Shown here in pieces: positions 1 through 64,000 of a stretch of DNA of 64,000 nucleotides (position 1 is its first letter; each line of letters starts with the position of its first letter). The notes beneath the pieces are model-generated. The model had not been told where the DNA came from and made no database searches. It saw only the letters and a list, made by a program, of their open reading frames with translations. Source of the stretch: Synechococcus sp. GTDB taxonomy: Bacteria; Cyanobacteriota; Cyanobacteriia; PCC-6307; Cyanobiaceae. Location: positions 1,184,001 through 1,248,000 of the forward strand of contig JBJBCN010000002.1 in the NCBI GenBank assembly GCA_047285805.1, written 5' to 3'. The translations under genes and the position numbers were made by a program.

Positions 1-1
1 C

Positions 2-199
2 ACCTTCTATGCGATCACCGGCTTCCACGGTCTGCACGTGACCTTGGGCGGCTTGATGATCCTGATCGTCTGGTGGCAATGCCGAGACGGTGGTCGGGTG
101 AAGCAAGACAACCTCTTCCCCTTGGAGGCCGCGGAGCTTTATTGGCACTTCGTCGATGGCATCTGGGTGGTCCTCTACGGACTCCTTTATCTGCTGTAA
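2..199 (+). CDS. ctaE: Cytochrome c oxidase subunit III, C-terminal part (5' truncated by window)
   Basis: Frame 2 reads TFYAITGFHGLHV...ELYWHFVDGIWVVLYGLLYLL*, the COX3 motifs. Confidence 0.93.
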   Translation, partial: TFYAITGFHGLHVTLGGLMILIVWWQCRDGGRVKQDNLFPLEAAELYWHFVDGIWVVLYGLLYLL

Positions 200-326
200 G
201 GCCACTGTTTGATCACAGTTCTTGCAAATTGCCCTTGCGAAGCATTGCTTGGGATCGGCACAATCGGGCCGCCAGCACCCCAACGCACCGGTGTTCGTCG
301 AAGAGAAGACAACCAAGCCAACCGAG

Positions 327-698
327 ATGCTGGAAGGCAAGGCTCTGCTGGATAAGGCTCGCTCCCTCAGCAATCGCCCGGAGGATCAAATCGCCAGGGC
401 CTGCGGTTATGTCGGTCCCAGTGGCCGTCTGCTCAAAAAAAGCTTCTACCGCGCCCTCGTTGAAGCGAAGGGCTACAAGCTGCCCAGCCAAAGCGGCGGC
501 GGCAGTGGCACCAAAGGTCGCCAAGCCGAGTTCCGCACCAAGGTGCACGGCAATGGAAACCTGCTGATCGGGAACGCCTACACGCGTCGCATGGGGCTGG
601 AGCCCGGCCAGGAGTTCAAGATCGAGATCCACAAAGAAACGGGCTCCATTTGGCTCCTGCCCGTCGAGGGGGACAGCAGCACAAAAGAAGCCCTCTGA
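327..698 (+). CDS. Cyanobacterial AbrB-family transcriptional regulator
   Basis: MLEGKALL...ACGYV...FYRALVEAKG...VHGNGNLLIGNAYT...GLEPGQEF; ATG 327 preferred over ORF start 222. Confidence 0.88.
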   Translation: MLEGKALLDKARSLSNRPEDQIARACGYVGPSGRLLKKSFYRALVEAKGYKLPSQSGGGSGTKGRQAEFRTKVHGNGNLLIGNAYTRRMGLEPGQEFKIEIHKETGSIWLLPVEGDSSTKEAL

Positions 699-715
699 AC
701 GGCGCGCGTGAGCGC

Positions 716-1300
716 TTAGCGCTCGTCCGGTCCGTGGAAGGCGGCACTGAACACCAAGAGGTCAATCCCGCTGAAGAGAAAGCTGATCCCCACCAGGATT
801 CCGAGCACGCTCAACAGACCCAGTCCCTTCATCGAAACGATGATCAAGCCGAGGATGAAGGTGACGATGCCATTGGCTAAACCCCAGCCCCAGCCGGCCA
901 TCTCGGTGTGGGACAGGGAGACGATGCTGGCCACCACACCCTCCACCAGAAAGACGATGCCGATGGCGAAGGCAAAGGCAGCCACCTGAGCAGCTGCCGG
1001 TTCCACGCCGGCGCTGAACTGCTGGATGATCCAAGCGCCGGTCACTACAAACAAGGTAGAGACCACGAGCCGCCAGAAGCAGTGCCATTTGCTCAGCTGC
1101 CTGGAGCGGTTGAGGCTGTTCACCCAGCCGATGATCCCGCCCACCAGGAAAGCCAGGGCCACAACCACCGTCACCCATGCGGAGGCAATCATCGGGAAAA
1201 TAAGGGCGAGAACGCCCAGCACCAACAACAAGATGCCTTCGGCAACGGTGAAGCTGCGCAGGGCGCCCACCGCCAAACCGGAATTGCCGTCTGAGGCCAT
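716..1300 (-). CDS. HdeD/DUF308-family membrane protein
   Basis: Six hydrophobic segments, repeated EGILLLVLGVLAL / GWGLANGIVTFILG pattern. Confidence 0.8.
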   Translation of the reverse strand: MASDGNSGLAVGALRSFTVAEGILLLVLGVLALIFPMIASAWVTVVVALAFLVGGIIGWVNSLNRSRQLSKWHCFWRLVVSTLFVVTGAWIIQQFSAGVEPAAAQVAAFAFAIGIVFLVEGVVASIVSLSHTEMAGWGWGLANGIVTFILGLIIVSMKGLGLLSVLGILVGISFLFSGIDLLVFSAAFHGPDER

Positions 1301-1355
1301 GAAGTGTTCAGCAGGAACACGAACCCCCGGAACGTAGGCATGGCCTCTGGAGTTG

Positions 1356-2021
1356 TCAGCTCCAGCCGTGCTCTTTCAACCAGGCATCACTGATCTGAGC
1401 CGACGACGGACCAGCCCCAGACGCGCGGTGCTGAAGCAAGCGTTCGGTGTACTTCGCCAGCAGATCCGCCTCCAAATTCACCGCCATGCCCCGCTGCAGA
1501 TGTTGCAGGGTCGTGCTGCTCCAGGTGTGGGGAATCACCGCAATCCAAAACTCGGCTCCATCGGCGCTGCACCCCGCCACGGTCAGGCTGATGCCATCCA
1601 AAGCAACACTGGCCTTCTCGCAGATGTAGCGGCCGAAGGCCGAATCCTGCCAACGCAGCCTGAGCGTCCATGAGGCGCTCTGCTCCTCCACCGCCACCAC
1701 ATGGCCCAGACCATCAACATGGCCACTCACCAGATGACCGCCGAGACGATCCTGAAGACGCAGGGCCGGCTCAAGATTGACCCAGCCCCCTCGGTCGGCC
1801 TTCGCCGAGAGGGTCGTGCGGCGCAAGGTCTCTTCGCTGACATCGGACTGAAAGCCGCTGGCAGAGCGTTCGGTCACCGTCAAGCAGACCCCGTCGACGG
1901 CCACGCTGTCCCCAAGGGCCAACTGGGCAGGGTCGAGCTCAGAACCCAGAGGGATCTGCAGCGTCACGCCTCCACTGCGGCGCTGCAGCTGTCCGGTGGC
2001 CTGAACCAGCCCTGTGAACAT
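1356..2021 (-). CDS. ribE: Riboflavin synthase alpha chain
   Basis: MFTGLV start, GDSVAVDGVCLTV, GGHLVSGHVDG, VNLEADLLAKY. Confidence 0.96.
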   Translation of the reverse strand: MFTGLVQATGQLQRRSGGVTLQIPLGSELDPAQLALGDSVAVDGVCLTVTERSASGFQSDVSEETLRRTTLSAKADRGGWVNLEPALRLQDRLGGHLVSGHVDGLGHVVAVEEQSASWTLRLRWQDSAFGRYICEKASVALDGISLTVAGCSADGAEFWIAVIPHTWSSTTLQHLQRGMAVNLEADLLAKYTERLLQHRASGAGPSSAQISDAWLKEHGWS

Positions 2022-2076
2022 GCGGTGGCCCGATCAACACTGGCCATAATCGGGCAGAAGGGAGAGCGGGCAAGTC

Positions 2077-2619
2077 ATGGTCGAAATGCAAGTGGCCGGC
2101 ATTGCCCTCGATGCCGCCAGTCGCAGCCCGATCGTTCTGCTACGCGACCCGTCAGGCCGCCGTCAGGTGCCGATCTGGATCGACCAGGCCCAAGCCCAAA
2201 ACATCATGGCCGGCCTCAGCGACCAGGCTCCGCCCCGTCCCCTCAGCCATGACCTGATGGTGGAACTCCTGCAGGCCGGGGGCCTGCAGCTGACCAAGGT
2301 GATCGTTCACGCCATCGAAGACAGCACCTTTCGTGCCGTCCTGAAAGTGGAGAGGGCTGGCGAGGAGGAAGTGGAACTGGATGCCCGCCCAAGCGACGCC
2401 ATCGCCCTGGCGATCCGCACCGGCAGTGGGATCTGGATGCTGGAGGAAGTGGTCTCCGACGCCTCCATTCCTGTCGATGCGGAGGCGGACGCTGAAGACG
2501 CCGCCGATTTCCGCCGCTTCATCGACGGCATCAGTCCAGCTGAACTGGTCCGGCACATCAAGCAAGCCCAGACCGACGTGGATCCCGCCGCGGAACAGCC
2601 GGAGGAAGACGCTGGCTGA
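2077..2619 (+). CDS. Bifunctional nuclease family protein (DUF151)
   Basis: PIVLL...PIWI...PPRPLSHDL...DARPSDAIALA. Confidence 0.92.
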   Translation: MVEMQVAGIALDAASRSPIVLLRDPSGRRQVPIWIDQAQAQNIMAGLSDQAPPRPLSHDLMVELLQAGGLQLTKVIVHAIEDSTFRAVLKVERAGEEEVELDARPSDAIALAIRTGSGIWMLEEVVSDASIPVDAEADAEDAADFRRFIDGISPAELVRHIKQAQTDVDPAAEQPEEDAG

Positions 2620-3733
2620 ACGCCGCCCCTTTGGCCGGGGAGCCAAGGTCTCCCCGTTCTGCCTCGGCACGATGCGGGCCACCACGAGCCCGCAGCAGAT
2701 GGCGGAGGTGCTCGCTGCGGCCCTAGCCGCAGGCATCAACCACATCGAGACCGCCCCGGCCTATGGCCCCGCGGAGGCGTTCTTGGGCCAAGCCCTTAGC
2801 CAGTGGAGTGGATTGGAGCCACTGGCCATCACCAGCAAGCTGCTCCCGGGAATCGAGCTGGAGGAGGGCAAGGCCCAACTGCGCGGAATCCTGCAACGCC
2901 TGGGGCTCCAGCGGCTCGACAACCTGGCGGTCCACGGCCTGAACCGGCCTGAGCATCTGGACTGGGCCCTGCGGGGAGACGGGGCGGAGCTATTGCGCTG
3001 GGCCCTAGCGGAGGGATTGGTCACCCAAGTGGGGTTCTCGAGCCACGGCGAGCTAGCGCTGATTGAAACCGCCCTCGCCTCAGGCCGCTTCAGCTTCTGC
3101 AGCCTCCATCTGCACTGGTTTGATCAGACCCGGATTCCCCTTGCCCAGGCCGCGCTACGGGAAGGCATTGGCGTGCTCGCCATTTCCCCCGCCGACAAGG
3201 GGGGCCGGCTCTATGCACCGCCTGAGCAGCTACGCGCCGATTGCGCTCCTTTTGAGCCGCTGGAGTTGGCCTACCGCTTCCTACTTGATGCAGGCATCTC
3301 AAGCCTGACCCTGGGGGCCGCCCAAGCCAGCGACCTCGATCTCGCCCAACGCCTGACTGCGGAAGAGGGCAGCTGGCTTGAGCCCAGGCATCGCCGGGCC
3401 CTGGATCGGGCTTGGCAGGCCGGCCAAAGCCGTCTTACCACCAGCGCCTGTCAGCAATGCCGGGCCTGCCTGCCCTGCCCCAACGCGGTGCCTATTCCAG
3501 AGCTCCTGCGCCTGCGCAACCTGGACCTCGGGCACGGCATGGGTGCCTTTGCCCAGGAGCGCTACAACCTGATCGGCCGAGCAGGGCATTGGTGGGAAAG
3601 CGTGAACGCGTCCGCATGCTCAGGCTGCGGCGATTGCCTACCGCGCTGTCCCCACAACCTGCCCATTCCAGACCTGCTAGCGGAGACCCATGAACGGCTG
3701 GCCGCCGCACCGCGGCGCCGGCTCTGGGGTTAG
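2612..3733 (+). CDS. Aldo/keto reductase with C-terminal 4Fe-4S dicluster
   Basis: GINHIETAPAYG, VGFSSHG, CQQCRACLPCP and CSGCGDCLPRCP; start uncertain (CTG 2612 or ATG 2672). Confidence 0.88.
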   Translation: MAERRPFGRGAKVSPFCLGTMRATTSPQQMAEVLAAALAAGINHIETAPAYGPAEAFLGQALSQWSGLEPLAITSKLLPGIELEEGKAQLRGILQRLGLQRLDNLAVHGLNRPEHLDWALRGDGAELLRWALAEGLVTQVGFSSHGELALIETALASGRFSFCSLHLHWFDQTRIPLAQAALREGIGVLAISPADKGGRLYAPPEQLRADCAPFEPLELAYRFLLDAGISSLTLGAAQASDLDLAQRLTAEEGSWLEPRHRRALDRAWQAGQSRLTTSACQQCRACLPCPNAVPIPELLRLRNLDLGHGMGAFAQERYNLIGRAGHWWESVNASACSGCGDCLPRCPHNLPIPDLLAETHERLAAAPRRRLWG

Positions 3734-4821
3734 CGGCTCAGGGCTTGATCCCAGAGGGACTGCCAGCGGCTGCGCTCAGCCTGGCTGAAGACCGGAAGAC
3801 TGTTGCAGCGTTGCAGCACTGCCTCGCTGGGAAGCAAGAGCGGCCGTAGCCGCTCCGGCCAACGCCACAGCACCGGGTCCAGCTGTTTCCGGGGAAGCGG
3901 CGGCACGCAGCCAGCCGCCAGTAGGCGATCCAGTAGAGGCAGCGAGAGGCCGTCGCGAATCCACTCCAAGGGCAGGGGCGGATCCAGCAGCGCACGGTCC
4001 TGGGGGGCCAAGCGCAGCAACAGCTGCCACCAGAGCGGGGAGCCGGACTCCGGCAACACAGCCGACAGACGGGGATCTTTCTTCAGCAGCGGAATCGCCC
4101 GATGGCTGGGGACCACGGCGGCCTCCGCCTCACCAGCCAACAGCAGATTGAGACCGTCCCGCTCATCGAGGGCCAGGGCCTGATCCACCAGCTCGGACAC
4201 CTGCTTCGGCAGAGCTGGGGCATTCAGGGATTGGGGGTCGCGGCTGGAAAGTCCCAGCTGACGCAACGCCAACTCAATCACCACCCGCGGGCTGGAGGGA
4301 AGCACCACCTTTCCCCGCAGGCTTGGATCGAGGAGCAAGGACCAACCCTGTTGGCGCTGACGCCAGAGGTCAGGACGACTGCGCAACACCAACAACCACG
4401 TCCCAAAGGCCCAAGGGAAGGCCACGGGCACGGCGCCCTCAGGGCCAAACAAGCGACTTGGGGCTTGGGCCATGGGGGCGAGCTGCGCCAGCAGGGCCGG
4501 CGCCTCCAGCGTTTGGAGTCGAGCACGATCGAGCTGCTGGGCCCAGCCATCGCCGAGGGCCAGCAAGGCCGCACCGCTCAGGTCCTTCTCCTGAAGCGAG
4601 GAGCGATCCACCAAGCTCAGCAGCTGCGCTGGACGCTCCAACCGTTGGGACTGCCAGGGAGATGGCAGCTCCTGCAACCAGGCCTTGGGCAGATCCCCTT
4701 TCACGCTCAACAGCTGCGGTGCACCAGAGCGCACGGGGGCGCATCCAGCCGCCGTACCCAGGGCCACCACCGAACCCATCAGTTGCAGCAGTTGGCGGCG
4801 GGAGGTCACAACCGAGAACAA
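3730..4821 (-). CDS. ABC-transporter substrate-binding protein (PotD-like), Tat/lipoprotein signal
   Basis: SRRQLL..AAGC signal; LGDGW, WSLLLDPSLRGKV, PESGSPLW. Confidence 0.7.
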   Translation of the reverse strand: MFSVVTSRRQLLQLMGSVVALGTAAGCAPVRSGAPQLLSVKGDLPKAWLQELPSPWQSQRLERPAQLLSLVDRSSLQEKDLSGAALLALGDGWAQQLDRARLQTLEAPALLAQLAPMAQAPSRLFGPEGAVPVAFPWAFGTWLLVLRSRPDLWRQRQQGWSLLLDPSLRGKVVLPSSPRVVIELALRQLGLSSRDPQSLNAPALPKQVSELVDQALALDERDGLNLLLAGEAEAAVVPSHRAIPLLKKDPRLSAVLPESGSPLWWQLLLRLAPQDRALLDPPLPLEWIRDGLSLPLLDRLLAAGCVPPLPRKQLDPVLWRWPERLRPLLLPSEAVLQRCNSLPVFSQAERSRWQSLWDQALSR

Positions 4822-4833
4822 CTCGACTTGAAC

Positions 4834-5952
4834 CTAGGCGGAGTGCGGCAGTTGATCACAGGCCAGCTCACAGGCGGACACCAGCGCCTGCAGTGGGCGG
4901 CCACTGAGCTGCCAAAGGGCTGCCAACCCGCCAGCACCGACCCCCTCTTTGACGTAGCCACGCTCGTAATCGAGCAACTCCTGCCGGCGGCTGCCCGTAA
5001 AGCGCAAGCCCGTGGCCAAGGCCAACGGCGCAACGCCAAAGCGGCTGGCAAGCTGCCCCATCAGCCCCGAAAAATCACTGGCCGATTCATGGGCCACCCA
5101 GGCGGTGGTGACCACTGCCGCCTGGCGAACCAGCCTTTGACGCTCCTCCGGAATGCAGGCCGCCATCGCCAGGGCCCAGACCGCCGCCATCTGGCTACCG
5201 CCCGCCAAGAGCAGCGGAGTACCCCCAAGAGCCACCCGCTTGAGCGCAGCAGCAGCCACCACCTGCATGGGGTCACCGACCGCCGCCAAAACAGCCTGGG
5301 GCCCTGCCCCCTCCGGCAGCTGGGCCGCCGCCAACCCCTGTTGCACCAGCCTTTGCTTGAGCTGGTGATCGGGCTGGCGGACACTGCCGCTCACTAGGCC
5401 GATGGAGGGAACCCCCAGGGCCTCCAGAACCGCCAGGGCAGTTGTGGTGCCACCGGGCACGCACTCGCTGAGGAGCACCGGTTGACCAGTTCGCGCCAAG
5501 CTCCGTCCCCAGCGCTCCCCCCAGGACCAGAGCGTCTGCACCCGATCAAGAGCCATGGCCGCCCCCGTGCTAAGGCAGCGGGCCGGCGACTGATTCAGCT
5601 GGAGATGGGGAATGGCGGGAGCGACAGGCGCCCCCAGGTCCAGCACCACGGGATGCAGGTCTAACCCCTGAAGCACGGCCCATGCGATCACGGCCGGAGT
5701 GACCCCAGCCGGCAGGGGCGGCAAAGCATGGGGCCGCTCGGCGGAGGGGCCCTGCCAAAGCAACTCCGCATCCGCGGCGGCCGTCAAACGGCGGGAGTCC
5801 GGTGTTGCCCCGGCCGCCGAGATGCCCTCAACGGCCGCTGTTTCCGTCCCGGCCAGCAGCAACAGCACACGGGTCTGGGGAACAGCAGCAGCCAGACGTT
5901 GACACCACTGCTCCGCCAGTTCGGGCGCTCCGCTGAGGCGCTCCAGGCTCAA
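4834..5952 (-). CDS. cobT: Nicotinate-nucleotide-dimethylbenzimidazole phosphoribosyltransferase (CobT-like)
   Basis: GISAAGATP, ECVPGGTTTA, GDPMQ, LAGGSQM, YERGYVKEGVGAGG. Confidence 0.9.
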   Translation of the reverse strand: MSLERLSGAPELAEQWCQRLAAAVPQTRVLLLLAGTETAAVEGISAAGATPDSRRLTAAADAELLWQGPSAERPHALPPLPAGVTPAVIAWAVLQGLDLHPVVLDLGAPVAPAIPHLQLNQSPARCLSTGAAMALDRVQTLWSWGERWGRSLARTGQPVLLSECVPGGTTTALAVLEALGVPSIGLVSGSVRQPDHQLKQRLVQQGLAAAQLPEGAGPQAVLAAVGDPMQVVAAAALKRVALGGTPLLLAGGSQMAAVWALAMAACIPEERQRLVRQAAVVTTAWVAHESASDFSGLMGQLASRFGVAPLALATGLRFTGSRRQELLDYERGYVKEGVGAGGLAALWQLSGRPLQALVSACELACDQLPHSA

Positions 5953-6587
5953 AGCGGATCGAGGGCGAGCAGGGGACGCAGCAGCGCCGGCGGCTCACTG
6001 ATCGGGCTCTTCAGCCGCGGAAAGATCCACAGGGCCACCGCATGTAAGGCCAGTACGTAGATGAGGTTTTGCAGCAACACCAAAGCCAAGGCCATCAGCT
6101 GCACCTGCAAGAGATCCGCTCCCCCACCGATGTGGACCAAACCCAGCAGGCGATCGAGCACCTGGGAGGCCGCTGAGGTGATGAGCACCCACAGGTTTTC
6201 CCCCAGCAGGATCGAGAGCACGGCCACCCGCACCAGGAACCCGCCTGCGCCGATCAACAACCCCACCCCCCAACTGAGGTACCAAGTCAGACGACGGCTC
6301 CAGCACCATCCGAGCCATAGGGCCAAGAAGCCATAGGGGAAGAGCACCAATGGACCCCGGATTGGCCCCATCAAGGCCACCAGCAACAGGGCCGCAACGG
6401 TGACCCCTTCCATGGCGCAGCGACCGTTATGGCGCAGCTGCAACAGAGCCAACGGCAGGGGCAAAGCTAAACGGAACAGCGCGCCGCCAACCGGGACGTA
6501 GTAGAGGCCCACCCAGAGCAACGCGGTAGCCGCCGCCAGATAGGCCGTATCGGTGAGCTGTCGGGCCTGGCGGCGACTCAAGGACAT
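5949..6587 (-). CDS. DUF2232 membrane protein
   Basis: TAYLAA...LPLPLALL...MGPIRGP...GENLW; multiple TM segments. Confidence 0.8.
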   Translation of the reverse strand: MSLSRRQARQLTDTAYLAAATALLWVGLYYVPVGGALFRLALPLPLALLQLRHNGRCAMEGVTVAALLLVALMGPIRGPLVLFPYGFLALWLGWCWSRRLTWYLSWGVGLLIGAGGFLVRVAVLSILLGENLWVLITSAASQVLDRLLGLVHIGGGADLLQVQLMALALVLLQNLIYVLALHAVALWIFPRLKSPISEPPALLRPLLALDPL

Positions 6588-6601
6588 GGTTGAAGGCCGG
6601 C

Positions 6602-7036
6602 CTAGCGCGGATCAGGCGCTGCGCTGCGGGTGGGCATCGTCCCGTTAGAAACGCGTTCAATACTCTCCACTTCAAAGGCCAAACCCGCCGTGCGCAAGGC
6701 CTCGGTCAGCACCTCCGCAGGAGCGGAGGGATCCGCAGCCGGCAGCTTGATCGTCACCCGATAGGGGGCCGGCGGTGCACTTCGGCGTGGTACGACAGGA
6801 GACTGGTCAGGCTTAGGAACGGGCTTGGGCGCGGCCACGACCGCCTCGGTCTTGGCGTCCGGAGCGAGTGCCGCGGGCTGCGTTGGAGACGCAGGCGCTA
6901 AGGCAGGAGGCGACGCCGGAGTCGCCGGAAGCGGGTCCGAGAAACTCCGGGACAACTGATCACCCAGGGGTGTGCCCTGGCATCCGGCCAAGGCACCAGC
7001 CAATAGCAGCAGCGCCCCCCAACGCAGAGGCGCCAT
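6602..7036 (-). CDS. Hypothetical lipoprotein
   Basis: Lipobox LAGC, Pro/Ala linker, C-terminal PYRVTIKLPAADPSAPAE. Confidence 0.75.
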   Translation of the reverse strand: MAPLRWGALLLLAGALAGCQGTPLGDQLSRSFSDPLPATPASPPALAPASPTQPAALAPDAKTEAVVAAPKPVPKPDQSPVVPRRSAPPAPYRVTIKLPAADPSAPAEVLTEALRTAGLAFEVESIERVSNGTMPTRSAAPDPR

Positions 7037-9753
7037 CAGCTATCCGCCGCCTTGATGATCCTCACAGCGCTAGCCCGCAGACGACCGGTCTTGGTGATGG
7101 CCGGAGCCTTCTTCGCCGCTGGCTTCTTGGCTGCTGGCTTCTTCGCCGCCGTAGATTTGGCCGCGGTCTTGCGGCCCTTGCCCTTGCCTGAGGCGGCCTT
7201 GGCGGCGAGCAGTTCGACCGCCTGGTCAAGGGTGATGGTGTCCGCCGTGGTGCCTTCGGGGAGCGAGGCATTCACCTTGCCCTGCTTCACATACAGGCCA
7301 TAGGGGCCATCGAAGAGCTGGATCGTTTCATCGGCCCCCTCGGGGGTCCCGAGATCCTTCAGGGCCGTACGGCCCCCTCGGCCGCGCTTGGGCATCGCCA
7401 GGAGTTCGAGGGCACGGGAGAGGCCCACCATCAGCACGTCGTCTTCGGCCTTGAGGGAGCGGTAGTCCTTTTCCCCCTTGCCCTTGTGGTGGACCACATA
7501 GGGTCCAAAGCGACCCAGACCGGCCTCCACCTTCCCGCCATCGGGGTGTTCGCCGAGGTGTCTGGGGAGACGCAACAAGCCCAGGGCGTCCTCGAGGCTG
7601 AGGTCCTCGGGCTTAGTGCCCTTGGGGAGAGAGGCACGCTTGGGCTTGGGGTTGTCGTCGCTGACCTGGCCCCGCTGCACATAGGGCCCGTATTGGCCGA
7701 AGAGCAGATAGACCAAATCACCGGTCTCGGGATCTTCCCCAAGAGCCTCAGGACCGTCGGCCTTCTGCTTCAGGATCAGCTCCGCTTTTTCGGAGTCCAG
7801 ATCCGCAGGGGTGATCTCGTTGGGAAGGGTGGCCTTCAGCAGCTCCTCGCTGCCGTCCTCCGCCACCCGCTTGGTTTCCAGATAGGCCCCAAAACGACCG
7901 ATCCGCACTACGCAGGGGAGCCCCTCGAGGGCAATCGTGCGTGAGGCGGTGGGGTCGATATCCCCTTCCCTCTGCTGCACTTGGGTCTCGAGCCCCTTGT
8001 CGCCCTTGTAGAAGCTCTCGAGGTAGGGCAGCCACTGCACCTTGCCGGTGGAGATTTCGTCGAGGGTCCCCTCCATCCGCGCGGTGAAGCTGGTATCAAC
8101 CAAGTCCGGGAAATGCTCCTCCAGCAGGGCAGTCACCGCAAACGCCGTGAAGCTTGGAGTCAGCGAGTTGTTCTGCAGCGTCGCGTAACCCCGATCGACG
8201 ATGGTCCCGATGATCGAGGCGTAGGTGGAGGGGCGACCGATGCCTTCCTTCTCGAGCATCTTGACCAGGGCAGCCTCGCTGTAGCGAGCGGGTGGCTGGG
8301 TTTGGTGACCCAACGCTTCCACGGCCTTGCAACTGGGGCTATCGCCGGTTTTCAGGTTCGGCAGAAGGACTTCCTGCCCTTCGAGCGCGGCATCTGGGTC
8401 ATCACTGCCCTCGACGTAGGCCCGGAAGAAACCGGGGAAGTCAATGCGCTTGCCATTGGCACGGAAGCTGGCGGGCCCGAGGCTGCCGCCATCGACGTCC
8501 AGCTCAACGCTGAGCATGGTCAGGCGTGCCTCGGCCATCTGGGAGGCCACGGTGCGCTTCCAGATCAGCTCGTAGAGGGCAAGATCTCGGCCATCGAGGC
8601 CGGTGGCCGAGGGATCCCTGAAGCTTTCACCCGCGGGGCGAATCGCCTCATGGGCCTCCTGGGCATTGCGGGACTTAGTGGAGAACTGACGGGGTGAGCC
8701 GCTCAGATACTCCTTGCCGTATTTCTCAGCCACACAGTTGCGGGCTGCGTTGATGGCTTGGTCACTGAGGTGCACCGAGTCAGTGCGCATGTAGGTGATG
8801 AAGCCCCGCTCGTAGAGCCCCTGGGCCGTGCGCATGGTCTCGCGCGCCGACAGGCGAAGCTTGCGGTTGGCCTCCTGCTGCAGGGTGCTGGTGGTGAACG
8901 GCGCTACCGGTTTACGGGTGGTGGGCTTTTCCTCGACAGAGGACACCCGCCAAGGAGCCACGAGGACCGCTTCGCGGAGGCTGCGGGCGTCGGCCTCGCT
9001 CAGCAAGCGGACTTTGCTACCGGCCTTCAGCCCACCGGTGTTCTCGTCGAAATCCGAACCACCGGCAATGCGCTCGCCCTTGAGGTGGGTGAGTTTGGCG
9101 TCAAAGCCGCTGCTCCCCTGGGCCATCTCAGCCTTGAGATCCCAGTAGCTGCCGCTCTTGAACGCCCGACGAGCCCGCTCCCGTTGCACCAGCAAGCGGA
9201 CGGCCACGGACTGAACCCGGCCGGCGCTCAAGCCCCAGGCCACCTTTTTCCAAAGCAGGGGCGAGAGGGTGTAGCCCACCAGGCGATCGAGGATGCGCCG
9301 CGTTTCCTGGGCATGGACGAGCTCCATGTCGAGCTCGCGGGTCTGATCGAGGGCTCGGCCGATGGCCTCCTTGGTGATCTCGTGGAACACCATCCGCTTG
9401 ACCGGCACCTTCGGGTTCAGGAGCTGCAGCAGGTGCCAGCTGATGGACTCCCCTTCCCGGTCTTCGTCGGTCGCGAGCAGGAGTTGATCGGCGCCTTTGA
9501 GGGCGTCCTTCAGTTCTTTGACCGTCTTCTTTTTGTCCTTCGGAACCACGTAGAGCGGTTCGAAGTCCTTGGTGGTGTTCACGCCGAGGTTCGCCCACTT
9601 CTCGCCCTTGTGGGCAGCCGGGATCTCGCTGGCGTTGTTGGGCAGGTCGCGCACGTGCCCCATCGAGGCCTCAACCTTGAAGTCCTTCGGCAAGAACCCG
9701 CGGATGGTGCGGGCCTTGGTGGGGCTTTCAACGATGACGAGGGTGTGCGCCAC
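7036..9753 (-). CDS. topA: DNA topoisomerase I
   Basis: [34 protein letters not shown], Lys-rich tail; GTG at 9753 is the likely start. Confidence 0.98.
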
Positions 9754-9820
9754 AGGCAGGCGGTGAACCGCTTCCCTCTTTATCGCACCGACCGTCAACC
9801 CCGGCGAGAAACTCCGAAGG

Positions 9821-11455
9821 TTGACGCCAGCGCGGCTACAGTCCAGCCCACGGGCGTGTTCCAAAACAGCTGTGCTCTCTCTCCTGGCTGCCGCCGACAC
9901 CGTTACGACTGCGGCTGCTCCAGCGGTGAACGCCATCACGTCGCTGCAACTCAATGCAGGAGCCATCGCACCGGAAGGTGCGGTCTTGCTGGCGATGGTG
10001 GCCTGCCTTCTTGTCGATCTGGCGGGCGAGAAAGCGGCTGCGCGTTGGGTCCCCCTCTTGTCCTACGTGGGCCTGGGCGGTGCGCTCGGCTTGCTGGCAC
10101 TGCAATGGGATGCGGCGCCGCTTGAGCCCTCCTTCCTCGGCGCCTTTCTGGCCGACAACCTCGCGATCGCCTTTCGGGCTGTGGTGGCGGCCTCAACCCT
10201 GGTTTCCCTGTTGATCAGCTGGCGCTATGTCGAGCGGGCCGGAACGCCCGTTGGCGAATACGCCTCAATCCTGTTGGCCGCGACCCTGGGAGCAATGCTG
10301 CTCTGCGGAGCCACAGACCTGGTCAGCATCTTCGTCTCCCTCGAAACGCTGTCGGTCGCGAGTTACCTGCTGTCGGGCTACATGAAGCGCGACGCCCGCA
10401 GTTCCGAGGCCGCACTCAAATACCTCCTGGTCGGCTCCGCTGCCGCCGCGGTCTTTCTCTATGGCGCCTCGCTCCTCTATGGCCTGACCGGCGGCAGCAC
10501 CAGCCTCGAAGCCGTTGGCATCGCACTCCAGACGAGCGCCTCTCCAGTGGCGGCCCTCGCTCTGGTGTTCGTGTTGGCCACGGTGGCCTTCAAGATTGCC
10601 GCAGTTCCTTTCCACCAGTGGACCCCTGACGTCTATGAGGGTTCCCCCACTCCAGTGGTGGCCTTCCTCTCAGTGGGCTCCAAAGCTGCCGGTTTCGCCC
10701 TGGCTTTGCGCATCCTCGTGGGCTGCTTTGAACCCTTCGAAGCGCAGTGGAAGCTGCTCTTCACGGTCTTGGCCATCTTGAGCATGGTTCTGGGCAACGT
10801 GGTGGCCCTGGCTCAGACATCCATGAAGCGGATGCTGGCCTACAGCTCGATCGGTCAGGCCGGCTTCGTGATGATCGGCCTGGTCTGCGGCACCGAAGAC
10901 GGCTACGCCGCCATGGTCCTCTACATGGCCGCCTACCTCTTCATGAACCTAGGGGCCTTCGCCTGCATCATCCTGTTCTCCCTGCGCACCGGGAGCGATC
11001 GGATCAGCGATTACGCAGGTCTCTACCAGAAGGATCCTCTGATCACCTTGGGCCTGAGCCTCTGCCTGCTTTCACTCGGTGGCATTCCACCGATGCTCGG
11101 CTTCTTCGGCAAGATCTACCTCTTCTTTGCCGGCTGGGCCGATCAGCAGTACCTCCTCGTGGTGGTCGGTCTGCTCACCTCTGTGGTCTCTATCTACTAC
11201 TACATCTCTGTCATCAAGATGATGGTCGTGAAGGAGCCCCATGAGGCCTCAGAGGTGGTTAAGTCCTACCCCGAGGTCAATTGGAGCCTGACTGGACTGC
11301 AACCCCTCCGCGCAGCGCTGGTGTCCTGTGTGGCGGTGACTGCCGTCGGTGGGATCCTCTCCAACCCGCTCTTCACCTGGGCTAGCGGTGCCGTTGCCGG
11401 CACGCCCATGCTGCAGAAAGCTCTCGCCTCGGCCGCAGGCCTCCCGGTTGGCTAA
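9821..11455 (+). CDS. ndhB: NAD(P)H-quinone oxidoreductase subunit 2 (N)
   Basis: [45 protein letters not shown]; true start may be GTG 9872. Confidence 0.97.
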
Positions 11456-12156
11456 TGGCCGTAGCGGTCGTTGCCGAACTGGAGCACATCCGCAAGACCT
11501 ACGGCAGCGGAGACACAACGGTTGTCGCCCTCGATGATCTGACCATGAGCGTGCGTCGCGGCGAGTACCTCGCTGTGATGGGCACCTCAGGGTCAGGCAA
11601 GAGCACAGCCATGAACATCCTGGGCTGCCTCGATCGCCCCAGCAGTGGCAGCTATCGCCTCAACGGCACCGCCGTCGAGCAGCTCACGGACGATCAGCTC
11701 GCCGATCTTCGCAACCGAGAACTGGGATTCATCTTTCAGCAGTTTCATCTCCTTCAGGAACTCTCCGCCCTGGAGAACGTGATGCTTCCGATGGTCTACG
11801 CCGGGGTTCCCGCCGAGGAGCGCGAGGAACGCGGCATCCGCTCGCTCCAGCGCATCGGCCTCGGTGAAAGGCTCCACAACAAGCCCAACCAACTCTCTGG
11901 CGGTCAGCAACAGCGGGTCGCCTTGGCCCGGGCGATCATTAACCAACCCAACCTGCTGCTGGCGGACGAACCCACGGGTGCCCTCGATTCCCGCACCACC
12001 GCCGAGGTTTTGGACCTCTTTGATGAGCTGCACCGGCAGCAGGGCATGACGATCGTGCTGGTCACCCATGAACAAGATGTGGCGGCACGGGCCCAACGGG
12101 TGGTTCATTTCCACGACGGTCGCCTTGTGAGCACCGGGGCTGGCTCCCAGGTTTAG
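11455..12156 (+). CDS. ABC transporter ATP-binding protein (LolD/MacB-like)
   Basis: GTSGSGKST, LSGGQQQRVA, LADEPTGALD. Confidence 0.95.
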   Translation: MAVAVVAELEHIRKTYGSGDTTVVALDDLTMSVRRGEYLAVMGTSGSGKSTAMNILGCLDRPSSGSYRLNGTAVEQLTDDQLADLRNRELGFIFQQFHLLQELSALENVMLPMVYAGVPAEEREERGIRSLQRIGLGERLHNKPNQLSGGQQQRVALARAIINQPNLLLADEPTGALDSRTTAEVLDLFDELHRQQGMTIVLVTHEQDVAARAQRVVHFHDGRLVSTGAGSQV

Positions 12157-13109
12157 CTGCCAGGCCGCTCCAGGCTGTTGATCAGCTGCCCCATTAGGAG
12201 AGCCACTGCATCGGTTCCGCGCAGGGCAGAGCCCGGGTCAAACTCACCCGGATCCACCGCGACCCAGCCCCAGGAGACCGGCTGCCGCAGCTCGAAATGG
12301 AGATGGGGACCCGTGCTCAAGCCCGTACTGCCCACACGGCCGAGCACCTCCCCCTGCAGCACGCGATCACCGGCGCGGACATACAGCTCAGACAGGTGGC
12401 CATAGAGGCTGCGGCGCCGCGGCCGCTGGTGTTCCACCTCCACCGCCAAGCCATAGCCACCGGCCAAGCCGCTGCTGACCACCCGACCCGCCAAAGCCGC
12501 CACCACCGGGGTACCTTCTGGGGCGGCCAGGTCATGGCCGGCATGGAGACGCCAGCCCCCCAACAGAGGATGCAACCGCCAACCAAAACCACTCGTTTTG
12601 AAGGCGGAGCCGATGATCGGCAGCAACAAACGCCGGTCGCCATTCCCCGCCACAGGCGCCGGCCTGGGGGTCACGCGAAACACCTTCGCCATGTCAAAAC
12701 GGCCACCCAAAAGGGCCGAGACCGGAACCGAGAGGGGCGGACGCCGTGCCCCCTCACGGCGCAGCCCCCAGCGAAGGGCGATGCCACCGCGGCATTCCCG
12801 CGCCGAGAGGGCGCCGGTGCGGCAGGCCTTCTGAAAGGCCCCCTCATCCAAGGGCTGCAGCGCGGCTCCGCCCCCCCGCAGGGCCCGCCGCTCCGATGGG
12901 GTCACGATGCCCTGCCGCACCAGGGCATCGAGAGACTGGTCAAACCGCTGCGGGGGCGGAACCGCCTGAAGCTGCTCCAGGGACGGCAGCAGAGGGGCCT
13001 CGGGCGCCGGTAGCGGAGGGGGGGCAAGCGGCTCAGAAACCACCGGTGCCGCCAGGAGCAACGGCGTAAGGAGAAGCCAACGAAGCCGTAGGGAGCGAAT
13101 CACAGCCAC
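12153..13109 (-). CDS. M23 family metallopeptidase
   Basis: HAGHD, YGHL, TGLSTGPHLHFE. Confidence 0.9.
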   Translation of the reverse strand: MAVIRSLRLRWLLLTPLLLAAPVVSEPLAPPPLPAPEAPLLPSLEQLQAVPPPQRFDQSLDALVRQGIVTPSERRALRGGGAALQPLDEGAFQKACRTGALSARECRGGIALRWGLRREGARRPPLSVPVSALLGGRFDMAKVFRVTPRPAPVAGNGDRRLLLPIIGSAFKTSGFGWRLHPLLGGWRLHAGHDLAAPEGTPVVAALAGRVVSSGLAGGYGLAVEVEHQRPRRRSLYGHLSELYVRAGDRVLQGEVLGRVGSTGLSTGPHLHFELRQPVSWGWVAVDPGEFDPGSALRGTDAVALLMGQLINSLERPGS

Positions 13110-13110
13110 C

Positions 13111-13139
13111 GCAGCAGCAGAAGCAGAAGCAGAAGCAGA
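13111..13139. repeat. Short tandem repeat GCAGCA(GCAGAA)3GCAGA
   Basis: Directly visible between birA stop and M23 peptidase start. Confidence 0.8.
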
Positions 13140-13156
13140 GCCAACTCTAGGGAGCG

Positions 13157-13903
13157 CTAAAAACGCCGCCGCAACACCTTCGAGCCAGAAGCATTTTTAA
13201 GCTGCAATCCCCCATCGAGGCTGAGGCCCGTGATGCTCCAGCGCTGGCCGTCATGGTCCAACGGGCCGGATTTCCACAGACGCTGCTGGGCCTGACGCCG
13301 CACCAACTCCGGCTGCTCCGCCGCAGCGGCAGCCCATTCGAGGGCACGCAAGACGCGAGCACCTAACGCCGCAGGGCTCTGGCGAACCAGCAGCTGCTGC
13401 AGGCTCACTGCCCCCGCCGGCACGGGATTGGAGCCGTTCAGGCCAAGGCCCACCCGGGCATAGCGGACGCGGCCAGCCCGCCAGGCCAGGCGCGGTAGGA
13501 AACCACAGAGCTTCAAGCCCGACACAAGCAGGTCATTTGGCCATTTGATCGCAGGTTCCAAGCCCAGATTCTCTAACTGCAGGACCAGCCCGACCGCGAC
13601 CGCCAGGGCCAGGGAGGCAGAGCGGTCGGGGTCCTGGGGCCAGGGCAAGGCGGCACTCAACCAGAGGCCTCCGGCCGGAGAGGACCAAAGGCGGCCCTGC
13701 TGGCCATGGCCAAATCCCTGGCGGTGGGCCACGACCACCCGCGCCGCGGCCCCAATCGGCTCACGCAGAAGCCAACGGTCGAGTTCCAGCTCCGTACTGG
13801 CGCAGATGGATCGCACCTGAATGCGCCAGGGCAGGGGATAGTCCGCGGGGGCTTGGCGCAACTGACGCGCCAGGGTCCCGGCGCTTAAAGGCTGTTCAGC
13901 CAT
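13157..13903 (-). CDS. birA: Biotin-[acetyl-CoA-carboxylase] ligase
   Basis: CASTE, QGFGHGQQGRLW, IKWPNDL, GLGLN. Confidence 0.9.
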   Translation of the reverse strand: MAEQPLSAGTLARQLRQAPADYPLPWRIQVRSICASTELELDRWLLREPIGAAARVVVAHRQGFGHGQQGRLWSSPAGGLWLSAALPWPQDPDRSASLALAVAVGLVLQLENLGLEPAIKWPNDLLVSGLKLCGFLPRLAWRAGRVRYARVGLGLNGSNPVPAGAVSLQQLLVRQSPAALGARVLRALEWAAAAAEQPELVRRQAQQRLWKSGPLDHDGQRWSITGLSLDGGLQLKNASGSKVLRRRF

Positions 13904-15093
13904 GCCCCCGTACGCGCGGCCCCAGCCTCCAAGGCCGCCGTGTCATGGACGAGCGCCAGGCGGGCGAATCCTTCTCCCCCCCTACCAAAACCATTGCCCG
14001 GGGTTAAACACACCCCCGTGGCGTCCAACAGCTGGGCACAGAACTGCTCGGAATCCCAGCCGCGCTGGCGTGCATGCTCAGGCAAGCTAAGCCAGAGGTA
14101 GAGCGCCATCGAGGGGCGCTGGACTGGCCAACCGGCCGCCTTCAAGGCCGCCATCATCCGGTCCCGGCGCTCCCGATAGATGGGTTTGAGCCGCTCGGGC
14201 CAGTCCGGCGCCTGCTCGAGGGCTGCAAGCCCCCCCGCCTGCAGGGCCAAGGACTGGTTGAAATCCACCACACCCTTGAGTTGGCGCAGGGCCTGGATCA
14301 ACGGGGGCGCGCCAATCGCGAAGGCCATCCGGAAGCCCCCCAAACACCAACCCTTCGAGAAGGAGAAGAACTCAATGCCGCACTGACGCCAATTGGGGGA
14401 GCGCAGCAGGGACGGGGCCTCCCCCTCCAGCGCCAGGTCGACATATGGGTTGTCGTGGGCCAAGACCAAGCCATGGCTCACCGCCCGCGCCGCGGCTTCA
14501 TCGACCCAGGCCTGCTCTCCGGTCGTGGCCGTTGGGTTGTGGGGGAAGCCCAGCACCATCAACTTCAGCGCGTCCCACTCGGCCGAACTGAGCTGATCAA
14601 AGTTAGGGACAAAGCCATTCGCTGGATCCAACCGCAGAAAACGCGGCTGGGCCGAAGCCAACCGCAGACCCCCGAGGTGGGAGGGATAGAAGGGGTCGAG
14701 CAACAGCGCGGAATCCCCAGGATTCAGAACCGCCAAGGGCAGATGGGCCGTTCCCTCCTGGGAACCCACCAGAAACAGCACCTCGGTGGCTGGATTTACC
14801 GCCACGCCAAACCGGCGCTGGGCCCAAGCAGCGACCGCCTCCCTCAATGGTGCCGTGGCGCCATGGAGGCAATAGGAGGCGCTTGCGGGATCCCCCAAAC
14901 GCTCTCGGATTGCCTCAATCGCCACCGGCGGGGGTTGAAGATCTGTCGACCCCAACGAGAGATCGAGCAGAGGGGTCAGTCCGGCCGCAGGCCGGGCCCT
15001 GTAGGCCACCTTGCGTTGGTCATTGCGGGAAAAAACGCCGCTGCCTAAGCCACGAACCCGTTCAGAAATCGAGAACGGTTCAGAGCTGAGCAT
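13885..15093 (-). CDS. Class I/II PLP aminotransferase (LL-DAP aminotransferase-like)
   Basis: GSQEG, GFPHNPT, HDNPY, SFSKGWCLGGFR, TPGNGFG. Confidence 0.9.
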   Translation of the reverse strand: MLSSEPFSISERVRGLGSGVFSRNDQRKVAYRARPAAGLTPLLDLSLGSTDLQPPPVAIEAIRERLGDPASASYCLHGATAPLREAVAAWAQRRFGVAVNPATEVLFLVGSQEGTAHLPLAVLNPGDSALLLDPFYPSHLGGLRLASAQPRFLRLDPANGFVPNFDQLSSAEWDALKLMVLGFPHNPTATTGEQAWVDEAAARAVSHGLVLAHDNPYVDLALEGEAPSLLRSPNWRQCGIEFFSFSKGWCLGGFRMAFAIGAPPLIQALRQLKGVVDFNQSLALQAGGLAALEQAPDWPERLKPIYRERRDRMMAALKAAGWPVQRPSMALYLWLSLPEHARQRGWDSEQFCAQLLDATGVCLTPGNGFGRGGEGFARLALVHDTAALEAGAARTGAWLNSL

Positions 15094-15412
15094 CCAAGAA
15101 AGCCTGGAGCTGGGGCTTGGCCATCGCACCTTCATGGCGGGCGATCTCTTGGCCGTCCTTGAAGAGCACCAAGGCGGGCAGACCCTGAACTTGCATAAGA
15201 TCTCGGCTCGAGGGGTTTGGGTCCGCCTCCAACTTGCCCACGGTCAGACGACCGGCGTAGGCCTCAGCAGCCCAATCCATCATCGGGGCCATCAGACGGC
15301 AGGGACCGCACCAGGTGGCCCAAACGTCAACCAGGACTGGGGTCGAGCACTCCAACACCTCGACCTGGAAGTTGGCATCGGTGAGCTGAAGAACGGACAC
15401 AGCAGCAGTCAT
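15080..15412 (-). CDS. Thioredoxin
   Basis: WATWCGPC. Confidence 0.93.
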   Translation of the reverse strand: MTAAVSVLQLTDANFQVEVLECSTPVLVDVWATWCGPCRLMAPMMDWAAEAYAGRLTVGKLEADPNPSSRDLMQVQGLPALVLFKDGQEIARHEGAMAKPQLQAFLDAQL

Positions 15413-15436
15413 GGGTCAGGCGATTGTATGGAGGGC

Positions 15437-16204
15437 TCAGAGCTTGTCGATTGAACGCCTGAGCTGTTCAAGCTCCGTATCAACCTCGCTCACCTTGACG
15501 GGCTGAACCTCTTCCCCACCGGCGGGCAGGGAGGGCGCTGTCGCAGACCCCGACAGCTTGCCCTTGAGAGCTTCGAGCTCGGAATCCACTTCGGGTGCCT
15601 CTTCCAGGGCAGCAAACTGACTTTCCAGATCAGCCCCAGCCAGTTCAGCGGCGGCCTGACTACGGGCCTCGAGGGCTTGCACCTTCTCCTCCATCTGCTC
15701 GAAGGCAGCCATGGACGAATTCGTGCCGAGACTGCCCACGGCACTCTGCAGTTGCTCCTGGGCTTGGGCGGCTTGGGCCCGCGCTTTGAGCATGTCCTTT
15801 TTGGTCTTGGCTTCGGCGATCTTGCTCTCGAGCTGCACCAAGCTCTTTTTGAGCTGATCCACCTGGCCGCATTGGCTTTGCAACTGCCCCTGCAGGGCGG
15901 TCGCCGTGTCCTGGCAGGTCTTGCGGCGCCCGAGGGCTTCACGGGCCAGGTCCTCTTCCCCTTTCTTCAGCGCCAACTCGGCTCGTTCGTACCAGGTCTT
16001 GGCCTGGGCATCGGCCTGATCGGCCTGGTTCTGAATGCGCTTTTGGCTGGCGATGGCCGTGGCGACCGCCTGGCGCAGTTTGACGAGATCGGACTGCATA
16101 TCCGCGACCGACTGGTCGAGGATCTTCACTGGATCTTCAGCCGCACTCAGGGCTGCGTTGGCGTTGGCACGAACCAGCCGGCCGAGGCGATCAAAAAAGC
16201 CCAT
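15437..16204 (-). CDS. vipp1: PspA/IM30 (Vipp1)
   Basis: MGFFDRLGRLVRAN..EDPVKILDQ, coiled coil. Confidence 0.93.
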   Translation of the reverse strand: MGFFDRLGRLVRANANAALSAAEDPVKILDQSVADMQSDLVKLRQAVATAIASQKRIQNQADQADAQAKTWYERAELALKKGEEDLAREALGRRKTCQDTATALQGQLQSQCGQVDQLKKSLVQLESKIAEAKTKKDMLKARAQAAQAQEQLQSAVGSLGTNSSMAAFEQMEEKVQALEARSQAAAELAGADLESQFAALEEAPEVDSELEALKGKLSGSATAPSLPAGGEEVQPVKVSEVDTELEQLRRSIDKL

Positions 16205-16280
16205 GGAGCGAGCAGAGCTGTGGCCGAGACTAACCAGAGTGAGCTGCCCTGCACAGCGCTACTTCCACTAGGGTCCATCC

Positions 16281-16850
16281 ATGGGCATCGCCCCCCGCAA
16301 CCAGACGCGCCGCCAAGGGGACGTCAACCTCTTAGTGACGCCGCCCCGGCCACCGATTCAAGGTCTAGGCGAATCCCTTAACGGCCTGCAGCGGGAGTGG
16401 AAAGACGAAGGCAGCCTGGCGGGGCTCTGGCATGCCTGGCCGCGCATTGCCGGCCCACAACTCGCGCCCCACTGCCGCCCCTTGCGGCTCCACGGCGGAC
16501 GGCTCGTCGTGGGGGCCAGTCACCCCCAATGGCTCCAGGCCCTGCGCTTCAACAAGCACCAGCTACTCGGCGCCCTGCGCGGGGCGGGCTTTGCCGTGAA
16601 GGATCTGCAGTTCCAGCAACACCAAAGCACCCCCTTACCCCTGGCCGGCAGCGGCCTGGAAGAGCAGGTCTGGGCTCAGCACCCCAGCCGCGTGGATGTC
16701 TTCGGCATGGGGTCCTGCCCCCAGTGCAAGCGCCCCTCACCGCTCGGGGAACTCCAGCGTTGGGGGCACTGCAGCTTTTGCCAGCGGGACAAGATGGACA
16801 ACGGCGTCGCGATGGGGACGCCGAGCCTGGAGTCCGAGTCGGATCAGTAG
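16281..16850 (+). CDS. DUF721/DciA-like protein with Zn ribbon
   Basis: WPRIAG..LAPHCRP, QWLQAL, CPQC...CSFC. Confidence 0.8.
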   Translation: MGIAPRNQTRRQGDVNLLVTPPRPPIQGLGESLNGLQREWKDEGSLAGLWHAWPRIAGPQLAPHCRPLRLHGGRLVVGASHPQWLQALRFNKHQLLGALRGAGFAVKDLQFQQHQSTPLPLAGSGLEEQVWAQHPSRVDVFGMGSCPQCKRPSPLGELQRWGHCSFCQRDKMDNGVAMGTPSLESESDQ

Positions 16851-18655
16851 CGCTCGGGCCGGGGCTCCTGCCAATCCGTAGTCAGACCGGCCCGGTTACC
16901 GAGGGATTGTGACCACTGGGCCAGATCGGGTCGAGGGACCCGCCAAAGCTCGTAGAGGCCAACGGTGCCCAGGCGCTGGTGGGGAACCCCGCGCCAATGG
17001 GGCAGTGCGGCGGTGTTGCCATCGATGACCACCAGAACACTGGACCCCGGGGTAGCCGGCGTCGGGACCTGTCCGCGACGCGCCTCATTAGCCAGCCGGT
17101 CCGTGAGATTCAACGGACCATTGGGCTGAACCCCCTCGTAGACCACAACTTGCTGTGTGTAGTAGTGCAGCGAAGGCTTGAGGATGCCCACCATCGCCAG
17201 TGGTTCATGAGGCCGCTGCTGCTCGAGCACCAGGGCCGCCATGCGGCGCACAGGGAGCTGTCTCAAACGATCCCCTAACTCCACCATCGGCACCAGGGCC
17301 GTCAGAACGAATGCCCCCATGCCCAACTGCTGCACCAGCAGCCAGCCCCGGCGCGTACTGGCGGGTCCCCACCAGAGCAGCAGCGCCGCCAACCCGCCAA
17401 GGCCGAAGCAGAGGGAAGCCCGCTGAACGGCTCCACTGGCCAACAGCGACGCGGAGAGGGTGGGCATCTCCGGTTCATTGATCAGGGGAACCCAGAGCTG
17501 TCCAGCCGCCAGGCCCGCGGTTAGTACAGCAACCAGGGCCAAGGTCGTTCCCCGCAGGGTCTCTGCACGCCAGCCCGAGCGCAGCTGTTGCGCGGCCAGG
17601 GCAATCAAGAGGCCGGCGGCGGGCGTCGCGGGGATCCAGTAGCTCGGAAGTTTGGTGGCCGCCGCCGTGAAGAAGACAAAGACAGCCAGCAGCCAAGAGG
17701 CCGCGAAGCGTTGGAGGGACTGCTCGGGCGCCACCGGCCGTGGCCGCAGGGCCCCGACCAGGCCCGCCAGCAGCAACGGGGTGAAGGGCAGCGACGCAAC
17801 CACCAAAACCGGCAGGAAAAACCACCAGGGCTGTAGGTGGTTGTTCACCACGCCTGTGAACCGCTGCAGGTTGTGATACCCAAAAAAGCTGTCCCAGTAG
17901 GGCTGGCCTTCCACCAGTAGCTCTATGGCGTACCAAGGCAACGCCACCGCCGCGGTCAGGGCCAAGCCGCGCCAGGGTCGCCAGAGGGCCCAAAGACCAG
18001 GAAAATCCCTTTGCAGCAGGGAGAACAGCAACGCCGTCAGGCCGGCTAGCACCACCGCGACGGGCCCCTTCGCGAGCACGGCCAGACCGAGCACGAGCCA
18101 CGGGAGCCACCAGCGGCAGAGCACGGCATAGCGCCACCAGAACAGCAGCAGCGCAGCCGACAACAAGCCACTGAAGAGAGCATCGCTGACGGAGATGCGG
18201 CTCCAGATCAGCACCAATGGGGAGAGCGCAAAGGCCAAGGCCGCCGTCACGGCCGTGATCACCTGTTGCGGGGGATCGGGCAACTGGCCTTGGGGTGAGG
18301 ACTGGGGCCGGCGCAGCAAGGTCCAGGCCAGCAGCAGCATCAGGCCGATGGAACTCAGAGCGGATGGCAGGCGAGAGGCCCAGGTGCCGAGGGGGTTCCA
18401 CAGGCTCTGGCCCGGCAGGGCGTAGCCCAATCCCATCAGCCAATAGACGAGAGGGGGTTTGTCGTAGCGGGGCAAACCGTTGACCCGGGGGGTCAGCCAA
18501 TCCCCGGTGTCCACCATCGCCTTGGCGGAGGCAGCAAACAAGGGCGGCGTCTCATCCACCAAGCCGGTCAGGCCTAGCCTCCAGACGAACAGCAACAGGC
18601 CGAAGACCCCGACCAGCAGGAGCACCAACCAGGGCTTGCCGTTCCGGGGCACCAC
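16844..18655 (-). CDS. ArnT/PMT-like (GT39/83) membrane glycosyltransferase
   Basis: VDETPPLF, GDWLTP..NG..RYDKPPLVYW, LAKGPV, TKLPSY. Confidence 0.88.
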   Translation of the reverse strand: MVPRNGKPWLVLLLVGVFGLLLFVWRLGLTGLVDETPPLFAASAKAMVDTGDWLTPRVNGLPRYDKPPLVYWLMGLGYALPGQSLWNPLGTWASRLPSALSSIGLMLLLAWTLLRRPQSSPQGQLPDPPQQVITAVTAALAFALSPLVLIWSRISVSDALFSGLLSAALLLFWWRYAVLCRWWLPWLVLGLAVLAKGPVAVVLAGLTALLFSLLQRDFPGLWALWRPWRGLALTAAVALPWYAIELLVEGQPYWDSFFGYHNLQRFTGVVNNHLQPWWFFLPVLVVASLPFTPLLLAGLVGALRPRPVAPEQSLQRFAASWLLAVFVFFTAAATKLPSYWIPATPAAGLLIALAAQQLRSGWRAETLRGTTLALVAVLTAGLAAGQLWVPLINEPEMPTLSASLLASGAVQRASLCFGLGGLAALLLWWGPASTRRGWLLVQQLGMGAFVLTALVPMVELGDRLRQLPVRRMAALVLEQQRPHEPLAMVGILKPSLHYYTQQVVVYEGVQPNGPLNLTDRLANEARRGQVPTPATPGSSVLVVIDGNTAALPHWRGVPHQRLGTVGLYELWRVPRPDLAQWSQSLGNRAGLTTDWQEPRPERY

Positions 18656-18678
18656 AGCGGATCGCAAGGGGCCTGACC

Positions 18679-19767
18679 CTATCGCTCTTTCCTGATCAAG
18701 CCGGCTTGTAGCCACTGCTCGAGCCGCTCCGCCAAGACAGCCTTCGACGCCTGCTCTTCGACCCACTGGCGGCACTGACGGCGATCGATCTGATCCACCC
18801 GTTCCAGGGCTTCGACCAAGGCGGACGGCTGATCCGGCTCTACCAGCCAACCGTTTAGACCCGGCTGAACCAATTCCCCGGGGCCGCCGCGGCGGTACGC
18901 CACCACTGGGACGCCACAGGCCATGGCCTCCACCACGACATTTCCGTAGGCCTCATTCCACTTCGGGGTATTGAGCAGGGCGCGGCAGCGGCGCAGCTGG
19001 GCCTGGAGCGCGGCGGTGGGCAGAAAGCCCCGCCAATCCAATGTTCCGGGCGCCACGGAGGCCTCGACCCGCTCTGCATAGCCGGGGTCCTCCACCAGCC
19101 CCCAAACCGCCAGGGTTTGACCGACTTGAGCCGCCGCCGCCGCCGCGTCCTCCAATCCTTTCTCAGGGGCCACCCGGCCCACCCAACCCAGGAGGGAATC
19201 GGGCTCGAGGCAGAGGCTGTAGTCCGCGAGATTAAAACCATTCCCCACCACCACAGGTGGCTGCGGCAGGTCGAAATCGGCTGCTTGGCTGGCGGTATGG
19301 AAGGCCAGACGCCGTTGATCCCAACGCGCCAGCTCTGCAATGGTCGCATCCATGACCTGGTTCACCGAGCCCATGCTCACTAGGTGAAAGACCGGCACCT
19401 CCACCAGAGGAGTCAGCCAAAACGGCAGCCAGTCGTAGCCGAGGTTCAGGACGACATCAATGGGCTCTTGCAGCGCCCGCTGCCAGAGCCTGGGCAGCAG
19501 GCCCTGGGCTGGCATCCAAACGTCAGAGTTCCGTGGTGCGTGCTGACAACTCTCTTGGGGGGCACCGGGTTCCAGCACCAGTGCGGCCCCCTGGCAACTG
19601 GGGGGCAAGCTCGACCCCTCAGCCGCGGCCACCGTCAGGCGATGGCCACGCTCCAGAAGCCCACTCACCACGCTCACCAGGGTGAGCTCAACTCCCCCAG
19701 CCTTGCCACTTCCCAAGGGCCCCAGGGCAGGGGCGACCACCAGGATGGAGAGCGCGCGAGCACTCAT
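18679..19767 (-). CDS. GT4 family glycosyltransferase
   Basis: GGVE, VGRVAPEKG, EAYGNVVVEAMACGVPVV. Confidence 0.9.
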   Translation of the reverse strand: MSARALSILVVAPALGPLGSGKAGGVELTLVSVVSGLLERGHRLTVAAAEGSSLPPSCQGAALVLEPGAPQESCQHAPRNSDVWMPAQGLLPRLWQRALQEPIDVVLNLGYDWLPFWLTPLVEVPVFHLVSMGSVNQVMDATIAELARWDQRRLAFHTASQAADFDLPQPPVVVGNGFNLADYSLCLEPDSLLGWVGRVAPEKGLEDAAAAAAQVGQTLAVWGLVEDPGYAERVEASVAPGTLDWRGFLPTAALQAQLRRCRALLNTPKWNEAYGNVVVEAMACGVPVVAYRRGGPGELVQPGLNGWLVEPDQPSALVEALERVDQIDRRQCRQWVEEQASKAVLAERLEQWLQAGLIRKER

Positions 19768-20720
19768 GGGGTGACCTCCTGCTCGAGCTGCCAGAGCTGG
19801 ATGCGTCGATTGATCAAGACCACGCTCAACAGCGCCAGGGCTGCCCCCAACCACTGCAAGGGGGTCAATGTCTCCTGGAGAAAGACCACCCCACAGAGCA
19901 ACGCAAAAACAGGCGTCAGAAACGTCAGGGCCGTGAAGCTGGTCAGCTCGGCGTGGTTGGCAAACCAGAAGAACAGCCCATAGGCCAGGGCACTGCCAAA
20001 GAGCGCCGCATAGACCATTAGCAACCAATCGAGGCCTGACCACTGTGGCCAGGGGCCAAGCGCTGCTGCATTCCAGAGCGGTTCCAGCGCCGCTCCCGCG
20101 AGCAGCGGCAAGGCCCCAAGCGCCAGGTGCCAACCGGTGACCGCCACGGGATCGCTGTGGCGACAGGCGTAGCGGCTCAACACCGTTCCCAAAGCCATGG
20201 CCAACGCCGCCGCCAACATCCAAAGCTCACCGTGGCTCCAGGCGACCTCCCCTAGAACTTCCGGCCCCATCAGCCACCACTGGCTCAGCAGGGGCTCAGG
20301 CAACCCCAAACAAAGGATGCCGAGCAAGCCCACGAGCAAGCCCACCCACCCCACAGGATTAATTGCCTCACCAAACAGGCTGCGGGCCAGCAGAGCCACC
20401 AGCAAGGGCTGGGAATCAATCAGGACCGAGCCCAGGCCAGCCCCCGTGCCACCCAGGCCGCGCGCAAGCAAGCCCTGAAAGGCCGTGGCATCCACGACGG
20501 CAAAGAGGGCAAACCACAGCCAATCGCGGCGATCGACCGCCAGGGAGCGGCCCAGCACCTGGGCCGCCAGCAGGACCACGAGCCCAGCCGGCAGCAACCG
20601 CATCCAGGCCAAGGTGAGCGGCCCAGCCCCATCGAGTAGGGGCCGCATCGCCGCCATCGCCGTTCCCCATAAGGCAAAGGGAAGCACCATGGCCAGCCAG
20701 CGCAGGTTCACCAGCTCCAA
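19764..20720 (-). CDS. DMT/EamA family transporter
   Basis: LWGTAM, RLLPAG, SQPLLVA, FLTPVFA; about 10 TM segments. Confidence 0.9.
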   Translation of the reverse strand: MELVNLRWLAMVLPFALWGTAMAAMRPLLDGAGPLTLAWMRLLPAGLVVLLAAQVLGRSLAVDRRDWLWFALFAVVDATAFQGLLARGLGGTGAGLGSVLIDSQPLLVALLARSLFGEAINPVGWVGLLVGLLGILCLGLPEPLLSQWWLMGPEVLGEVAWSHGELWMLAAALAMALGTVLSRYACRHSDPVAVTGWHLALGALPLLAGAALEPLWNAAALGPWPQWSGLDWLLMVYAALFGSALAYGLFFWFANHAELTSFTALTFLTPVFALLCGVVFLQETLTPLQWLGAALALLSVVLINRRIQLWQLEQEVTP

Positions 20721-20767
20721 CCGCCCACAGGCTCCTTTTTAAGATCCAGCCACTGCAGATCGACTCG

Positions 20768-21580
20768 ATGCCCTGGCCCTGGCGACGCAAGTCACGCCGC
20801 AAACTCGCGCGCATTGCCATTGAAGGGCCCATCGCCTCGGGCACGCGCAAACGGGTGCTGAAGGCCCTACGCGAGGTCGAAAAGCGGGAGTTCCCCGCTC
20901 TCTTGCTGCGCATCGACAGCCCCGGCGGAACCGTGGGGGACAGCCAGGAAATCCACGCGGCCTTGCTGCGGCTGCGTGAGAAAAACTGCAAGGTCATCGC
21001 CAGCTTCGGCAACATTTCCGCCTCCGGTGGCGTCTACATCGGTGTCGCCGCCGACAAGATCGTGTCTAACCCTGGCTCGATCACCGGCTCCATCGGTGTG
21101 ATCCTTCGGGGCAACAACCTTTCCCGGCTGCTGGAGCGCATCGGCATCCAGTTTGAGACGGTCAAGAGTGGTCTCTATAAGGACATCTTGTCCCCCGATC
21201 GCGCCCTCAGTACTGACGAGCGGAAGCTGCTGCAGGAACTGATCGACTCCAGCTACGGACAGTTCGTGGCGGCCGTTGCGGAAGGGCGAGGCCTCAGCGA
21301 GGAGTCCGTGCGTCGCTTTGCCGATGGTCGAGTCTTCAGCGGTGCCCAGGCCAAAGACTTGGGGCTGGTGGATGAACTCGGGGATGAGGAGCAGGCCAGG
21401 CGCTTGGCCTGTGAATTGGCTGAGTTGGATCTGGAGAGAACCAAACCGATCACCTTTGGCCAAGATAAGAACCGCTTTGCGGGCGTCATCCCTGGCCGTT
21501 CTCTGTTCTCCCTTGCCCTTCAGTGGCTCAAGCTGGAGCTCAGCACCAGCGGCCAACCCCTTTGGCTGCATCGTCCATGA
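20768..21580 (+). CDS. sppA: Signal peptide peptidase SppA
   Basis: RIDSPGGTV, SASGGVY, TGSIGV, KSGLYKD. Confidence 0.94.
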   Translation: MPWPWRRKSRRKLARIAIEGPIASGTRKRVLKALREVEKREFPALLLRIDSPGGTVGDSQEIHAALLRLREKNCKVIASFGNISASGGVYIGVAADKIVSNPGSITGSIGVILRGNNLSRLLERIGIQFETVKSGLYKDILSPDRALSTDERKLLQELIDSSYGQFVAAVAEGRGLSEESVRRFADGRVFSGAQAKDLGLVDELGDEEQARRLACELAELDLERTKPITFGQDKNRFAGVIPGRSLFSLALQWLKLELSTSGQPLWLHRP

Positions 21581-21948
21581 GCCCTGAGCAATCGCTCCGA
21601 GCCCTCCGGGGCGCCACCACGGCGACGGCGAACAGCCGCGAAGCCATCCAGGAGGCGGTGGAGGAGCTGCTGAATGCGCTGGTGGAACGCAACAACCTGA
21701 GCGGCGAGCAAATCCTTTCGCTGACCTTTTCAGTCACCATCGATCTGGACGCCTGCTTCCCGGCGGCCATCGCCCGGCAGCATCCAGGCTGGGACGGGGT
21801 AGCCCTGCTGGACTGCCAGCAAATGGCCGTCGCCGGCGACCTGAAACGCTGCATTCGTCTTCTCGCCCACGTCTGGCTCGAGCAACCAGCGCGCCACGCC
21901 TACCTCCGGGACGCCGCCAAGCTCAGGCCCGACCTGGCCCAGTCATAA
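21577..21948 (+). CDS. aroH: Chorismate mutase AroH
   Basis: ALRGATT, DLDACFPA, CIRLL, HAYLRDAAKLRPD. Confidence 0.94.
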   Translation: MSPEQSLRALRGATTATANSREAIQEAVEELLNALVERNNLSGEQILSLTFSVTIDLDACFPAAIARQHPGWDGVALLDCQQMAVAGDLKRCIRLLAHVWLEQPARHAYLRDAAKLRPDLAQS

Positions 21949-22053
21949 ACAGTTGCATCTGGTCACAACTGCCAGATGCTTGGCCGCCCACCGAGGTCGG
22001 CCCAAGTCCCCACCCCCCTGAGAATGGACCCAACGGTCCACGTTTGAGGCGCA

Positions 22054-22659
22054 ATGATCAATCGCAATCGGATCTCCTTGAAACGGACTGCAATCCAGCT
22101 CGCCGCCCTTGCTGGCTGTGGCGCAGCCCTCACCGGCGTTCAGATTGGCTTGAACCCCAAACCAGCTCTGGCGCAAGGGACTCCCAGCATCATGGAATTC
22201 CGCTGGGATAACACCAAGGACTACAGGAAGCTCTACTACTTCACGACGAACACGGTTCGTCAACAGCGTGCTGAATACTATTTTTTGCTTAAACCTAAGG
22301 ATCGCAAAACAGCGATCTTGAAGTTGGCGATTTCGATTCCCAGTAACTTCGACACAACGATTGATCCCGACAAGATCAAGCTCTGCTTCATGAAGTCGGG
22401 GAGCATGACCAAGCGAACCCGCTGCGAAGAGACCATCCCCGCGACGGTGGAGGTCACCACGGATGGGCGCTCGATCGAAATTTTCCCGGACACCCCGGTT
22501 CCGGTAGGCAAGACCATTGGGGTCTATATGAAGGTGATCAACCCACCCAGCGCTGGGATGTTCCAGCTCAATGCACTGGCCCAGGCCCCTGGCGCGGTGC
22601 CGATCTCCGGTTATCTGGGCAGCTGGCTGATCCAGGTGGATGCCACCTCGGATTTCTGA
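22054..22659 (+). CDS. DUF2808-like exported protein
   Basis: Signal peptide, EFRWD, NPPSAGMFQ..YLGSW; typical position upstream of rpmH. Confidence 0.75.
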   Translation: MINRNRISLKRTAIQLAALAGCGAALTGVQIGLNPKPALAQGTPSIMEFRWDNTKDYRKLYYFTTNTVRQQRAEYYFLLKPKDRKTAILKLAISIPSNFDTTIDPDKIKLCFMKSGSMTKRTRCEETIPATVEVTTDGRSIEIFPDTPVPVGKTIGVYMKVINPPSAGMFQLNALAQAPGAVPISGYLGSWLIQVDATSDF

Positions 22660-22716
22660 GTCACCTCGACTGATAAATTCTTGGATTGACGTTGAAGGCG
22701 CAGCCGAGCCGGAGCC

Positions 22717-22854
22717 ATGACCAAGCGCACCCTTGAAGGAACCAGCCGTAAGCGCAAACGGGTGTCCGGTTTCCGTGTTCGTATGCGGACCCACACCGGT
22801 CGTCGCGTGATCCGCTCCCGCCGCAAGCGCGGCCGGGCCCGTCTCGCGGTCTGA
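22717..22854 (+). CDS. rpmH: 50S ribosomal protein L34 (absent from ORF track)
   Basis: [45 protein letters not shown]. Confidence 0.97.
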
Positions 22855-22930
22855 TCCCCGCCACTCTCTAGAGGGCTTCATCGCGAAGCCAAACATCGCC
22901 CCCTCCGCCAACCCCGCGTAGCCCCAAGCC

Positions 22931-23311
22931 ATGGCGCTCTCTCGGGAACACAGACTGAGGGGGCGTTTTGTCTTTGATCGGATCTACCAAAAAGGTCGCC
23001 GCATCCACGGCCAATGGATGGTCCTGAGAACCCTGCCCGCCGAACCCCAGCTGCTGAAGAGAGATCCCAGGGACCGGCATCCTCTGAGCTGCCGCCTCGG
23101 GGTGGTGGTGAGCAACAAAGTCAGCAAGCGCTCGGTGCAACGCAACCGCCTGAGACGACTGCTGCATGGCCACCTCAGCCGACAAATCGCCCACCAGTGC
23201 GAAGGGTTCTGGCTGCTGATCTCGCTGAAACCCGGCAGCGCAGACGCAGAAGAGCAGGTCCTACTGGGAGAATGTTCAGAACTCCTTGCCAAGGCAGGAC
23301 TGAGACCATGA
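22931..23311 (+). CDS. rnpA: Ribonuclease P protein component
   Basis: HRLR..FDRIY..G, VVVSNKVSKRSVQRNRLRR. Confidence 0.95.
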   Translation: MALSREHRLRGRFVFDRIYQKGRRIHGQWMVLRTLPAEPQLLKRDPRDRHPLSCRLGVVVSNKVSKRSVQRNRLRRLLHGHLSRQIAHQCEGFWLLISLKPGSADAEEQVLLGECSELLAKAGLRP

Positions 23312-23760
23312 GCGCCGCCTCCAAACCCGCTCCCGTGGCCCCGGGGGCCAGCAACAATGAAGAGGTCTTCTATGAAGGCGGTCCGGCCAAAGGTGATCTG
23401 ATCACCAATCTGCTGTTTGGCCTCACTCTGATCGGCATTCCGTTTGCCGTCGGAGCCTTGGTGCGCGCCCTCTGGCTTCGTTTCCGGATCACCAGCCGTC
23501 GTGTGGAAGTGACCGGCGGCTGGCTCGGCCGAGACCGCACCCAGGTGGTCTACAGCCAGATCCGTGAGGTCCGCTCGGTCTCCCGTGGCTTCGGCTTCTG
23601 GGGTGACATGGTCGTGGTCCTCAGCGACGGCATGAAGCTGGAAATGCGCGCCGTTCCTCGCTACCGCGATGCTCAGGCCTTCATCGAGGCCCGACTGAAG
23701 ACCGGTTCCGCCGCCAAGAGCTCTGGCACCGCCGGTTTCGGTGGCGACGCCGCCGCCTGA
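23308..23760 (+). CDS. Bacterial PH-domain protein
   Basis: FYEGGPAKGDL..RFRITSRR..WGDMV; between rnpA and yidC. Confidence 0.85.
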   Translation: MSAASKPAPVAPGASNNEEVFYEGGPAKGDLITNLLFGLTLIGIPFAVGALVRALWLRFRITSRRVEVTGGWLGRDRTQVVYSQIREVRSVSRGFGFWGDMVVVLSDGMKLEMRAVPRYRDAQAFIEARLKTGSAAKSSGTAGFGGDAAA

Positions 23761-23801
23761 GACACTGACTCACACCCCTTAACCCCTCCGTTAGCGACGC
23801 C

Positions 23802-24938
23802 GTGATCGGATACATCTCCGACAACCTGCTGCTGCCAATCCTGGATTTCTTCTACGGATTGGTACCGAGCTACGGGCTCGCGATCATTGCCCTAACAGTG
23901 GTGATTCGCCTTGCTCTCTTCCCCCTGAGCGCAGGCTCGATCCGCAATGCCCGCCGCATGCGGATCGCCCAGCCGGTGATGCAAAAGCGCCAGGCCGAGA
24001 TCAAGGCGAAATACGCCAATAATCCCCAAAAGCAACAGGAAGAGCTGGGTTCCTTGATGAAGGAGTTCGGCAGCCCCCTCTCCGGCTGTCTCCCCCTGCT
24101 GGTGCAGATGCCGATCCTGTTTGCACTGTTTGCCACCCTGCGGGGATCACCGTTCGCCGACGTCCCTTACACCCTGAATTTGAAGGTGTTGCCAGCCGAT
24201 CAGATCGCTGCGGTCGAACCCAAACCCTTCAACAGCGCCAGTCACTCCATCTTTGTGACCAGCACGGATCACGTGCCCGTGATTGCCAGCCTGGAGAAGG
24301 GCACCAAATTGGGCGTAGGGGATACCGAAACCGTCAGCCTGCACACCAAGGACGGCTCTAGCTTCGCCTCAGTTCTGAGCGGCATTGAGAACGGCTACTC
24401 CTTTGCTCCCACCTGGTCAGTCACCAAGGGTGAGGAAGTGGTCAGCGTCGACCAAAACGGTGCCATCCAGGCCATCTCCCCTGGTGACGCCACGGTCGAG
24501 GCCAAGATCCCTGGCATAGCTGCACGCAGTGGGTTCCTCTTCATAAAGGCCCTGGGCCAGGTTGGCTTCTACACCGACGGCGCCATCAACTGGGACATCG
24601 CCATCCTGGTGGGCGGCTTCGGCATCACCCTCTTCCTGAGCCAGATCCTCTCGGGCATGGGCATGCCCGCGAACCCCCAACAGGCCACCGCCAACAAGAT
24701 CACCCCAGTAATGATCACCGGGATGTTCCTGTTCTTCCCCCTGCCCGCAGGGGTGCTGCTCTACATGGTCATCGCCAACGTCTTCCAGGCAATCCAGACC
24801 TTCCTGCTTACCAGAGAGGCCCTGCCGGACAACCTACAGAGCATCCTCGATAAGCAACTCGCCGCCGAGGCCAAAACCGTAACGGCCACTGTCACCGGCA
24901 CCAGCCGCATGCCGTTCGAACCGAAGCGCAAGAAGTAG
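23802..24938 (+). CDS. yidC: Membrane protein insertase YidC
   Basis: [36 protein letters not shown]. Confidence 0.97.
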
Positions 24939-24941
24939 GCC

Positions 24942-25484
24942 ATGGGCGACGGCCTCCAGACCGGAGATCCCCTCCATCCAATGCCGCTCGAGGAGCTCCA
25001 GCTTCTTGAGCGGGGCAAACACTGGACTATCGATCAACGACTCAGTGACCTCGACAGCCTCCCCCCCGTCCGCGGTCACCTGCACGCGCTCCATCGTGGC
25101 AATGTTCTGGAGTTGGATGGCGAAGCCAACACCATCGTCACCCTCTGCTGTGACCGCTGCCTGCAGCAGTTCAACCATCCCCTGAGCTTTCAAACCCGCG
25201 AGGTCCTCTGGCTCGGGGAACAGGCAAGAGAGCAGGGAATGGATCTAGAGAGCGTCCTTGAAGCCGGTAGTGAGGTCATCGACCTCGATCCTGATGCACT
25301 CACCGAAAGCATGGATCCCCGGGCGGATTTCGATCCCGAGCATTGGGTCTTTGAACAACTCAATCTCCAGCTGCCAGTAGTCAATCGCTGCGGAGCTGAC
25401 TGCCCTGGTCCCAAGCTGAAGGCCGAGCCCGGTGATGAACCGATGGATCCCCGCTGGGCGGCCTTGAAGAAACTGAACCCATGA
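24942..25484 (+). CDS. DUF177/YceD family protein
   Basis: CDRCL, C-terminal DPRWAAL. Confidence 0.9.
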   Translation: MGDGLQTGDPLHPMPLEELQLLERGKHWTIDQRLSDLDSLPPVRGHLHALHRGNVLELDGEANTIVTLCCDRCLQQFNHPLSFQTREVLWLGEQAREQGMDLESVLEAGSEVIDLDPDALTESMDPRADFDPEHWVFEQLNLQLPVVNRCGADCPGPKLKAEPGDEPMDPRWAALKKLNP

Positions 25485-26968
25485 GTCAAGCCTGGGCAGA
25501 CCACCTCGATCTGCTGATCCGGGCCCGGACGCCGATCCTCTGGATCCGCAGCCAAGAGGAAGAACGCATCGCGAACCTGCTCGCTGAAACGGCAAAACGC
25601 CTCGATCAACGGTCCCTGGCCCGCTGGGATTACATCAGTGGCTTGAGGGGATGGGCCGGCCGCGATGCGGAGGCCGCCCGCAATCCGTTAGCGGCCCTGG
25701 AAAGCCTCAGCGCCTTGCCGGCCGAACAACCCGCGCTGTTGGTGCTCCACGATTTCCATCGCTACGCCGACGACAGCAGCATCTGCCGCAAGCTTCGCAA
25801 CCTGGCCTCGAGCCTGCGCCAACGGCCGCAAACCCTTGTGATCACAGCCGCGGAGTGGCAACTCCCCCTGGAACTGGAGGAGTGCATCACCCTGTTGGAT
25901 CTTCCGCTGCCCAACCAACAGGAGATCCAAGCCTTGCTGGGGAACATCGCCCAGGCCAGCGGACAGGCCATCGGAGCGGAGCTACTGGAGCAACTGACAC
26001 ACAGCTGCAGTGGTCTCAGTGAGCAGCGGATCCGGCAGGTAGCCGCCAGGGGCCTCGCCAGTCGAGGCCAGCTGGGCAGTGCGGACCTCGACGAGGTACT
26101 AGAGGAAAAACGCCAAGCGATTGCCCGCAGCGAACTGCTCGAATATTGCCCGACCGAAGCCACCCCAGCGGACATCGGCGGACTCGATGCCCTGAAGCGC
26201 TGGCTCGAGCAACGCCATATGGCCTTCAGCGACGAGGCGCGCCGCTACGGCCTGCCACTGCCGCGGGGGGTGTTGCTGGTGGGCCCCCAGGGCACGGGTA
26301 AATCCCTGACCGCCAAGGCCATCGCCCACAGCTGGAGCATGCCGCTGCTGCGCCTGGATGTCGGACGGCTGTTTGCCGGCCTAGTGGGTGCCTCAGAGGC
26401 GCGAACCAGGGACATGATTCAACGGGCCGAGGCCATGGCCCCCTGCGTGCTCTGGATTGACGAGATCGACAAGGGCTTTGGCAGTGCCGATGGCCGCAGT
26501 GATGGGGGAACCAGCCAACGGGTGTTGGCGAGTTTGTTGACCTGGATGGCGGAGAAGAGCAGCGCCGTCTTTGTCGTCGCAACCGCGAATGGTGTGGAGA
26601 AACTGCCCGCAGAGCTGCTGCGCAAAGGCCGCTTTGATGAGATTTTTCTGCTTGATCTACCCGACGCCCAAGAACGGCGAACGATCCTTGATTTGCAACT
26701 GAGGCGCCGGCGGCCGAATCATCAGATCCCCCTCGATGTTGTCGTGGATCGCACCCAGGGGTTCTCGGGAGCAGAGCTCGAGCAGGTGGTCATCGAGGCG
26801 ATGCACCAGGCCTTCAGCGAATCCCGTGAATTCGGCGAGGCTGATCTCAGCAGTGCGGCCGCCCAACTGGTGCCCTTGTCCCGCACCGCGCGCGAACAAT
26901 TGGAGCAACTGCAGCAATGGGCCAGCAGCGGCCGGGCCCGCCCTGCTTCTACACATTGCGGCGGGTAA
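25481..26968 (+). CDS. ycf46: Ycf46-like AAA ATPase
   Basis: IGGLDALKRWL, GPQGTGKS, WIDEIDK, ELLRKGRFDEIF. Confidence 0.9.
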   Translation: MSQAWADHLDLLIRARTPILWIRSQEEERIANLLAETAKRLDQRSLARWDYISGLRGWAGRDAEAARNPLAALESLSALPAEQPALLVLHDFHRYADDSSICRKLRNLASSLRQRPQTLVITAAEWQLPLELEECITLLDLPLPNQQEIQALLGNIAQASGQAIGAELLEQLTHSCSGLSEQRIRQVAARGLASRGQLGSADLDEVLEEKRQAIARSELLEYCPTEATPADIGGLDALKRWLEQRHMAFSDEARRYGLPLPRGVLLVGPQGTGKSLTAKAIAHSWSMPLLRLDVGRLFAGLVGASEARTRDMIQRAEAMAPCVLWIDEIDKGFGSADGRSDGGTSQRVLASLLTWMAEKSSAVFVVATANGVEKLPAELLRKGRFDEIFLLDLPDAQERRTILDLQLRRRRPNHQIPLDVVVDRTQGFSGAELEQVVIEAMHQAFSESREFGEADLSSAAAQLVPLSRTAREQLEQLQQWASSGRARPASTHCGG

Positions 26969-27046
26969 AGAAGACCAACGCCAGGTAAAGAAGCCCGCTG
27001 ATCGTTCGCGTTGGCTTAGAGGGTCGCAGCAAGCTGCATTGAAAGC

Positions 27047-27220
27047 ATGGAAGCCGCGATGGATCAACGCCCTGCCCTCGCCACACAACTCCTGGTTGCT
27101 GGCCTCGGCGCTGGTGTCATCACCAGCTACGCGGTCGCCCAGGGACAGAATCCCCTGACCGCCCTGAGCATTACGGTGTTCTCAGCCTTGGCGGCCGTGA
27201 TGGTCGGCCAGGTCCTCTAA
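27047..27220 (+). CDS. Small hydrophobic hypothetical protein (57 aa)
   Basis: MEAAMDQRPALATQLLVAGLGAGVITSYAVAQGQNPLTALSITVFSALAAVMVGQVL*; host-like codons. Confidence 0.7.
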   Translation: MEAAMDQRPALATQLLVAGLGAGVITSYAVAQGQNPLTALSITVFSALAAVMVGQVL

Positions 27221-27240
27221 ACCCGTGACCACTTTCTGCC

Positions 27241-27465
27241 ATGCCCGCAGACACGCTCTCGATCAGTCAGCGTGAAAGCCTGATCGACGCCCTGCGTTCC
27301 TGCCGCAGCACCGAAGAACGCTTGGCGTTTGCCAGGGACTACGCCAAAACCGGTCGCGAACCCCTTTGGGAGTTGATCTGCGACCTCTTGATCAGCCGCT
27401 CCATTTCCCGGGCCTTGGCGGCCCACTGGCTGAAAGACCTGATTGAAGAGGGACAAACCTCTTAG
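27241..27465 (+). CDS. Small hypothetical protein
   Basis: 74-aa ORF, host-like codons (PLWELICDLLISRSISRALAAHWLKDL). Confidence 0.7.
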   Translation: MPADTLSISQRESLIDALRSCRSTEERLAFARDYAKTGREPLWELICDLLISRSISRALAAHWLKDLIEEGQTS

Positions 27466-27623
27466 CGGGAGGTCCGCTCGGCATCCGCCTTGATCGAAGC
27501 CTCAAGCTGACGCCGCTTGTCTTCGATCAGATGGGCACTGCTGACAAAGGCACAGGCCGTATGACCATCTTTCGTGATGCAAACCTTGTAACCGAGGCCA
27601 TCGGTTGTGGGTTCAAAGTCCAT
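27462..27623 (-). CDS. Small hypothetical protein (53 aa)
   Basis: MDFEPTTDGLGYKVCITKDGHTACAFVSSAHLIEDKRRQLEASIKADAERTSR*; resembles, from memory, small picocyanobacterial/cyanophage proteins. Confidence 0.6.
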   Translation of the reverse strand: MDFEPTTDGLGYKVCITKDGHTACAFVSSAHLIEDKRRQLEASIKADAERTSR

Positions 27624-27823
27624 CAGATGCTTGCCGTTACGCCATTAGAGCTCGCAGGCTCGAAACCAACAAGGGATTGTCACCACTAGTGTTCAAGCCC
27701 GCAACGCAGAAGATAGTTATGGACGGACGGCTTGTGGTGATCGGGTTACTGCTCGTCTTTGCAGGCTTGTACGTCTCGGTTTACTTCGTTACCCAGGGCA
27801 TCACCCCTCCCGGCTGAAGCGAA

Positions 27824-28021
27824 ATGATTGGCCCCAGTGCAAGGTCCTGGCGCAGTTTCGCGATCAAGATTGGCCTTTTTTGGATCGCAAAGTTGTGGAT
27901 CTGCCAGGTCGATGTCACACGGCCGATCTGCGATGTTGTGGAGCGCGGCTTTCTCCCCTGCCTGCTGACATTTGCCGTGATGGATTTCCTGATCTTGCCC
28001 TGGCTTCGACGCAAGCGCTAG
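27824..28021 (+). CDS. Small membrane hypothetical protein
   Basis: 65 aa, two hydrophobic segments, basic C-terminus. Confidence 0.5.
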   Translation: MIGPSARSWRSFAIKIGLFWIAKLWICQVDVTRPICDVVERGFLPCLLTFAVMDFLILPWLRRKR

Positions 28022-28080
28022 CAAGTGCTGAAACAGGCAGCTAAAACAAAAGAGCGACCCCAACTCAGACCCGCGACTGC

Positions 28081-28311
28081 ATGTTCAAGATCTATCGGAA
28101 GGTCTCTGAATTTCTGGCTCGCTTTCTGACGGTTGGTCATCCCCTACGGATTCCAGCGCTGCTGGTCTCGCTGTTGTTTTTCTGCTTGGCCACCACCTGG
28201 ACTTTTTGGGCAACCTGGGGGGTTTTGAGCGGCTTGCTGGGCCTCTCAAATGTGATCGGAATCAGTGCCGGCGTGGGAATGAACATCGCAGTCCTCAAGT
28301 TGCCCGCTTAG
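28081..28311 (+). CDS. Small membrane hypothetical protein
   Basis: 76 aa, two hydrophobic segments. Confidence 0.5.
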   Translation: MFKIYRKVSEFLARFLTVGHPLRIPALLVSLLFFCLATTWTFWATWGVLSGLLGLSNVIGISAGVGMNIAVLKLPA

Positions 28312-28481
28312 AGACGGCCAAAACGGAGATAGGCCAGGTAACAGATCAGGGTTAAGGCCAAGACCTGGGCCAGAGAGGGCACCAGCAAGCAGCCAACAAG
28401 TACCCCAAGCGTGAGCAAGACGATAGTCCCGGGCCGCTCGGGGTTGAGCGACTTCAAGGGCCCTCCGCGAAACGGTTTCAT
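28308..28481 (-). CDS. Small membrane hypothetical protein (57 aa)
   Basis: MKPFRGGPLKSLNPERPGTIVLLTLGVLVGCLLVPSLAQVLALTLICYLAYLRFGRL*. Confidence 0.45.
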   Translation of the reverse strand: MKPFRGGPLKSLNPERPGTIVLLTLGVLVGCLLVPSLAQVLALTLICYLAYLRFGRL

Positions 28482-28577
28482 CGGGGGAGTGCGGCTACAC
28501 CCCTTATCCAGCAGAAGCGAGGGTCCGACCAGGGGAAGAAATGCTGATGAAATGTTTGACTTGACATCAGCGAGGCA

Positions 28578-28811
28578 TTGGCTTGGATCGTCATTAACAG
28601 GGCGGAGCTGATGGACGGCTACTGGTATCAGTTCAACAACGGCGATCTGCTCTGCTCAGCGATCCATCCCTCCGAAGTGGATTGCCAGCCGGCGACGGCA
28701 CGTCAAGGGGAAATCACTTATCAGGTCTTCAGCAGTCGTGAACGCTTCCGGTTGCTCCGGCTGCATCGCCAGAGGGGCACACCATCGATGGACCTCAATC
28801 AATGCGCCTAA
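28578..28811 (+). CDS. Hypothetical protein
   Basis: 77-aa ORF with plausible composition. Confidence 0.4.
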   Translation: MAWIVINRAELMDGYWYQFNNGDLLCSAIHPSEVDCQPATARQGEITYQVFSSRERFRLLRLHRQRGTPSMDLNQCA

Positions 28812-28993
28812 TGCGCACCATGACAGCCACGGGCAGGGCCGTGCGCTGCATCACCTTGATCGGGCTGTTCGCCTGGATGATCAAGTATCAACCGAGGAGA
28901 CCAAAAACCAGCGAAAGTGGACTTCCGTTCTCCGGCATGGGCTCACCTAGGCCGGGCATGCGCCGCTTGGGGTACTGAAAGGAAACCAATCGA

Positions 28994-29042
28994 ATGTTTC
29001 GCGACATCTGCCCAGCCCTTACCAAGGAGCCTCTTTCAACTA
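28994..29042 (+). repeat. attL: stranded native-looking 5' end of the aminotransferase gene (MFRDICPAL...)
   Basis: ATGTTTCGCGACATCTGCCCAGCCCTT...TTCAACTA; shares TGCCCAGC and TTCAACTA with 36899-36933; AAGGA upstream. Confidence 0.8.
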
Positions 29043-29762
29043 GAAACACAAGCCCCAAGAAGCCAGTTTTTGCAATAGGTTAAAAACCGAAGAGGCACCG
29101 GCCGTACAACACTTCTACCAACGCGATAGCAGGTGACCGCTGAGGAGATTGTTGAGAAAAGCCCTAGGAGCAGCAGCGGCAGAAGCAACGAATCACGAGA
29201 GAGCATCCAACAGAAGGGCGCCACTGGGGCTTCTGAAGTCGCTGGGGGGCACTAGAAGGGGCTTCTGAATTCTTCCCGAAACTACGAGCATCACTCAGCT
29301 GGGTCTATCGGGGCATGAGTAGCTGAAGAACTTGAATGAGGCCCGCACTTGAACTAGGCCCGCGGTCCTCAGCTCTATTTGAAAACGATCAAGCGGTCAA
29401 AAAAGCACATCACCGCTGAAGCCGCTGCCAGATCATTTGTTCACGACCTCCGGGTCGAGCAAGGGGTGGGGGTGGGGGAATCGCTAAAACCCTTCTTGTC
29501 TGCTTGGTCGGCTACTTGACTGAATCAGTTGGAGCTGTTGCCATTTCTGCTGCTGCTGGCCGAGGCGAGATCACGTCTCGACTTACTAGAAGTCGCCTAA
29601 AGACAACTAAACGCTCAAGCCATCAGTAGCGACATTTTCAACCAAATACCAATGCAAAATCAAACCGATCTTTGCATTATAAATCACATCATTCGTTCCG
29701 CGAGCGATGCTTCAAATATGTCACAGTGATGCGTGGCGAGCAAAGGAAGCTTCATGCTTTGC

Positions 29763-30539
29763 CTAAGCCTTAATTCGTCGAGTGGGAGGTTTGAGAATCG
29801 GAAGAGAACGCTTCTTGAAGATCAGATCAAAGTAAACACCGGCATTGGCAGTATTTCCCTCCACTATCATTGTGTAACCAGCTTTCTCAAAAAAGCGACT
29901 AATCTCTTGGCATGGCTGTCGCGATACCGTTATGGACCTATTCTTTGTATCAACACGATTTGGCGGAGACACAATCACTGGCGGCAGAAGTTCGTAGCCA
30001 TAATTAGTTAATAGAGAAAAAACCTCCGTAACTGTTGGAGACCAGTGATAAGCGCTAAAGTCCGGACAGGAAACTCTTATGAAGTCAAAGTTGTCGAGAA
30101 TATCCACGCTCTCACTAAGGATTAAATACTCAGATCCGCAGGTGTCGAGCACTAAATAGTTATATTTCTGCAGGTCAACCTGATTTTTGTCTGCAAAATC
30201 ACGTAGCGTCAATGCGTCAACTTCAATCATTTCACCTTGCTGTGCATCTGCAAAAACATTGGTTATCTGGTCAAAGCCAAACTTGGATGAATATCGTGGG
30301 TTATCAGTTGACGGAAAAAAACAATCCTTTTGGGTTTTGTCTGAAATGAATGCGTGATGAAATCTATGGATTGCCACATCCGCAGACAAATTCCTCAAGT
30401 TATCTACAGATTGACGATTGGCATCAATCCAAATGCATGGAACATCAATAGAGGAGTACAAATTCCTTTCCGGGGCATCACCTGCACCAATATGAATGGC
30501 GCCATTCACTCCAACTGGCACAAAATCAGCGTACATCAA
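29763..30539 (-). CDS. FkbM-like SAM-dependent methyltransferase
   Basis: GAIHIGAG..E, WIDAN, YNYLVLDTCGSEYLIL. Confidence 0.7.
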   Translation of the reverse strand: MMYADFVPVGVNGAIHIGAGDAPERNLYSSIDVPCIWIDANRQSVDNLRNLSADVAIHRFHHAFISDKTQKDCFFPSTDNPRYSSKFGFDQITNVFADAQQGEMIEVDALTLRDFADKNQVDLQKYNYLVLDTCGSEYLILSESVDILDNFDFIRVSCPDFSAYHWSPTVTEVFSLLTNYGYELLPPVIVSPPNRVDTKNRSITVSRQPCQEISRFFEKAGYTMIVEGNTANAGVYFDLIFKKRSLPILKPPTRRIKA

Positions 30540-30662
30540 AAAACATGTTTTTATAGATTATCACTGCTTGCCATTGGGTTGTCAAGGCCCTTAAGAGGAG
30601 CCTTATGTAGGCAGATTGATTAGCCATTCAGCTCAAGATGCTGAACCTCAAGAACCTTTCCC

Positions 30663-31295
30663 TTAATTTAATGAATGTGTTGTGAAGCACCACTGCAGAA
30701 AGCTTTGAATAATGCTGACCTGTGAAAGATCAATACAGTGTCCACCCTTGAATCGCGAAAGAAGGGCCACATTCTTTCTTGAACGAAAGCGTGCGAAAAG
30801 CTCCATCCCTTTGTGAAATGGAACTACCGTGTCATTAAGTCCGTGAATAAACAATGTGGGTGGCATCTTCTGCGGAATCTCGACTTCGTCAAGAGGATAT
30901 CCACTACATATACATAATCCAGCTAGCGGTAGATCTATTGCAGCCTTGCAAGCTATTGCTGCGCCCTGCGAAAAACCCAGTAGCACTGTTTTCTCAAGAG
31001 CTATCTCGACACTCATTCGTCGGAGGTCTTCTTTCAACAAATTGCAGTCATATTGATTGGAATCACCTCCGACTTCATACCATTGATACCCTTTTCCATT
31101 GGGACTTTTGCTTGGTGCCCGAAGAGACAAGACGTTGAATTTGATATTTAGGTGAGACAAGCAAAATCTATAGAGATCGTTTTCATCAGTACCTGAACCA
31201 TGGAGTAGCACAAGGCGCTTGCCTGAATCATGGTTCTTACTCAATCTACAGACATGCTTTAGTGTTGATCCAGAAGAATCAAATGTCATCCCCAT
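30663..31295 (-). CDS. Phospholipase/carboxylesterase (alpha/beta hydrolase)
   Basis: LLHGSG, GFSQGA, HGLNDTVVP, GGH catalytic-triad motifs. Confidence 0.88.
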   Translation of the reverse strand: MGMTFDSSGSTLKHVCRLSKNHDSGKRLVLLHGSGTDENDLYRFCLSHLNIKFNVLSLRAPSKSPNGKGYQWYEVGGDSNQYDCNLLKEDLRRMSVEIALEKTVLLGFSQGAAIACKAAIDLPLAGLCICSGYPLDEVEIPQKMPPTLFIHGLNDTVVPFHKGMELFARFRSRKNVALLSRFKGGHCIDLSQVSIIQSFLQWCFTTHSLN

Positions 31296-31386
31296 TTTGC
31301 CAACCCATTAGAATTAAAGCAATTCTCAGCTCAAACATCAATCCTCGGGCGCTCGACGGTGAAATAACTATAGATTCTAACTTAAA

Positions 31387-31707
31387 CTAAAAGAAATACC
31401 TTCGCCATGATTCCCAGGCAGATACTCGCAACCTAGTGTCGGAACCGCGGGGGCCCCTGCGTAGCTTTTTGGTATCTCGCTCATATTCCTTTTCTTTTTT
31501 CTTGATAGAAAGTATTCTGGCAGACTGCTCTAGATTGCGGTATCTTATTTGTTCAGCACTTAATTGTGTCTGAGCTTTTTGATCTGTCGATAAATGTATC
31601 TTTTTGGATTCTGGCTTTGCTGTCCATCGTCGCATTAGGCGACTGACATTGCGAGCCAAGACATAAGCGAGTACAACGCCAAGGGTAAGAGAGAGCAAAG
31701 ATATCAT
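31387..31707 (-). CDS. Hypothetical protein with N-terminal TM anchor
   Basis: 106-aa ORF, hydrophobic N-terminus, basic C-terminus. Confidence 0.55.
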   Translation of the reverse strand: MISLLSLTLGVVLAYVLARNVSRLMRRWTAKPESKKIHLSTDQKAQTQLSAEQIRYRNLEQSARILSIKKKEKEYERDTKKLRRGPRGSDTRLRVSAWESWRRYFF

Positions 31708-31976
31708 TCGCCTTAAGGTGTATTGCTACAATTCTACCTGCCCAGTCTGGTTTGTGAGGTCATGCATGCATGTTGCCAGGTGGCTGTGTTCTCTAGCGGA
31801 CTATTCGAAGCCTGAGAGGGGGCCAAGAGACATCTAGTTTCCTTATGGCTCTATGAGGTGGCTTTGGTAATTTGCGGCGGGAAGTTGTGGCGTATGTGGC
31901 TGGAGACCCAGTTGTGCGATGCAAGGCCTTGAGCTGGGTTCGCGAAGATCGATCCAATTGGACGTTGCTGATCCCC

Positions 31977-32450
31977 ATGGCGAGGTTCGTCATCCTTATG
32001 GTCTTGGCCCTAGTGGGCTGCTCCGGTCAGGCCAACGCACTAGCCAGCGTGGTGATTGCCTCCTGCTACGAAGGCGACAAATGCAGCACGACCGAAGGGG
32101 AGAGCGTTGGGCTGGCCTGTATCGAAACCCCGAAGCTGAGTGGCCGCAATGCTGGTCTCTTGCCGGCCAAGGCTGCTGGCGACTATCTCCACAGCAGGGT
32201 GGTCGGAAAGGAGTTCTTGATTCGCCGTGTCAACACTGACCGCTATGGCAGGACTGTGGACGATCTCTACCTGAAGCCCTTTGAGTCGGTTGGGCTAGGT
32301 CTGGTACGCAGTGGCCATGCGGTCATTTATCGGCGCTTCGCCAAGCAGGGTCCTTGGGTCAACGAACTTGTAGTCGACGTAGTCCCACAGCAGCATGATC
32401 TGACCAACGATGGCGTGCAGCCTGAGCAAGAGGACGCTCACTCTAACTAA
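31977..32450 (+). CDS. Thermonuclease (SNase)-family protein, catalytically degenerate
   Basis: SCYEGDKC..VGLACIETPKL..DRYGRTV..LVRSGHA. Confidence 0.7.
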   Translation: MARFVILMVLALVGCSGQANALASVVIASCYEGDKCSTTEGESVGLACIETPKLSGRNAGLLPAKAAGDYLHSRVVGKEFLIRRVNTDRYGRTVDDLYLKPFESVGLGLVRSGHAVIYRRFAKQGPWVNELVVDVVPQQHDLTNDGVQPEQEDAHSN

Positions 32451-32848
32451 TTAGAATCAAGCGAGAACTAGAAGCCGCTGCCGCTATTTTGTCAAGAATA
32501 CCACGCAAGATTCTAATTGCAGTCATTTTGTGTGCTTGCAACTATAGAGTATGCGCCTAATTATTTTGACCAGACATATAGAATCCGCATCTTTAGAAAA
32601 TGTGGCAAGCTACGGATAACGGGTTACACGCAAAGGTGGGTTCAATCCTGGATGCAGAATTGATACCGAAAGCACAAAGAAACATAGATTTTACCTCGAA
32701 ACAATCGAACTCGTCATAAAAGAAGTACAGCGAAATCACCATTGCAAAAATGAATCAGCGATTGGCGGTTAAACACCCTAAAACCGATATTGCTATGAAC
32801 TGAGCTGCGCTAGGAGGTGAGTGATTGGAACGATCTTATATTGAACTC

Positions 32849-32875
32849 TAAAAAAGCCGCCCACTTGGGCGGCTT
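32849..32875 (-). terminator. Intrinsic terminator of the OMP gene
   Basis: AAGCCGCCCA-CT-TGGGCGGCTT hairpin next to an A-run (U-tract on minus strand). Confidence 0.8.
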
Positions 32876-32899
32876 GGCGAACATCTCCTACACCTCTAA

Positions 32900-33664
32900 T
32901 CAGAGGCGAATACGAACCCCTGCACGAGCGCCGTAGGAATACAATGGGGAATAATTAAGCCCATTAATGGAGAACGCTGTAGAACCATTGTAAGTAGCCT
33001 CGACAAATACCTCAGCTTTCTCAGTTGCTGCATATGCAACACCAGCCTTAGCGAGGTAGCCGAATGCTCCAGCATTGCCACCATCTACTTTGACACTTTG
33101 AGAAAATGTGCCAGTTGCTCCTGAGGTCAACGAGGCACTACCGGACTGCGTAGGGACGGATACATTTGTGTAGCCTATTCCTCCACCCACATAGGGAGTA
33201 AACTTGGTCTTGGTTCCAATGTCATAATAAGCACTCGCAAACACACTATTTGTACTGAGAGTTCCGGTACCGGTAATAGTGAAGCCGTACGGAACATCGG
33301 TGTATGTATTGCCAAGGTTGGTGCCACTCTCATGACCGCTACCGGTGATTTCACCGATCATTGGGCCATTAAAAAGATAGGTCAGCTCAGCTCGAATATC
33401 TCCGAAGTCGTACCCAAAACCAGCTTCGCCAGCAAAGCCCACCCCAAGATCAAGTTGAGGGGTAAGGAAACCGGAATAGGTATCTCCGTTGTCGAATACT
33501 CCCGAGTAGGACTTTTCATTATTACCGGTATTATTGGTCCATGAAGCACCAGCTCCTAGCGTCGCGTAGAAACCTTTAGTTCCTTTGGGAGACTCTTGAG
33601 CGAGCACCGGAGAGCTGAGAGCGAAAAGCGTAGCTGCTGCGGCAATCTTTAGAAGGCCCTTCAT
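32900..33664 (-). CDS. Outer-membrane beta-barrel protein (OMP_b-brl/opacity-like)
   Basis: Signal peptide, GFYATLGAG, GYDFGDIRAELTY, FTPYVGGGIG, C-terminal GVRIRL. Confidence 0.85.
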   Translation of the reverse strand: MKGLLKIAAAATLFALSSPVLAQESPKGTKGFYATLGAGASWTNNTGNNEKSYSGVFDNGDTYSGFLTPQLDLGVGFAGEAGFGYDFGDIRAELTYLFNGPMIGEITGSGHESGTNLGNTYTDVPYGFTITGTGTLSTNSVFASAYYDIGTKTKFTPYVGGGIGYTNVSVPTQSGSASLTSGATGTFSQSVKVDGGNAGAFGYLAKAGVAYAATEKAEVFVEATYNGSTAFSINGLNYSPLYSYGARAGVRIRL

Positions 33665-34065
33665 TTGACCAGAGGTTCAATAGGCCTTATTTAAGCACAA
33701 GCGTACCGAATGCAAACCCGTCATATGGCAATATTTCGTCTGACCCAGCTAGCGCAAATCAGCATTTATAATTAATTAAGTGCATTTGAAGCGCAGGCCT
33801 CTGCAACCCTTCAAGTGATATGCGCCTATCAACATTAAAACTCATAGCATTTCGTCCGGCGCTTGGTATGGCTTTTTTGAAGATGCACTACACGCTTATA
33901 GTCTGAGCTTACACGGTTGCTTGGATTGCGTTTCAGGTTTTTCCCGAATTACTACTTGCTGCAGGTGCCATTGAGCTTGATGCATTTTGGAGTTGAAAGG
34001 ATAGTTGGAACCATATCAATCCAACGAAATAATAACCTTCGGAGCCTCAGCTCCCATTGGTTAGT

Positions 34066-34913
34066 TCATGCCTTCTGAGATGTTGTAAGTGTTAGCTCAA
34101 GCTCTAGCTGCTCATACCGAATGATGAGAGTGACTGGTGCACACTTCCACTGGTCTACAAGCTCTGCCATATGGTCAAGCCTGAGTTCGAAGCTACTCAG
34201 CAAATCCATTGATGCCGGATCGTCCTGGATGCTTGCCCAGTCAGTAGCTTGAGCCGTCTTGACCAACTGGCTGACCAGATCCTTGGTTTGATCCTCCTCG
34301 AAGACACTCCCGTTCAACTTGGTTTTACAAGATCGGTTTCCTGAGTTCTCGGCTGGATATTTTGCTTGCAGCTTCTCAAGCTCTCGGACAATTAGCGACT
34401 TCCCTTCAGACAACTCATAACTATTGCTTGCTTCAGTGTGTCCTTCCCAGTTCATCCGAGCGACCTGATAAAGAGCTGACACTTGATAGGACTGCAAGTA
34501 TTTGAATTCATCCTCTTTCCTTACCTCAAATCCCTCTTCCGATTCAAGCCCGTCATTCATTTCGCAACTGATTCTTTTTAATTCACTTTCTAGAAACTCC
34601 CCGGAAGTACTCAGCTTTGAAACTTTAGAGGGCTTAAGACCTATTTCCTGGAGATACACACGCAGTCGCTTCAAGAAGGTCCGGAGTTACCACTTCTCCA
34701 TGCCGACTTGGAAGAAGCTTTTGACCAGAGTCAGCCCTGCTTTTTGTAGCATGATTCTGCATCGTTTGTGTACTGGTAAAGATTATATAGATCTTTGATG
34801 CACTCTTCTCCTGCCCTGCTGACGATCTCGTTAGCAAGATCAGTGAAACGGTGATCATTGCTACCGTCCTCTTGAGTTAGATTGATAGTTGTAGATAGAT
34901 TCATTTTTTCCAC
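34066..34913 (-). pseudogene. Broken hypothetical element gene (ORFs 34731-34913 and 34066-34674 probably one gene)
   Basis: The 202-aa frame continues upstream across one TAA (34687-89) as MLQKAGLTLVKSFFQVGMEKW and overlaps the end of the 60-aa ORF at an A-run. Confidence 0.55.
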
Positions 34914-35304
34914 GTGGATACTTTTTGGTTGCCACCTGCGGGCAACTCATCCTGGCAAATGTCATGGCGCCAAGCTTGAATTAACTAACTGTCTAGTTAG
35001 TTCACCTATATTCGGTTTGGGAAGTGTTGGCGTCGGCTCCGGCCGTAGCACTCACTCCGCAAACACGACTTGCATCGAATGATGGACTTCACCTGAGTTC
35101 ATGGTGCCACCGGTATGTTACTCGCGTCGGGCTAAGGGGGTTGAATAACGGGTACTACTGCACAGTGCCTGAAGCTGTGCTCTACCTGGCATCCAACAAC
35201 GCGAACAACGAACTACTCCAACCTGTTGTGGTTGGCATTTGGAGTTGCCCCTTTCTTTAGAGATGAATCCACTTGTCTAGTTTTACCGCCTTGAAACTGG
35301 CTTG

Positions 35305-35650
35305 ACGCGTTCTTCTCTGTATACGGGGGGTCTTCTTTTCCCTGTATACATGTGCTATAAAATTGTCTGTATAAGGGTACTAATGCTCTTTCTGCTTACA
35401 CATGACGGACTTGTCTTCTTGAATGATTCTGAGATTGGTTTCTTCTGTATACGGGTGCTATCGCTCTCTGTTTTATCGGTGACGAACCTGTCCCCCTCCT
35501 ATACATCCGCCATCACTTCTCCCCGTATAAGCCCGTTATCAATGGTCTCCCTCCCTGTATGAGGGGCGGATCAGTTTTCCCCTATACAACCTTTAGCAGT
35601 CTTCTCGTCTACACCCGTTATTGCCTTTGTCTGTATACACCCGACATCAC
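35305..35650. repeat. Degenerate 25-26-bp periodic array, ~13 units, pyrimidine tract + GTATAC core
   Basis: Core starts at 35319, 35344, 35369, 35394, (35421), 35447, (35473), 35499, 35525, 35557, 35582, 35607, 35633. Confidence 0.8.
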
Positions 35651-35679
35651 CATTCCAAAACAAGTAAGCAAGAAACTCA

Positions 35680-36849
35680 CTACAGAGATCTAACGGCCTC
35701 TACCAACCGCTGCCAAGGAACAGATCCATAGCTTCCAGTAACATTCGATGGCTCGTGGCCAAGCAATTTCCCGATTATTACCTCGTTGAAGCTATACTCT
35801 CTGAATTATGTCGCAGCATGATGCCGCAGCCCATGTGGATTAACACCCTGTAAAGGATTTACAGGGTTTAGACAAGTTATCCCCCAACGTCCATCAGGTC
35901 CTTGTAGACGCGGCTAGACAAAGCCCGTAGAGGATCGAAGCGGGGTGAGTATCTCTTCAAGCTCAGGATGCAGTGGTATTTCTCGATGAGAAGCACTTCT
36001 CTTAAGCAAACGCTCTGGATTAGGACGCACAACAATCCGATCCTCAAGCAAATCCTCGACCCTCAAGCCAGCAATTTCTGATAAGCGAGCCCCTGTGTAA
36101 CAAAGAAGCTTGAGGACTGGGACATAAATGCTTCCGGTCCAGTCTGTGACTGGTTTGACAACATCAAGACGATCTTTCTTGACGACCTTAAGGCGCTTGG
36201 CCAAGCCCCTAAAAATATGCGTTGAATTAGGCTTAACTTCTTCAAGAATCGACCAAAGGACACTCAAATAATTGATTGTGGTCTTGGCTGTATTCGCACT
36301 CACCCGTTCAAGCAAGTAAGTCCGGTAGAAGGCAGCGTGATCTTTGGTGCATAACAGCGGTGAACCAACACCGCAAAATCCCATGAACAGATCTAGCTGC
36401 TTGCACCAGCTATTCCGCGTCCGCCTTGCTGGCTGCTTGAGCTTGGTCGCAACAGCAATCAGATCCTCCGCCGTGTAGACGGGCTCAGGAATCAGCTCAT
36501 GGGTGACGACAGCGACCATCCGCTCTCGTTGGGCCTGACTCAACTGCGGATCAACCCGCGCCCCTTCCAGCAGAAGCTCCTGCACCTCAGGATCGTCGAG
36601 AGCCGCGGTGCAGGGAAGCCAATCGATCTGCTCATCAGGGCTCAGCAGCAACTCCCCACGGGCAATCGCGATCTCTCGATCAGTACTCGCCAGAAAGCCT
36701 GGAAGCCTCGCTCTGGCTTCGTTGAGGGTCTTGCCACCACCTTCCTTCCAAGTGGCCTTACAGACGATCTGACGCACGTCAGATAGCACCGCTCGTTGAA
36801 GGACGTAAGACTGGCGTGCCTTGTAGATGTGGCTGGGAATTTTGGGCAC
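35680..36849 (-). pseudogene. Tyrosine recombinase/integrase with two premature stops
   Basis: YTGARLSEI and HREIPLHP; same frame past TAG 35914-16 gives HGLRH, and past TAA 35806-08 gives LLGH...Y, ending TAG 35680. Confidence 0.9.
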
Positions 36850-38047
36850 CGCTACCAACGCTTCTACCAACGCAAACGCAAGTAGCCTTAGGGATCTTTG
36901 CCCAGCACTAGCCAACAAGACCTACTTCAACTACGGCGGTCAAGGTCCCCTGCCGACACCGTCGCTGGAGGCGATCAACCAGAGCTGGAGAACCATTCAG
37001 AAGCTCGGGCCGTTCACAACCGATGTCTGGCCCTTCATCGAGCAGGAAACAAGCCGCCTGCGCAGAGCCCTTGCGTGCTGGTGCGGGGTTGGCCCCCATC
37101 GAATGACCCTGACGGAGAACGTCACTAGCGGCTGCGTCCTCCCCCTCTGGGGCTTGCCCTGGGAGGCCGGTGATGAGCTCCTCATTAGCGACTGCGAGCA
37201 CCCCGGTGTCGTGGCCGCCTGCCAGGAATTAGCTCGCCGCCACCAGTTGAGCCTGGCCACCCTGCCTGTGCTCGCGCTCTGCCAGACCACGCCGCAGGCA
37301 GAACTGGAGTCCGCTGTGCTGCAGCAGCTCGAGGATTACCAAACCCCGCGGACCCGGCTCGTGGTCCTCTCCCACCTGCTCTGGAACACGGGGGCGGTGA
37401 TGCCGATCCCGGCTATCGCCCATCAGCTCAAGCATCACCCCAAACAACCCTGGCTGCTGGTGGATGCGGCCCAATCCTTGGGCAGCCTTCCCGTCGCCCA
37501 AGCGGCGCAGGCATCCGACATCTACGCCTTCACCGGCCACAAGTGGTGCTGCGGCCCCGAGGGCCTCGGCGGCGTGGCCCTCTCGGAGCGGGTCATCGAC
37601 CAAGGCCAACCGACCCTGATTGGCTGGCGCAGCCTCGAGCAAGAGAGCAGCACCAGCAGCAGCTGGCACCCCGACGGTCGGCGCTTTGAAGTCGCCACCT
37701 CCTGTGTGCCCCTCCTCAGCGGCCTACGTCAATCGCTGGAGCTCTTGGCCGCAGAAGGAAATGACGACGATCGCCTCGAAAGGATTCGTCAGGGCAGTCA
37801 GCAGCTCTGGTATGGGTTGCAATCACTGCCGGGCTGCAGCACCCTGCTGCCGGAAGCTCCGCCCGCCGGATTGATCAGCTTCAAGCTGCAGGGCATTGAG
37901 ACCGCCCAAGCCGTGACGGCCCTCGGTCAAGCAGGGATCTGGATCCGCCGCCTCGATTCCCCGGATTGCCTCCGGGCCTGCACCCACATCTGCACCACCC
38001 CCACTGAAATCGAGGGGTTAATCGGGGCGCTGGCCAAGGTCAGCTAG
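36827..38047 (+). CDS. Class-V PLP aminotransferase (cysteine/cystine lyase-like)
   Basis: [36 protein letters not shown]; start codon ambiguous because of element insertion. Confidence 0.88.
36884..36933 (+). repeat. attR: element-supplied recoded 5' end (SLRDLCPAL...)
   Basis: Homologous to 28994-29042 but with AGC at the ATG position. Confidence 0.8.
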
Positions 38048-39573
38048 CAGGGTCGATTGCGCAGGGCCTTCTCGGCCTCCTCGCGGTCATCGAAATGCAC
38101 CTTTGTGGTACCAAGGATTTGATAATCCTCATGGCCCTTGCCCGCAATTAAGACGAGGTCCTTGGGCTGGGCCATCGCAATCGCCTCCGCGATCGCCTGG
38201 GCACGATCGGCGTCGACGCGCAGGGGCGTGCCCTCAGGAATCCCCGCAACCACGTCCTTGAGGATCTGCTCCGGATCCTCAGTGCGTGGGTTATCGGACG
38301 TGACCAGCACCTGATCGGCGAGCCGCGCTGCGATTGCCGCCATCTGGGGGCGCTTGGTGCGGTCACGATCGCCGCCGCAACCAAAGACACAGATCAGTTC
38401 TCCCTCCACAAAGGGCCGGCAAGCCGTCAGGGCACTCTCCAGGCCATCGGGGGTGTGGGCGTAATCCACCAGAACAGCTGGCAAGCCTGAATCGCAGCAT
38501 TCGACGCGAGCCGCTTGCACCCGCTCCATCCGACCCGGCACCCCCTTAAAGCTGCCCATGGCCTCCAACATCGCCCCCAAGGGCAGCCCTTGCTGCAGCA
38601 AAACCCCAACGGCCTCCAGCAGGTTCATCAGATTGAACTTGCCCAGCAACGGCGAGGCAAACGCTCCCTGACCAATCGGGGTGATCAGGGTTCCGCTGAC
38701 CCCCTGGGGGCCCATCTGCAACCTCTCCATCCGCAGCTCCGCGGAGGAGTGTGGCTCCAGGGAGGCCTGCCAGCAACGCTCCCCCAAACGTTCGGCCAAC
38801 CGCTGTCCCCAAGGGTCATCGACGTTGACGACAGCGCGCGCATCCGGTCCCAATAGGGGCGCCTCGAACAACTTGGCCTTAGCCTCGAAATACTCCTCCA
38901 TCGAGGGGTGGTAGTCGAGGTGGTCCTGGGTCAGGTTCGTGAAAATCGCCCCGGCAAAGCAACAACCGCTAATGCGCTGCTGATCGAGCGAATGTGAGCT
39001 CACCTCCATCGCCGCGATCCGCGATCCTGCCTCGGCGGCCATCGCCAGCTGGGCCTGCAGCTCATCGGCAAAGGCCGTGGTGTGCTGCGCCGTCACGCTG
39101 TGGCCGGGCCAGCGGTTGATCAAGGTGCCGAACAGGGCTGCTGGGTAGCCGCACCGGCTGGCCAGGTGCTCCAACAGATAGGTCGTTGTGGTCTTGCCGT
39201 TGGTGCCCGTCACCCCGATCAGAGCCAGTCGCTGACTGGGTTGCTGCCAGAACTCGGCGGCAAGCAAACCAGCCCAGCGGGAGACCGGATCAGAGACCAC
39301 CAAAACCGCATCGCCATCAGCGGGGGGCCGGGCTTCTGCGGCAGCGCGGCCAATCACGGCCAAAGCGGCACCAGCCTGAAGCGCCTCTGACCAATAGGCA
39401 CCGCCATCGACCGTGGCTCCAGGCAAGCCCACAAACACCGTCCGGGCCCCCACCCGGCGAGAGTCACAGCTCACCCCATCCACATCCGCATTCCCCAGTC
39501 CAGGGGGAAACGCCAGCCCGACCTGTCTCAGCAGGGTGTGGAGCCGTTGGGACATGAAGAGGGGTTGCGACAC
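38044..39573 (-). CDS. murE: UDP-N-acetylmuramoyl-tripeptide synthetase
   Basis: [45 protein letters not shown]. Confidence 0.97.
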
Positions 39574-39659
39574 CGCTGTTTTAAGTCGGTTCTGGGATGA
39601 AAACGTCGCCCCTGAGACCAGTCCCGTGAGCCTCAGCCAAGACAGGCTCCAGAGCGGGA

Positions 39660-39914
39660 CTAATGGACCCCCTGCCGGGTCAGCCAGCCGGCCAACTGCG
39701 ATGCCCCCAACCGAGGCGAGAACCGAGGCAAAACCCTCTCCCCATCTCGGTCGCGGTGAATCAAGACGGGAACTTCCAGGTCAAAACGGGCTAGCAATTG
39801 GGGATCCCGATCAACATCCACTGCTTCAAACGGGACCGCGGCGGAGCGCAACTTCTCCTCCAAGCCCTCGCAAAGGCAACAGCCCGCCCGGGTCACCAAC
39901 ACCAACGTGGCCAT
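39660..39914 (-). CDS. Glutaredoxin-like protein (DUF836)
   Basis: [18 protein letters not shown]. Confidence 0.85.
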
Positions 39915-40141
39915 CAATCCGGCACCGGGTCACAACCGCAGGGCGTCCAGGGGTGACAACGCAACAGGCGCTTCAGCGTTAGCCAGCTGCCGCGCCATGG
40001 GCCGTGGCGTTCAATCGCCTCCAGGCCATAGGCGCTGCAACTAGGAATGAAGCGGCAGCGGGGAGGCCCCAGCAGAGGTGAAATCGCCAGGCGGTAAAAG
40101 CCGATTAGGGCCAGCAGCAGGCGTTGAAGCAGGCTGTTCAT
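39914..40141 (-). CDS. yidD: Membrane protein insertion efficiency factor
   Basis: [27 protein letters not shown]. Confidence 0.93.
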
Positions 40142-40272
40142 GTGCGCTTCAGGCCGAGCGATAGGATCGTGAACCTGCGTGGCGTTAAGCCTTGCAGCGG
40201 AGAAAGGTCCCAGGACCACCCCTCCATGCTCTCAGGCAAGCCATGTCTGAATCAACCTGAACATCAGTTCCT

Positions 40273-40881
40273 ATGTCTCGCTACCGCGGCCCTCGCCTGA
40301 GGATTACGCGGCGCTTGGGAGACCTTCCTGGTCTCACCCGTAAGTCCGCCAAGCGGTCTTATCCCCCCGGTCAGCACGGCCAAGCCCGTCGCAAGCGCTC
40401 CGAATACGCCATCCGACTCGAAGAGAAGCAGAAGCTTCGCTTCAACTACGGCATTTCCGAACGTCAGCTAGTTCGCTACGTCAAAAAGGCCCGTGCCCAA
40501 GATGGCTCCACGGGTACCAACCTGCTGAAACTGCTCGAGAACCGTCTCGACAACGTTTGCTTCCGCCTCGGCTTCGGCCCCACCGTCCCCGGTGCCCGTC
40601 AGCTGGTAAACCATGGCCACGTGACCGTGAACGGCCGCGTCGTGGACATCGCGAGCTACCAGTGCAAGGCTGGCGACGTTGTTGCGATCCGTGAGCGCAA
40701 GCAGAGCAAGAAGATGGCTGAAGGCAACCTGGAATTCCCTGGCCTCGCCAACATCCCCCCTCACCTCGAGCTCGACAAGAACAAGCTCACCGCCAAGGTA
40801 GGCGGTAAGTGCGAGCGCGAGTGGGTCGCTCTCGAAATCAACGAACTGCTGGTGGTGGAGTACTACTCCCGCAAAGTCTGA
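40273..40881 (+). CDS. rpsD: 30S ribosomal protein S4
   Basis: [34 protein letters not shown]. Confidence 0.99.
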
Positions 40882-40938
40882 CTTTCAGACCTGGCAAGAG
40901 ATCTGGACAGTTTTCTGGATCTCATTAAAACTTCACTC

Positions 40939-40983
40939 AAACCCTTGCTACCGTTTTTTTCTGGCGGTCAGCAAGGGTTTTTT
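40939..40983 (+). terminator. Element-supplied terminator-like hairpin after rpsD
   Basis: AAACCCTTGCT...AGCAAGGGTTT followed by T-run. Confidence 0.6.
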
Positions 40984-40984
40984 C

Positions 40985-41143
40985 ATGCCTGCCATTGCGC
41001 AGAAAGCCAAGGCCCTAAGCGGGAAAGGCGTGGTCCTGTCCTATGTGGACAAACCCGAGCACTTCTACTGGCGTGAACAGGTGCCAGGTGCCAGGTACCA
41101 AGCAGTGCCGACATCGACTACTGCCGAACGCCACCACAATTGA
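40985..41143 (+). pseudogene. Probable integrase N-terminal remnant (internally deleted)
   Basis: MPAIAQKAKALSGKGVVLSYVDKPEHFYWREQVPG directly inside attL; no catalytic domain; tandem CAGGTGC repeat at the presumed break. Confidence 0.45.
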
Positions 41144-41562
41144 AGAAGCACTGGCTGAATGCTTTGTTCCCATCTGGGGGTATCGCCTCAGATCAGGTCA
41201 GTCGAAAGTATTCAGGTGACCGATGGTCACTCTTCGACACTCCAGTCCCTTTCAGTGGTGCAACAGCTGAAAGGGATTTTTTGCAGTCAGGTTTGAGCAA
41301 GAAAAAACCCCTAAGTGTTCGACCTCAGGGGTTCGCGGTCCTGTCCCTTGACCTCATCAGGTCTATTCGGGGTCTTGTATCCACACGAGTAGGACAACCG
41401 TCGCTGAGGGTTCGGTCAAGGACGCTCACCCCAGGAAACCGCCCATTGAGAAGGGCGGCACTCACGCCGCCCTAGGCACCTGACCCCTCTGAACAGCAGG
41501 TGGGTCTGTTGGTGTCTGAACCCTTGATAGGTCGCACAGCAGGCAAACGACACCAGCAAAAA

Positions 41563-41655
41563 CACCTGTTCAGGAGGAGGGGATCCCTGCACCCAGTGCC
41601 AGCACCTCACTGAAGAGATCCTCCGCCATCAGGTTGATCCCTGATGAAGGTGGAG
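41563..41655 (-). pseudogene. Degenerate copy of the 3' half of the Cys-rich gene at 42128-42307
   Basis: LHQGST*WRRISSVRCWHWVQGS vs LHEGSIPKQRISSVKCWNWEQGS. Confidence 0.75.
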
Positions 41656-41674
41656 CCTGCTTATTGCGTCACTC

Positions 41675-41932
41675 TCAGTTCAAGTCTTGGGTCATCACCT
41701 GAAACTCAGACCTGGGAAGCATCATCACGGTGACGCTGACACTCTTCGCCCTGGTGCTCTTCAAATTTGGGAAGTAATCGTTGATGAACCAATCGCGGAG
41801 GCAATCCTGGAGAGCCTCGCTCAATCCATCCTGGAAACGGAACTCACCCTTGATGTAGTCAAAGTGAATGCTTCCTAGACCCCTGTCGTTCAGAAGATTC
41901 GATAACCTCACCCTCGAGGAATAGACGATCAC
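41675..41932 (-). CDS. Hypothetical protein
   Basis: 85-aa ORF. Confidence 0.5.
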   Translation of the reverse strand: MIVYSSRVRLSNLLNDRGLGSIHFDYIKGEFRFQDGLSEALQDCLRDWFINDYFPNLKSTRAKSVSVTVMMLPRSEFQVMTQDLN

Positions 41933-42015
41933 TTAAGGCGAATTGATTTTGTTGAATCTAGGGTGGTCATGCTTAAGACCATGACCACATCCCGTTAAGA
42001 GAAAGCGAAGAACAT

Positions 42016-42042
42016 AAAAAGGCGGTGAGCCAACACCGCCTC
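42016..42042 (-). terminator. Intrinsic terminator downstream of the Cys-rich gene pair
   Basis: AGGCGGTG-agccaa-CACCGCCT with A-run on + (U-tract on -). Confidence 0.7.
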
Positions 42043-42127
42043 TCCTCCCCTAGACGCAACTCAACAAGTGGCATCTGACCCTGTTGTAGTTCCTCGGGAT
42101 ACAGAAGGCATCAGTACAAGCACCCGT

Positions 42128-42307
42128 TCAGGAGGGACTGGATCCCTGTTCCCAGTTCCAGCACTTCACCGAAGAGATGCGCTGCTTGGGGATAGAACCC
42201 TCATGAAGGTTGCAGTAGGCGCTGTCGTAGTGACGGCAGTACAGGCAGCAGTTGAGACCTGCTCCTGCCGTTCGCAGCAGCCCATAGGGGAGAACGTCAT
42301 TGGTCAT
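42128..42307 (-). CDS. Small Cys-rich protein (59 aa)
   Basis: CCLYCRHY..YCNLH..KCWNW; ATG overlaps the upstream TGA. Confidence 0.6.
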   Translation of the reverse strand: MTNDVLPYGLLRTAGAGLNCCLYCRHYDSAYCNLHEGSIPKQRISSVKCWNWEQGSSPS

Positions 42308-42537
42308 CAGGCGACCTCTGGGCACCACCCAACCTGCTTTTCCCGTCTGGTCATCCAGTGACTGCACCTCTTGGTCAGGTGCTCTCCCTGTTGCAACTGC
42401 CGTGACTGAAGGCGGCACCCCAGCAGCGTTCGGCAGTGGGCATCAGTGCCATAGGTGAAGTGCTGACAGGTAATGCAGACCCTGCCTGACCTGGAGGCAC
42501 GTAATGCTCTCGATTCCATGAACTCCCAGCCCTCCAT
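42307..42537 (-). CDS. Small Cys-rich (CxxC) picocyanobacterial protein
   Basis: VCITCQHF..HCRTLLGC..QGEHLTKRCSHW..GWCPEVA. Confidence 0.75.
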   Translation of the reverse strand: MEGWEFMESRALRASRSGRVCITCQHFTYGTDAHCRTLLGCRLQSRQLQQGEHLTKRCSHWMTRREKQVGWCPEVA

Positions 42538-42552
42538 TGGCGCTCTGCCCTA

Positions 42553-42566
42553 AGTACACCCGTACT
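42553..42566. promoter_or_regulatory. LexA (SOS) box
   Basis: AGTAC-ACCC-GTACT, matching cyanobacterial AGTAC-N4-GTACT, ~15 bp upstream of the 42537 start. Confidence 0.75.
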
Positions 42567-42657
42567 ACTCGGGGCGGCGCTCGTTCCGCAATGCTTTTCA
42601 GGAAGGTTTCAGGTCTCAGTGGAATCCGGCAGAAACTTCTGAAGCCGGATTACGTAG

Positions 42658-42954
42658 GTGCATGGACGCAGCTACCCCCCTAGGGGGCGCCTTTGTCTGG
42701 ACGACGCAGGTTTGATGGTCAACGTGTCCTCAGACTCCTTGCAGGCGCTCCTGGTGGCAGCTCAGCATTGGTTCCTGGCTCTCGCCGGCATAGGCCTTGT
42801 GGCGCTGGTTGCTCTGATGGCCAGGCTTCTTCCTGCGGTGAATCAAACCCAACGCCTGCTCGACTGCGTTGAGGGAGAAAGGCGGGGTTACGTCGGGAGT
42901 GCGATCCCGGAGATCGCTGAGATCGATGCGTATGACCACTGCAAGGGGTTGTAG
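42658..42954 (+). CDS. Hypothetical membrane protein
   Basis: One hydrophobic segment; start uncertain. Confidence 0.4.
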   Translation: MHGRSYPPRGRLCLDDAGLMVNVSSDSLQALLVAAQHWFLALAGIGLVALVALMARLLPAVNQTQRLLDCVEGERRGYVGSAIPEIAEIDAYDHCKGL

Positions 42955-43213
42955 GCAGGCCTGATACCAGGCACGCTCTGACCATTCAAGTCACATCAAC
43001 CAACAGGAATTCGGTTAACTGGCCAACAAGAGACCAACCCAAACCAATCGGCGACAATCACTCGAACTATCAGTCAAACCGATTGCTATTACTGGAGTTG
43101 GAGAACTACGCTGAATAGTCTCCCCGTTCAAACTGATCCAAGATTCTTTGCTCTATTCCGGAGAGCACCGTGGTGACTTCAGGAACAAAGCCTTGGGAAC
43201 TGATGGACCACTA

Positions 43214-43414
43214 TCAGTTCCCTGAGCGAATCCAATCTTTTAAGAGCTGCGGGACATTGACTTGTTTCAATTCCTCATCAGCGATCACGGCAACTCTCTG
43301 AACGCCTGAATGAGTCGTCAGCACCTTTGCAATGGCGTGTTCTTCATCCATCGCCCGAACCGGATGGATGCTGCAGCGGTTCGAGTCGCAATAGAACACT
43401 GAATACGCCGTCAT
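43214..43414 (-). CDS. Small hypothetical protein
   Basis: MTAYSVFYCDSNRCSIHPVRAMDEEHAIAKV... Confidence 0.55.
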   Translation of the reverse strand: MTAYSVFYCDSNRCSIHPVRAMDEEHAIAKVLTTHSGVQRVAVIADEELKQVNVPQLLKDWIRSGN

Positions 43415-43731
43415 ACCAATCAAAAGAAATGGTGTGGGCCGCGATGTGAGGAGTGCGACCCTGCGCTGCCGATAGGACCACGGGGAGGTAAGGACCTCGT
43501 CCGTTTGGTTAGGTCAGCACCGTTAGGTCATGGCCCAGGTGGGTCAAACCTGGCAAGCCTCTTCTTATCTCTCGCGATCTGTTCTTATTTCGAACCAGGC
43601 ATCCGCCTCGAACGACCCTTAACTCAAACTTTACTCAAACCTCTGAAAGTGGCTAAAAAAGTTCTCTAGCACTGAAGCTTGGTACTACTCCCGCAAGGTC
43701 TGATTCCGATCAGATACCCCTCTGTTCACCG

Positions 43732-43759
43732 AGCCCCCGCCAACGCGGGGGCTTTTTTT
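43732..43759 (+). terminator. Intrinsic terminator, probably the original rpsD terminator
   Basis: AGCCCCCGC-caac-GCGGGGGCT + T-run just after attR. Confidence 0.85.
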
Positions 43760-43780
43760 GTGCGTTGTGATGGCTAGGCC

Positions 43781-44665
43781 TCAGCCGACGATCAACGTTT
43801 CCAACGCGTGGGTGACATCGTCCTGGCGCATCAGCGATTCACCCACCAACACCGCATCGGCACCGGCGCTCTGGACCCGGTCGAGATCATCGCGACTGAA
43901 GAGCCCCGACTCACTCACGAGCAAACAGCCCTTGGCGCGCAGCTGGTCGCCGTAGCGCTCCATCAAATGCTCCGTGGTGGCCAGATCAGTGTGGAAAGTG
44001 GCAAGGTCGCGGTTATTGATCCCAATCAGCTGAACGCCATCGAGAGCCAGAACCCGCTCCAGTTCGGCAGCATCGTGCACCTCAACCAGTACCGTCAGTC
44101 CCAGACTCCTGGCCACCTTGAGCAGATAGGTCATGTCCTGATCGCTCAGGATCGCCGCAATCAAGAGGGCCGCATCGGCACCGGCCGCCCGCGCCTGGTA
44201 GAGCTGATAGGGGGTGAGGATGAAGTCCTTGCAGAGCAGCGGCAGGTCCACCACCTGACGCACCTGCACCAGCACCTCAAAGCCCCCCTGGAAGAACGGC
44301 TTGTCGGTCAACACCGACAAGCAGCTGGCACCCCCAGTGGCATACCCCTGGGCAATCGCCTCAGGATCGAAGTCCTCGCGAATAACTCCCTTGCTCGGGC
44401 TGGCTTTCTTGAGCTCAGCGATCACTGCCGGCTTGCGACAAGCCGATTTCAGCGCGGCGAGGAAGTCACGGGGGGCGGGCAGGGCCGCCACCTGCCCTTT
44501 TAGTTTTTCCAGTGGCACCCTATCGCGGGCCGCCTCTACTTCGCGGTCCTTCTTCCAGACGATCTTCTCAAGGATGTTGCGGGGCTCGCCCTCCTCATGG
44601 GGACAGGCGTACTCAAGGTGAGCAACCTTCACCTTGGGGTTTGGGGGCCTACGGCGGATCTCCAT
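43781..44665 (-). CDS. trpC: Indole-3-glycerol phosphate synthase
   Basis: [35 protein letters not shown]. Confidence 0.97.
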
Positions 44666-44689
44666 GGTCGTCTCGGTAGGTGATTGAAC

Positions 44690-46132
44690 TCAGGCGGCGA
44701 CCGACATGGCGGCTTGCTTGTAAGCCACTTCGACCACCTCGCTCAAGGTGGGGTGGGTATGCACCTCATTGGCCAATTGCTTCACGCTCTGGCGGCGGGC
44801 CACGGCGTTGGCGATCTCTTGGATCAGGTCAGCGGCGTGGAGTCCATAGATGTGGGCACCAAGGACTTCACCGGTGGCCTTGTTGAAGAGCAGCTTCATC
44901 AAGCCATCGCTCTCCAGCTCCGCCAGGGCCTTGGAGTTGGCCTTGAAATAGCTGCGCACCGAACCCAGCTCAAAGCCCTCCTTGGCCGCCAACTCCTTGG
45001 CGTCGGCTTCGCTGAAGCCCACCGAGCTGATTTCAGGATGGGTGAAGGTGGCCGCCGGAATCGAGCGGTAATCGATCGTGCGGGGGTGCCCCAGGATGTT
45101 GTCCACCGCGACCGTGCCCTGGGCCGCTGCGGTGTGGGCCAGCATCATCTTTCCGGTCACATCACCGACCGCCCAGAGGTGGGGGACCGGCGCGCCGTTG
45201 ACCAGCACACGCAGCTGATCGTCCACGGGGATGAAACCGCGGTTGGTCTCGATCCCGCAGGCCCCCAGGTTCAGCTCGTTGCTGGTGGGGACCCGGCCAG
45301 TGGCCACCAGGACTGCGTCCACCTCCAGGGTCTCCACGGGCTCGCGGGTCTGCATATTTACCAGTTCGATCTGAACCGGAGCACCGGGCTTGATCGACTT
45401 GGCCAAGACCCCGGAGCGGGCATCGATATCGCGCCCGTCGATCAGGTTGCGAGCAGCGATCTTGGCGATGTCGGGATCGAAGGTGGGCATCACCCGATCC
45501 AGGGCCTCGATCATCGTCACTTCACAGCCCAAAGCCGTGTAGACGTCAGCGAACTCCAGGCCGATATAGCCACTACCAACGATCGCCAGCCAGCGGGGCA
45601 GCCACTCGAGGTTGACCGCCTCATCGCTGGTGAAGACTGTACGGCCGTCGGTTTCGATGCCGGGGGGCACAAACGGATCTGAGCCGGTGGCGATGATCAC
45701 GTCGCGGCCGGTCAGAACCCGATCAACACCGTTGATCTCCCGCACGCCCACCTTCTGGGAGCCCTCCAGACGTCCGGTGCCGCGGATGATCGTGACCCCA
45801 GCGCGCTCCAGGGTCTTCGTCAGATTGGTACGGATCGTCGCCACCAGCTGGTTGGCGTGATCGGCGATTTTCTGGCGTTCAAAGCGCACGGGAGCGGCAT
45901 GGATGCCGAACCCCTTCAGGTGCTCCGCGTCGGCCAGCTCGCGCACGCGGCCGCTGGCGGCCAACAGGGCCTTGGAGGGAACGCAACCGCGATTGACGCA
46001 GGTGCCGCCCATGTCGCGGCTTTCGATGATCACGGTGCGCAGCCCGTGTTCAGCGGCGTGCTTCGCAGCGTCAAAGCCGCCGTAGCCCGCGCCAATCACG
46101 ATGACGTCAAAGTCGAAACTGCCGTCGCTCAC
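44690..46132 (-). CDS. lpdA: Dihydrolipoyl dehydrogenase
   Basis: GAGYGG, GGTCVNRGCVPSK, GSGYIGLE, HPTLSE. Confidence 0.97.
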   Translation of the reverse strand: MSDGSFDFDVIVIGAGYGGFDAAKHAAEHGLRTVIIESRDMGGTCVNRGCVPSKALLAASGRVRELADAEHLKGFGIHAAPVRFERQKIADHANQLVATIRTNLTKTLERAGVTIIRGTGRLEGSQKVGVREINGVDRVLTGRDVIIATGSDPFVPPGIETDGRTVFTSDEAVNLEWLPRWLAIVGSGYIGLEFADVYTALGCEVTMIEALDRVMPTFDPDIAKIAARNLIDGRDIDARSGVLAKSIKPGAPVQIELVNMQTREPVETLEVDAVLVATGRVPTSNELNLGACGIETNRGFIPVDDQLRVLVNGAPVPHLWAVGDVTGKMMLAHTAAAQGTVAVDNILGHPRTIDYRSIPAATFTHPEISSVGFSEADAKELAAKEGFELGSVRSYFKANSKALAELESDGLMKLLFNKATGEVLGAHIYGLHAADLIQEIANAVARRQSVKQLANEVHTHPTLSEVVEVAYKQAAMSVAA

Positions 46133-46167
46133 CTGAGGCCTGCCCAATTGGGGGGCATTCTCCCCTG

Positions 46168-46974
46168 TCAGCCCCCCAAACCCAAGTTGTGTTGCTGTCG
46201 CCACCGCTCCAGCAGCAGTGGAGCGGCCGCCACGCCGACGTTTAAGGACTCCACAGCTGTGCTGTGGGGAATGGTCACCCGATGACTGGCCAGGGCCGCC
46301 AACTCCGGATGGAGCCCGGCCCCTTCGTTGCCCAGCAACAGCACCGTTGGCCGTGTCCAATCCAGCTCCCAATAGGGAACCGTCCCGGCCTGATCCACCA
46401 GGGTGGCGACCAGTTGATGGCCTGCGGCCCGCGCCTGCCCGAGTTGTTCTGCTAAGCCGCTTCGGTCGGGATCACGGCGGTGGGGCAAGGCCAGGGCCAC
46501 CCCCGCCGAAGCCCTCAGCACCTTGGGCTGACAGGGATCAGCCCCGCCCCCCAGCCAAAGGTCATCCACCCCCGCCGCCAGGGCCGTCCGCATCAAGGTG
46601 CCGAGATTGCCGGGATCCTGCAGTTGATCCAAGGCCAACACAAAGGAGCCCAGGCCCTTGGTCTTGGGCAGGGCCTCCTGGGGGAGCGTGGCCACCACTC
46701 CGTCCGGGGTCTCCGTGGTGGCCACGGCCGCCAGCACGGCCTCACCCGCAGGTTGCAGAAGCTCCTCGGCCAGGCCGTCCAAGAGAGATCCGTGGCGTTC
46801 CAGCCAGTCCGGGGTCGCCAGAACCTGCTCCGGCAACAGGCCCAGGCGAAGGAGTTCTTGGAGCTGATGGGTTCCCTCCACAAGCAACAGGCCCTGCTCC
46901 CGGCGACCTTTCGGCTGATGCAGGGCGCGCATGCGACCCACCAGGGGATTGCGACGGCTTGTGATCAGCTCCAT
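46168..46974 (-). CDS. TrmH/SpoU RNA methyltransferase
   Basis: QDPGNLGTLMR, GNEGAGL, ESLNV. Confidence 0.93.
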   Translation of the reverse strand: MELITSRRNPLVGRMRALHQPKGRREQGLLLVEGTHQLQELLRLGLLPEQVLATPDWLERHGSLLDGLAEELLQPAGEAVLAAVATTETPDGVVATLPQEALPKTKGLGSFVLALDQLQDPGNLGTLMRTALAAGVDDLWLGGGADPCQPKVLRASAGVALALPHRRDPDRSGLAEQLGQARAAGHQLVATLVDQAGTVPYWELDWTRPTVLLLGNEGAGLHPELAALASHRVTIPHSTAVESLNVGVAAAPLLLERWRQQHNLGLGG

Positions 46975-47222
46975 CAGAAGCTTTCGTGTCTCCTCACGTG
47001 CAGGCCATCGCCCACAACGATGCTCTGGTCATCGAGATCCAAGCCCCGGACCGCGGCGACCTCGCCCTTCAGGCCTTCGGCCTGGAGATTTTTGATGAGC
47101 TCCTTGATCAGGACGTCTTCAATCGTTTTCTGATCAAAGGCATCAGGAGTCAGGGCCTCCAGAAAGCGCCCCATCTTGGAAGCCACCACTTCCGGGGCGT
47201 TGGTGATCTTCAGAACGAGCAT
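46974..47222 (-). CDS. Conserved hypothetical protein
   Basis: MLVLKITNAPEVVASKMGRFLE...EGLKGEV. Confidence 0.75.
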   Translation of the reverse strand: MLVLKITNAPEVVASKMGRFLEALTPDAFDQKTIEDVLIKELIKNLQAEGLKGEVAAVRGLDLDDQSIVVGDGLHVRRHESF

Positions 47223-47296
47223 CGACTCAAAAACAGAAGGAAGCGCTGGGTTGAGCACCGACCCCAAAGCTGGCAAGAGCAGCGGGGTTCAGCAAT

Positions 47297-47324
47297 AAAA
47301 AAGCTCCTCCCCGAGGGGAGGAGC
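47297..47324 (-). terminator. Terminator after tRNA-Leu(CAG)
   Basis: GCTCCTCCCC-ga-GGGGAGGAGC with A-run. Confidence 0.8.
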
Positions 47325-47330
47325 CTTCAG

Positions 47331-47414
47331 TGCGGATGGGGAGACTTGAACTCCCACGACATTGCTGCCACTAGTACCTGAAACTAGCGCGTCTACCAAT
47401 TCCGCCACATCCGC
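47331..47414 (-). tRNA. tRNA-Leu(CAG)
   Basis: GCGGATGTGGCGGAATTGGTAGACGC..CTAGT-TTCAGGT-ACTAG..GTTCAAGTC..CATCCGCA, long variable arm. Confidence 0.97.
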
Positions 47415-47600
47415 AGGGGGGGCGATGTCGCTCGCGGCAACCAGCGAAATTTACCCCATCAGGGTCCGGCTTCAGGAGAGGGGCGCAATCGGCGACAAAC
47501 CAGGCCAGCAACGGCTTCGAGCCAGTTCGAATGCCGGCCGTCTTGCCGGTCTCATTCGTTGTTGTCAGGATAGGACCCCTCAGGCGGGACACCTTTAGCC

Positions 47601-48896
47601 ATGACCGCGACGCTGGTCCCGTCTCAACAGATTCTCATCCCGCAACTGGAAATCGCCGGCGGTCGGCGCCTCTCCGGAGAGCTCCGCACCAGTGGGGCTA
47701 AGAACTCTGCCCTGGTTTTGATGGCAGCTAGCCTCCTCACAAGAGAGCAGCTGCGGCTACGCAACGTGCCGCCCCTCACCGACATCGGCGGCATGGCCGA
47801 TATCTTGACCTCCCTCGGCGTAACCACCAGCCATAACGGCGACACCCTGGAGATGGACGGCTCTGGCCTGAGCCAGTCCGCCCCGCCCTACGAGCTGGTC
47901 AACAGCCTGCGGGCCAGCTTCTTCTGCATTGGCCCGCTTCTTGCTCGCCTGGGCATCGCTCGGGTCCCCCTTCCCGGGGGCTGCCAGATCGGCACCCGCC
48001 CGGTGGTGGAACACGTCAAAGGCCTCAAAGCCCTCGGCGCCCAAGTGACGATTGAGCACGGCGTCGTCTCCGCCGTGGTCCCCGGCCGCAGCCATCGCCT
48101 GACCGGCGGACGCATCCATCTGGACTGCCCCAGCGTGGGCGCCACCGAGACCTTGATGATGGCGGCCGCCCTCGCCGAGGGGGAGACCGTCATTGAAAAC
48201 GCAGCCCTTGAACCTGAGGTCGTGGACCTCGCCGGGCTACTGCTCGCCATGGGAGCCAAGGTGCGGGGCGCGGGTACCCCCACCATCACTATTGTTGGCG
48301 TTGAACGGTTGCACGGCGCGGACTATTCCGTCATTCCCGACCGCATCGAAGCCGGCACCTTCCTGCTGGCTGCCGCCATCACCCGCTCCTGCCTCACCGT
48401 TACCCCAGTAGTGACCGATCACCTCGGCGCCGTGCTGACCAAGCTCAAAGAGGTGGGCTGCAAGTTGGAGATTGATGGCACCAACGTGACCATCAGCGCC
48501 GACGCGATTCAAGCGGTCGATCTGCGCACCCAGCCCTTCCCTGGATTCCCCACGGACCTCCAAGCTCCCTTCATGAGCCTGTTGGGGACGGCGAACGGCA
48601 ACAGCGTGGTAACCGAGAACATTTTTGAGAACCGGCTCCAACACGTCGCCGAACTCCAACGCATGGGGGCAGCCATCCGCACCCAGGGCAACACCGCCTT
48701 CATCGAGGGGGTTCCGCGCCTGAGCGGCGCACCGGTGCAGGGCTCTGACCTGCGAGCCTCAGCCGCCATGGTGCTCGCCGGCCTTGCCGCCGATGGCATC
48801 ACGACCGTGCAAGGGCTGGAGTACCTCGATCGAGGCTATGCCGATTTCGAGGGCAAGCTGAACGCGGTCGGCGCCTCGATCCGCCGACTCGGCTGA
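47601..48896 (+). CDS. murA: UDP-N-acetylglucosamine 1-carboxyvinyltransferase
   Basis: [37 protein letters not shown]. Confidence 0.98.
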
Positions 48897-48915
48897 CCCC
48901 TAAAGTCATAAACGC

Positions 48916-48997
48916 GGGAGCGTGCCGGAATTGGTAGACGGACTCGACTCAAAATCGAGCGCCTTCGGGCATGTGGGTTCAAGTCCCACCGCTCCTA
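48916..48997 (+). tRNA. tRNA-Leu(CAA)
   Basis: GGGAGCGTGCCGGAATTGGTAGACGG..CTCGA-CTCAAAA-TCGAG..GGTTCAAGTCCC..CGCTCCTA. Confidence 0.97.
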
Positions 48998-49035
48998 TTT
49001 CTCCCCCACCGACCACATCGCCGACTGAGACGGCG

Positions 49036-50253
49036 GTGATGAATACCTACGGCCGGTTCCCCCTGGAATTGGTCCGCGGCCATGGGGTCTGGGTTTGGGA
49101 CCAGCACGGCCGCCGATACCTCGATGCCGTTGCCGGCATTGCGGTCTGCACCCTCGGCCACAGCAACCGCGTCCTGCGCAAGGCGCTCGACCGTCAATTG
49201 CGCAAGCTGCAGCACGTCTCCAACCTGTATCGGATCCCTGAGCAGGAACAATTGGCGGGCTGGATTCGCGACAACAGCTGCGCGGACAGCGTCTTCTTCT
49301 GCAACTCCGGCGCGGAAGCCAACGAAGCCGCCATCAAGCTCGCCCGCAAGCACGGCCATGTGGTGCGGGGCATCGACACCAGCAGCGAGCGGGGCCCGCT
49401 GATCCTCACGGCCCAGGCCAGCTTCCACGGCCGCACCCTGGCCGCCGTCACGGCGACCGGGCAGCCGAAATACCACCAGGGGTTTGAGCCCATGGTGCAC
49501 GGGTTCCGCTACTTCACCTACAACGACACCTCCGCCTTCGAGGCGTTGCTGCACCGCTGCGAGGCCGCCGGTCCGCGGGTTGCCGCCGTCATGCTCGAGC
49601 CGCTGCAGGGCGAAGGAGGTGTCAATCCCGGCAATGTGGCGTTTTTCCAACGAGTACGGGACCTCTGCGATCAGTACAAGATCCTGCTGATCTTCGACGA
49701 GGTCCAGGTCGGCGTCGGCCGCACCGGGCGGCTCTGGGGCTACCAAAAACTGGGGGTTGAACCCGACGCATTCACCCTGGCCAAGGGTCTCGGAGGTGGA
49801 TTCCCCATCGCCGCTCTCTGCGTCAAGGCCCAGGCGGATCACCTCAAGCCCGGAGAACACGCCAGTACCTTTGGCGGCAACCCCATGGCCTGCCGGGCCG
49901 GCCTCACGGTGGCCAGCGAGCTGCAACGCCGCAACCTGCCGGCCCATGCCGAAGCAATGGGTCGGCTGCTGCAGCGGGAGTTACTCGAACTCGCCAAGCG
50001 CCATCCCCAGTTAGTGAAGGGCGTTCGCGGCTGGGGGCTCCTGCAGGGTCTCGTCCTTCAAGCGAACGGCCCCAAGGCCATTGAGGTGGTCAAAGCCGCC
50101 ATGGACCACGGACTGCTGCTGGTGCCCGCCGGCACCGATGTGGTTCGATTTGTCCCTCCCTTGACGATCCAACCGCGGCATCTGCGCCTCGCGGTCAAAC
50201 GACTCGAGAAAGCCCTGCTGGCGTGTCCATCCCCGACCCCTTCAGCGAGCTGA
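49036..50253 (+). CDS. argD: Acetylornithine aminotransferase
   Basis: MNTYGR, NSGAEANE, FHGRT, FDEVQVG.GRTG, LAKGLGGG; ORF-track start lies inside the tRNA. Confidence 0.95.
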   Translation: MMNTYGRFPLELVRGHGVWVWDQHGRRYLDAVAGIAVCTLGHSNRVLRKALDRQLRKLQHVSNLYRIPEQEQLAGWIRDNSCADSVFFCNSGAEANEAAIKLARKHGHVVRGIDTSSERGPLILTAQASFHGRTLAAVTATGQPKYHQGFEPMVHGFRYFTYNDTSAFEALLHRCEAAGPRVAAVMLEPLQGEGGVNPGNVAFFQRVRDLCDQYKILLIFDEVQVGVGRTGRLWGYQKLGVEPDAFTLAKGLGGGFPIAALCVKAQADHLKPGEHASTFGGNPMACRAGLTVASELQRRNLPAHAEAMGRLLQRELLELAKRHPQLVKGVRGWGLLQGLVLQANGPKAIEVVKAAMDHGLLLVPAGTDVVRFVPPLTIQPRHLRLAVKRLEKALLACPSPTPSAS

Positions 50254-51422
50254 TCGCTCCCTTCAGCCGTCGCGGTGTCGACCTGGGGCTGAAGCGAATC
50301 GAAGCGGCCCTCGCGGAACTGGGAAACCCAGAGCGCAGCTTTAGAGCGGTCCAGGTGGCCGGCACCAATGGCAAGGGCTCCATCGCGACCATGGTCGAGC
50401 GCATTGGGACGGCCTCGGGACTGCGCTGCGGGCTCTACACCTCCCCCCATCTCCTGAGCTGGTGCGAGCGGATTCGTCTGCCGGACGGAGCCATTGCCGA
50501 AGACGTGCTCAAAGAACTGCTGCAACGGCTCCAACCGCTGGCCCTACGACACGACCTCACCCCGTTTGAGCTGATCACCGTCTCGGCCTTTGTCGCCTTC
50601 GCGGAAGCTGAGGTGGACCTGGCCGTCCTCGAAGTGGGACTCGGCGGGCGCCTCGATGCCACCACGGTCCACCCAGGCCGCGACGTGCTGGCCTTCGCCA
50701 ACATCGGCCTGGATCACCTGGAACATCTCGGGCCCACCCTGGAGGCGATCGCCCAAGAGAAGGCGGCCGTGATGAATCCCGGGGCCATCGCCGTCAGCGG
50801 CCCCCAGGCCCCGGAGGTGACCGCGGTGCTGCAAACGCAAGCCACGGCAAAAGGGTGCGAGCTGCGTTGGCGAGCCCCCGTGGCCGAGGAAGCGGAAGGG
50901 GGACCGGCCTTGGGGTTGCACGGCGCACTTCAACGCAGCAATGCCGCCGTGGCCATCGCCGCCGCCGAAGCCCTCAAGGAAACCGGCTGGCCCATCACCG
51001 ACGCGGCCATTCGCCGCGGCCTCCAGCAGGCCCGGTGGCCCGGTCGGCTCGAGCTCCGCCAGTTCCGCGGCCAGGCCCTGCTGATCGACGGAGCCCACAA
51101 CCCCCCCGCCGCCATGGCCCTCCGCCAGGAACTCCAGCCCACTCAGCGGCGCTGGCTGATAGGAATGCAGCGCCACAAGGACGCTCCCGATCTGCTGCAC
51201 CACCTGCTGGAGCCCGGGGACCTGGTGCGCGTGGTAGCCCTACCGGAGCACGCCAGTTGGAGTGCTGACGAACTCGCCCGAGTGCTTCCCGGCATCGAAG
51301 CCGGCTCCGGTGATCTGGCCAAGAACCTGGAGTGGCTCGTGCAATCGGAGGGGCTGCCGGTCGCTTGCGGTTCTTTTTATCTGGTGGCAGCCCTCCTACC
51401 GCTGCTCGACCCGACAGACTGA
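50223..51422 (+). CDS. folC: Folylpolyglutamate synthase/dihydrofolate synthase
   Basis: GTNGKGS, YTSPHL, EVGLGGRLDAT, WPGR, DGAHN. Confidence 0.96.
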   Translation: MSIPDPFSELIAPFSRRGVDLGLKRIEAALAELGNPERSFRAVQVAGTNGKGSIATMVERIGTASGLRCGLYTSPHLLSWCERIRLPDGAIAEDVLKELLQRLQPLALRHDLTPFELITVSAFVAFAEAEVDLAVLEVGLGGRLDATTVHPGRDVLAFANIGLDHLEHLGPTLEAIAQEKAAVMNPGAIAVSGPQAPEVTAVLQTQATAKGCELRWRAPVAEEAEGGPALGLHGALQRSNAAVAIAAAEALKETGWPITDAAIRRGLQQARWPGRLELRQFRGQALLIDGAHNPPAAMALRQELQPTQRRWLIGMQRHKDAPDLLHHLLEPGDLVRVVALPEHASWSADELARVLPGIEAGSGDLAKNLEWLVQSEGLPVACGSFYLVAALLPLLDPTD

Positions 51423-51443
51423 ACCCCCGGCCCGATCCGCACG

Positions 51444-51971
51444 ATGACCTGCACCCGACTTCTCAGCTGGCTGTCGGCCGTGCTGATCCTGCTGGCAGCA
51501 CCGGGCCTAACCCTGGCCCTCGACACCTCCGCTGGGGTGGGGCTGCAGGATCGCGCTCTGTTCCAGGACACCGTCGACTACACCCTCACCAACCAAAGCG
51601 GCAAAGACTTCTCCGGCCAGCAACTGGCCAACACCTCCTTCGCCGGTGCCGTTGGCAAGGCCGCTGACTTCAGCGAGGCTGATCTCCACGGCGCGATCTT
51701 GACCCAGGGGGCCTTCCCGGAGGCCAACTTCAACGGCGCGGACCTCTCCGATGTGCTGCTGGATCGCACCGACATGAGCGGCACCGACCTGCGGAATGCC
51801 GTCCTGGTCGGCGTGATTGCATCCGGCAGCACCTTCACCGGTGCCCAGGTCGAGAACGCCGACTTCAGTGATGCCCTCCTGGACCGTGCCGATCAGCGCA
51901 GCCTCTGCACCAGCGCCAGCGGCACCAACCCCAGCACCGGAGTCAACACCCGGGTCAGCCTCGGCTGCTAG
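51444..51971 (+). CDS. Pentapeptide-repeat protein (secreted/lumenal)
   Basis: Signal peptide, A(D/N)(L/F)xx repeats, C-terminal GTNP..T..SLGC. Confidence 0.9.
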   Translation: MTCTRLLSWLSAVLILLAAPGLTLALDTSAGVGLQDRALFQDTVDYTLTNQSGKDFSGQQLANTSFAGAVGKAADFSEADLHGAILTQGAFPEANFNGADLSDVLLDRTDMSGTDLRNAVLVGVIASGSTFTGAQVENADFSDALLDRADQRSLCTSASGTNPSTGVNTRVSLGC

Positions 51972-53365
51972 ATCCAGCCCCGCAACTTGCCGGGGTTCAT
52001 CAGACCAGCCGGGTCATAGGTCCGTTTGGCCTCCACCTGATCGGCATCCACCACCCCAAGCCCCCCGTCCTCCACGCTGATGACGTGGGGGTTGAACAGC
52101 AAACACCCCAGGTCACGGGCCTGATCGATCAGTTCTTGCAGGGCCGAAGCACCCCTCCAGCGCACCAAGGGGAGACAGGCGAGGCGCTGCCGGCCCTGGC
52201 TGCTAACCGCCTCGAGGTGCCAAAGCAGGTCCTCGCCCCAGCGCTCCCGTAGGGCCTCCAAAGCTGGGGCTACCGGCTGGGGCAAGAGCAACTGCAGATA
52301 GGTCCACCCCGGCTCCTGACTGCGCACGTGCAGGGTCGTGTGATTCCAGGTCAGCTCCCGCAGGGGAATGCCGCGGCTGCGCCCTTGGGGCTCACTCCAG
52401 CTCAGACTCCCCCCCAGGTCCAAGACCCAGGACTCCAGGACCGGCGTCGCATCCGGAGCCGCCAGGAGCAGGAGGCGATGGGCAGCGCCGCAAGCTGCAG
52501 GGCACCCCTGGGGCCAGGGCAAGCGCGCAGCGACAGAAGCCTCCAACAGACACAAGGCCTTCAGCTCCAGCGCTGAGGCCGCCAGCTGCTGGGCCGCCAC
52601 CAGGGCAGCCGACCAGTCGTAAAACTCCAGCACCCACTGCCGCCAGGCCACCGCAGGGGCGGAGGCCATGGTCAAGGCCGTGAAAATCCCATTGGTCCCA
52701 TAGGCATGGTTGAGGGGACGCGCAGCCCTTGCGTCCAGCTGCAGCAACCGCGGCTCGGGCTCCACCGTGACCATCTCAACCCCGAGTAGATGCCCTGGGT
52801 CCCGCAAAAATCCCCAGCGCAACGAACCAATCCCGCCGGATCCCCCGGCCACGTAGCCACCCAGGCTGGCGGTGCGCACAGTGCTCGGCAGCAACCGTTG
52901 CTCGCGGCCATGGGGGAGCAACTGGCGATCCAAGTCCGCCAGAACGATACCGGGCTCTGCGGTAAACACGCCCGAGCTGGCATCCACCTCGCGCAGCTTG
53001 TTCAGGCCACTGGTCTCCAGCAGTAAGCCACCAGCCAAGGGAATGCATTGGCCGTAATTCCCGGTCGCCGCCCCCCGCACCGTCAGGCTGACCCCATGGC
53101 GGCCTGCGGCCGCCGCCACCTGCAATACCTCGGCGGCTGAGGTCACGCTAACGCCGATCTGGGCGCGCAGGCCACAGAGCAGAGGCTGAAGCACAGGCGA
53201 GTACACAAACCCATCGGCCGCCAGGCTCTCCAGCTCCCCCGGACTGCGGAGCAAGGGCAAGCCTGAGGCCCTCAGATCAAGGGCCAATGCCTCGAGCTGG
53301 GCAGCCGTTGCGGGGTCAGGGAGACCCGGGGGCAGGGCGCCGGGCAGGTCAGTCGTGCACTGCAT
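51968..53365 (-). CDS. FAD-binding oxidoreductase
   Basis: RGAATGNYGQC, SLGGYVAGGSGG, HAYGTNG, DPAGLMNPGK. Confidence 0.9.
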   Translation of the reverse strand: MQCTTDLPGALPPGLPDPATAAQLEALALDLRASGLPLLRSPGELESLAADGFVYSPVLQPLLCGLRAQIGVSVTSAAEVLQVAAAAGRHGVSLTVRGAATGNYGQCIPLAGGLLLETSGLNKLREVDASSGVFTAEPGIVLADLDRQLLPHGREQRLLPSTVRTASLGGYVAGGSGGIGSLRWGFLRDPGHLLGVEMVTVEPEPRLLQLDARAARPLNHAYGTNGIFTALTMASAPAVAWRQWVLEFYDWSAALVAAQQLAASALELKALCLLEASVAARLPWPQGCPAACGAAHRLLLLAAPDATPVLESWVLDLGGSLSWSEPQGRSRGIPLRELTWNHTTLHVRSQEPGWTYLQLLLPQPVAPALEALRERWGEDLLWHLEAVSSQGRQRLACLPLVRWRGASALQELIDQARDLGCLLFNPHVISVEDGGLGVVDADQVEAKRTYDPAGLMNPGKLRGWI

Positions 53366-54642
53366 CAGACCACATTGGCAAGCCGTGCATCGGTATGGGC
53401 CTGATCCGGCGGTGGTAGCCAACGACCCTGGCGCAACACCCTGCGCTGCGGTGAATGGGCCAGGAATTCGGCCCAACTGCCGGCGCTGGTCAACAGCAGA
53501 TCCGCTGGTCCACCCACCCGCAACACCCCATCCCAGGCCAAGCCCAAGAGCCGTGCCGGGTTCGTCGTAAACGGCATCAATCCTTGGCGCTCCCAGGGGG
53601 GAGTGTGGGTGGCGCGAAAACTCAGGCGCAGCAAGTCCAGGGGATCGAAATCACCGCCCGGGTACCAAGGGTCCTGGACATTGTCGGCCCCCAGCGACAC
53701 CGCGACCCCCTCCTGCAGCAGCAGACGCATGGGGGCCAGGGGACGGAAGCCCGAGCTGACGCTCTGCTCACGGCCCAGCAACCAGAAATTCGTGGTCGGC
53801 AAGGCCACCACCGCCACCCCCAGGCGCTGCAACCGCTGCGCAAGAGGCCGGGCCTGGGCGGCCTTCAACAGTCCCATGCTGCTGGCGTGACTGCAGGTGA
53901 TCGGCACCCCCGGGTGAAACCGTTCTAGCCTCTGCACCAGCAGCTGGACCCCGGCGGCGGGGGCCTCGGTGGACTCATCGATGTGCAGGTCAATGCTGCA
54001 GCCCAGCTCCCCGGCCAAGCACAGCAGGGCATCAAGGTCCGCCGCATCGCGTCCGCTACTGGGATAGGGGGGACCCAGAACGCCGCCCAGCAATCCACCC
54101 GCGGCGGCCACCCGACTCGCCAAGGCCAAGCCCTCACTGGAGCGCCAGAGGGACAGGGGAGCGAGGGCGACCAACTGCAGCTCAATCCGTCCTGCCCAGC
54201 GCTGCTGGAGCTCAATCAGAGCCTGCCAGCTGGGCTCGGCGCAGGGGTCGCCGCTGTCGATGTGACTGCGCAAACCGCGCAGGCCGTAGCGCCAGGCCTG
54301 ATCGAGGGCCCGCTCACCGCGCTGCAGCACCTGCTCAGCCGTGCGTCCTTGCCCCTCCTGAAGATTCAAAGCCAGAGCCGCCTGCATCCGGCCGCTGTAG
54401 TTGGGAAAGTCCGGCCAACTGAAGGCCTTATCCAGATGGACATGGGGGTCCACCAATGGCGTCAGAGCCAAAGGCAAGCCTGAACCGCCGTAGGACTCGA
54501 TGGCGCTGAGCTGATCGCCTCGCCAACGCAACTCCACCGGCAACAGTCCCTGGGCATCGCCGCAGGGCAGATCGGTGCGTTGGGGATCCAACAGGGCCCG
54601 CGGCACCAAACACTGCAGCTGCTGCTCAATGCCTCGATCCAT
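53365..54642 (-). CDS. Cytosine deaminase-like amidohydrolase
   Basis: DPHVHLDK, RSHID, DLHIDE, SHA, GADNVQDPWYP. Confidence 0.88.
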   Translation of the reverse strand: MDRGIEQQLQCLVPRALLDPQRTDLPCGDAQGLLPVELRWRGDQLSAIESYGGSGLPLALTPLVDPHVHLDKAFSWPDFPNYSGRMQAALALNLQEGQGRTAEQVLQRGERALDQAWRYGLRGLRSHIDSGDPCAEPSWQALIELQQRWAGRIELQLVALAPLSLWRSSEGLALASRVAAAGGLLGGVLGPPYPSSGRDAADLDALLCLAGELGCSIDLHIDESTEAPAAGVQLLVQRLERFHPGVPITCSHASSMGLLKAAQARPLAQRLQRLGVAVVALPTTNFWLLGREQSVSSGFRPLAPMRLLLQEGVAVSLGADNVQDPWYPGGDFDPLDLLRLSFRATHTPPWERQGLMPFTTNPARLLGLAWDGVLRVGGPADLLLTSAGSWAEFLAHSPQRRVLRQGRWLPPPDQAHTDARLANVV

Positions 54643-54653
54643 CCCGAATGCGA

Positions 54654-55079
54654 TCAACGCTGCGCCAAACCCGGCGCCGCTTCCTCCGAACTCTGAACCA
54701 CCAAGAGCTGCCCTGCTCCCCCCAAGGTCACCGCGTGATAGCGGGGGATCGTCAATCCCGGCAACAGGGTCTGACCACCCAGTTCGGTCGTATAAATGCT
54801 GAACAGTCCGGCGTTGTAGCGGCGGCTGGAGGCCGCCGCCAATTGCCCCAACGCCTTGCGCTGACTGGCCACCAGCTGAGGGCAGTCCTGAATCACCAAG
54901 CGCGCGATCAGGGGAAGGGACCCAGACGCGCAAAGCTCGCGGGAGGCGGCGCGCACCAACTGATCGCCCGCGAAGGCCTCGAAGTCATCCGTCCCAGGGT
55001 TGGTCACCGCCAAAGCCACCACGGCCACACCGGCCGCCACGACCCAAGTCCAACGCCCATCACCCGGAGAATCAGCCAT
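54654..55079 (-). CDS. DUF4359-like protein
   Basis: TM + TNP..F..FAG..L; RYNAGLFSIY. Confidence 0.7.
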   Translation of the reverse strand: MADSPGDGRWTWVVAAGVAVVALAVTNPGTDDFEAFAGDQLVRAASRELCASGSLPLIARLVIQDCPQLVASQRKALGQLAAASSRRYNAGLFSIYTTELGGQTLLPGLTIPRYHAVTLGGAGQLLVVQSSEEAAPGLAQR

Positions 55080-55119
55080 CTATTGAGAGCCGTTGCATTG
55101 GTAGGATCGACTTGCCCTG

Positions 55120-55192
55120 GCGGGCGTAGCCAAGTGGTTAAGGCACCGGGTTGTGGTCCCGGCATTCGGGGGTTCAAGTCCCCTCGCTCGCC
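55120..55192 (+). tRNA. tRNA-His(GTG)
   Basis: GCGGGCGTAGCCAAGTGGTTAAGGCA-CCGGG-TTGTGGT-CCCGG..GGTTCAAGTCC; encoded G-1 at 55119, C discriminator. Confidence 0.97.
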
Positions 55193-55259
55193 CCTTCCAG
55201 AATCCCCTGATTCTCTCTGAGGACCAGGGGATTCGCCCTATTTAGAGCAAATCGCAGCG

Positions 55260-56321
55260 TCAATCCAGGGCCGCCAGCAGCCCAGAGCTTCCGTGGCGCA
55301 CTGGATCCCAGACGGGCAGACCGGTGAGTGCCTGCAAACACGCGCGCTCTTGCTCCGCCTGCTCCTTGTTCAACAGCGCGGTGTTCAGGCAGATCGCCCT
55401 GACCTTGGGACGCTGTCCATCGTGACGGGCCAGAGCCGCTATGGCCTCGTTGGCCGCGATCACCTCGGGGAGCGGCGGAATCGCCACGGGTACAGCACCC
55501 GGACGGGTGCGCACATGGCTCTGGCCAGCGCGATGCACCAACAGCAAGGCCGTCGGTTGGCTGCCTCGCATCAGGGGCAGGGTGGCTGTCGAACCAGGAT
55601 GGCAGAGGGAGCCCTGCCCTTCCACCAGCACCAAGGTCTCCGCCATGGCGCCCTCGGCAGCCGTCAGCACTGCCTCTTCCACAGCACCGGCGGCGTAGTC
55701 GACGCGCACCGCATCCAAGGCCACACCGTGGCCACTGATCAAGATCCCGGCCTGACCGGTGCCAACAAAGCGCACGTCGCGGCCCTGCCGCTGCCCCTCG
55801 CGCTGCAGCTCCAGGCAGGCGCTCATTTTGCCGACGGCCATATCGGAGCCGACCGCCAGCACCCGCCGGCAGGGCAGCGCCGCCGCGCGTGCGGTCGCGA
55901 CCTCCAGATCCGGGGGCTCATGGCGCAGATCCCAAATCCACTGCCCAGGAGCCAAGGCGATGGCCGCGAACTCCGGATCATCCGCCAGACGGCTGTGCAA
56001 ACCACTCGCCAGGCTCAATCCCGCCCGCAGGGCCAGGACCACATCGCTACGCATCTCCAGCGGCAGCCGTCCACCGGAGGGGGCTAAGCCCACCACCGCC
56101 ACCTCGGGGGCATAGGCCAAGGCCGCCTCCAAGTCGGCCACGACAGGAACAGAGCGCTGAATCCCCGTGACCGCTTCAAGCGACGCGCCGGCGTGAGCCG
56201 GGTCAACCACCGCCACGATTGGCCCGGAGCGATAGCGCAACATCGCCAGGCCGGTTTTGCCCGAGAGGTTGTCCAAGCCGCCGTGCAGCAGCACCACCAC
56301 TGGACGCTGAGCCGACAGCAT
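55260..56321 (-). CDS. DUF1611 P-loop protein
   Basis: GKTG..LRY, GSDMAVGKM, GTGQAG, VEGQGSL. Confidence 0.88.
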   Translation of the reverse strand: MLSAQRPVVVLLHGGLDNLSGKTGLAMLRYRSGPIVAVVDPAHAGASLEAVTGIQRSVPVVADLEAALAYAPEVAVVGLAPSGGRLPLEMRSDVVLALRAGLSLASGLHSRLADDPEFAAIALAPGQWIWDLRHEPPDLEVATARAAALPCRRVLAVGSDMAVGKMSACLELQREGQRQGRDVRFVGTGQAGILISGHGVALDAVRVDYAAGAVEEAVLTAAEGAMAETLVLVEGQGSLCHPGSTATLPLMRGSQPTALLLVHRAGQSHVRTRPGAVPVAIPPLPEVIAANEAIAALARHDGQRPKVRAICLNTALLNKEQAEQERACLQALTGLPVWDPVRHGSSGLLAALD

Positions 56322-57376
56322 CAGCCCACCTCCAGGACGCCCAGGCCCGGGCGGTCCGCGGGTGCCAGTCGATCCCCCTGGCGATCCGGCCCCGAAAAGG
56401 GGTCATCCACCAAGTTGAGGTGGCTGTCGAGGTCCGGCCAGTGCACCAAGGGCAGCAGTTGGGCGGCGCCACTGTTCAGCAAGCCGCCATCGGAATAGCA
56501 ACCAAGCATCACCTTCAACCCCAAGCGATGGGCCGTGCGAGCCATGAGCAGTCCCTCACTCAGCCCCCCGGATTTCACCAACTTGATGTTGATGCCATCG
56601 ACATGGGGAGCCAGCCGCAGCAGATCGTTTAAGTCCCAGCAACTCTCATCGGCCACCAGGGGAATGGTTGCCAATCGATGCAACGCCGCAAAGCCAGCCC
56701 GGTCAGCCTCCCGATCCGCTAGGGGTGGCAGGGGCTGCTCCACCAGCACCACCCCCTGATCCGCCAACCAAGGAATCATTTGGCGAGCACCATCAAGGTC
56801 CCAACCGCCATTGGCATCGATCTGCAGCTCATCGCCGGGATGCAGGGCCGGCCTCACCCCCTCCACCAGCTGCCGGTCGTGGGCCAAACCATCGGGGGAG
56901 CCCAACTTCAGCTTCACCCGTGTGGCCGGCAGCAGCTGCCGCCAACGCTCCAGCCGCGTCAACACCGACGCCAGCGATCCCAGACCGAGGGTGATGCTTG
57001 TGGCCACACAGGCCGCGGGATCCAAGCCCCAAAGCCGATGCAGGGGTTGTCCGAGCCGCTGTCCCCACCAGTCGTGCAGGGCCAGATCCAAACCGCAGCG
57101 GGCCGGGGGGCTCAGCCCAGCCAATAGGGGCTCTAGGGCCTGCCAGGGCTGGGGCTTGAGGGACTCCAGCCGTGGCGCCAGGGCTTCGAGCTCCGCCGCA
57201 ACGGACTCGGTCGCGTAGTGCCGGTGCCCCGTATCGAAACCACCGGTCTCACCCCGGCCCGTAATGCCGTCCTGCTCCAGCTCCAGCAGGAGGTGCTCGA
57301 CAGCAGAGGTCGTGCCGCGGCTAATGGCCAAGGGCACCGCTTTGCTGAGGCGAAAACGGCTCAGACGGAGGCGCAT
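56321..57376 (-). CDS. Dipeptide epimerase (enolase superfamily)
   Basis: KLKLG, DANGGW, EQP, ADES, NIKLVKSGG, DLDS. Confidence 0.9.
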   Translation of the reverse strand: MRLRLSRFRLSKAVPLAISRGTTSAVEHLLLELEQDGITGRGETGGFDTGHRHYATESVAAELEALAPRLESLKPQPWQALEPLLAGLSPPARCGLDLALHDWWGQRLGQPLHRLWGLDPAACVATSITLGLGSLASVLTRLERWRQLLPATRVKLKLGSPDGLAHDRQLVEGVRPALHPGDELQIDANGGWDLDGARQMIPWLADQGVVLVEQPLPPLADREADRAGFAALHRLATIPLVADESCWDLNDLLRLAPHVDGINIKLVKSGGLSEGLLMARTAHRLGLKVMLGCYSDGGLLNSGAAQLLPLVHWPDLDSHLNLVDDPFSGPDRQGDRLAPADRPGLGVLEVG

Positions 57377-57446
57377 CGGGACTCAACAGCCCCTTTAAGC
57401 TGGCACGCATCGAAATGGCGCGCCGCCCATACCGGAAACTGGTGGC

Positions 57447-58832
57447 ATGACGGCGACACAACTGAGCGCTCCCCCAGCCACAACGGGACGGGGCAGCTAC
57501 TGGATCACGACCTTCGGCTGCCAGATGAACAAGGCGGATTCCGAGCGCATGGCCGGGATCCTCGAATCCATGGGTTACAGCGAAGCCACGGCTGAACTGG
57601 AGGCCGATCTGGTCCTCTACAACACCTGTACGATCCGCGATAACGCAGAGCAGAAGGTCTACAGCTATTTAGGGCGCCAAGCCCAGCGCAAGCGCACCAA
57701 CCCCAACCTCACCCTGGTGGTCGCCGGCTGCGTCGCCCAACAGGAAGGGGAATCACTGCTGCGCCGGGTGCCGGAGCTGGACCTGGTGATGGGGCCGCAG
57801 CACGCCAATCGCCTCGATGTTCTGCTGAACCAGGTGGAGCAGGGCCAGCAGGTAGTGGCCACCGAAGAGCACCATATCCTTGAGGACATCACCACCGCTC
57901 GCCGCGACAGCAGCATTTGCGGCTGGGTCAACGTCATCTACGGCTGCAACGAGCGCTGCACCTACTGCGTCGTTCCCTCGGTGCGCGGCAAGGAGCAGTC
58001 GCGTATACCCGAGGCAATCAAGCTCGAGATGGAGGGCCTGGCCGCCCAAGGCTTCAAGGAGATCACCCTGCTCGGGCAAAACATTGATGCCTACGGCCGC
58101 GACCTGCCCGGAATCACCCGGGAAGGTCGCCGGCAGCACACCCTCACCGATCTCCTCCAGTTCGTCCATGACGTGGAGGGGATTGAGCGCATTCGCTTCG
58201 CCACCAGCCACCCCCGTTACTTCACGGAACGGCTGATCGACGCCTGCGCCGACCTGCCCAAGGTCTGCGAGCACTTCCACGTCCCCTTCCAGAGCGGTGA
58301 CGACGATGTCCTTAAGGCGATGGCCCGCGGCTACACGGTGGATCGTTACCGCCGCATAATCGACCGGATCCGCGATCGGATGCCCGACGCCTCCATCAGC
58401 GCCGATGTGATCGTGGCCTTCCCTGGAGAAACCGAGGCACAGTACCGGCGGACGCTTGACCTGATCGATGAGATCGGCTTCGACCAGGTCAACACCGCTG
58501 CCTATTCCCCACGGCCCAACACCCCCGCCGCCGACTGGCCCAACCAGTTGAGCGAGGAGGTCAAAGTGCAACGCCTCCAAGAGATCAACGCCCTGGTGGA
58601 GCGCAAGGCCAAACAGCGCAGTGCCCGCTACGCCGGCCGCACCGAGCAAGTGCTGGTGGAGGGGGTGAACCCGAAACAAGCCGATCAGGTGATGGGGCGA
58701 ACCCGCACGAATCGCCTGACCTTCTTCCCCGCGACCCGCGCCGCTGGAGGCCAGTGGCAAGCCGGCGATCTAGTGGATGTACACATCGAAGAGGTCCGGG
58801 CCTTCTCCCTCAGCGGAGTAGCCCTGTCCTGA
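57447..58832 (+). CDS. miaB: tRNA-2-methylthio-N6-isopentenyladenosine synthase
   Basis: [34 protein letters not shown] domain. Confidence 0.97.
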
Positions 58833-58885
58833 CGCTGGCTGAGGGAGAAATCACTGATACGTTTGGCTCCTGATCTGACGCCCCT

Positions 58886-59980
58886 ATGAGCTCCGAAGCC
58901 ATCAAATTGGGGTTGGTGTTTGGGGGTGTTTCTGGCGAGCACGCCGTCTCGATTCGATCAGCGAACACCGTCGCCGCGGCCCTGCGCTCGGGGGCCAATG
59001 CCCAGCGCTATCAGCTCGACTGCTTCTACATCGACCAGCGAGGGCACTGGTGGCCTCCGACGGTCGCAGACGCGGTCTTAGCCAAAGGCACCCCCGCCGA
59101 GAGCAGCGAACTGCCCGCGGCACCCCTCAGGCAAGGGTTTCAAGGCTTCCCCGAAGGAGCCCTCGATGTGGAGCTCTGGGTACCCGTGCTCCACGGCCCC
59201 AACGGCGAAGACGGAACCATCCAGGGTCTGTTCAGCTTGATGCAGGTGCCCTTTGTCGGCTCAGGCGTCCTGGGTGGCGCGGTTGGCATGGACAAACAGG
59301 CCATGAAGGCCGCCTTTGCCGCCGCCGGTCTCCCCCAAGTTCCCTACGCCTGCGTGGATGCCAGCGACCTCGAAGCCGAGCCCGAGGCCCTCTCCCAACG
59401 CCTGGAAACGCAGCTGGGGTACCCCTGCTTCATCAAGCCCGCCAACCTCGGCTCCTCGGTCGGCATCAGCAAGGCCATCACCCGCACTGAGCTGCTGCAG
59501 GGCCTCGCCCTCGCCGCCCAGCACGACCCCCGAATCGTTGTGGAAAAAGGCATCCAAGCCCGCGAACTGGAATGCGCCGTCCTCGGCGGCCAGCAGATGC
59601 GTGCTTCGGTGCTCGGCGAGATCTGCTTCGAGGCCGATTGGTACGACTACGAGACCAAATACAGCGATGGCAAAAGCCACACCGTGATTCCAGCTGAAGT
59701 GCCCGAAGCCCTGAGTGTGCGGGCGCGAGCCATGGCCATCGCCGCCTGCAGAGCGGTCGGCGCGTCGGGACTCGCCCGAGTGGACTTCTTCTATGAGGAA
59801 ACGATTGGGGCGCTCTGGCTGAACGAGATCAACACCCTGCCCGGCTTCACCAGCCAGAGCATGTACCCGATGCTCTGGGCCAAGACAGGGTTACCGCTTG
59901 AGGAGTTGGTGCACGAATTGGTCCAGCTAGCGCAAGAATCAGCCCAGCCAAGCCACTCCAGGAGGACCGAAGCGGCATGA
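58886..59980 (+). CDS. ddl: D-alanine-D-alanine ligase
   Basis: [30 protein letters not shown]. Confidence 0.97.
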
Positions 59981-60387
59981 GTCACGGTCTGATCTGGCTC
60001 CCCTTGCTGGTGATCTTTCCCCTGATCACCGCCCTCGGCTGGCTAGAGCGACGTCGCCAGAACCTCTTTCGGGCCTGGGCGAAAGGGGCTGAACTGTCCA
60101 AACTCGACGATGGCGGCGGCGCCCGTCTGCTCGACGGCACCATTGCCTGGTGTGTCTTTGAGTCCGGCAATCTCAACGAGAAGGGGCGCTTTGAGGTCAA
60201 AGGACTCGATCAGGTCGATTTACTGGCCCTGGGCTCCGGCGAGGCGCCGCTGACAGAGGAAGCCCAGGGGGCTTGTCGGTTACGGCTGATGGGAAACGGT
60301 CAACAGGCTGATGTTCCATTTGCGGACGCTGAGCGCGCGCGGCGCTGGCGGGATCAACTGATGTCACGCTCCCGCTGCGAATTGTGA
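59977..60387 (+). CDS. Conserved hypothetical protein
   Basis: [15 protein letters not shown]; overlaps the ddl stop and the ftsQ start. Confidence 0.75.
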
Positions 60388-61223
60388 GCACGGCCTCCTC
60401 GCGCTCCGGCCAGGCCCTCGAGCGCAGACGCCAACTCAGGCAAGAACGCCGGCAAGAGCGTTGGAAACAGATCTGGCGCATTGCCGTCCTGACCGGAAGC
60501 TCGGGGGCCCTGGGATGGGGGCTTCTCAAGCAGGGTTGGGTCGTCCGCGATCCCGATCAGATCGAAATGCTGGGGAGCCGCCAGGTCAGCCGGGCCCAGG
60601 TCATCCGTGAGGGCAATCTGCAACTGCCGCTTCCCCTGCTGACGCTCCAGCCCAAGCAGCTGGCCCAACGCCTCTCAGCCGGCCTGCCGGTAGAGCAGGT
60701 CCAGATCAATCGGCTGATGCTCCCCCCTCGGCTGCAGATCTCCCTGGTGGATCGGGAGGCTGTCGCCCAGGCCCAACGCCGCAGCCGTAAGGGCATCGAG
60801 ATGGGCTACGTCGATCGGCTGGGCAATTGGATAACCCGGCGTCAACAATTGGCAAGTGCCCCCGCCAATGCACCCACGGTCCTGGTCCTGGGTTGGCAAG
60901 ACCGACTGCGCCCGGCACTGGCTCAAGTCCTGGCGGAGAGGGACGACCTGGGCAGCCCCCTGCTGCAGGTGCGTTTTGAGGCCAACGGCAGCCTTTGGCT
61001 CCGCACCGCAGCCCTGGGCGACATCCACCTCGGACCCACGTACGACAATTTGGGCAAGCGCCTGAATGTGCTGCGGCACCTCTCCGGCGAACTCCCCCGA
61101 CAGATCCACAACCTGAAGTTGCAATCGATTGATCTCAGTGACCCGAATCAACCCGAACTGACCCTACCGGCGAAAGCAAAACCAAAAGCAGCACCCACCA
61201 AGGTCACGGCCAGTAACCCCTAG
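60384..61223 (+). CDS. ftsQ: Cell division protein FtsQ
   Basis: Basic N-terminus, TM, POTRA-like region, IDLSDP..P; precedes ftsZ. Confidence 0.85.
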   Translation: MSTASSRSGQALERRRQLRQERRQERWKQIWRIAVLTGSSGALGWGLLKQGWVVRDPDQIEMLGSRQVSRAQVIREGNLQLPLPLLTLQPKQLAQRLSAGLPVEQVQINRLMLPPRLQISLVDREAVAQAQRRSRKGIEMGYVDRLGNWITRRQQLASAPANAPTVLVLGWQDRLRPALAQVLAERDDLGSPLLQVRFEANGSLWLRTAALGDIHLGPTYDNLGKRLNVLRHLSGELPRQIHNLKLQSIDLSDPNQPELTLPAKAKPKAAPTKVTASNP

Positions 61224-61319
61224 GCAAAACCCGTAAACGGTGACAGGGCGTTGCGCGAAAGCCTCTAGCCAGCAAAGGTATGTCGATCTAGTCCTGTGAT
61301 CTTCAGGATCAACGACATA

Positions 61320-62462
61320 ATGCAGCGAAGCACCAACGGCACTGCACCTGCTATGGAGATCGCACCCGAGGGCCTCAGTGCCGTCACCAGCAATGGCTCG
61401 GCTGGGATCGTGCCTAGTCAATCCGCACGGATCGAGGTGATCGGCGTGGGAGGCGGTGGCAGCAATGCCGTGGGCCGCATGATCCTCTCGGATCTCGAAG
61501 GTGTTGGATATCGAGTACTGAATACCGATGCGCAAGCCCTGCTGCAATCCGCATCCAAGCAACGGGTCCAGCTCGGACAGAAGCTGACCCGCGGCCTTGG
61601 GGCCGGCGGCAATCCGGCCATCGGTCAAAAAGCCGCCGAAGAGTCCCGCACGGACCTGGCCCAGACCCTCCAGGGTGCGGATCTGGTCTTCATTGCCGCT
61701 GGCATGGGCGGCGGAACCGGCACCGGTGCTGCACCGGTCGTGGCCGAAGTGGCCAAGGAGTGCGGCGCCCTGACCGTGGGCATCGTCACCAAACCCTTTG
61801 GCTTTGAGGGTCGCCGCCGCATGCGGCAGGCCGAAGAGGGCATTGCCCGCCTCTCCGAGCACGTGGACACCCTGATCGTGATCCCGAACGATCGGCTGCG
61901 GGAAGCCATCGCCGGAGCCCCCCTGCAGGACGCCTTCCGCGCCGCAGACGACGTCCTGCGCATGGGCGTCAAGGGCATCACCGACATCATCACCAAGCCT
62001 GGCCTGGTCAACGTTGACTTCGCCGACGTGCGCTCGGTCATGAACGATGCCGGCACGGCCCTGCTGGGTCTGGGTGTGGGCTCTGGCCGCTCCCGTGCCA
62101 GCGAAGCCGCCCAGGCGGCCATCAACAGCCCGCTACTCGAATCGGCTCGGATAGACGGCGCCAAGGGCTGCGTGATCAACATCAGCGGCGGCAAGGACAT
62201 GACCCTCGAGGACATGACCACCGCCTCCGAGGTCATCTACGACGTGGTCGACCCCGAGGCCAACATCATTGTTGGTGCGGTGGTGGACGAGAAGCTCGAA
62301 GGCGAGATCCACGTCACCGTGATCGCCACGGGCTTCGAAGGAGGCGGTGCCTATCGCCCCGAGCGGCCCTTGAACAGCTTTGTCGCCGGCGACAGCGGTG
62401 AAGGCGACCTGCCCGGCGCGGCGATCCCCTCCTTCCTGCTCAACCGCCAGAACAAAAACTGA
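61320..62462 (+). CDS. ftsZ: Cell division protein FtsZ
   Basis: [30 protein letters not shown]; start 61320 or 61353. Confidence 0.99.
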
Positions 62463-62481
62463 GCCCAGCGCTCAACCCAAC

Positions 62482-62510
62482 AAAAAGGGGGCCATGGGCC
62501 TCTTTTTTTT
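62482..62510. terminator. Bidirectional terminator between ftsZ and ffs
   Basis: AAAAAGGGGGCC-atg-GGCCTCTTTTTTTT. Confidence 0.75.
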
Positions 62511-62520
62511 CGCTTGATTG

Positions 62521-62622
62521 GGGTGACCCGGAATCCACGCCTGCCAAGAGCATCCCGTGTGGCTGCTCCCTTCCGGTCCTGACCAGATTTGGGCGTCCGG
62601 GCCGCGTGGGTCCGAGTCACCC
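62521..62622 (-). ncRNA. ffs: Signal recognition particle 4.5S RNA
   Basis: Minus strand GGTCAGGACCGGAAGGGAGCAGCC helix-8 motif inside a long hairpin with complementary ends. Confidence 0.95.
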
Positions 62623-62662
62623 GGATGCTAGCAATGAGCCCCATCGAACCGGTGATCGCCAG

Positions 62663-63499
62663 GTGCGACCTGCTGATCTGCTCACGTGCAAGCAGGAGGG
62701 CCGGCCCATCGCCGTCCTGACCGCCTGGGATGCCCTCTCCGCGGCCCTCGTGGAGGATGCCGGCGCGGACGCGATCCTGGTGGGCGATTCCCTGGCCATG
62801 GTGGTGCTGGGGCATGCCACCACGCTTCCGATCACCCTGGAGGAAATGGTGATGCACACCCGGGCCGTGGGCCGAGGGCTGCTGCGCCCCAGCAATCAGC
62901 AGCCGCTGATCATCACGGACTTGCCGTTCCTCAGCTACCAGTGCGGCGTAGACCAAGCCGTGGCCGCCGCCGGGCAAGTGCTGAAGAACAGTCCCGCCGC
63001 CGCCGTGAAGCTGGAAGGCGGGGAACCGGAGACCTTGGCGGTGGTTGACCGCCTCGTGCGATCTGGCATCCCGGTGATGGGACACCTTGGGCTCACCCCC
63101 CAGTCGGTGCATCGCTTGGGCTATCGCCGCCAGGCCAATGACCCCATCAGCCAAGAACGACTGAAGCGCTGCGCCCGGGACCTGCAAGCCGCTGGATGCT
63201 TCTCACTGGTCCTCGAGCATGTGCCAGCTGCCTTGGCCGGGGCACTGAGCCAGGAGCTGACGATCCCTGTCATTGGCATTGGCGCCGGTGAGCAGTGCGA
63301 CGGCCAGGTGCGCGTCACCGCTGACCTTCTGGGACTGACGGCCAAGCAACCACCCTTCTGCCCGCCGCTTCTGCAGGGCCGAGAGCTGTGTGTTGAAGCC
63401 CTCAGGGGCTGGGTCTCGGCGCTTCAACCTGCTCCGCCCACCACGCCAGCCACTCCCTCAGAACCGCGTTACTCAGAGCCAAGCCCTCTGGATCACTGA
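62663..63499 (+). CDS. panB: 3-methyl-2-oxobutanoate hydroxymethyltransferase
   Basis: [31 protein letters not shown]. Confidence 0.96.
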
Positions 63500-64000
63500 G
63501 CCGCCAGCGGCTGCCCTCACGGCGCAGCAAGCCGCGCTGGAGGTAGGGCTGCCAGCTGCGCTCTAGCTCCGCCTGATCCAAACCAACCAGGAGCGGCGCG
63601 AGCTGAACCCCCTCCCGCCGGCGCAGACCAACCATCACCCGCTCGTCGATCGCCATGGGCTGGGGAACTTGGGCCTCATCCCGCTCCCGTTGCAACCAGG
63701 CGGCGTAGGCCTCACGGGTTCGGGGCCGGGCTTGCCGTTCGCCGCACGGCGCGGCGGTCGCCCCCATGCCAAACCCCCACCAGCCGGCGCCGCTCCAATA
63801 GACGCGGTTGTGGCGCGAGGCGTGCCCCGGCTGGGCGTAGTTCGAGATCTCGTAGTGGCCAAAGCCCGCGGCGGCCAAGGTGCCGGCGGTCAGCTCCATC
63901 AAATCCGCGGAGAGGTCCTCCTCCGGCAGCTGGATTTGCCCGCGGGACTCCAACCGCTCAAAGACCGTCCCTGGTTCCACGATCAGGTCATAGACCGAGA
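63402..64000 (-). CDS. hemW: Radical SAM heme chaperone HemW/HemN-like, C-terminal part
   Basis: [22 protein letters not shown]; 5' part outside window. Confidence 0.85.

Follow-up and report, generated by a model that had tools for sequence, protein, structure and literature searches.

The locus analysed here raises the question of how a conserved gene fares once a mobile element has settled within its first codons. The window, a 64,000-nucleotide stretch of a Synechococcus genome, contains an island that splits the gene for a cystine C-S lyase (C-DES) at about codon 16. The initial annotation had described an element within the first codons of a PLP enzyme gene, with the native start stranded at the far border and a recoded N-terminus supplied by the element, and had proposed that excision might act as a switch. 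On re-reading, the junction coordinates, the ATG at 28994 with the 29-aa ORF that it opens (28994-29083), and both blocks shared by the junctions all held, as did the position of the element (Table 1).

Table 1. Features of the C-DES locus and its island, in window coordinates
Feature	Position	Strand	Remarks
58-aa host ORF, adjoining C-DES on the upstream side at the empty site	28802..28978	+	No NCBIfam match
Stranded native C-DES 5' end at outer junction, decayed	28994..29042	+	8 substitutions and a 1-bp deletion relative to G023
Left copy of shared core TTCAACTA	29035..29042	+	Identity map, 15 junction pairs
Integrated element, 7,891 bp	29043..36933	.	47.7% G+C; host contig about 61%
Inner-left arm-type repeat, CTACCAACGC at 29115-29124 preceded by a degenerate copy	29104..29124	+	Putative integrase arm site
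FkbM-type methyltransferase domain protein	29763..30539	-	PF05050, E 2e-5
Phospholipase/carboxylesterase	30663..31295	-	PF02230, E 1.9e-13
106-aa ORF	31387..31707	-	No Pfam match
Staphylococcal-nuclease homologue	31872..32450	+	PF00565, E 8.7e-8
Outer-membrane beta-barrel-like protein, common to G023 element	32900..33664	-	PF01617, E 1.2e-5
202-aa ORF, partly common to G023	34066..34674	-	No Pfam match
Tyrosine integrase (pseudogene), oriented into the element	35680..36849	-	Stops and frameshifts; G023 copy intact
In-frame C-DES 5' end brought by the element	36827..36933	+	Candidate starts ATG 36827, TTG 36842
Arm-type repeat CTACCAACGC in two direct copies, 12 bp apart, within the replacement reading frame	36852..36873	+	
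C-DES body, L-cysteine/cystine C-S lyase orthologue	36934..38047	+	PDB 1elq/1n2t, E 1e-93; PF00266; no stops; branch pN/pS 0.13

Island borders and the empty site

The core TTCAACTA recurs at the right junction (36926-36933), and the block TGCCCAGC is present at 29009-29016 and 36899-36906; the two copies are 7,891 and 7,890 bp apart, respectively, because of the 1-bp deletion in the left copy. TGCCCAGC was ruled out as the crossover, since end-to-end identity extends to TTCAACTA and breaks beyond it. In the identity map, TTCAA is identical in all 15 junction pairs, and the base right after the core in only 2 of them. Inspection by eye found no symmetric core-type inverted repeat. Both arms share direct 9-mers in 15/16 elements, compared with 316 of 3,200 random pieces. 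There is no tRNA at the island junctions, the nearest lying at 47330. A contig from a sequencing run that is possibly the source of the same DNA, and is not independent, covers 28000-38500 with 0 differences, and no joint skipping the island was found among the joints listed for four runs (all contigs, rare variants dropped).

The empty locus that had been predicted in relatives was found in G033, where the sequence equivalent to 22002-29042 runs straight into the C-DES body and the C-terminal end of the 58-aa ORF lies immediately 5' of the C-DES start. In an occupied relative, G023, the stranded copy is still intact, in agreement with the earlier reading of the outer-junction copy as the native start. 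In the Synechococcus genome this copy has undergone nine events in 50 bp, compared with one between G023 and G033, and the stretch running from the ATG through the core measures 49 bp, not 50. Excision at the real core would therefore frameshift C-DES, and the idea that it would rejoin the ATG to the gene does not apply here. The stranded copy is intact in 15/15 other junction pairs, in which excision would thus restore the native start. The AAGGA at 28979-28983, initially labelled a ribosome-binding site, has as its counterparts AGGGA in G033 and AGAGA in G023, so that label is weak.

The element-supplied 5' end

We compared the replacement and stranded 5' ends over 210 codons in 15 junction pairs, which are mutually related and exclude both the tandem G260 and the Synechococcus window, and several of whose stranded copies are older element-derived ends. 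Of the codon differences, 47 were synonymous and 24 non-synonymous (pS 0.46, pN 0.087, pN/pS 0.19); across these pairs the N-terminus supplied by the elements is conserved at the protein level. G028 looks element-derived, as do the stranded ends of G026 and G260, which would fit successive element-made N-termini having been taken over by the host.

At all 22 readable right junctions, an ATG, GTG or TTG lies upstream in frame with no intervening stop. Thirteen of these have an in-frame ATG no more than 17 codons from the Tyr; the others have GTG (2/22), TTG at 20 codons (3/22), or farther starts only (4/22). Junctions of the window type (G000, G023, G004, and G025) have no start near the native position. 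Also counting against restoration, the overlapping integrase start on the opposite strand forces both ATG 36827 and TTG 36842, and in G025 the ATG matching 36827 is followed by a stop. A promoter scan of 36500-37100 returned 0 sigma-70-like sites.

The C-DES body has accumulated 35 synonymous and 14 non-synonymous changes on the branch of the Synechococcus genome, and remains under purifying selection. Its ratio of 0.13 compares with 0.16 on the branch of the empty-site G033; it exceeds both the 0.03 of G023 and the 0.04-0.10 of four neighbouring genes, so constraint may have relaxed slightly, and the branch measured may be partly older than fixation of the island.

Integrase, cargo, and distribution

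The integrase is broken, as first reported: it carries stops at 35914-35916 and 35806-35808 as well as a compensating -1/+1 frameshift pair, and the first stop removes the C-terminal region of the H-x-x-R, H and Y catalytic motifs. Its G023 counterpart is intact and 92% identical, and matches PF00589 (E 8.7e-13) together with DUF6538 and a SAM-like domain, the last two below curated cut-offs. The integrase stands head-to-head with C-DES at 21/30 fetched loci, and at every one of the 20 loci with E <=2e-93. These 20 integrases form one branch (100/99), joined by one long-branch row from another site, in a tree from which the fragment L078 was excluded; the tree leaves a single origin unproven (two changes; a single clade was recovered in 26% of the bootstrap trees). 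The island belongs to a C-DES-linked tyrosine-integrase clade of the picocyanobacterial host family.

Within the host family, the integrase lies beside C-DES in at least 21 of 401 genomes; in a sample of 354 genomes of the class outside the family it was not found at 1e-25, which is not the same as absence. Neither the phage records nor 53 candidate stretches of viral contigs matched the integrase, and the viral contigs gave 0 matches to the core-plus-G pattern. A scan of genome contigs with narrow patterns retained two loci from 43 candidates, and the loose scan of metagenomes yielded at least eight stretches passing a C-DES-like filter among the 118 listed.

A second, stranded copy of the C-DES 5' segment (two or three copies in all) was present in 16 of 24 genomes tested, and complete single elements measured 6.3-16.6 kb (n=14). 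G260 carries tandem element copies at the C-DES site, and the metagenome locus L135 has a junction between elements, with a full-length match to the integrase beside it; this junction is attP-type, although it may instead be a tandem one. Together, they show repeated use of the C-DES site.

Cargo varies among the C-DES-targeting elements, and the integrase is their sole universal gene. In the window element, the five ORFs between 29763 and 33664 count as cargo. Conjugation families had 0 matches among the 79 island proteins scanned, and Pfam scans of the window ORFs and of these 79 proteins found no capsid, terminase or other phage genes. Elements of relatives encode primase/helicase domains (VapE-like, PriCT-2, AAA_25; G210, G364, and G389) or a small serine recombinase (G210, G260, G272, and G007); Pfam detected no such domain in the window element.

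A probable gene-restoring element and its alternatives

The explanation that we favour, with a probability of about 0.85, is an integrative element whose attachment site rebuilds the 5' end of C-DES, so that the gene stays expressed; the element most likely restores its target, as dusA-targeting islands do. A lambda-type tyrosine integrase of a small element would recombine within TA(C)TTCAA, at C-DES codons 14-16, and the attachment site of the element would carry synonymously recoded first codons of C-DES with a start of its own. Insertion would fuse the C-DES body in frame to the element-supplied 5' end and keep it expressed, while the native 5' end would move to the far border, its Tyr codon usually turned into TAG by the element. 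Empty and occupied sites, a common boundary, the target-linked integrase clade and protein-level conservation of the replacement argue for this scheme, of which arm-site function, a circular intermediate, an element-borne promoter and the start codon would be predicted parts. Since integrase and stranded start have both decayed, the island is fixed in the Synechococcus genome and the replacement 5' end would be domesticated, in line with the locked state proposed at the outset.

A tentative and rather unlikely addition, which does not exclude the favoured explanation, is that the gene stays whole after insertion but acquires a different promoter and start, altering the level or control of C-DES until excision reverses the swap; C-DES might even be coupled to the promoter of the head-to-head integrase. 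A dusA-targeting element is described as lowering dusA expression via its own 5' end (PMC8409611). The overlapping C-DES and integrase starts in the Synechococcus island would fit such coupling, and the intact stranded copies of the 15 other pairs leave a native start recoverable by excision. However, recent insertion would also explain those copies, the copy in the Synechococcus genome has decayed, and the supplied starts vary widely between elements. It is similarly doubtful, if conceivable, that a tycheposon-like family specific to picocyanobacteria lands in the C-DES 5' end and that its visits swap promoter and N-terminus, retuning expression or coupling it to the element via the overlapping divergent integrase start, before ending in domestication.

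The on/off switch first envisaged, with C-DES off while the element is in place and restored by programmed excision, is improbable. Window-type junctions do lack a near-canonical start, and TAG terminates the stranded copy in 13/17 elements (G260 counted once). Yet an off state needs no conserved replacement N-terminus, most members of the clade bring a clear start and all readable right junctions an in-frame one, and the Synechococcus genome cannot recover the native start, yet its C-DES is intact and constrained. Finally, the resemblance of the left copy might be fortuitous, or stem from a small duplication at the locus, with the neighbouring island unrelated to it. The score of this copy alone (46-47 versus 49 for the best unrelated among 47,494 genome windows, which split the copy) is no better than genome-wide chance and would suit such a reading, but the comparative genomes refute it and supply the proof: the G033 empty site, the same boundary in 15 junction pairs, and the target-linked integrases.

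Significance and comparison with known systems

Restoration of a gene at its 5' end is already known in other bacteria; the C-DES target and the integrase group appear new. Literature searches listed no paper that reports integration at C-DES, and the main text of PMC12884075 contains neither "lyase" nor "aminotransferase" (0 occurrences each); these islands may already be recorded in the TIGER tables, in the TIGER/Islander database or in supplements on tycheposons. The locus adds a protein-coding integration hotspot for marine and freshwater picocyanobacteria, in which islands have been described mainly at tRNA genes, and provides a mapped pair of integrase and attachment site whose native core gene target survives insertion; such a pair could be put to use in the genetics of these organisms, which are hard to engineer. 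The N-terminus of a host enzyme would have been repeatedly replaced by mobile elements and finally inherited from them, which would explain odd C-DES start-codon calls. If the retuning proposal were true, C-DES, an Fe-S sulfur-supply enzyme, would offer elements a landing pad in the 5' end of its gene, from which they adjust its expression.

The heterocyst nifD/hupL/fdxN elements, of which those in nifD and hupL were invoked in the initial annotation, also lie within cyanobacterial coding genes; they keep the gene inactive until they are excised during development, and supply no substitute 5' end. The analogy is not supported, in that the C-DES element supplies a conserved replacement end and the C-DES frame is open and constrained. 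Insertion of SXT/R391 ICEs restores prfC. They are large, conjugative and built on a 47-kb backbone, and are described as inserting in the 5' end of prfC and forming tandem arrays (PMC5812530). The C-DES elements share the use of a core-gene 5' end and the tandem arrays, but are 6-17 kb long, do not target prfC and gave no conjugation matches among the 79 proteins.

Prochlorococcus tycheposons are described as integrating at seven tRNA/tmRNA genes (bioRxiv 10.1101/2020.12.28.424599). The C-DES elements share with tycheposons and cryptic elements of Prochlorococcus picocyanobacterial hosts, an inward-facing tyrosine integrase at one end, cargo, tandem insertion and island growth; the elements of some relatives may also share the optional primase/helicase and small serine recombinase. 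In contrast, the C-DES elements use a protein-coding 5' end, which they must rebuild, and no tRNA/tmRNA site. Beside tycheposons, the window element, with no replication gene, would count as cryptic or degenerate.

For dusA-associated integrase islands, the published accounts describe a housekeeping gene interrupted near its start by the island, which supplies a new 5' end, the original 5' end forming the outer border, varied cargo with the integrase as the sole universal gene, and demonstrated excision and expression (PMC4482086, Farrugia 2015; PMC8409611). The C-DES elements differ in target (not dusA, dusB or dusC) and in host (picocyanobacteria, not Proteobacteria); the likeness is one of insertion layout, namely 5'-end insertion, a supplied in-frame end, the native end outermost, and varied cargo.

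The target gene and its empty site

The gene downstream of the island is orthologous to cystine C-S lyase, C-DES (PDB 1elq/1n2t, E 1e-93), a PLP enzyme tied to Fe-S cluster supply in the available text of PMC8300815. The motifs and coordinates of the initial annotation are all present in the window, where G+C falls from ~0.6 to 0.40-0.49 over most of 29500-36500. Taken alone, the similarity of the left, stranded copy of the C-DES 5′ end to the element-supplied one is not beyond chance, scoring 46-47 vs 49 for the best unrelated window (47,494 genome windows), and the case therefore depends on relatives. As had been foretold, the host-family genome G033 has an empty site, running window 22002-29042 directly into the C-DES body with a contiguous N-terminal segment. 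A second relative, G023, carries a 7,635-bp element at the identical site; both its stranded copy and its integrase are intact, the latter sharing 92% identity with that of the window. Judged by its gene content, the host is probably a picocyanobacterium, and an integrase N-terminus 89% identical to the window's is found on a Vulcanococcus sp. record.

One non-coding stretch of the island recurs, at 71% identity, elsewhere on this contig (~60 kb distant), and G023 holds two similar copies. The ~1.8 kb of small ORFs before C-DES, which have no Pfam match, may be older leftovers of previous visits to the site, since the preceding 57-aa core gene directly adjoins the C-DES start in several relatives (L007, L016 and L020). 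A broken ORF directly after rps4 looks on visual inspection like an integrase N-terminus, though it matched none of 120 fetched homologues; it may be the trace of a second, degenerate island.

Coordinates of the island and associated features
Feature	Position	Remark
57-aa core gene	27047-27220	
Small ORFs	27221-28993	
Stranded C-DES 5′ end	28994-29042	native
Island	29043-36933	7,891 bp
Arm-type direct repeats	36852, 36864, 29115	CTACCAACGC
Non-coding part	34998-35292	copy at C2:1280771-1281071
Integrase pseudogene	35680-36849	minus strand
Replacement 5′ end	36827-36933	element-supplied
Candidate starts	36827, 36842	ATG, TTG
Broken ORF	40985-41600	
G142 cargo	L119:13139-16360 and L121	
G364 cargo	L118:6722-11042	
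G260 cargo	L111:8569-11854	
G026 stranded segment	L032:5700-5795	

The attachment site and repeated insertion

Sixteen of the 24 genomes tested have two or three copies of the C-DES 5′ segment, one has none and seven have a single copy, these being six multi-contig assemblies and the window, where decay of the left copy hides it from the search pattern. Complete single elements (n = 14) measure 6.3-16.6 kb, and the stranded copy terminates in TAG in 13 of 17 elements. TTCAA is identical in all 15 junction pairs and the base following TTCAACTA in only two; judged from sequence, the crossover is in or adjoining TA(C)TTCAA. Direct repeats at similar distances on both inner arms, found in 15/16 elements (one doubtful) vs 316/3,200 random pieces, are putative integrase arm sites, a reading based on lambda-type integrases as described in the accessible part of PMC8138268.

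The tandem element array of G260 and the element-like stranded end of G026 show repeated insertion at this site. The C-DES start of G028 (L035) looks like an older, domesticated element end, because it is nearly identical to the segment stranded in G026 and a C-DES-type integrase match is absent from G028. This start is element-like, with a TTG-led extension, and two ORFs that we take to be sulfotransferase-like lie upstream in both genomes. At metagenome locus L135, a full-length integrase match, replacement N-terminus, core (the short sequence shared by both island ends) and inner-left arm are joined, as would be expected either of an element excised as a circle or of two in tandem; the joints listed for contigs of four runs included no excision joint.

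Integrase and cargo

A profile built from three integrase sequences matched 31 of 401 family genomes, at 34 places; the integrase had no match among 354 genomes from other families of the class, nor in viral contigs or phage records. The intact G023 enzyme matches the catalytic domain PF00589 and, weakly, DUF6538 and a SAM-like domain. Among 30 fetched loci, 21 face C-DES head-to-head, comprising every one of the 20 with E ≤ 2e-93 and one fragment, and the nine weaker ones adjoin other genes; additional protein-coding targets for same-profile integrases are likely. In a tree of 29 rows the 20 C-DES-linked integrases group together (100/99), their branch also taking in one long-branch row that comes from a different site, and their single origin is not proven. 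Remoter integrases lie at other coding genes, presumably yajQ-like (L069, 3′ end), glnA-like (L075, 3′ end) and, nearby, polyphosphate-kinase-2-like (L070). One record with a C-DES-type integrase and picocyanobacterial genes (L047) is titled as an acetic-acid bacterium, a label that looks wrong.

The integrase is the sole gene common to nearly all islands, and cargo varies. Islands of six relatives encode primase/helicase or small serine recombinase domains; conjugation or capsid families were absent from the 79 island proteins scanned. The G142 element encodes a lanthipeptide synthetase (DUF4135 and LanC-like) and a fatty-acid desaturase, and ORFs that we assume to be Nif11-like leaders are common to G026, G142 and G367. 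In the G364 element, the gene for a 1,257-aa single-subunit RNA polymerase-like protein (PF00940) has a VapE-like helicase and a further tyrosine recombinase as neighbours, and the G260 array holds the M and S genes of a type I restriction-modification system.

Switch or gene repair

We compared the 14 codons before the crossover in 15 junction pairs. Over 210 codons, stranded and element copies differ by 47 synonymous and 24 non-synonymous changes (pS 0.46, pN 0.087), which is not a formal test because the pairs are related; the element's 5′ copy is nevertheless clearly conserved at protein level. Of 23 right junctions examined, 22 could be read, and every one of these has an in-frame start without an intervening stop; in 13 it is an ATG no more than 17 codons away. 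The window's stranded copy differs from that of G023 by 8 substitutions and a 1-bp deletion, vs 1/50 bases between G023 and G033, a decay estimated at about the neutral expectation for the whole branch of the Synechococcus genome (35 synonymous changes at 275 sites of the C-DES body). That body has no stop, and its branch ratio is 0.13, near the 0.16 of empty-site G033 and higher than the 0.03 of G023; four neighbouring genes give 0.04-0.10, all below C-DES. The simplest reading is that C-DES works from the element-supplied end.

The initial annotation had suggested that the element could act as a recombinational switch, excision rejoining the native start to the gene; read as an on/off switch, C-DES would be off while the element is in. 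In the window, rejoining at the core would shift the frame, and the integrase is indeed broken, by two stops and a frameshift pair; its 25 amino-acid differences from G023 are assigned to the window genome (16), to G023 (7) or to neither clearly (2). An on/off switch is highly improbable, given a replacement copy conserved as protein and a window C-DES constrained despite a decayed stranded start and a dead integrase. Against the repair reading, window-type junctions have no start near the native position, and both candidate starts owe their presence to the integrase start that overlaps them; a scan around the window replacement end found no promoter-like site. The element is most likely gene-restoring (probability roughly 0.85).

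Comparison with known systems

In dusA-targeting islands, according to the available text of PMC4482086, the target's 5′ end is replaced and the original forms the outer border; one such island leaves dusA expressed at a lower level, as stated in the accessible part of PMC8409611. The literature searched, which left one key survey and database tables outside, contained no report of C-DES as an integration site. The C-DES element works like the dusA islands but differs in target, and so is not a member; it resembles tycheposons, as far as the available descriptions extend, in host and layout, but differs in using a coding gene. The island is real, and C-DES appears to be a new target for a known way of inserting into a gene and, most likely, restoring it.

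Follow-up and report, generated by a model that had tools for sequence, protein, structure and literature searches.

The window analysed here, a stretch of 64,000 nucleotides from a Synechococcus sp. genome, carries a low-GC island of 7.9 kb (29043-36926) inserted in a class V aminotransferase gene. Between its two junctions, the island contains cargo genes, an orphan gene, a conserved non-coding block, a repeat array and, with the array directly 3' of it, a tyrosine integrase gene (Table 1). This copy of the element is decaying, with both the integrase and the orphan gene broken, and its array and block are still well preserved; it is probably immobile on its own. Logan contigs from two sequencing runs displayed zero differences from the window.

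Table 1. Features of the island and of the promoter-like array (window coordinates). Variant refers to the four bases at -10..-7 of each unit, and +1 to the predicted transcription start.
Feature	Position	Strand	Remarks
Left junction: displaced original aminotransferase 5' end closing in a stop	28994..29043	+	core TTCAACTA at 29035
Low-GC cargo: FkbM methyltransferase, esterase, hypothetical ORF, SNase-like gene, outer-membrane beta-barrel protein	29763..33664		
Broken gene of an orphan ~280-aa helical protein family, weakly ParB-HTH/DUF3102-like	34066..34904	-	stop at 34733-34731 and frame change
Short palindrome just before the gene start, possible operator	34906..34920		better preserved in relatives
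Conserved ~330-nt non-coding block with covariation-supported secondary structure, predicted RNA from the array	34984..35311	-	no Rfam match; second copy at C2:1280759-1281090
Tandem array of T7-like cyanophage RNA-polymerase promoter-like units	35310..35650	-	13 slots: 8 strong, 1 intermediate, 3 weak, 1 without motif
Last unit, variant CCCC, abuts the structured block	35310..35336	-	predicted +1 at 35320
Unit, variant GCAC	35335..35361	-	predicted +1 at 35345
Unit, variant GCAC; 9 consecutive bases in common with the Syn5 promoter; top genome-wide match of the phage-only matrix	35438..35464	-	predicted +1 at 35448
Unit, variant GCGG	35490..35516	-	predicted +1 at 35500
Strongest unit, variant ACGG (as in S-CBP4)	35516..35542	-	predicted +1 at 35526
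Unit, variant CGCC	35548..35574	-	predicted +1 at 35558
Unit, variant ACGG (as in S-CBP4), degenerate core	35598..35624	-	predicted +1 at 35608
Strong unit, variant TCGG	35624..35650	-	predicted +1 at 35634; 1 mismatch in 15 nt to a phage site
Tyrosine integrase pseudogene	35680..36849	-	in-frame stops at 35914-35916 and 35806-35808; open ORF in close relative G023
Two CTACCAACGC direct repeats	36852..36873	+	starts 36852 and 36864, third copy at 29115; likely integrase arm-type sites (putative function)
Right junction: element-supplied aminotransferase 5' end	36878..36933	+	core TTCAACTA at 36926

The aminotransferase 5' end is supplied by the element, and no ATG is present at the original start position (36827-36933). 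Therefore, integration may alter the start or the expression of this gene. In metagenome contigs, the start of the empty site appears as a loose end. No tRNA gene was found near the insertion site. The aminotransferase gene lies upstream in 33 of 36 related-integrase loci, and L146, L164 and L166 (the last two near-identical) display attP-type junctions. L146, whose junction is at 7439-7489, starts inside a member of the orphan family (E 8e-41). This layout could be that of a circle or concatemer, or that of a tandem insertion, and the same holds for L164 and L166. All three are metagenome contigs in which the junctions are found without genes of the host. A tblastn search with the integrase against the phage collection gave no match, and its relatives in IMG/VR were distant only (22-39%). 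A Pfam scan of the 15 window ORFs revealed no polymerase, primase, terminase or capsid gene.

The orphan gene belongs to a family of 121 homologues, for which no convincing match was obtained in Pfam, PHROG or PADLOC (8 members submitted to PADLOC). Its protein was modelled with a pLDDT of 75 and a pTM of 0.56. When this predicted structure was compared to the PDB with Foldseek, nothing reached E<=0.001, and ParB DNA-binding domains were weak matches ranked 2, 5 and 19; VIA-align returned generic helical hairpins only (Z<=7.4). No nuclease or other enzymatic fold was found for this protein. The palindrome preceding the gene, which resembles two inverted DnaA-box-like sites, is also present in L011, L166, L168 and L394. 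In L161, L508, L509 and L516, a second orphan gene (~135 aa, of winged-helix-like appearance and without Pfam match) was observed directly behind the arrays.

Units of the array and cyanophage promoters

A periodic repeat downstream of the integrase had been noticed in the first-pass annotation. It was confirmed at 35310-35650, with spacings nearly as listed at that time; the motif is read on the minus strand, pointing to lower coordinates, on the same strand as the integrase. The refined hexamer starts (plus-strand coordinates) are 35319, 35344, 35369, 35396, 35421, 35447, 35473, 35499, 35525, 35557, 35582, 35607 and 35633, corresponding to start-to-start spacings of 25, 25, 27, 25, 26, 26, 26, 26, 32, 25, 25 and 26. 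Eight units are strong (matrix score >=17), the unit at 35582 is intermediate (11.3), those at 35369, 35396 and 35421 are weak, and the slot at 35473 is empty; the initial count of two weak units was thus too low. The array had been described as non-coding and distinct from CRISPR, and this was upheld, with no repeat-spacer alternation and no Rfam match. A guide-RNA array was rejected on the same grounds. Sigma-70 promoters or terminators did not exceed chance.

The autocorrelation expected for such an array was recovered against 1000 dinucleotide shuffles, with z values of 3.6, 3.0 and 3.4 at lags 25, 26 and 78, but 29 of the 1000 shuffles equalled the array after best-lag correction. By itself, the periodicity is of modest significance. 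Clustering of the motif is much stronger: nowhere in the 2.37-Mb genome are there at least 3 pattern matches per 400 bp except in the window array, which has 8. Eight sites of the whole genome, both strands considered, score >=17 and all fall inside the array, the matrix itself having been built with these units.

This matrix was iterated over the arrays of the window, of G023 and of ten other loci, leading to 89 distinct units, none of them taken from a phage. Their consensus on the minus strand consists of AT, a variable GC-rich block, Y-K-T-A-T-A-S and a purine tract. The promoter of the Syn5 RNA polymerase (RNAP) has been experimentally defined as a 15-bp element present twice per genome (PMC3950665). 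In the Syn5 record, its copies are located at about +810 inside the RNAP gene and directly after terL. The array matrix ranked these two positions first and second, out of about 90,000 on both strands, in S-CBP1, S-CBP4, S-RIP1 and P-SSP7 (4 of 9 cyanopodovirus genomes). In S-SRP01, the RNAP-internal site alone was ranked first. The promoters of Syn5, P60, S-CBP42 and S-CBP2 were missed by the matrix (ranks 13-706); therefore, the experimental anchor is position together with a 9-base match, and not score.

The Syn5 promoter and the predicted Syn5-like promoters (18 sites in nine genomes; PMC11880802) are positional homologues of the array units, in the same register. The unit at 35447 shares nine consecutive bases with the Syn5 promoter, both being followed by a purine-rich start. 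The two types differ in their core, which is of GTAAGC type at the paired sites of Syn5, P60 and S-CBP42, whereas the window units display the GTATAC-type core of S-CBP1/S-CBP4/S-RIP1/P-SSP7-like phages. They also differ in arrangement: the Syn5 promoter is found twice per phage genome, whereas the window units are stacked in the host chromosome.

The match to phage sites was also analyzed in IMG/VR. When terL loci were scanned entirely and on both strands, the best site fell within -25..+60 of the terL end, in non-coding sequence, in 59 of 80 cases. RNAP-internal sites located by a protein motif all scored >=11 (123/123; 37 of 160 loci could not be located), a test that is partly forced by this protein motif. 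The terL test is independent of this motif and concerns non-coding DNA. Moreover, 13 of the 68 distinct 9-nt variable blocks of the arrays are found exactly in phages, compared to 1.2 after column shuffling, a value matched by none of 2000 shuffles. In the reverse test, a matrix made from 72 phage sites only gave the unit at 35447 as its top match in the host genome, and as its second match the single site preceding the other copy of the structured block; four array units were among its top 15, and 10 of these matches, elsewhere in the genome, were background. A blastn comparison of the block and array to phages gave chance matches only. Altogether, these results make it very probable that the units are T7-like cyanophage promoters, with at least six recognition variants.

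Covariation between the promoters and the polymerases of the phages was assayed by APC-corrected mutual information, with 200 variable residues and 10 promoter columns in 47 distinct RNAPs (54 of 80 loci usable). Five pairs stood out, -9/665, -9/657, -10/659, -8/667 and -7/667, with z of 10.1, 8.4, 8.3, 6.7 and 6.6 respectively (next pair, 3.7). Residues 657, 659, 665 and 667 align to R746, N748, R756 and Q758 of T7, which are promoter-reading residues according to PMC11880802. APC removes the kinship of related phages only in part, and the landing of the signal on the specificity-loop hairpin was not imposed by the method. Thus, the variable block at -10..-7 is the polymerase specificity code in the phage copies for which it was computed, and by sequence match it would play the same role in the array.

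The eight strong window units carry six variants of this code (TCGG, ACGG, CGCC, GCGG, GCAC and CCCC). All six were found among 127 phage sites comprising 36 variants, GCAC via Syn5 only. Any single polymerase matches just one or two window units. Considering all arrays, 19 of 35 variants occur in phages, compared to 12.1 for shuffles (18/5000). In the arrays of L095 and L513, no variant present in the phage set analyzed was found.

Arrays and structured block in related elements

We collected 72 related-integrase loci, of which 57 have at least 600 nt downstream; several are near-duplicates and some were used to train the matrix. Same-strand downstream sites were detected in 21 of these 57 loci, with three or more in 12 and one or two in 9, and opposite-strand sites in none (0/57). 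The single orientation of the units noted in the window is thus kept in 21 of 21 related loci with sites, and the arrays sought beside homologous integrases do exist. The combination of integrase, array and adjacent gene, first proposed as the core of a picocyanobacterial mobile-element family, indeed recurs in relatives. Among 401 family genomes, the tandem pattern was found in 26, compared to 7 for a reversed control; five of the 26 hold a different, inverted-repeat-like match only, and a sixth holds one of each. This conserved 40-nt inverted-repeat-like sequence was matched in one genus (G177, G201, G280, G311, G356, G413) and is not a promoter array by matrix where checked (L522).

Three or more sites (3 to 18 units) were found in 13 of the 16 loci fetched. 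At least five arrays, associated with three or more integrase families, are no more than 300 nt away from the integrase 3' end, as counted without the gene lists of L512-L515, and some others are 2-3 kb from the integrase. The longest array (L507, G091:C1:647124-647600) displays 18 units with 9 variants, 2.4 kb downstream of the integrase. In relatives, adjacent units are 24 to 112 bp apart, most often 26-28 bp, and distances of 24-34 bp are common; this fits close packing of ~25-bp sites rather than a fixed helical phase. The idea that spacing is better conserved than sequence did not hold, as spacing is not kept in relatives and a single central block is the place of systematic differences among the units.

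The structured block between array and gene had been absent from the first-pass annotation. Its identity is ~85-88% in G023 and 68-76% in more distant relatives, and it was found in 8 of 401 genomes, a count which includes its own genome and one short weak match. Its alignment contains 1- and 2-nt indels, which argues against a protein-coding block. RNAalifold analysis of 12 sequences on the promoter strand revealed compensatory changes in 22 of 67 pairs, compared to 19 of 62 for 10 sequences on the other strand; strand support for the structure is modest. Double changes affect 21 of 63 named pairs, a number reached by none of 500 shuffles, with the reservation that the structure was derived from the same alignment and that the sequences are kin. 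Folded alone, the window block is not unusually stable (z -1.5). Rfam 15 gave no match at E<=1 in the window between 27000 and 35700, the single listed match being at 37882 and far below the gathering score. Three elements without a strong unit retain the block and, at an unchanged distance from it, a single weak promoter-like site. The 5' half of the block also has divergent, incomplete counterparts in L100 and L143-L146 (E 1e-10 to 1e-12), and the RNA family therefore extends beyond the 12 sequences aligned.

Three hairpins of the block (alignment columns 34-76 and 311-321) often have GGA in their loops, as in CsrA/Rsm-binding RNAs, but not in all sequences. The exact block motif gave no match in IMG/VR, and the block profile displayed no detectable homology to post-terL regions when compared to 9 phage genomes and 80 terL loci (best E 0.04). 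A GAATC..GTGA motif is common to the end of the block and to phage post-terL regions, where it is present in 11 of 59 only. A second decayed element was observed in the same genome (C2:1280759-1281200; L012:8760-10843). Its integrase is broken and belongs to another family, and it carries a single promoter-like site (CCTT) and a copy of the block with 71% identity.

The module formed by array, block and gene is thus found beside a second integrase family in its own genome, and occurs with no obvious adjacent integrase in L392/L393. The genes behind arrays differ among elements. In L184 (E 1e-12), L150, L509, L136/L137, L508 and L172, homology to the phage post-terL region replaces the block, as it does by blastn in L175. 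These elements carry what is recognisable by sequence as the cyanopodovirus post-terminase hairpin region, and would be the best candidates for true satellites. No mimic of a genome end or terminal repeat was found in the window element.

Possible function of the array

The array is likely to be a broad-range infection switch. The RNAP of an infecting T7-like cyanophage would fire the one or two units that it matches, and would transcribe the predicted ~330-nt RNA, the orphan gene and beyond. The island would be silent cargo in uninfected cells, and the trigger would start its own excision, replication and spread at the expense of the phage. We infer transcription by a phage polymerase, the existence of the RNA, and replication or packaging. 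For the whole reading, in which a phage-triggered island exploits the phage in the manner of a satellite or a T7 island, we estimate a probability of about 0.5. A satellite role is favoured because relatives copy the post-terminase region, attP-type junctions exist, plasmids with the T7 origin, pac site and terminal repeat are replicated and packaged by this phage (PMC13236587), and T7 RNAP recruits terminase (PMC3276506). Points against this role are that neither a terminal-repeat mimic nor a replication or packaging gene was found in the window element, and that its block displays no detectable homology to phage post-terL regions. Packaging is unsupported in IMG/VR, since the tandem pattern gave 66 matches there and none held an array of three or more sites.

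A more elaborate version of the satellite reading can be put forward tentatively. In Synechococcus, Cyanobium and their relatives, the elements may form an undescribed and widespread class of minimal satellites of lytic T7-like cyanophages, devoid of replication and packaging genes. Their array would be an evolving 'keyring' of promoters which gains, duplicates and diversifies units and so tracks local phage specificities; it would fire a structured RNA or a captured phage origin, thereby recruiting the replication and packaging machinery of the phage. If this were true, arrays would form a readable record of the T7-like phages met by a lineage.

Alternatively, the array could sense the phage RNAP for defence, with the RNA, the helical protein or transcription itself blocking the phage or killing the cell, and the integrase merely moving the cassette as ordinary island cargo. 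An array of multiple specificities suits a sensor, and the module is portable, being associated with a second integrase family and, in L392/L393, with no obvious integrase; the arrays lying 2-3 kb from the integrase and the lack of a packaging signal in the window element also fit. However, PADLOC recognised none of the 8 downstream-family members, the protein has no nuclease or enzymatic fold, and downstream genes vary while several elements keep a copy of the phage post-terL region, which would be superfluous for a pure toxin switch. We consider defence less probable than a satellite role. Satellites usually also inhibit their helper, so the satellite and defence readings overlap.

A neutral relic, made of phage-derived promoters amplified by slippage and without present function, would account for the broken integrase and downstream gene and for the four degenerate slots of the window. 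It is improbable for the family, in which the single orientation in 21 of 21 loci with sites, the recurrence behind several integrase families, the match of diversified blocks to natural phage variants and the compensatory changes in the structured block indicate selection; this one copy may nevertheless be a relic. It is less probable still that the units act as a decoy sponge, binding and titrating the phage RNAP with only incidental transcription. Up to 17-18 units stacked at near-minimal spacing would suit such a role, but any one polymerase would find only one or two matching units in the window, all units are directed into the conserved structured block, and the three elements mentioned above keep this block behind one weak promoter-like site only.

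The protein-binding platform proposed in the first-pass annotation remains as a prediction, but its ligand would most likely be the polymerase of an infecting phage instead of a binder encoded by the element. An iteron origin, a partition site or a helically phased nucleoprotein scaffold with such a binder is very improbable, even if the neighbouring protein is weakly ParB-HTH/DUF3102-like and its gene is preceded by the DnaA-box-like palindrome. The variable spacing in relatives (24 to 112 bp) speaks against it, as do units varying exactly where a phage RNAP reads, arrays followed by unrelated downstream genes, and the occurrence of the motif at fixed positions in phages devoid of such a gene. 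An iteron origin was rejected in view of the six variants among eight units, this same spacing, and the absence of a Rep family match.

Comparison with known systems

The closest known kind of element is the T7 island of enterobacteria. T7 islands are said to bear an integrase and att ends and no polymerase gene; the window island has an integrase (broken) and att-type ends, and no polymerase gene was found in it. Their hosts are reportedly enterobacterial, with insertion at a tRNA gene (tRNA-Gly). Promoters from several phages are also said to be combined in the islands of 2006, and mixed specificity as such may thus have a precedent. In both cases, tandem T7-like promoters occur on a chromosomal island with an integrase and without its own RNA polymerase (Chen & Schneider 2006, NAR 34:1133). 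The window island would work like a T7 island, but its membership is putative, as host, target site and phage group differ. The present family has picocyanobacterial hosts, cyanopodovirus promoters, the aminotransferase 5' end as target, up to 18 units, the ~330-nt block and the orphan gene. Loop covariation, multi-variant arrays, the structured block and the family survey are contributed by the present analysis.

The right-end promoter/origin of T7 is named phiOR. In the T7 right-end promoter/origin/pac region and in phagemids (PMC13236587 and PMC3276506), a promoter directly follows terL, and several relatives copy the cyanophage equivalent behind their array; in contrast, the window block displays no homology to this cyanophage region and no terminal repeat was found. 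VEIMEs (PMC9618062) and tycheposons (bioRxiv 10.1101/2020.12.28.424599) are likewise small integrase-bearing elements of marine picocyanobacteria which may depend on phages. Unlike VEIMEs or PICIs, the window element has no detected primase, terminase, capsid or terS gene, and packaging is only predicted for its family. The words promoter, T7-like and podovir- are absent from the main text of the tycheposon preprint (10.1101/2020.12.28.424599). In the literature searched, we found neither such cyanobacterial arrays nor an element wired to the RNAP of T7-like cyanophages; subscription papers and the supplement of PMC11880802 may hold clade-B promoters.

In oceans and lakes, T7-like cyanopodoviruses are a major cause of death of picocyanobacteria. 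If phage-triggered, the islands would be either parasites by which cargo genes are moved in the course of lytic infection, or a sensor for broad-range defence, and they provide a second, independent setting for asking what T7 islands do. The block may represent a new structured RNA. For the RNAPs of S-CBP/P-SSP7-type phages, we further obtained candidate promoters and a recognition code of four residues, which could be useful for orthogonal expression tools. The candidate RNAP promoters, at RNAP +808..811 and post-terL, are found in S-CBP1, S-CBP4, S-RIP1, S-SRP01 and P-SSP7 (records L216, L220, L221, L222 and L223).
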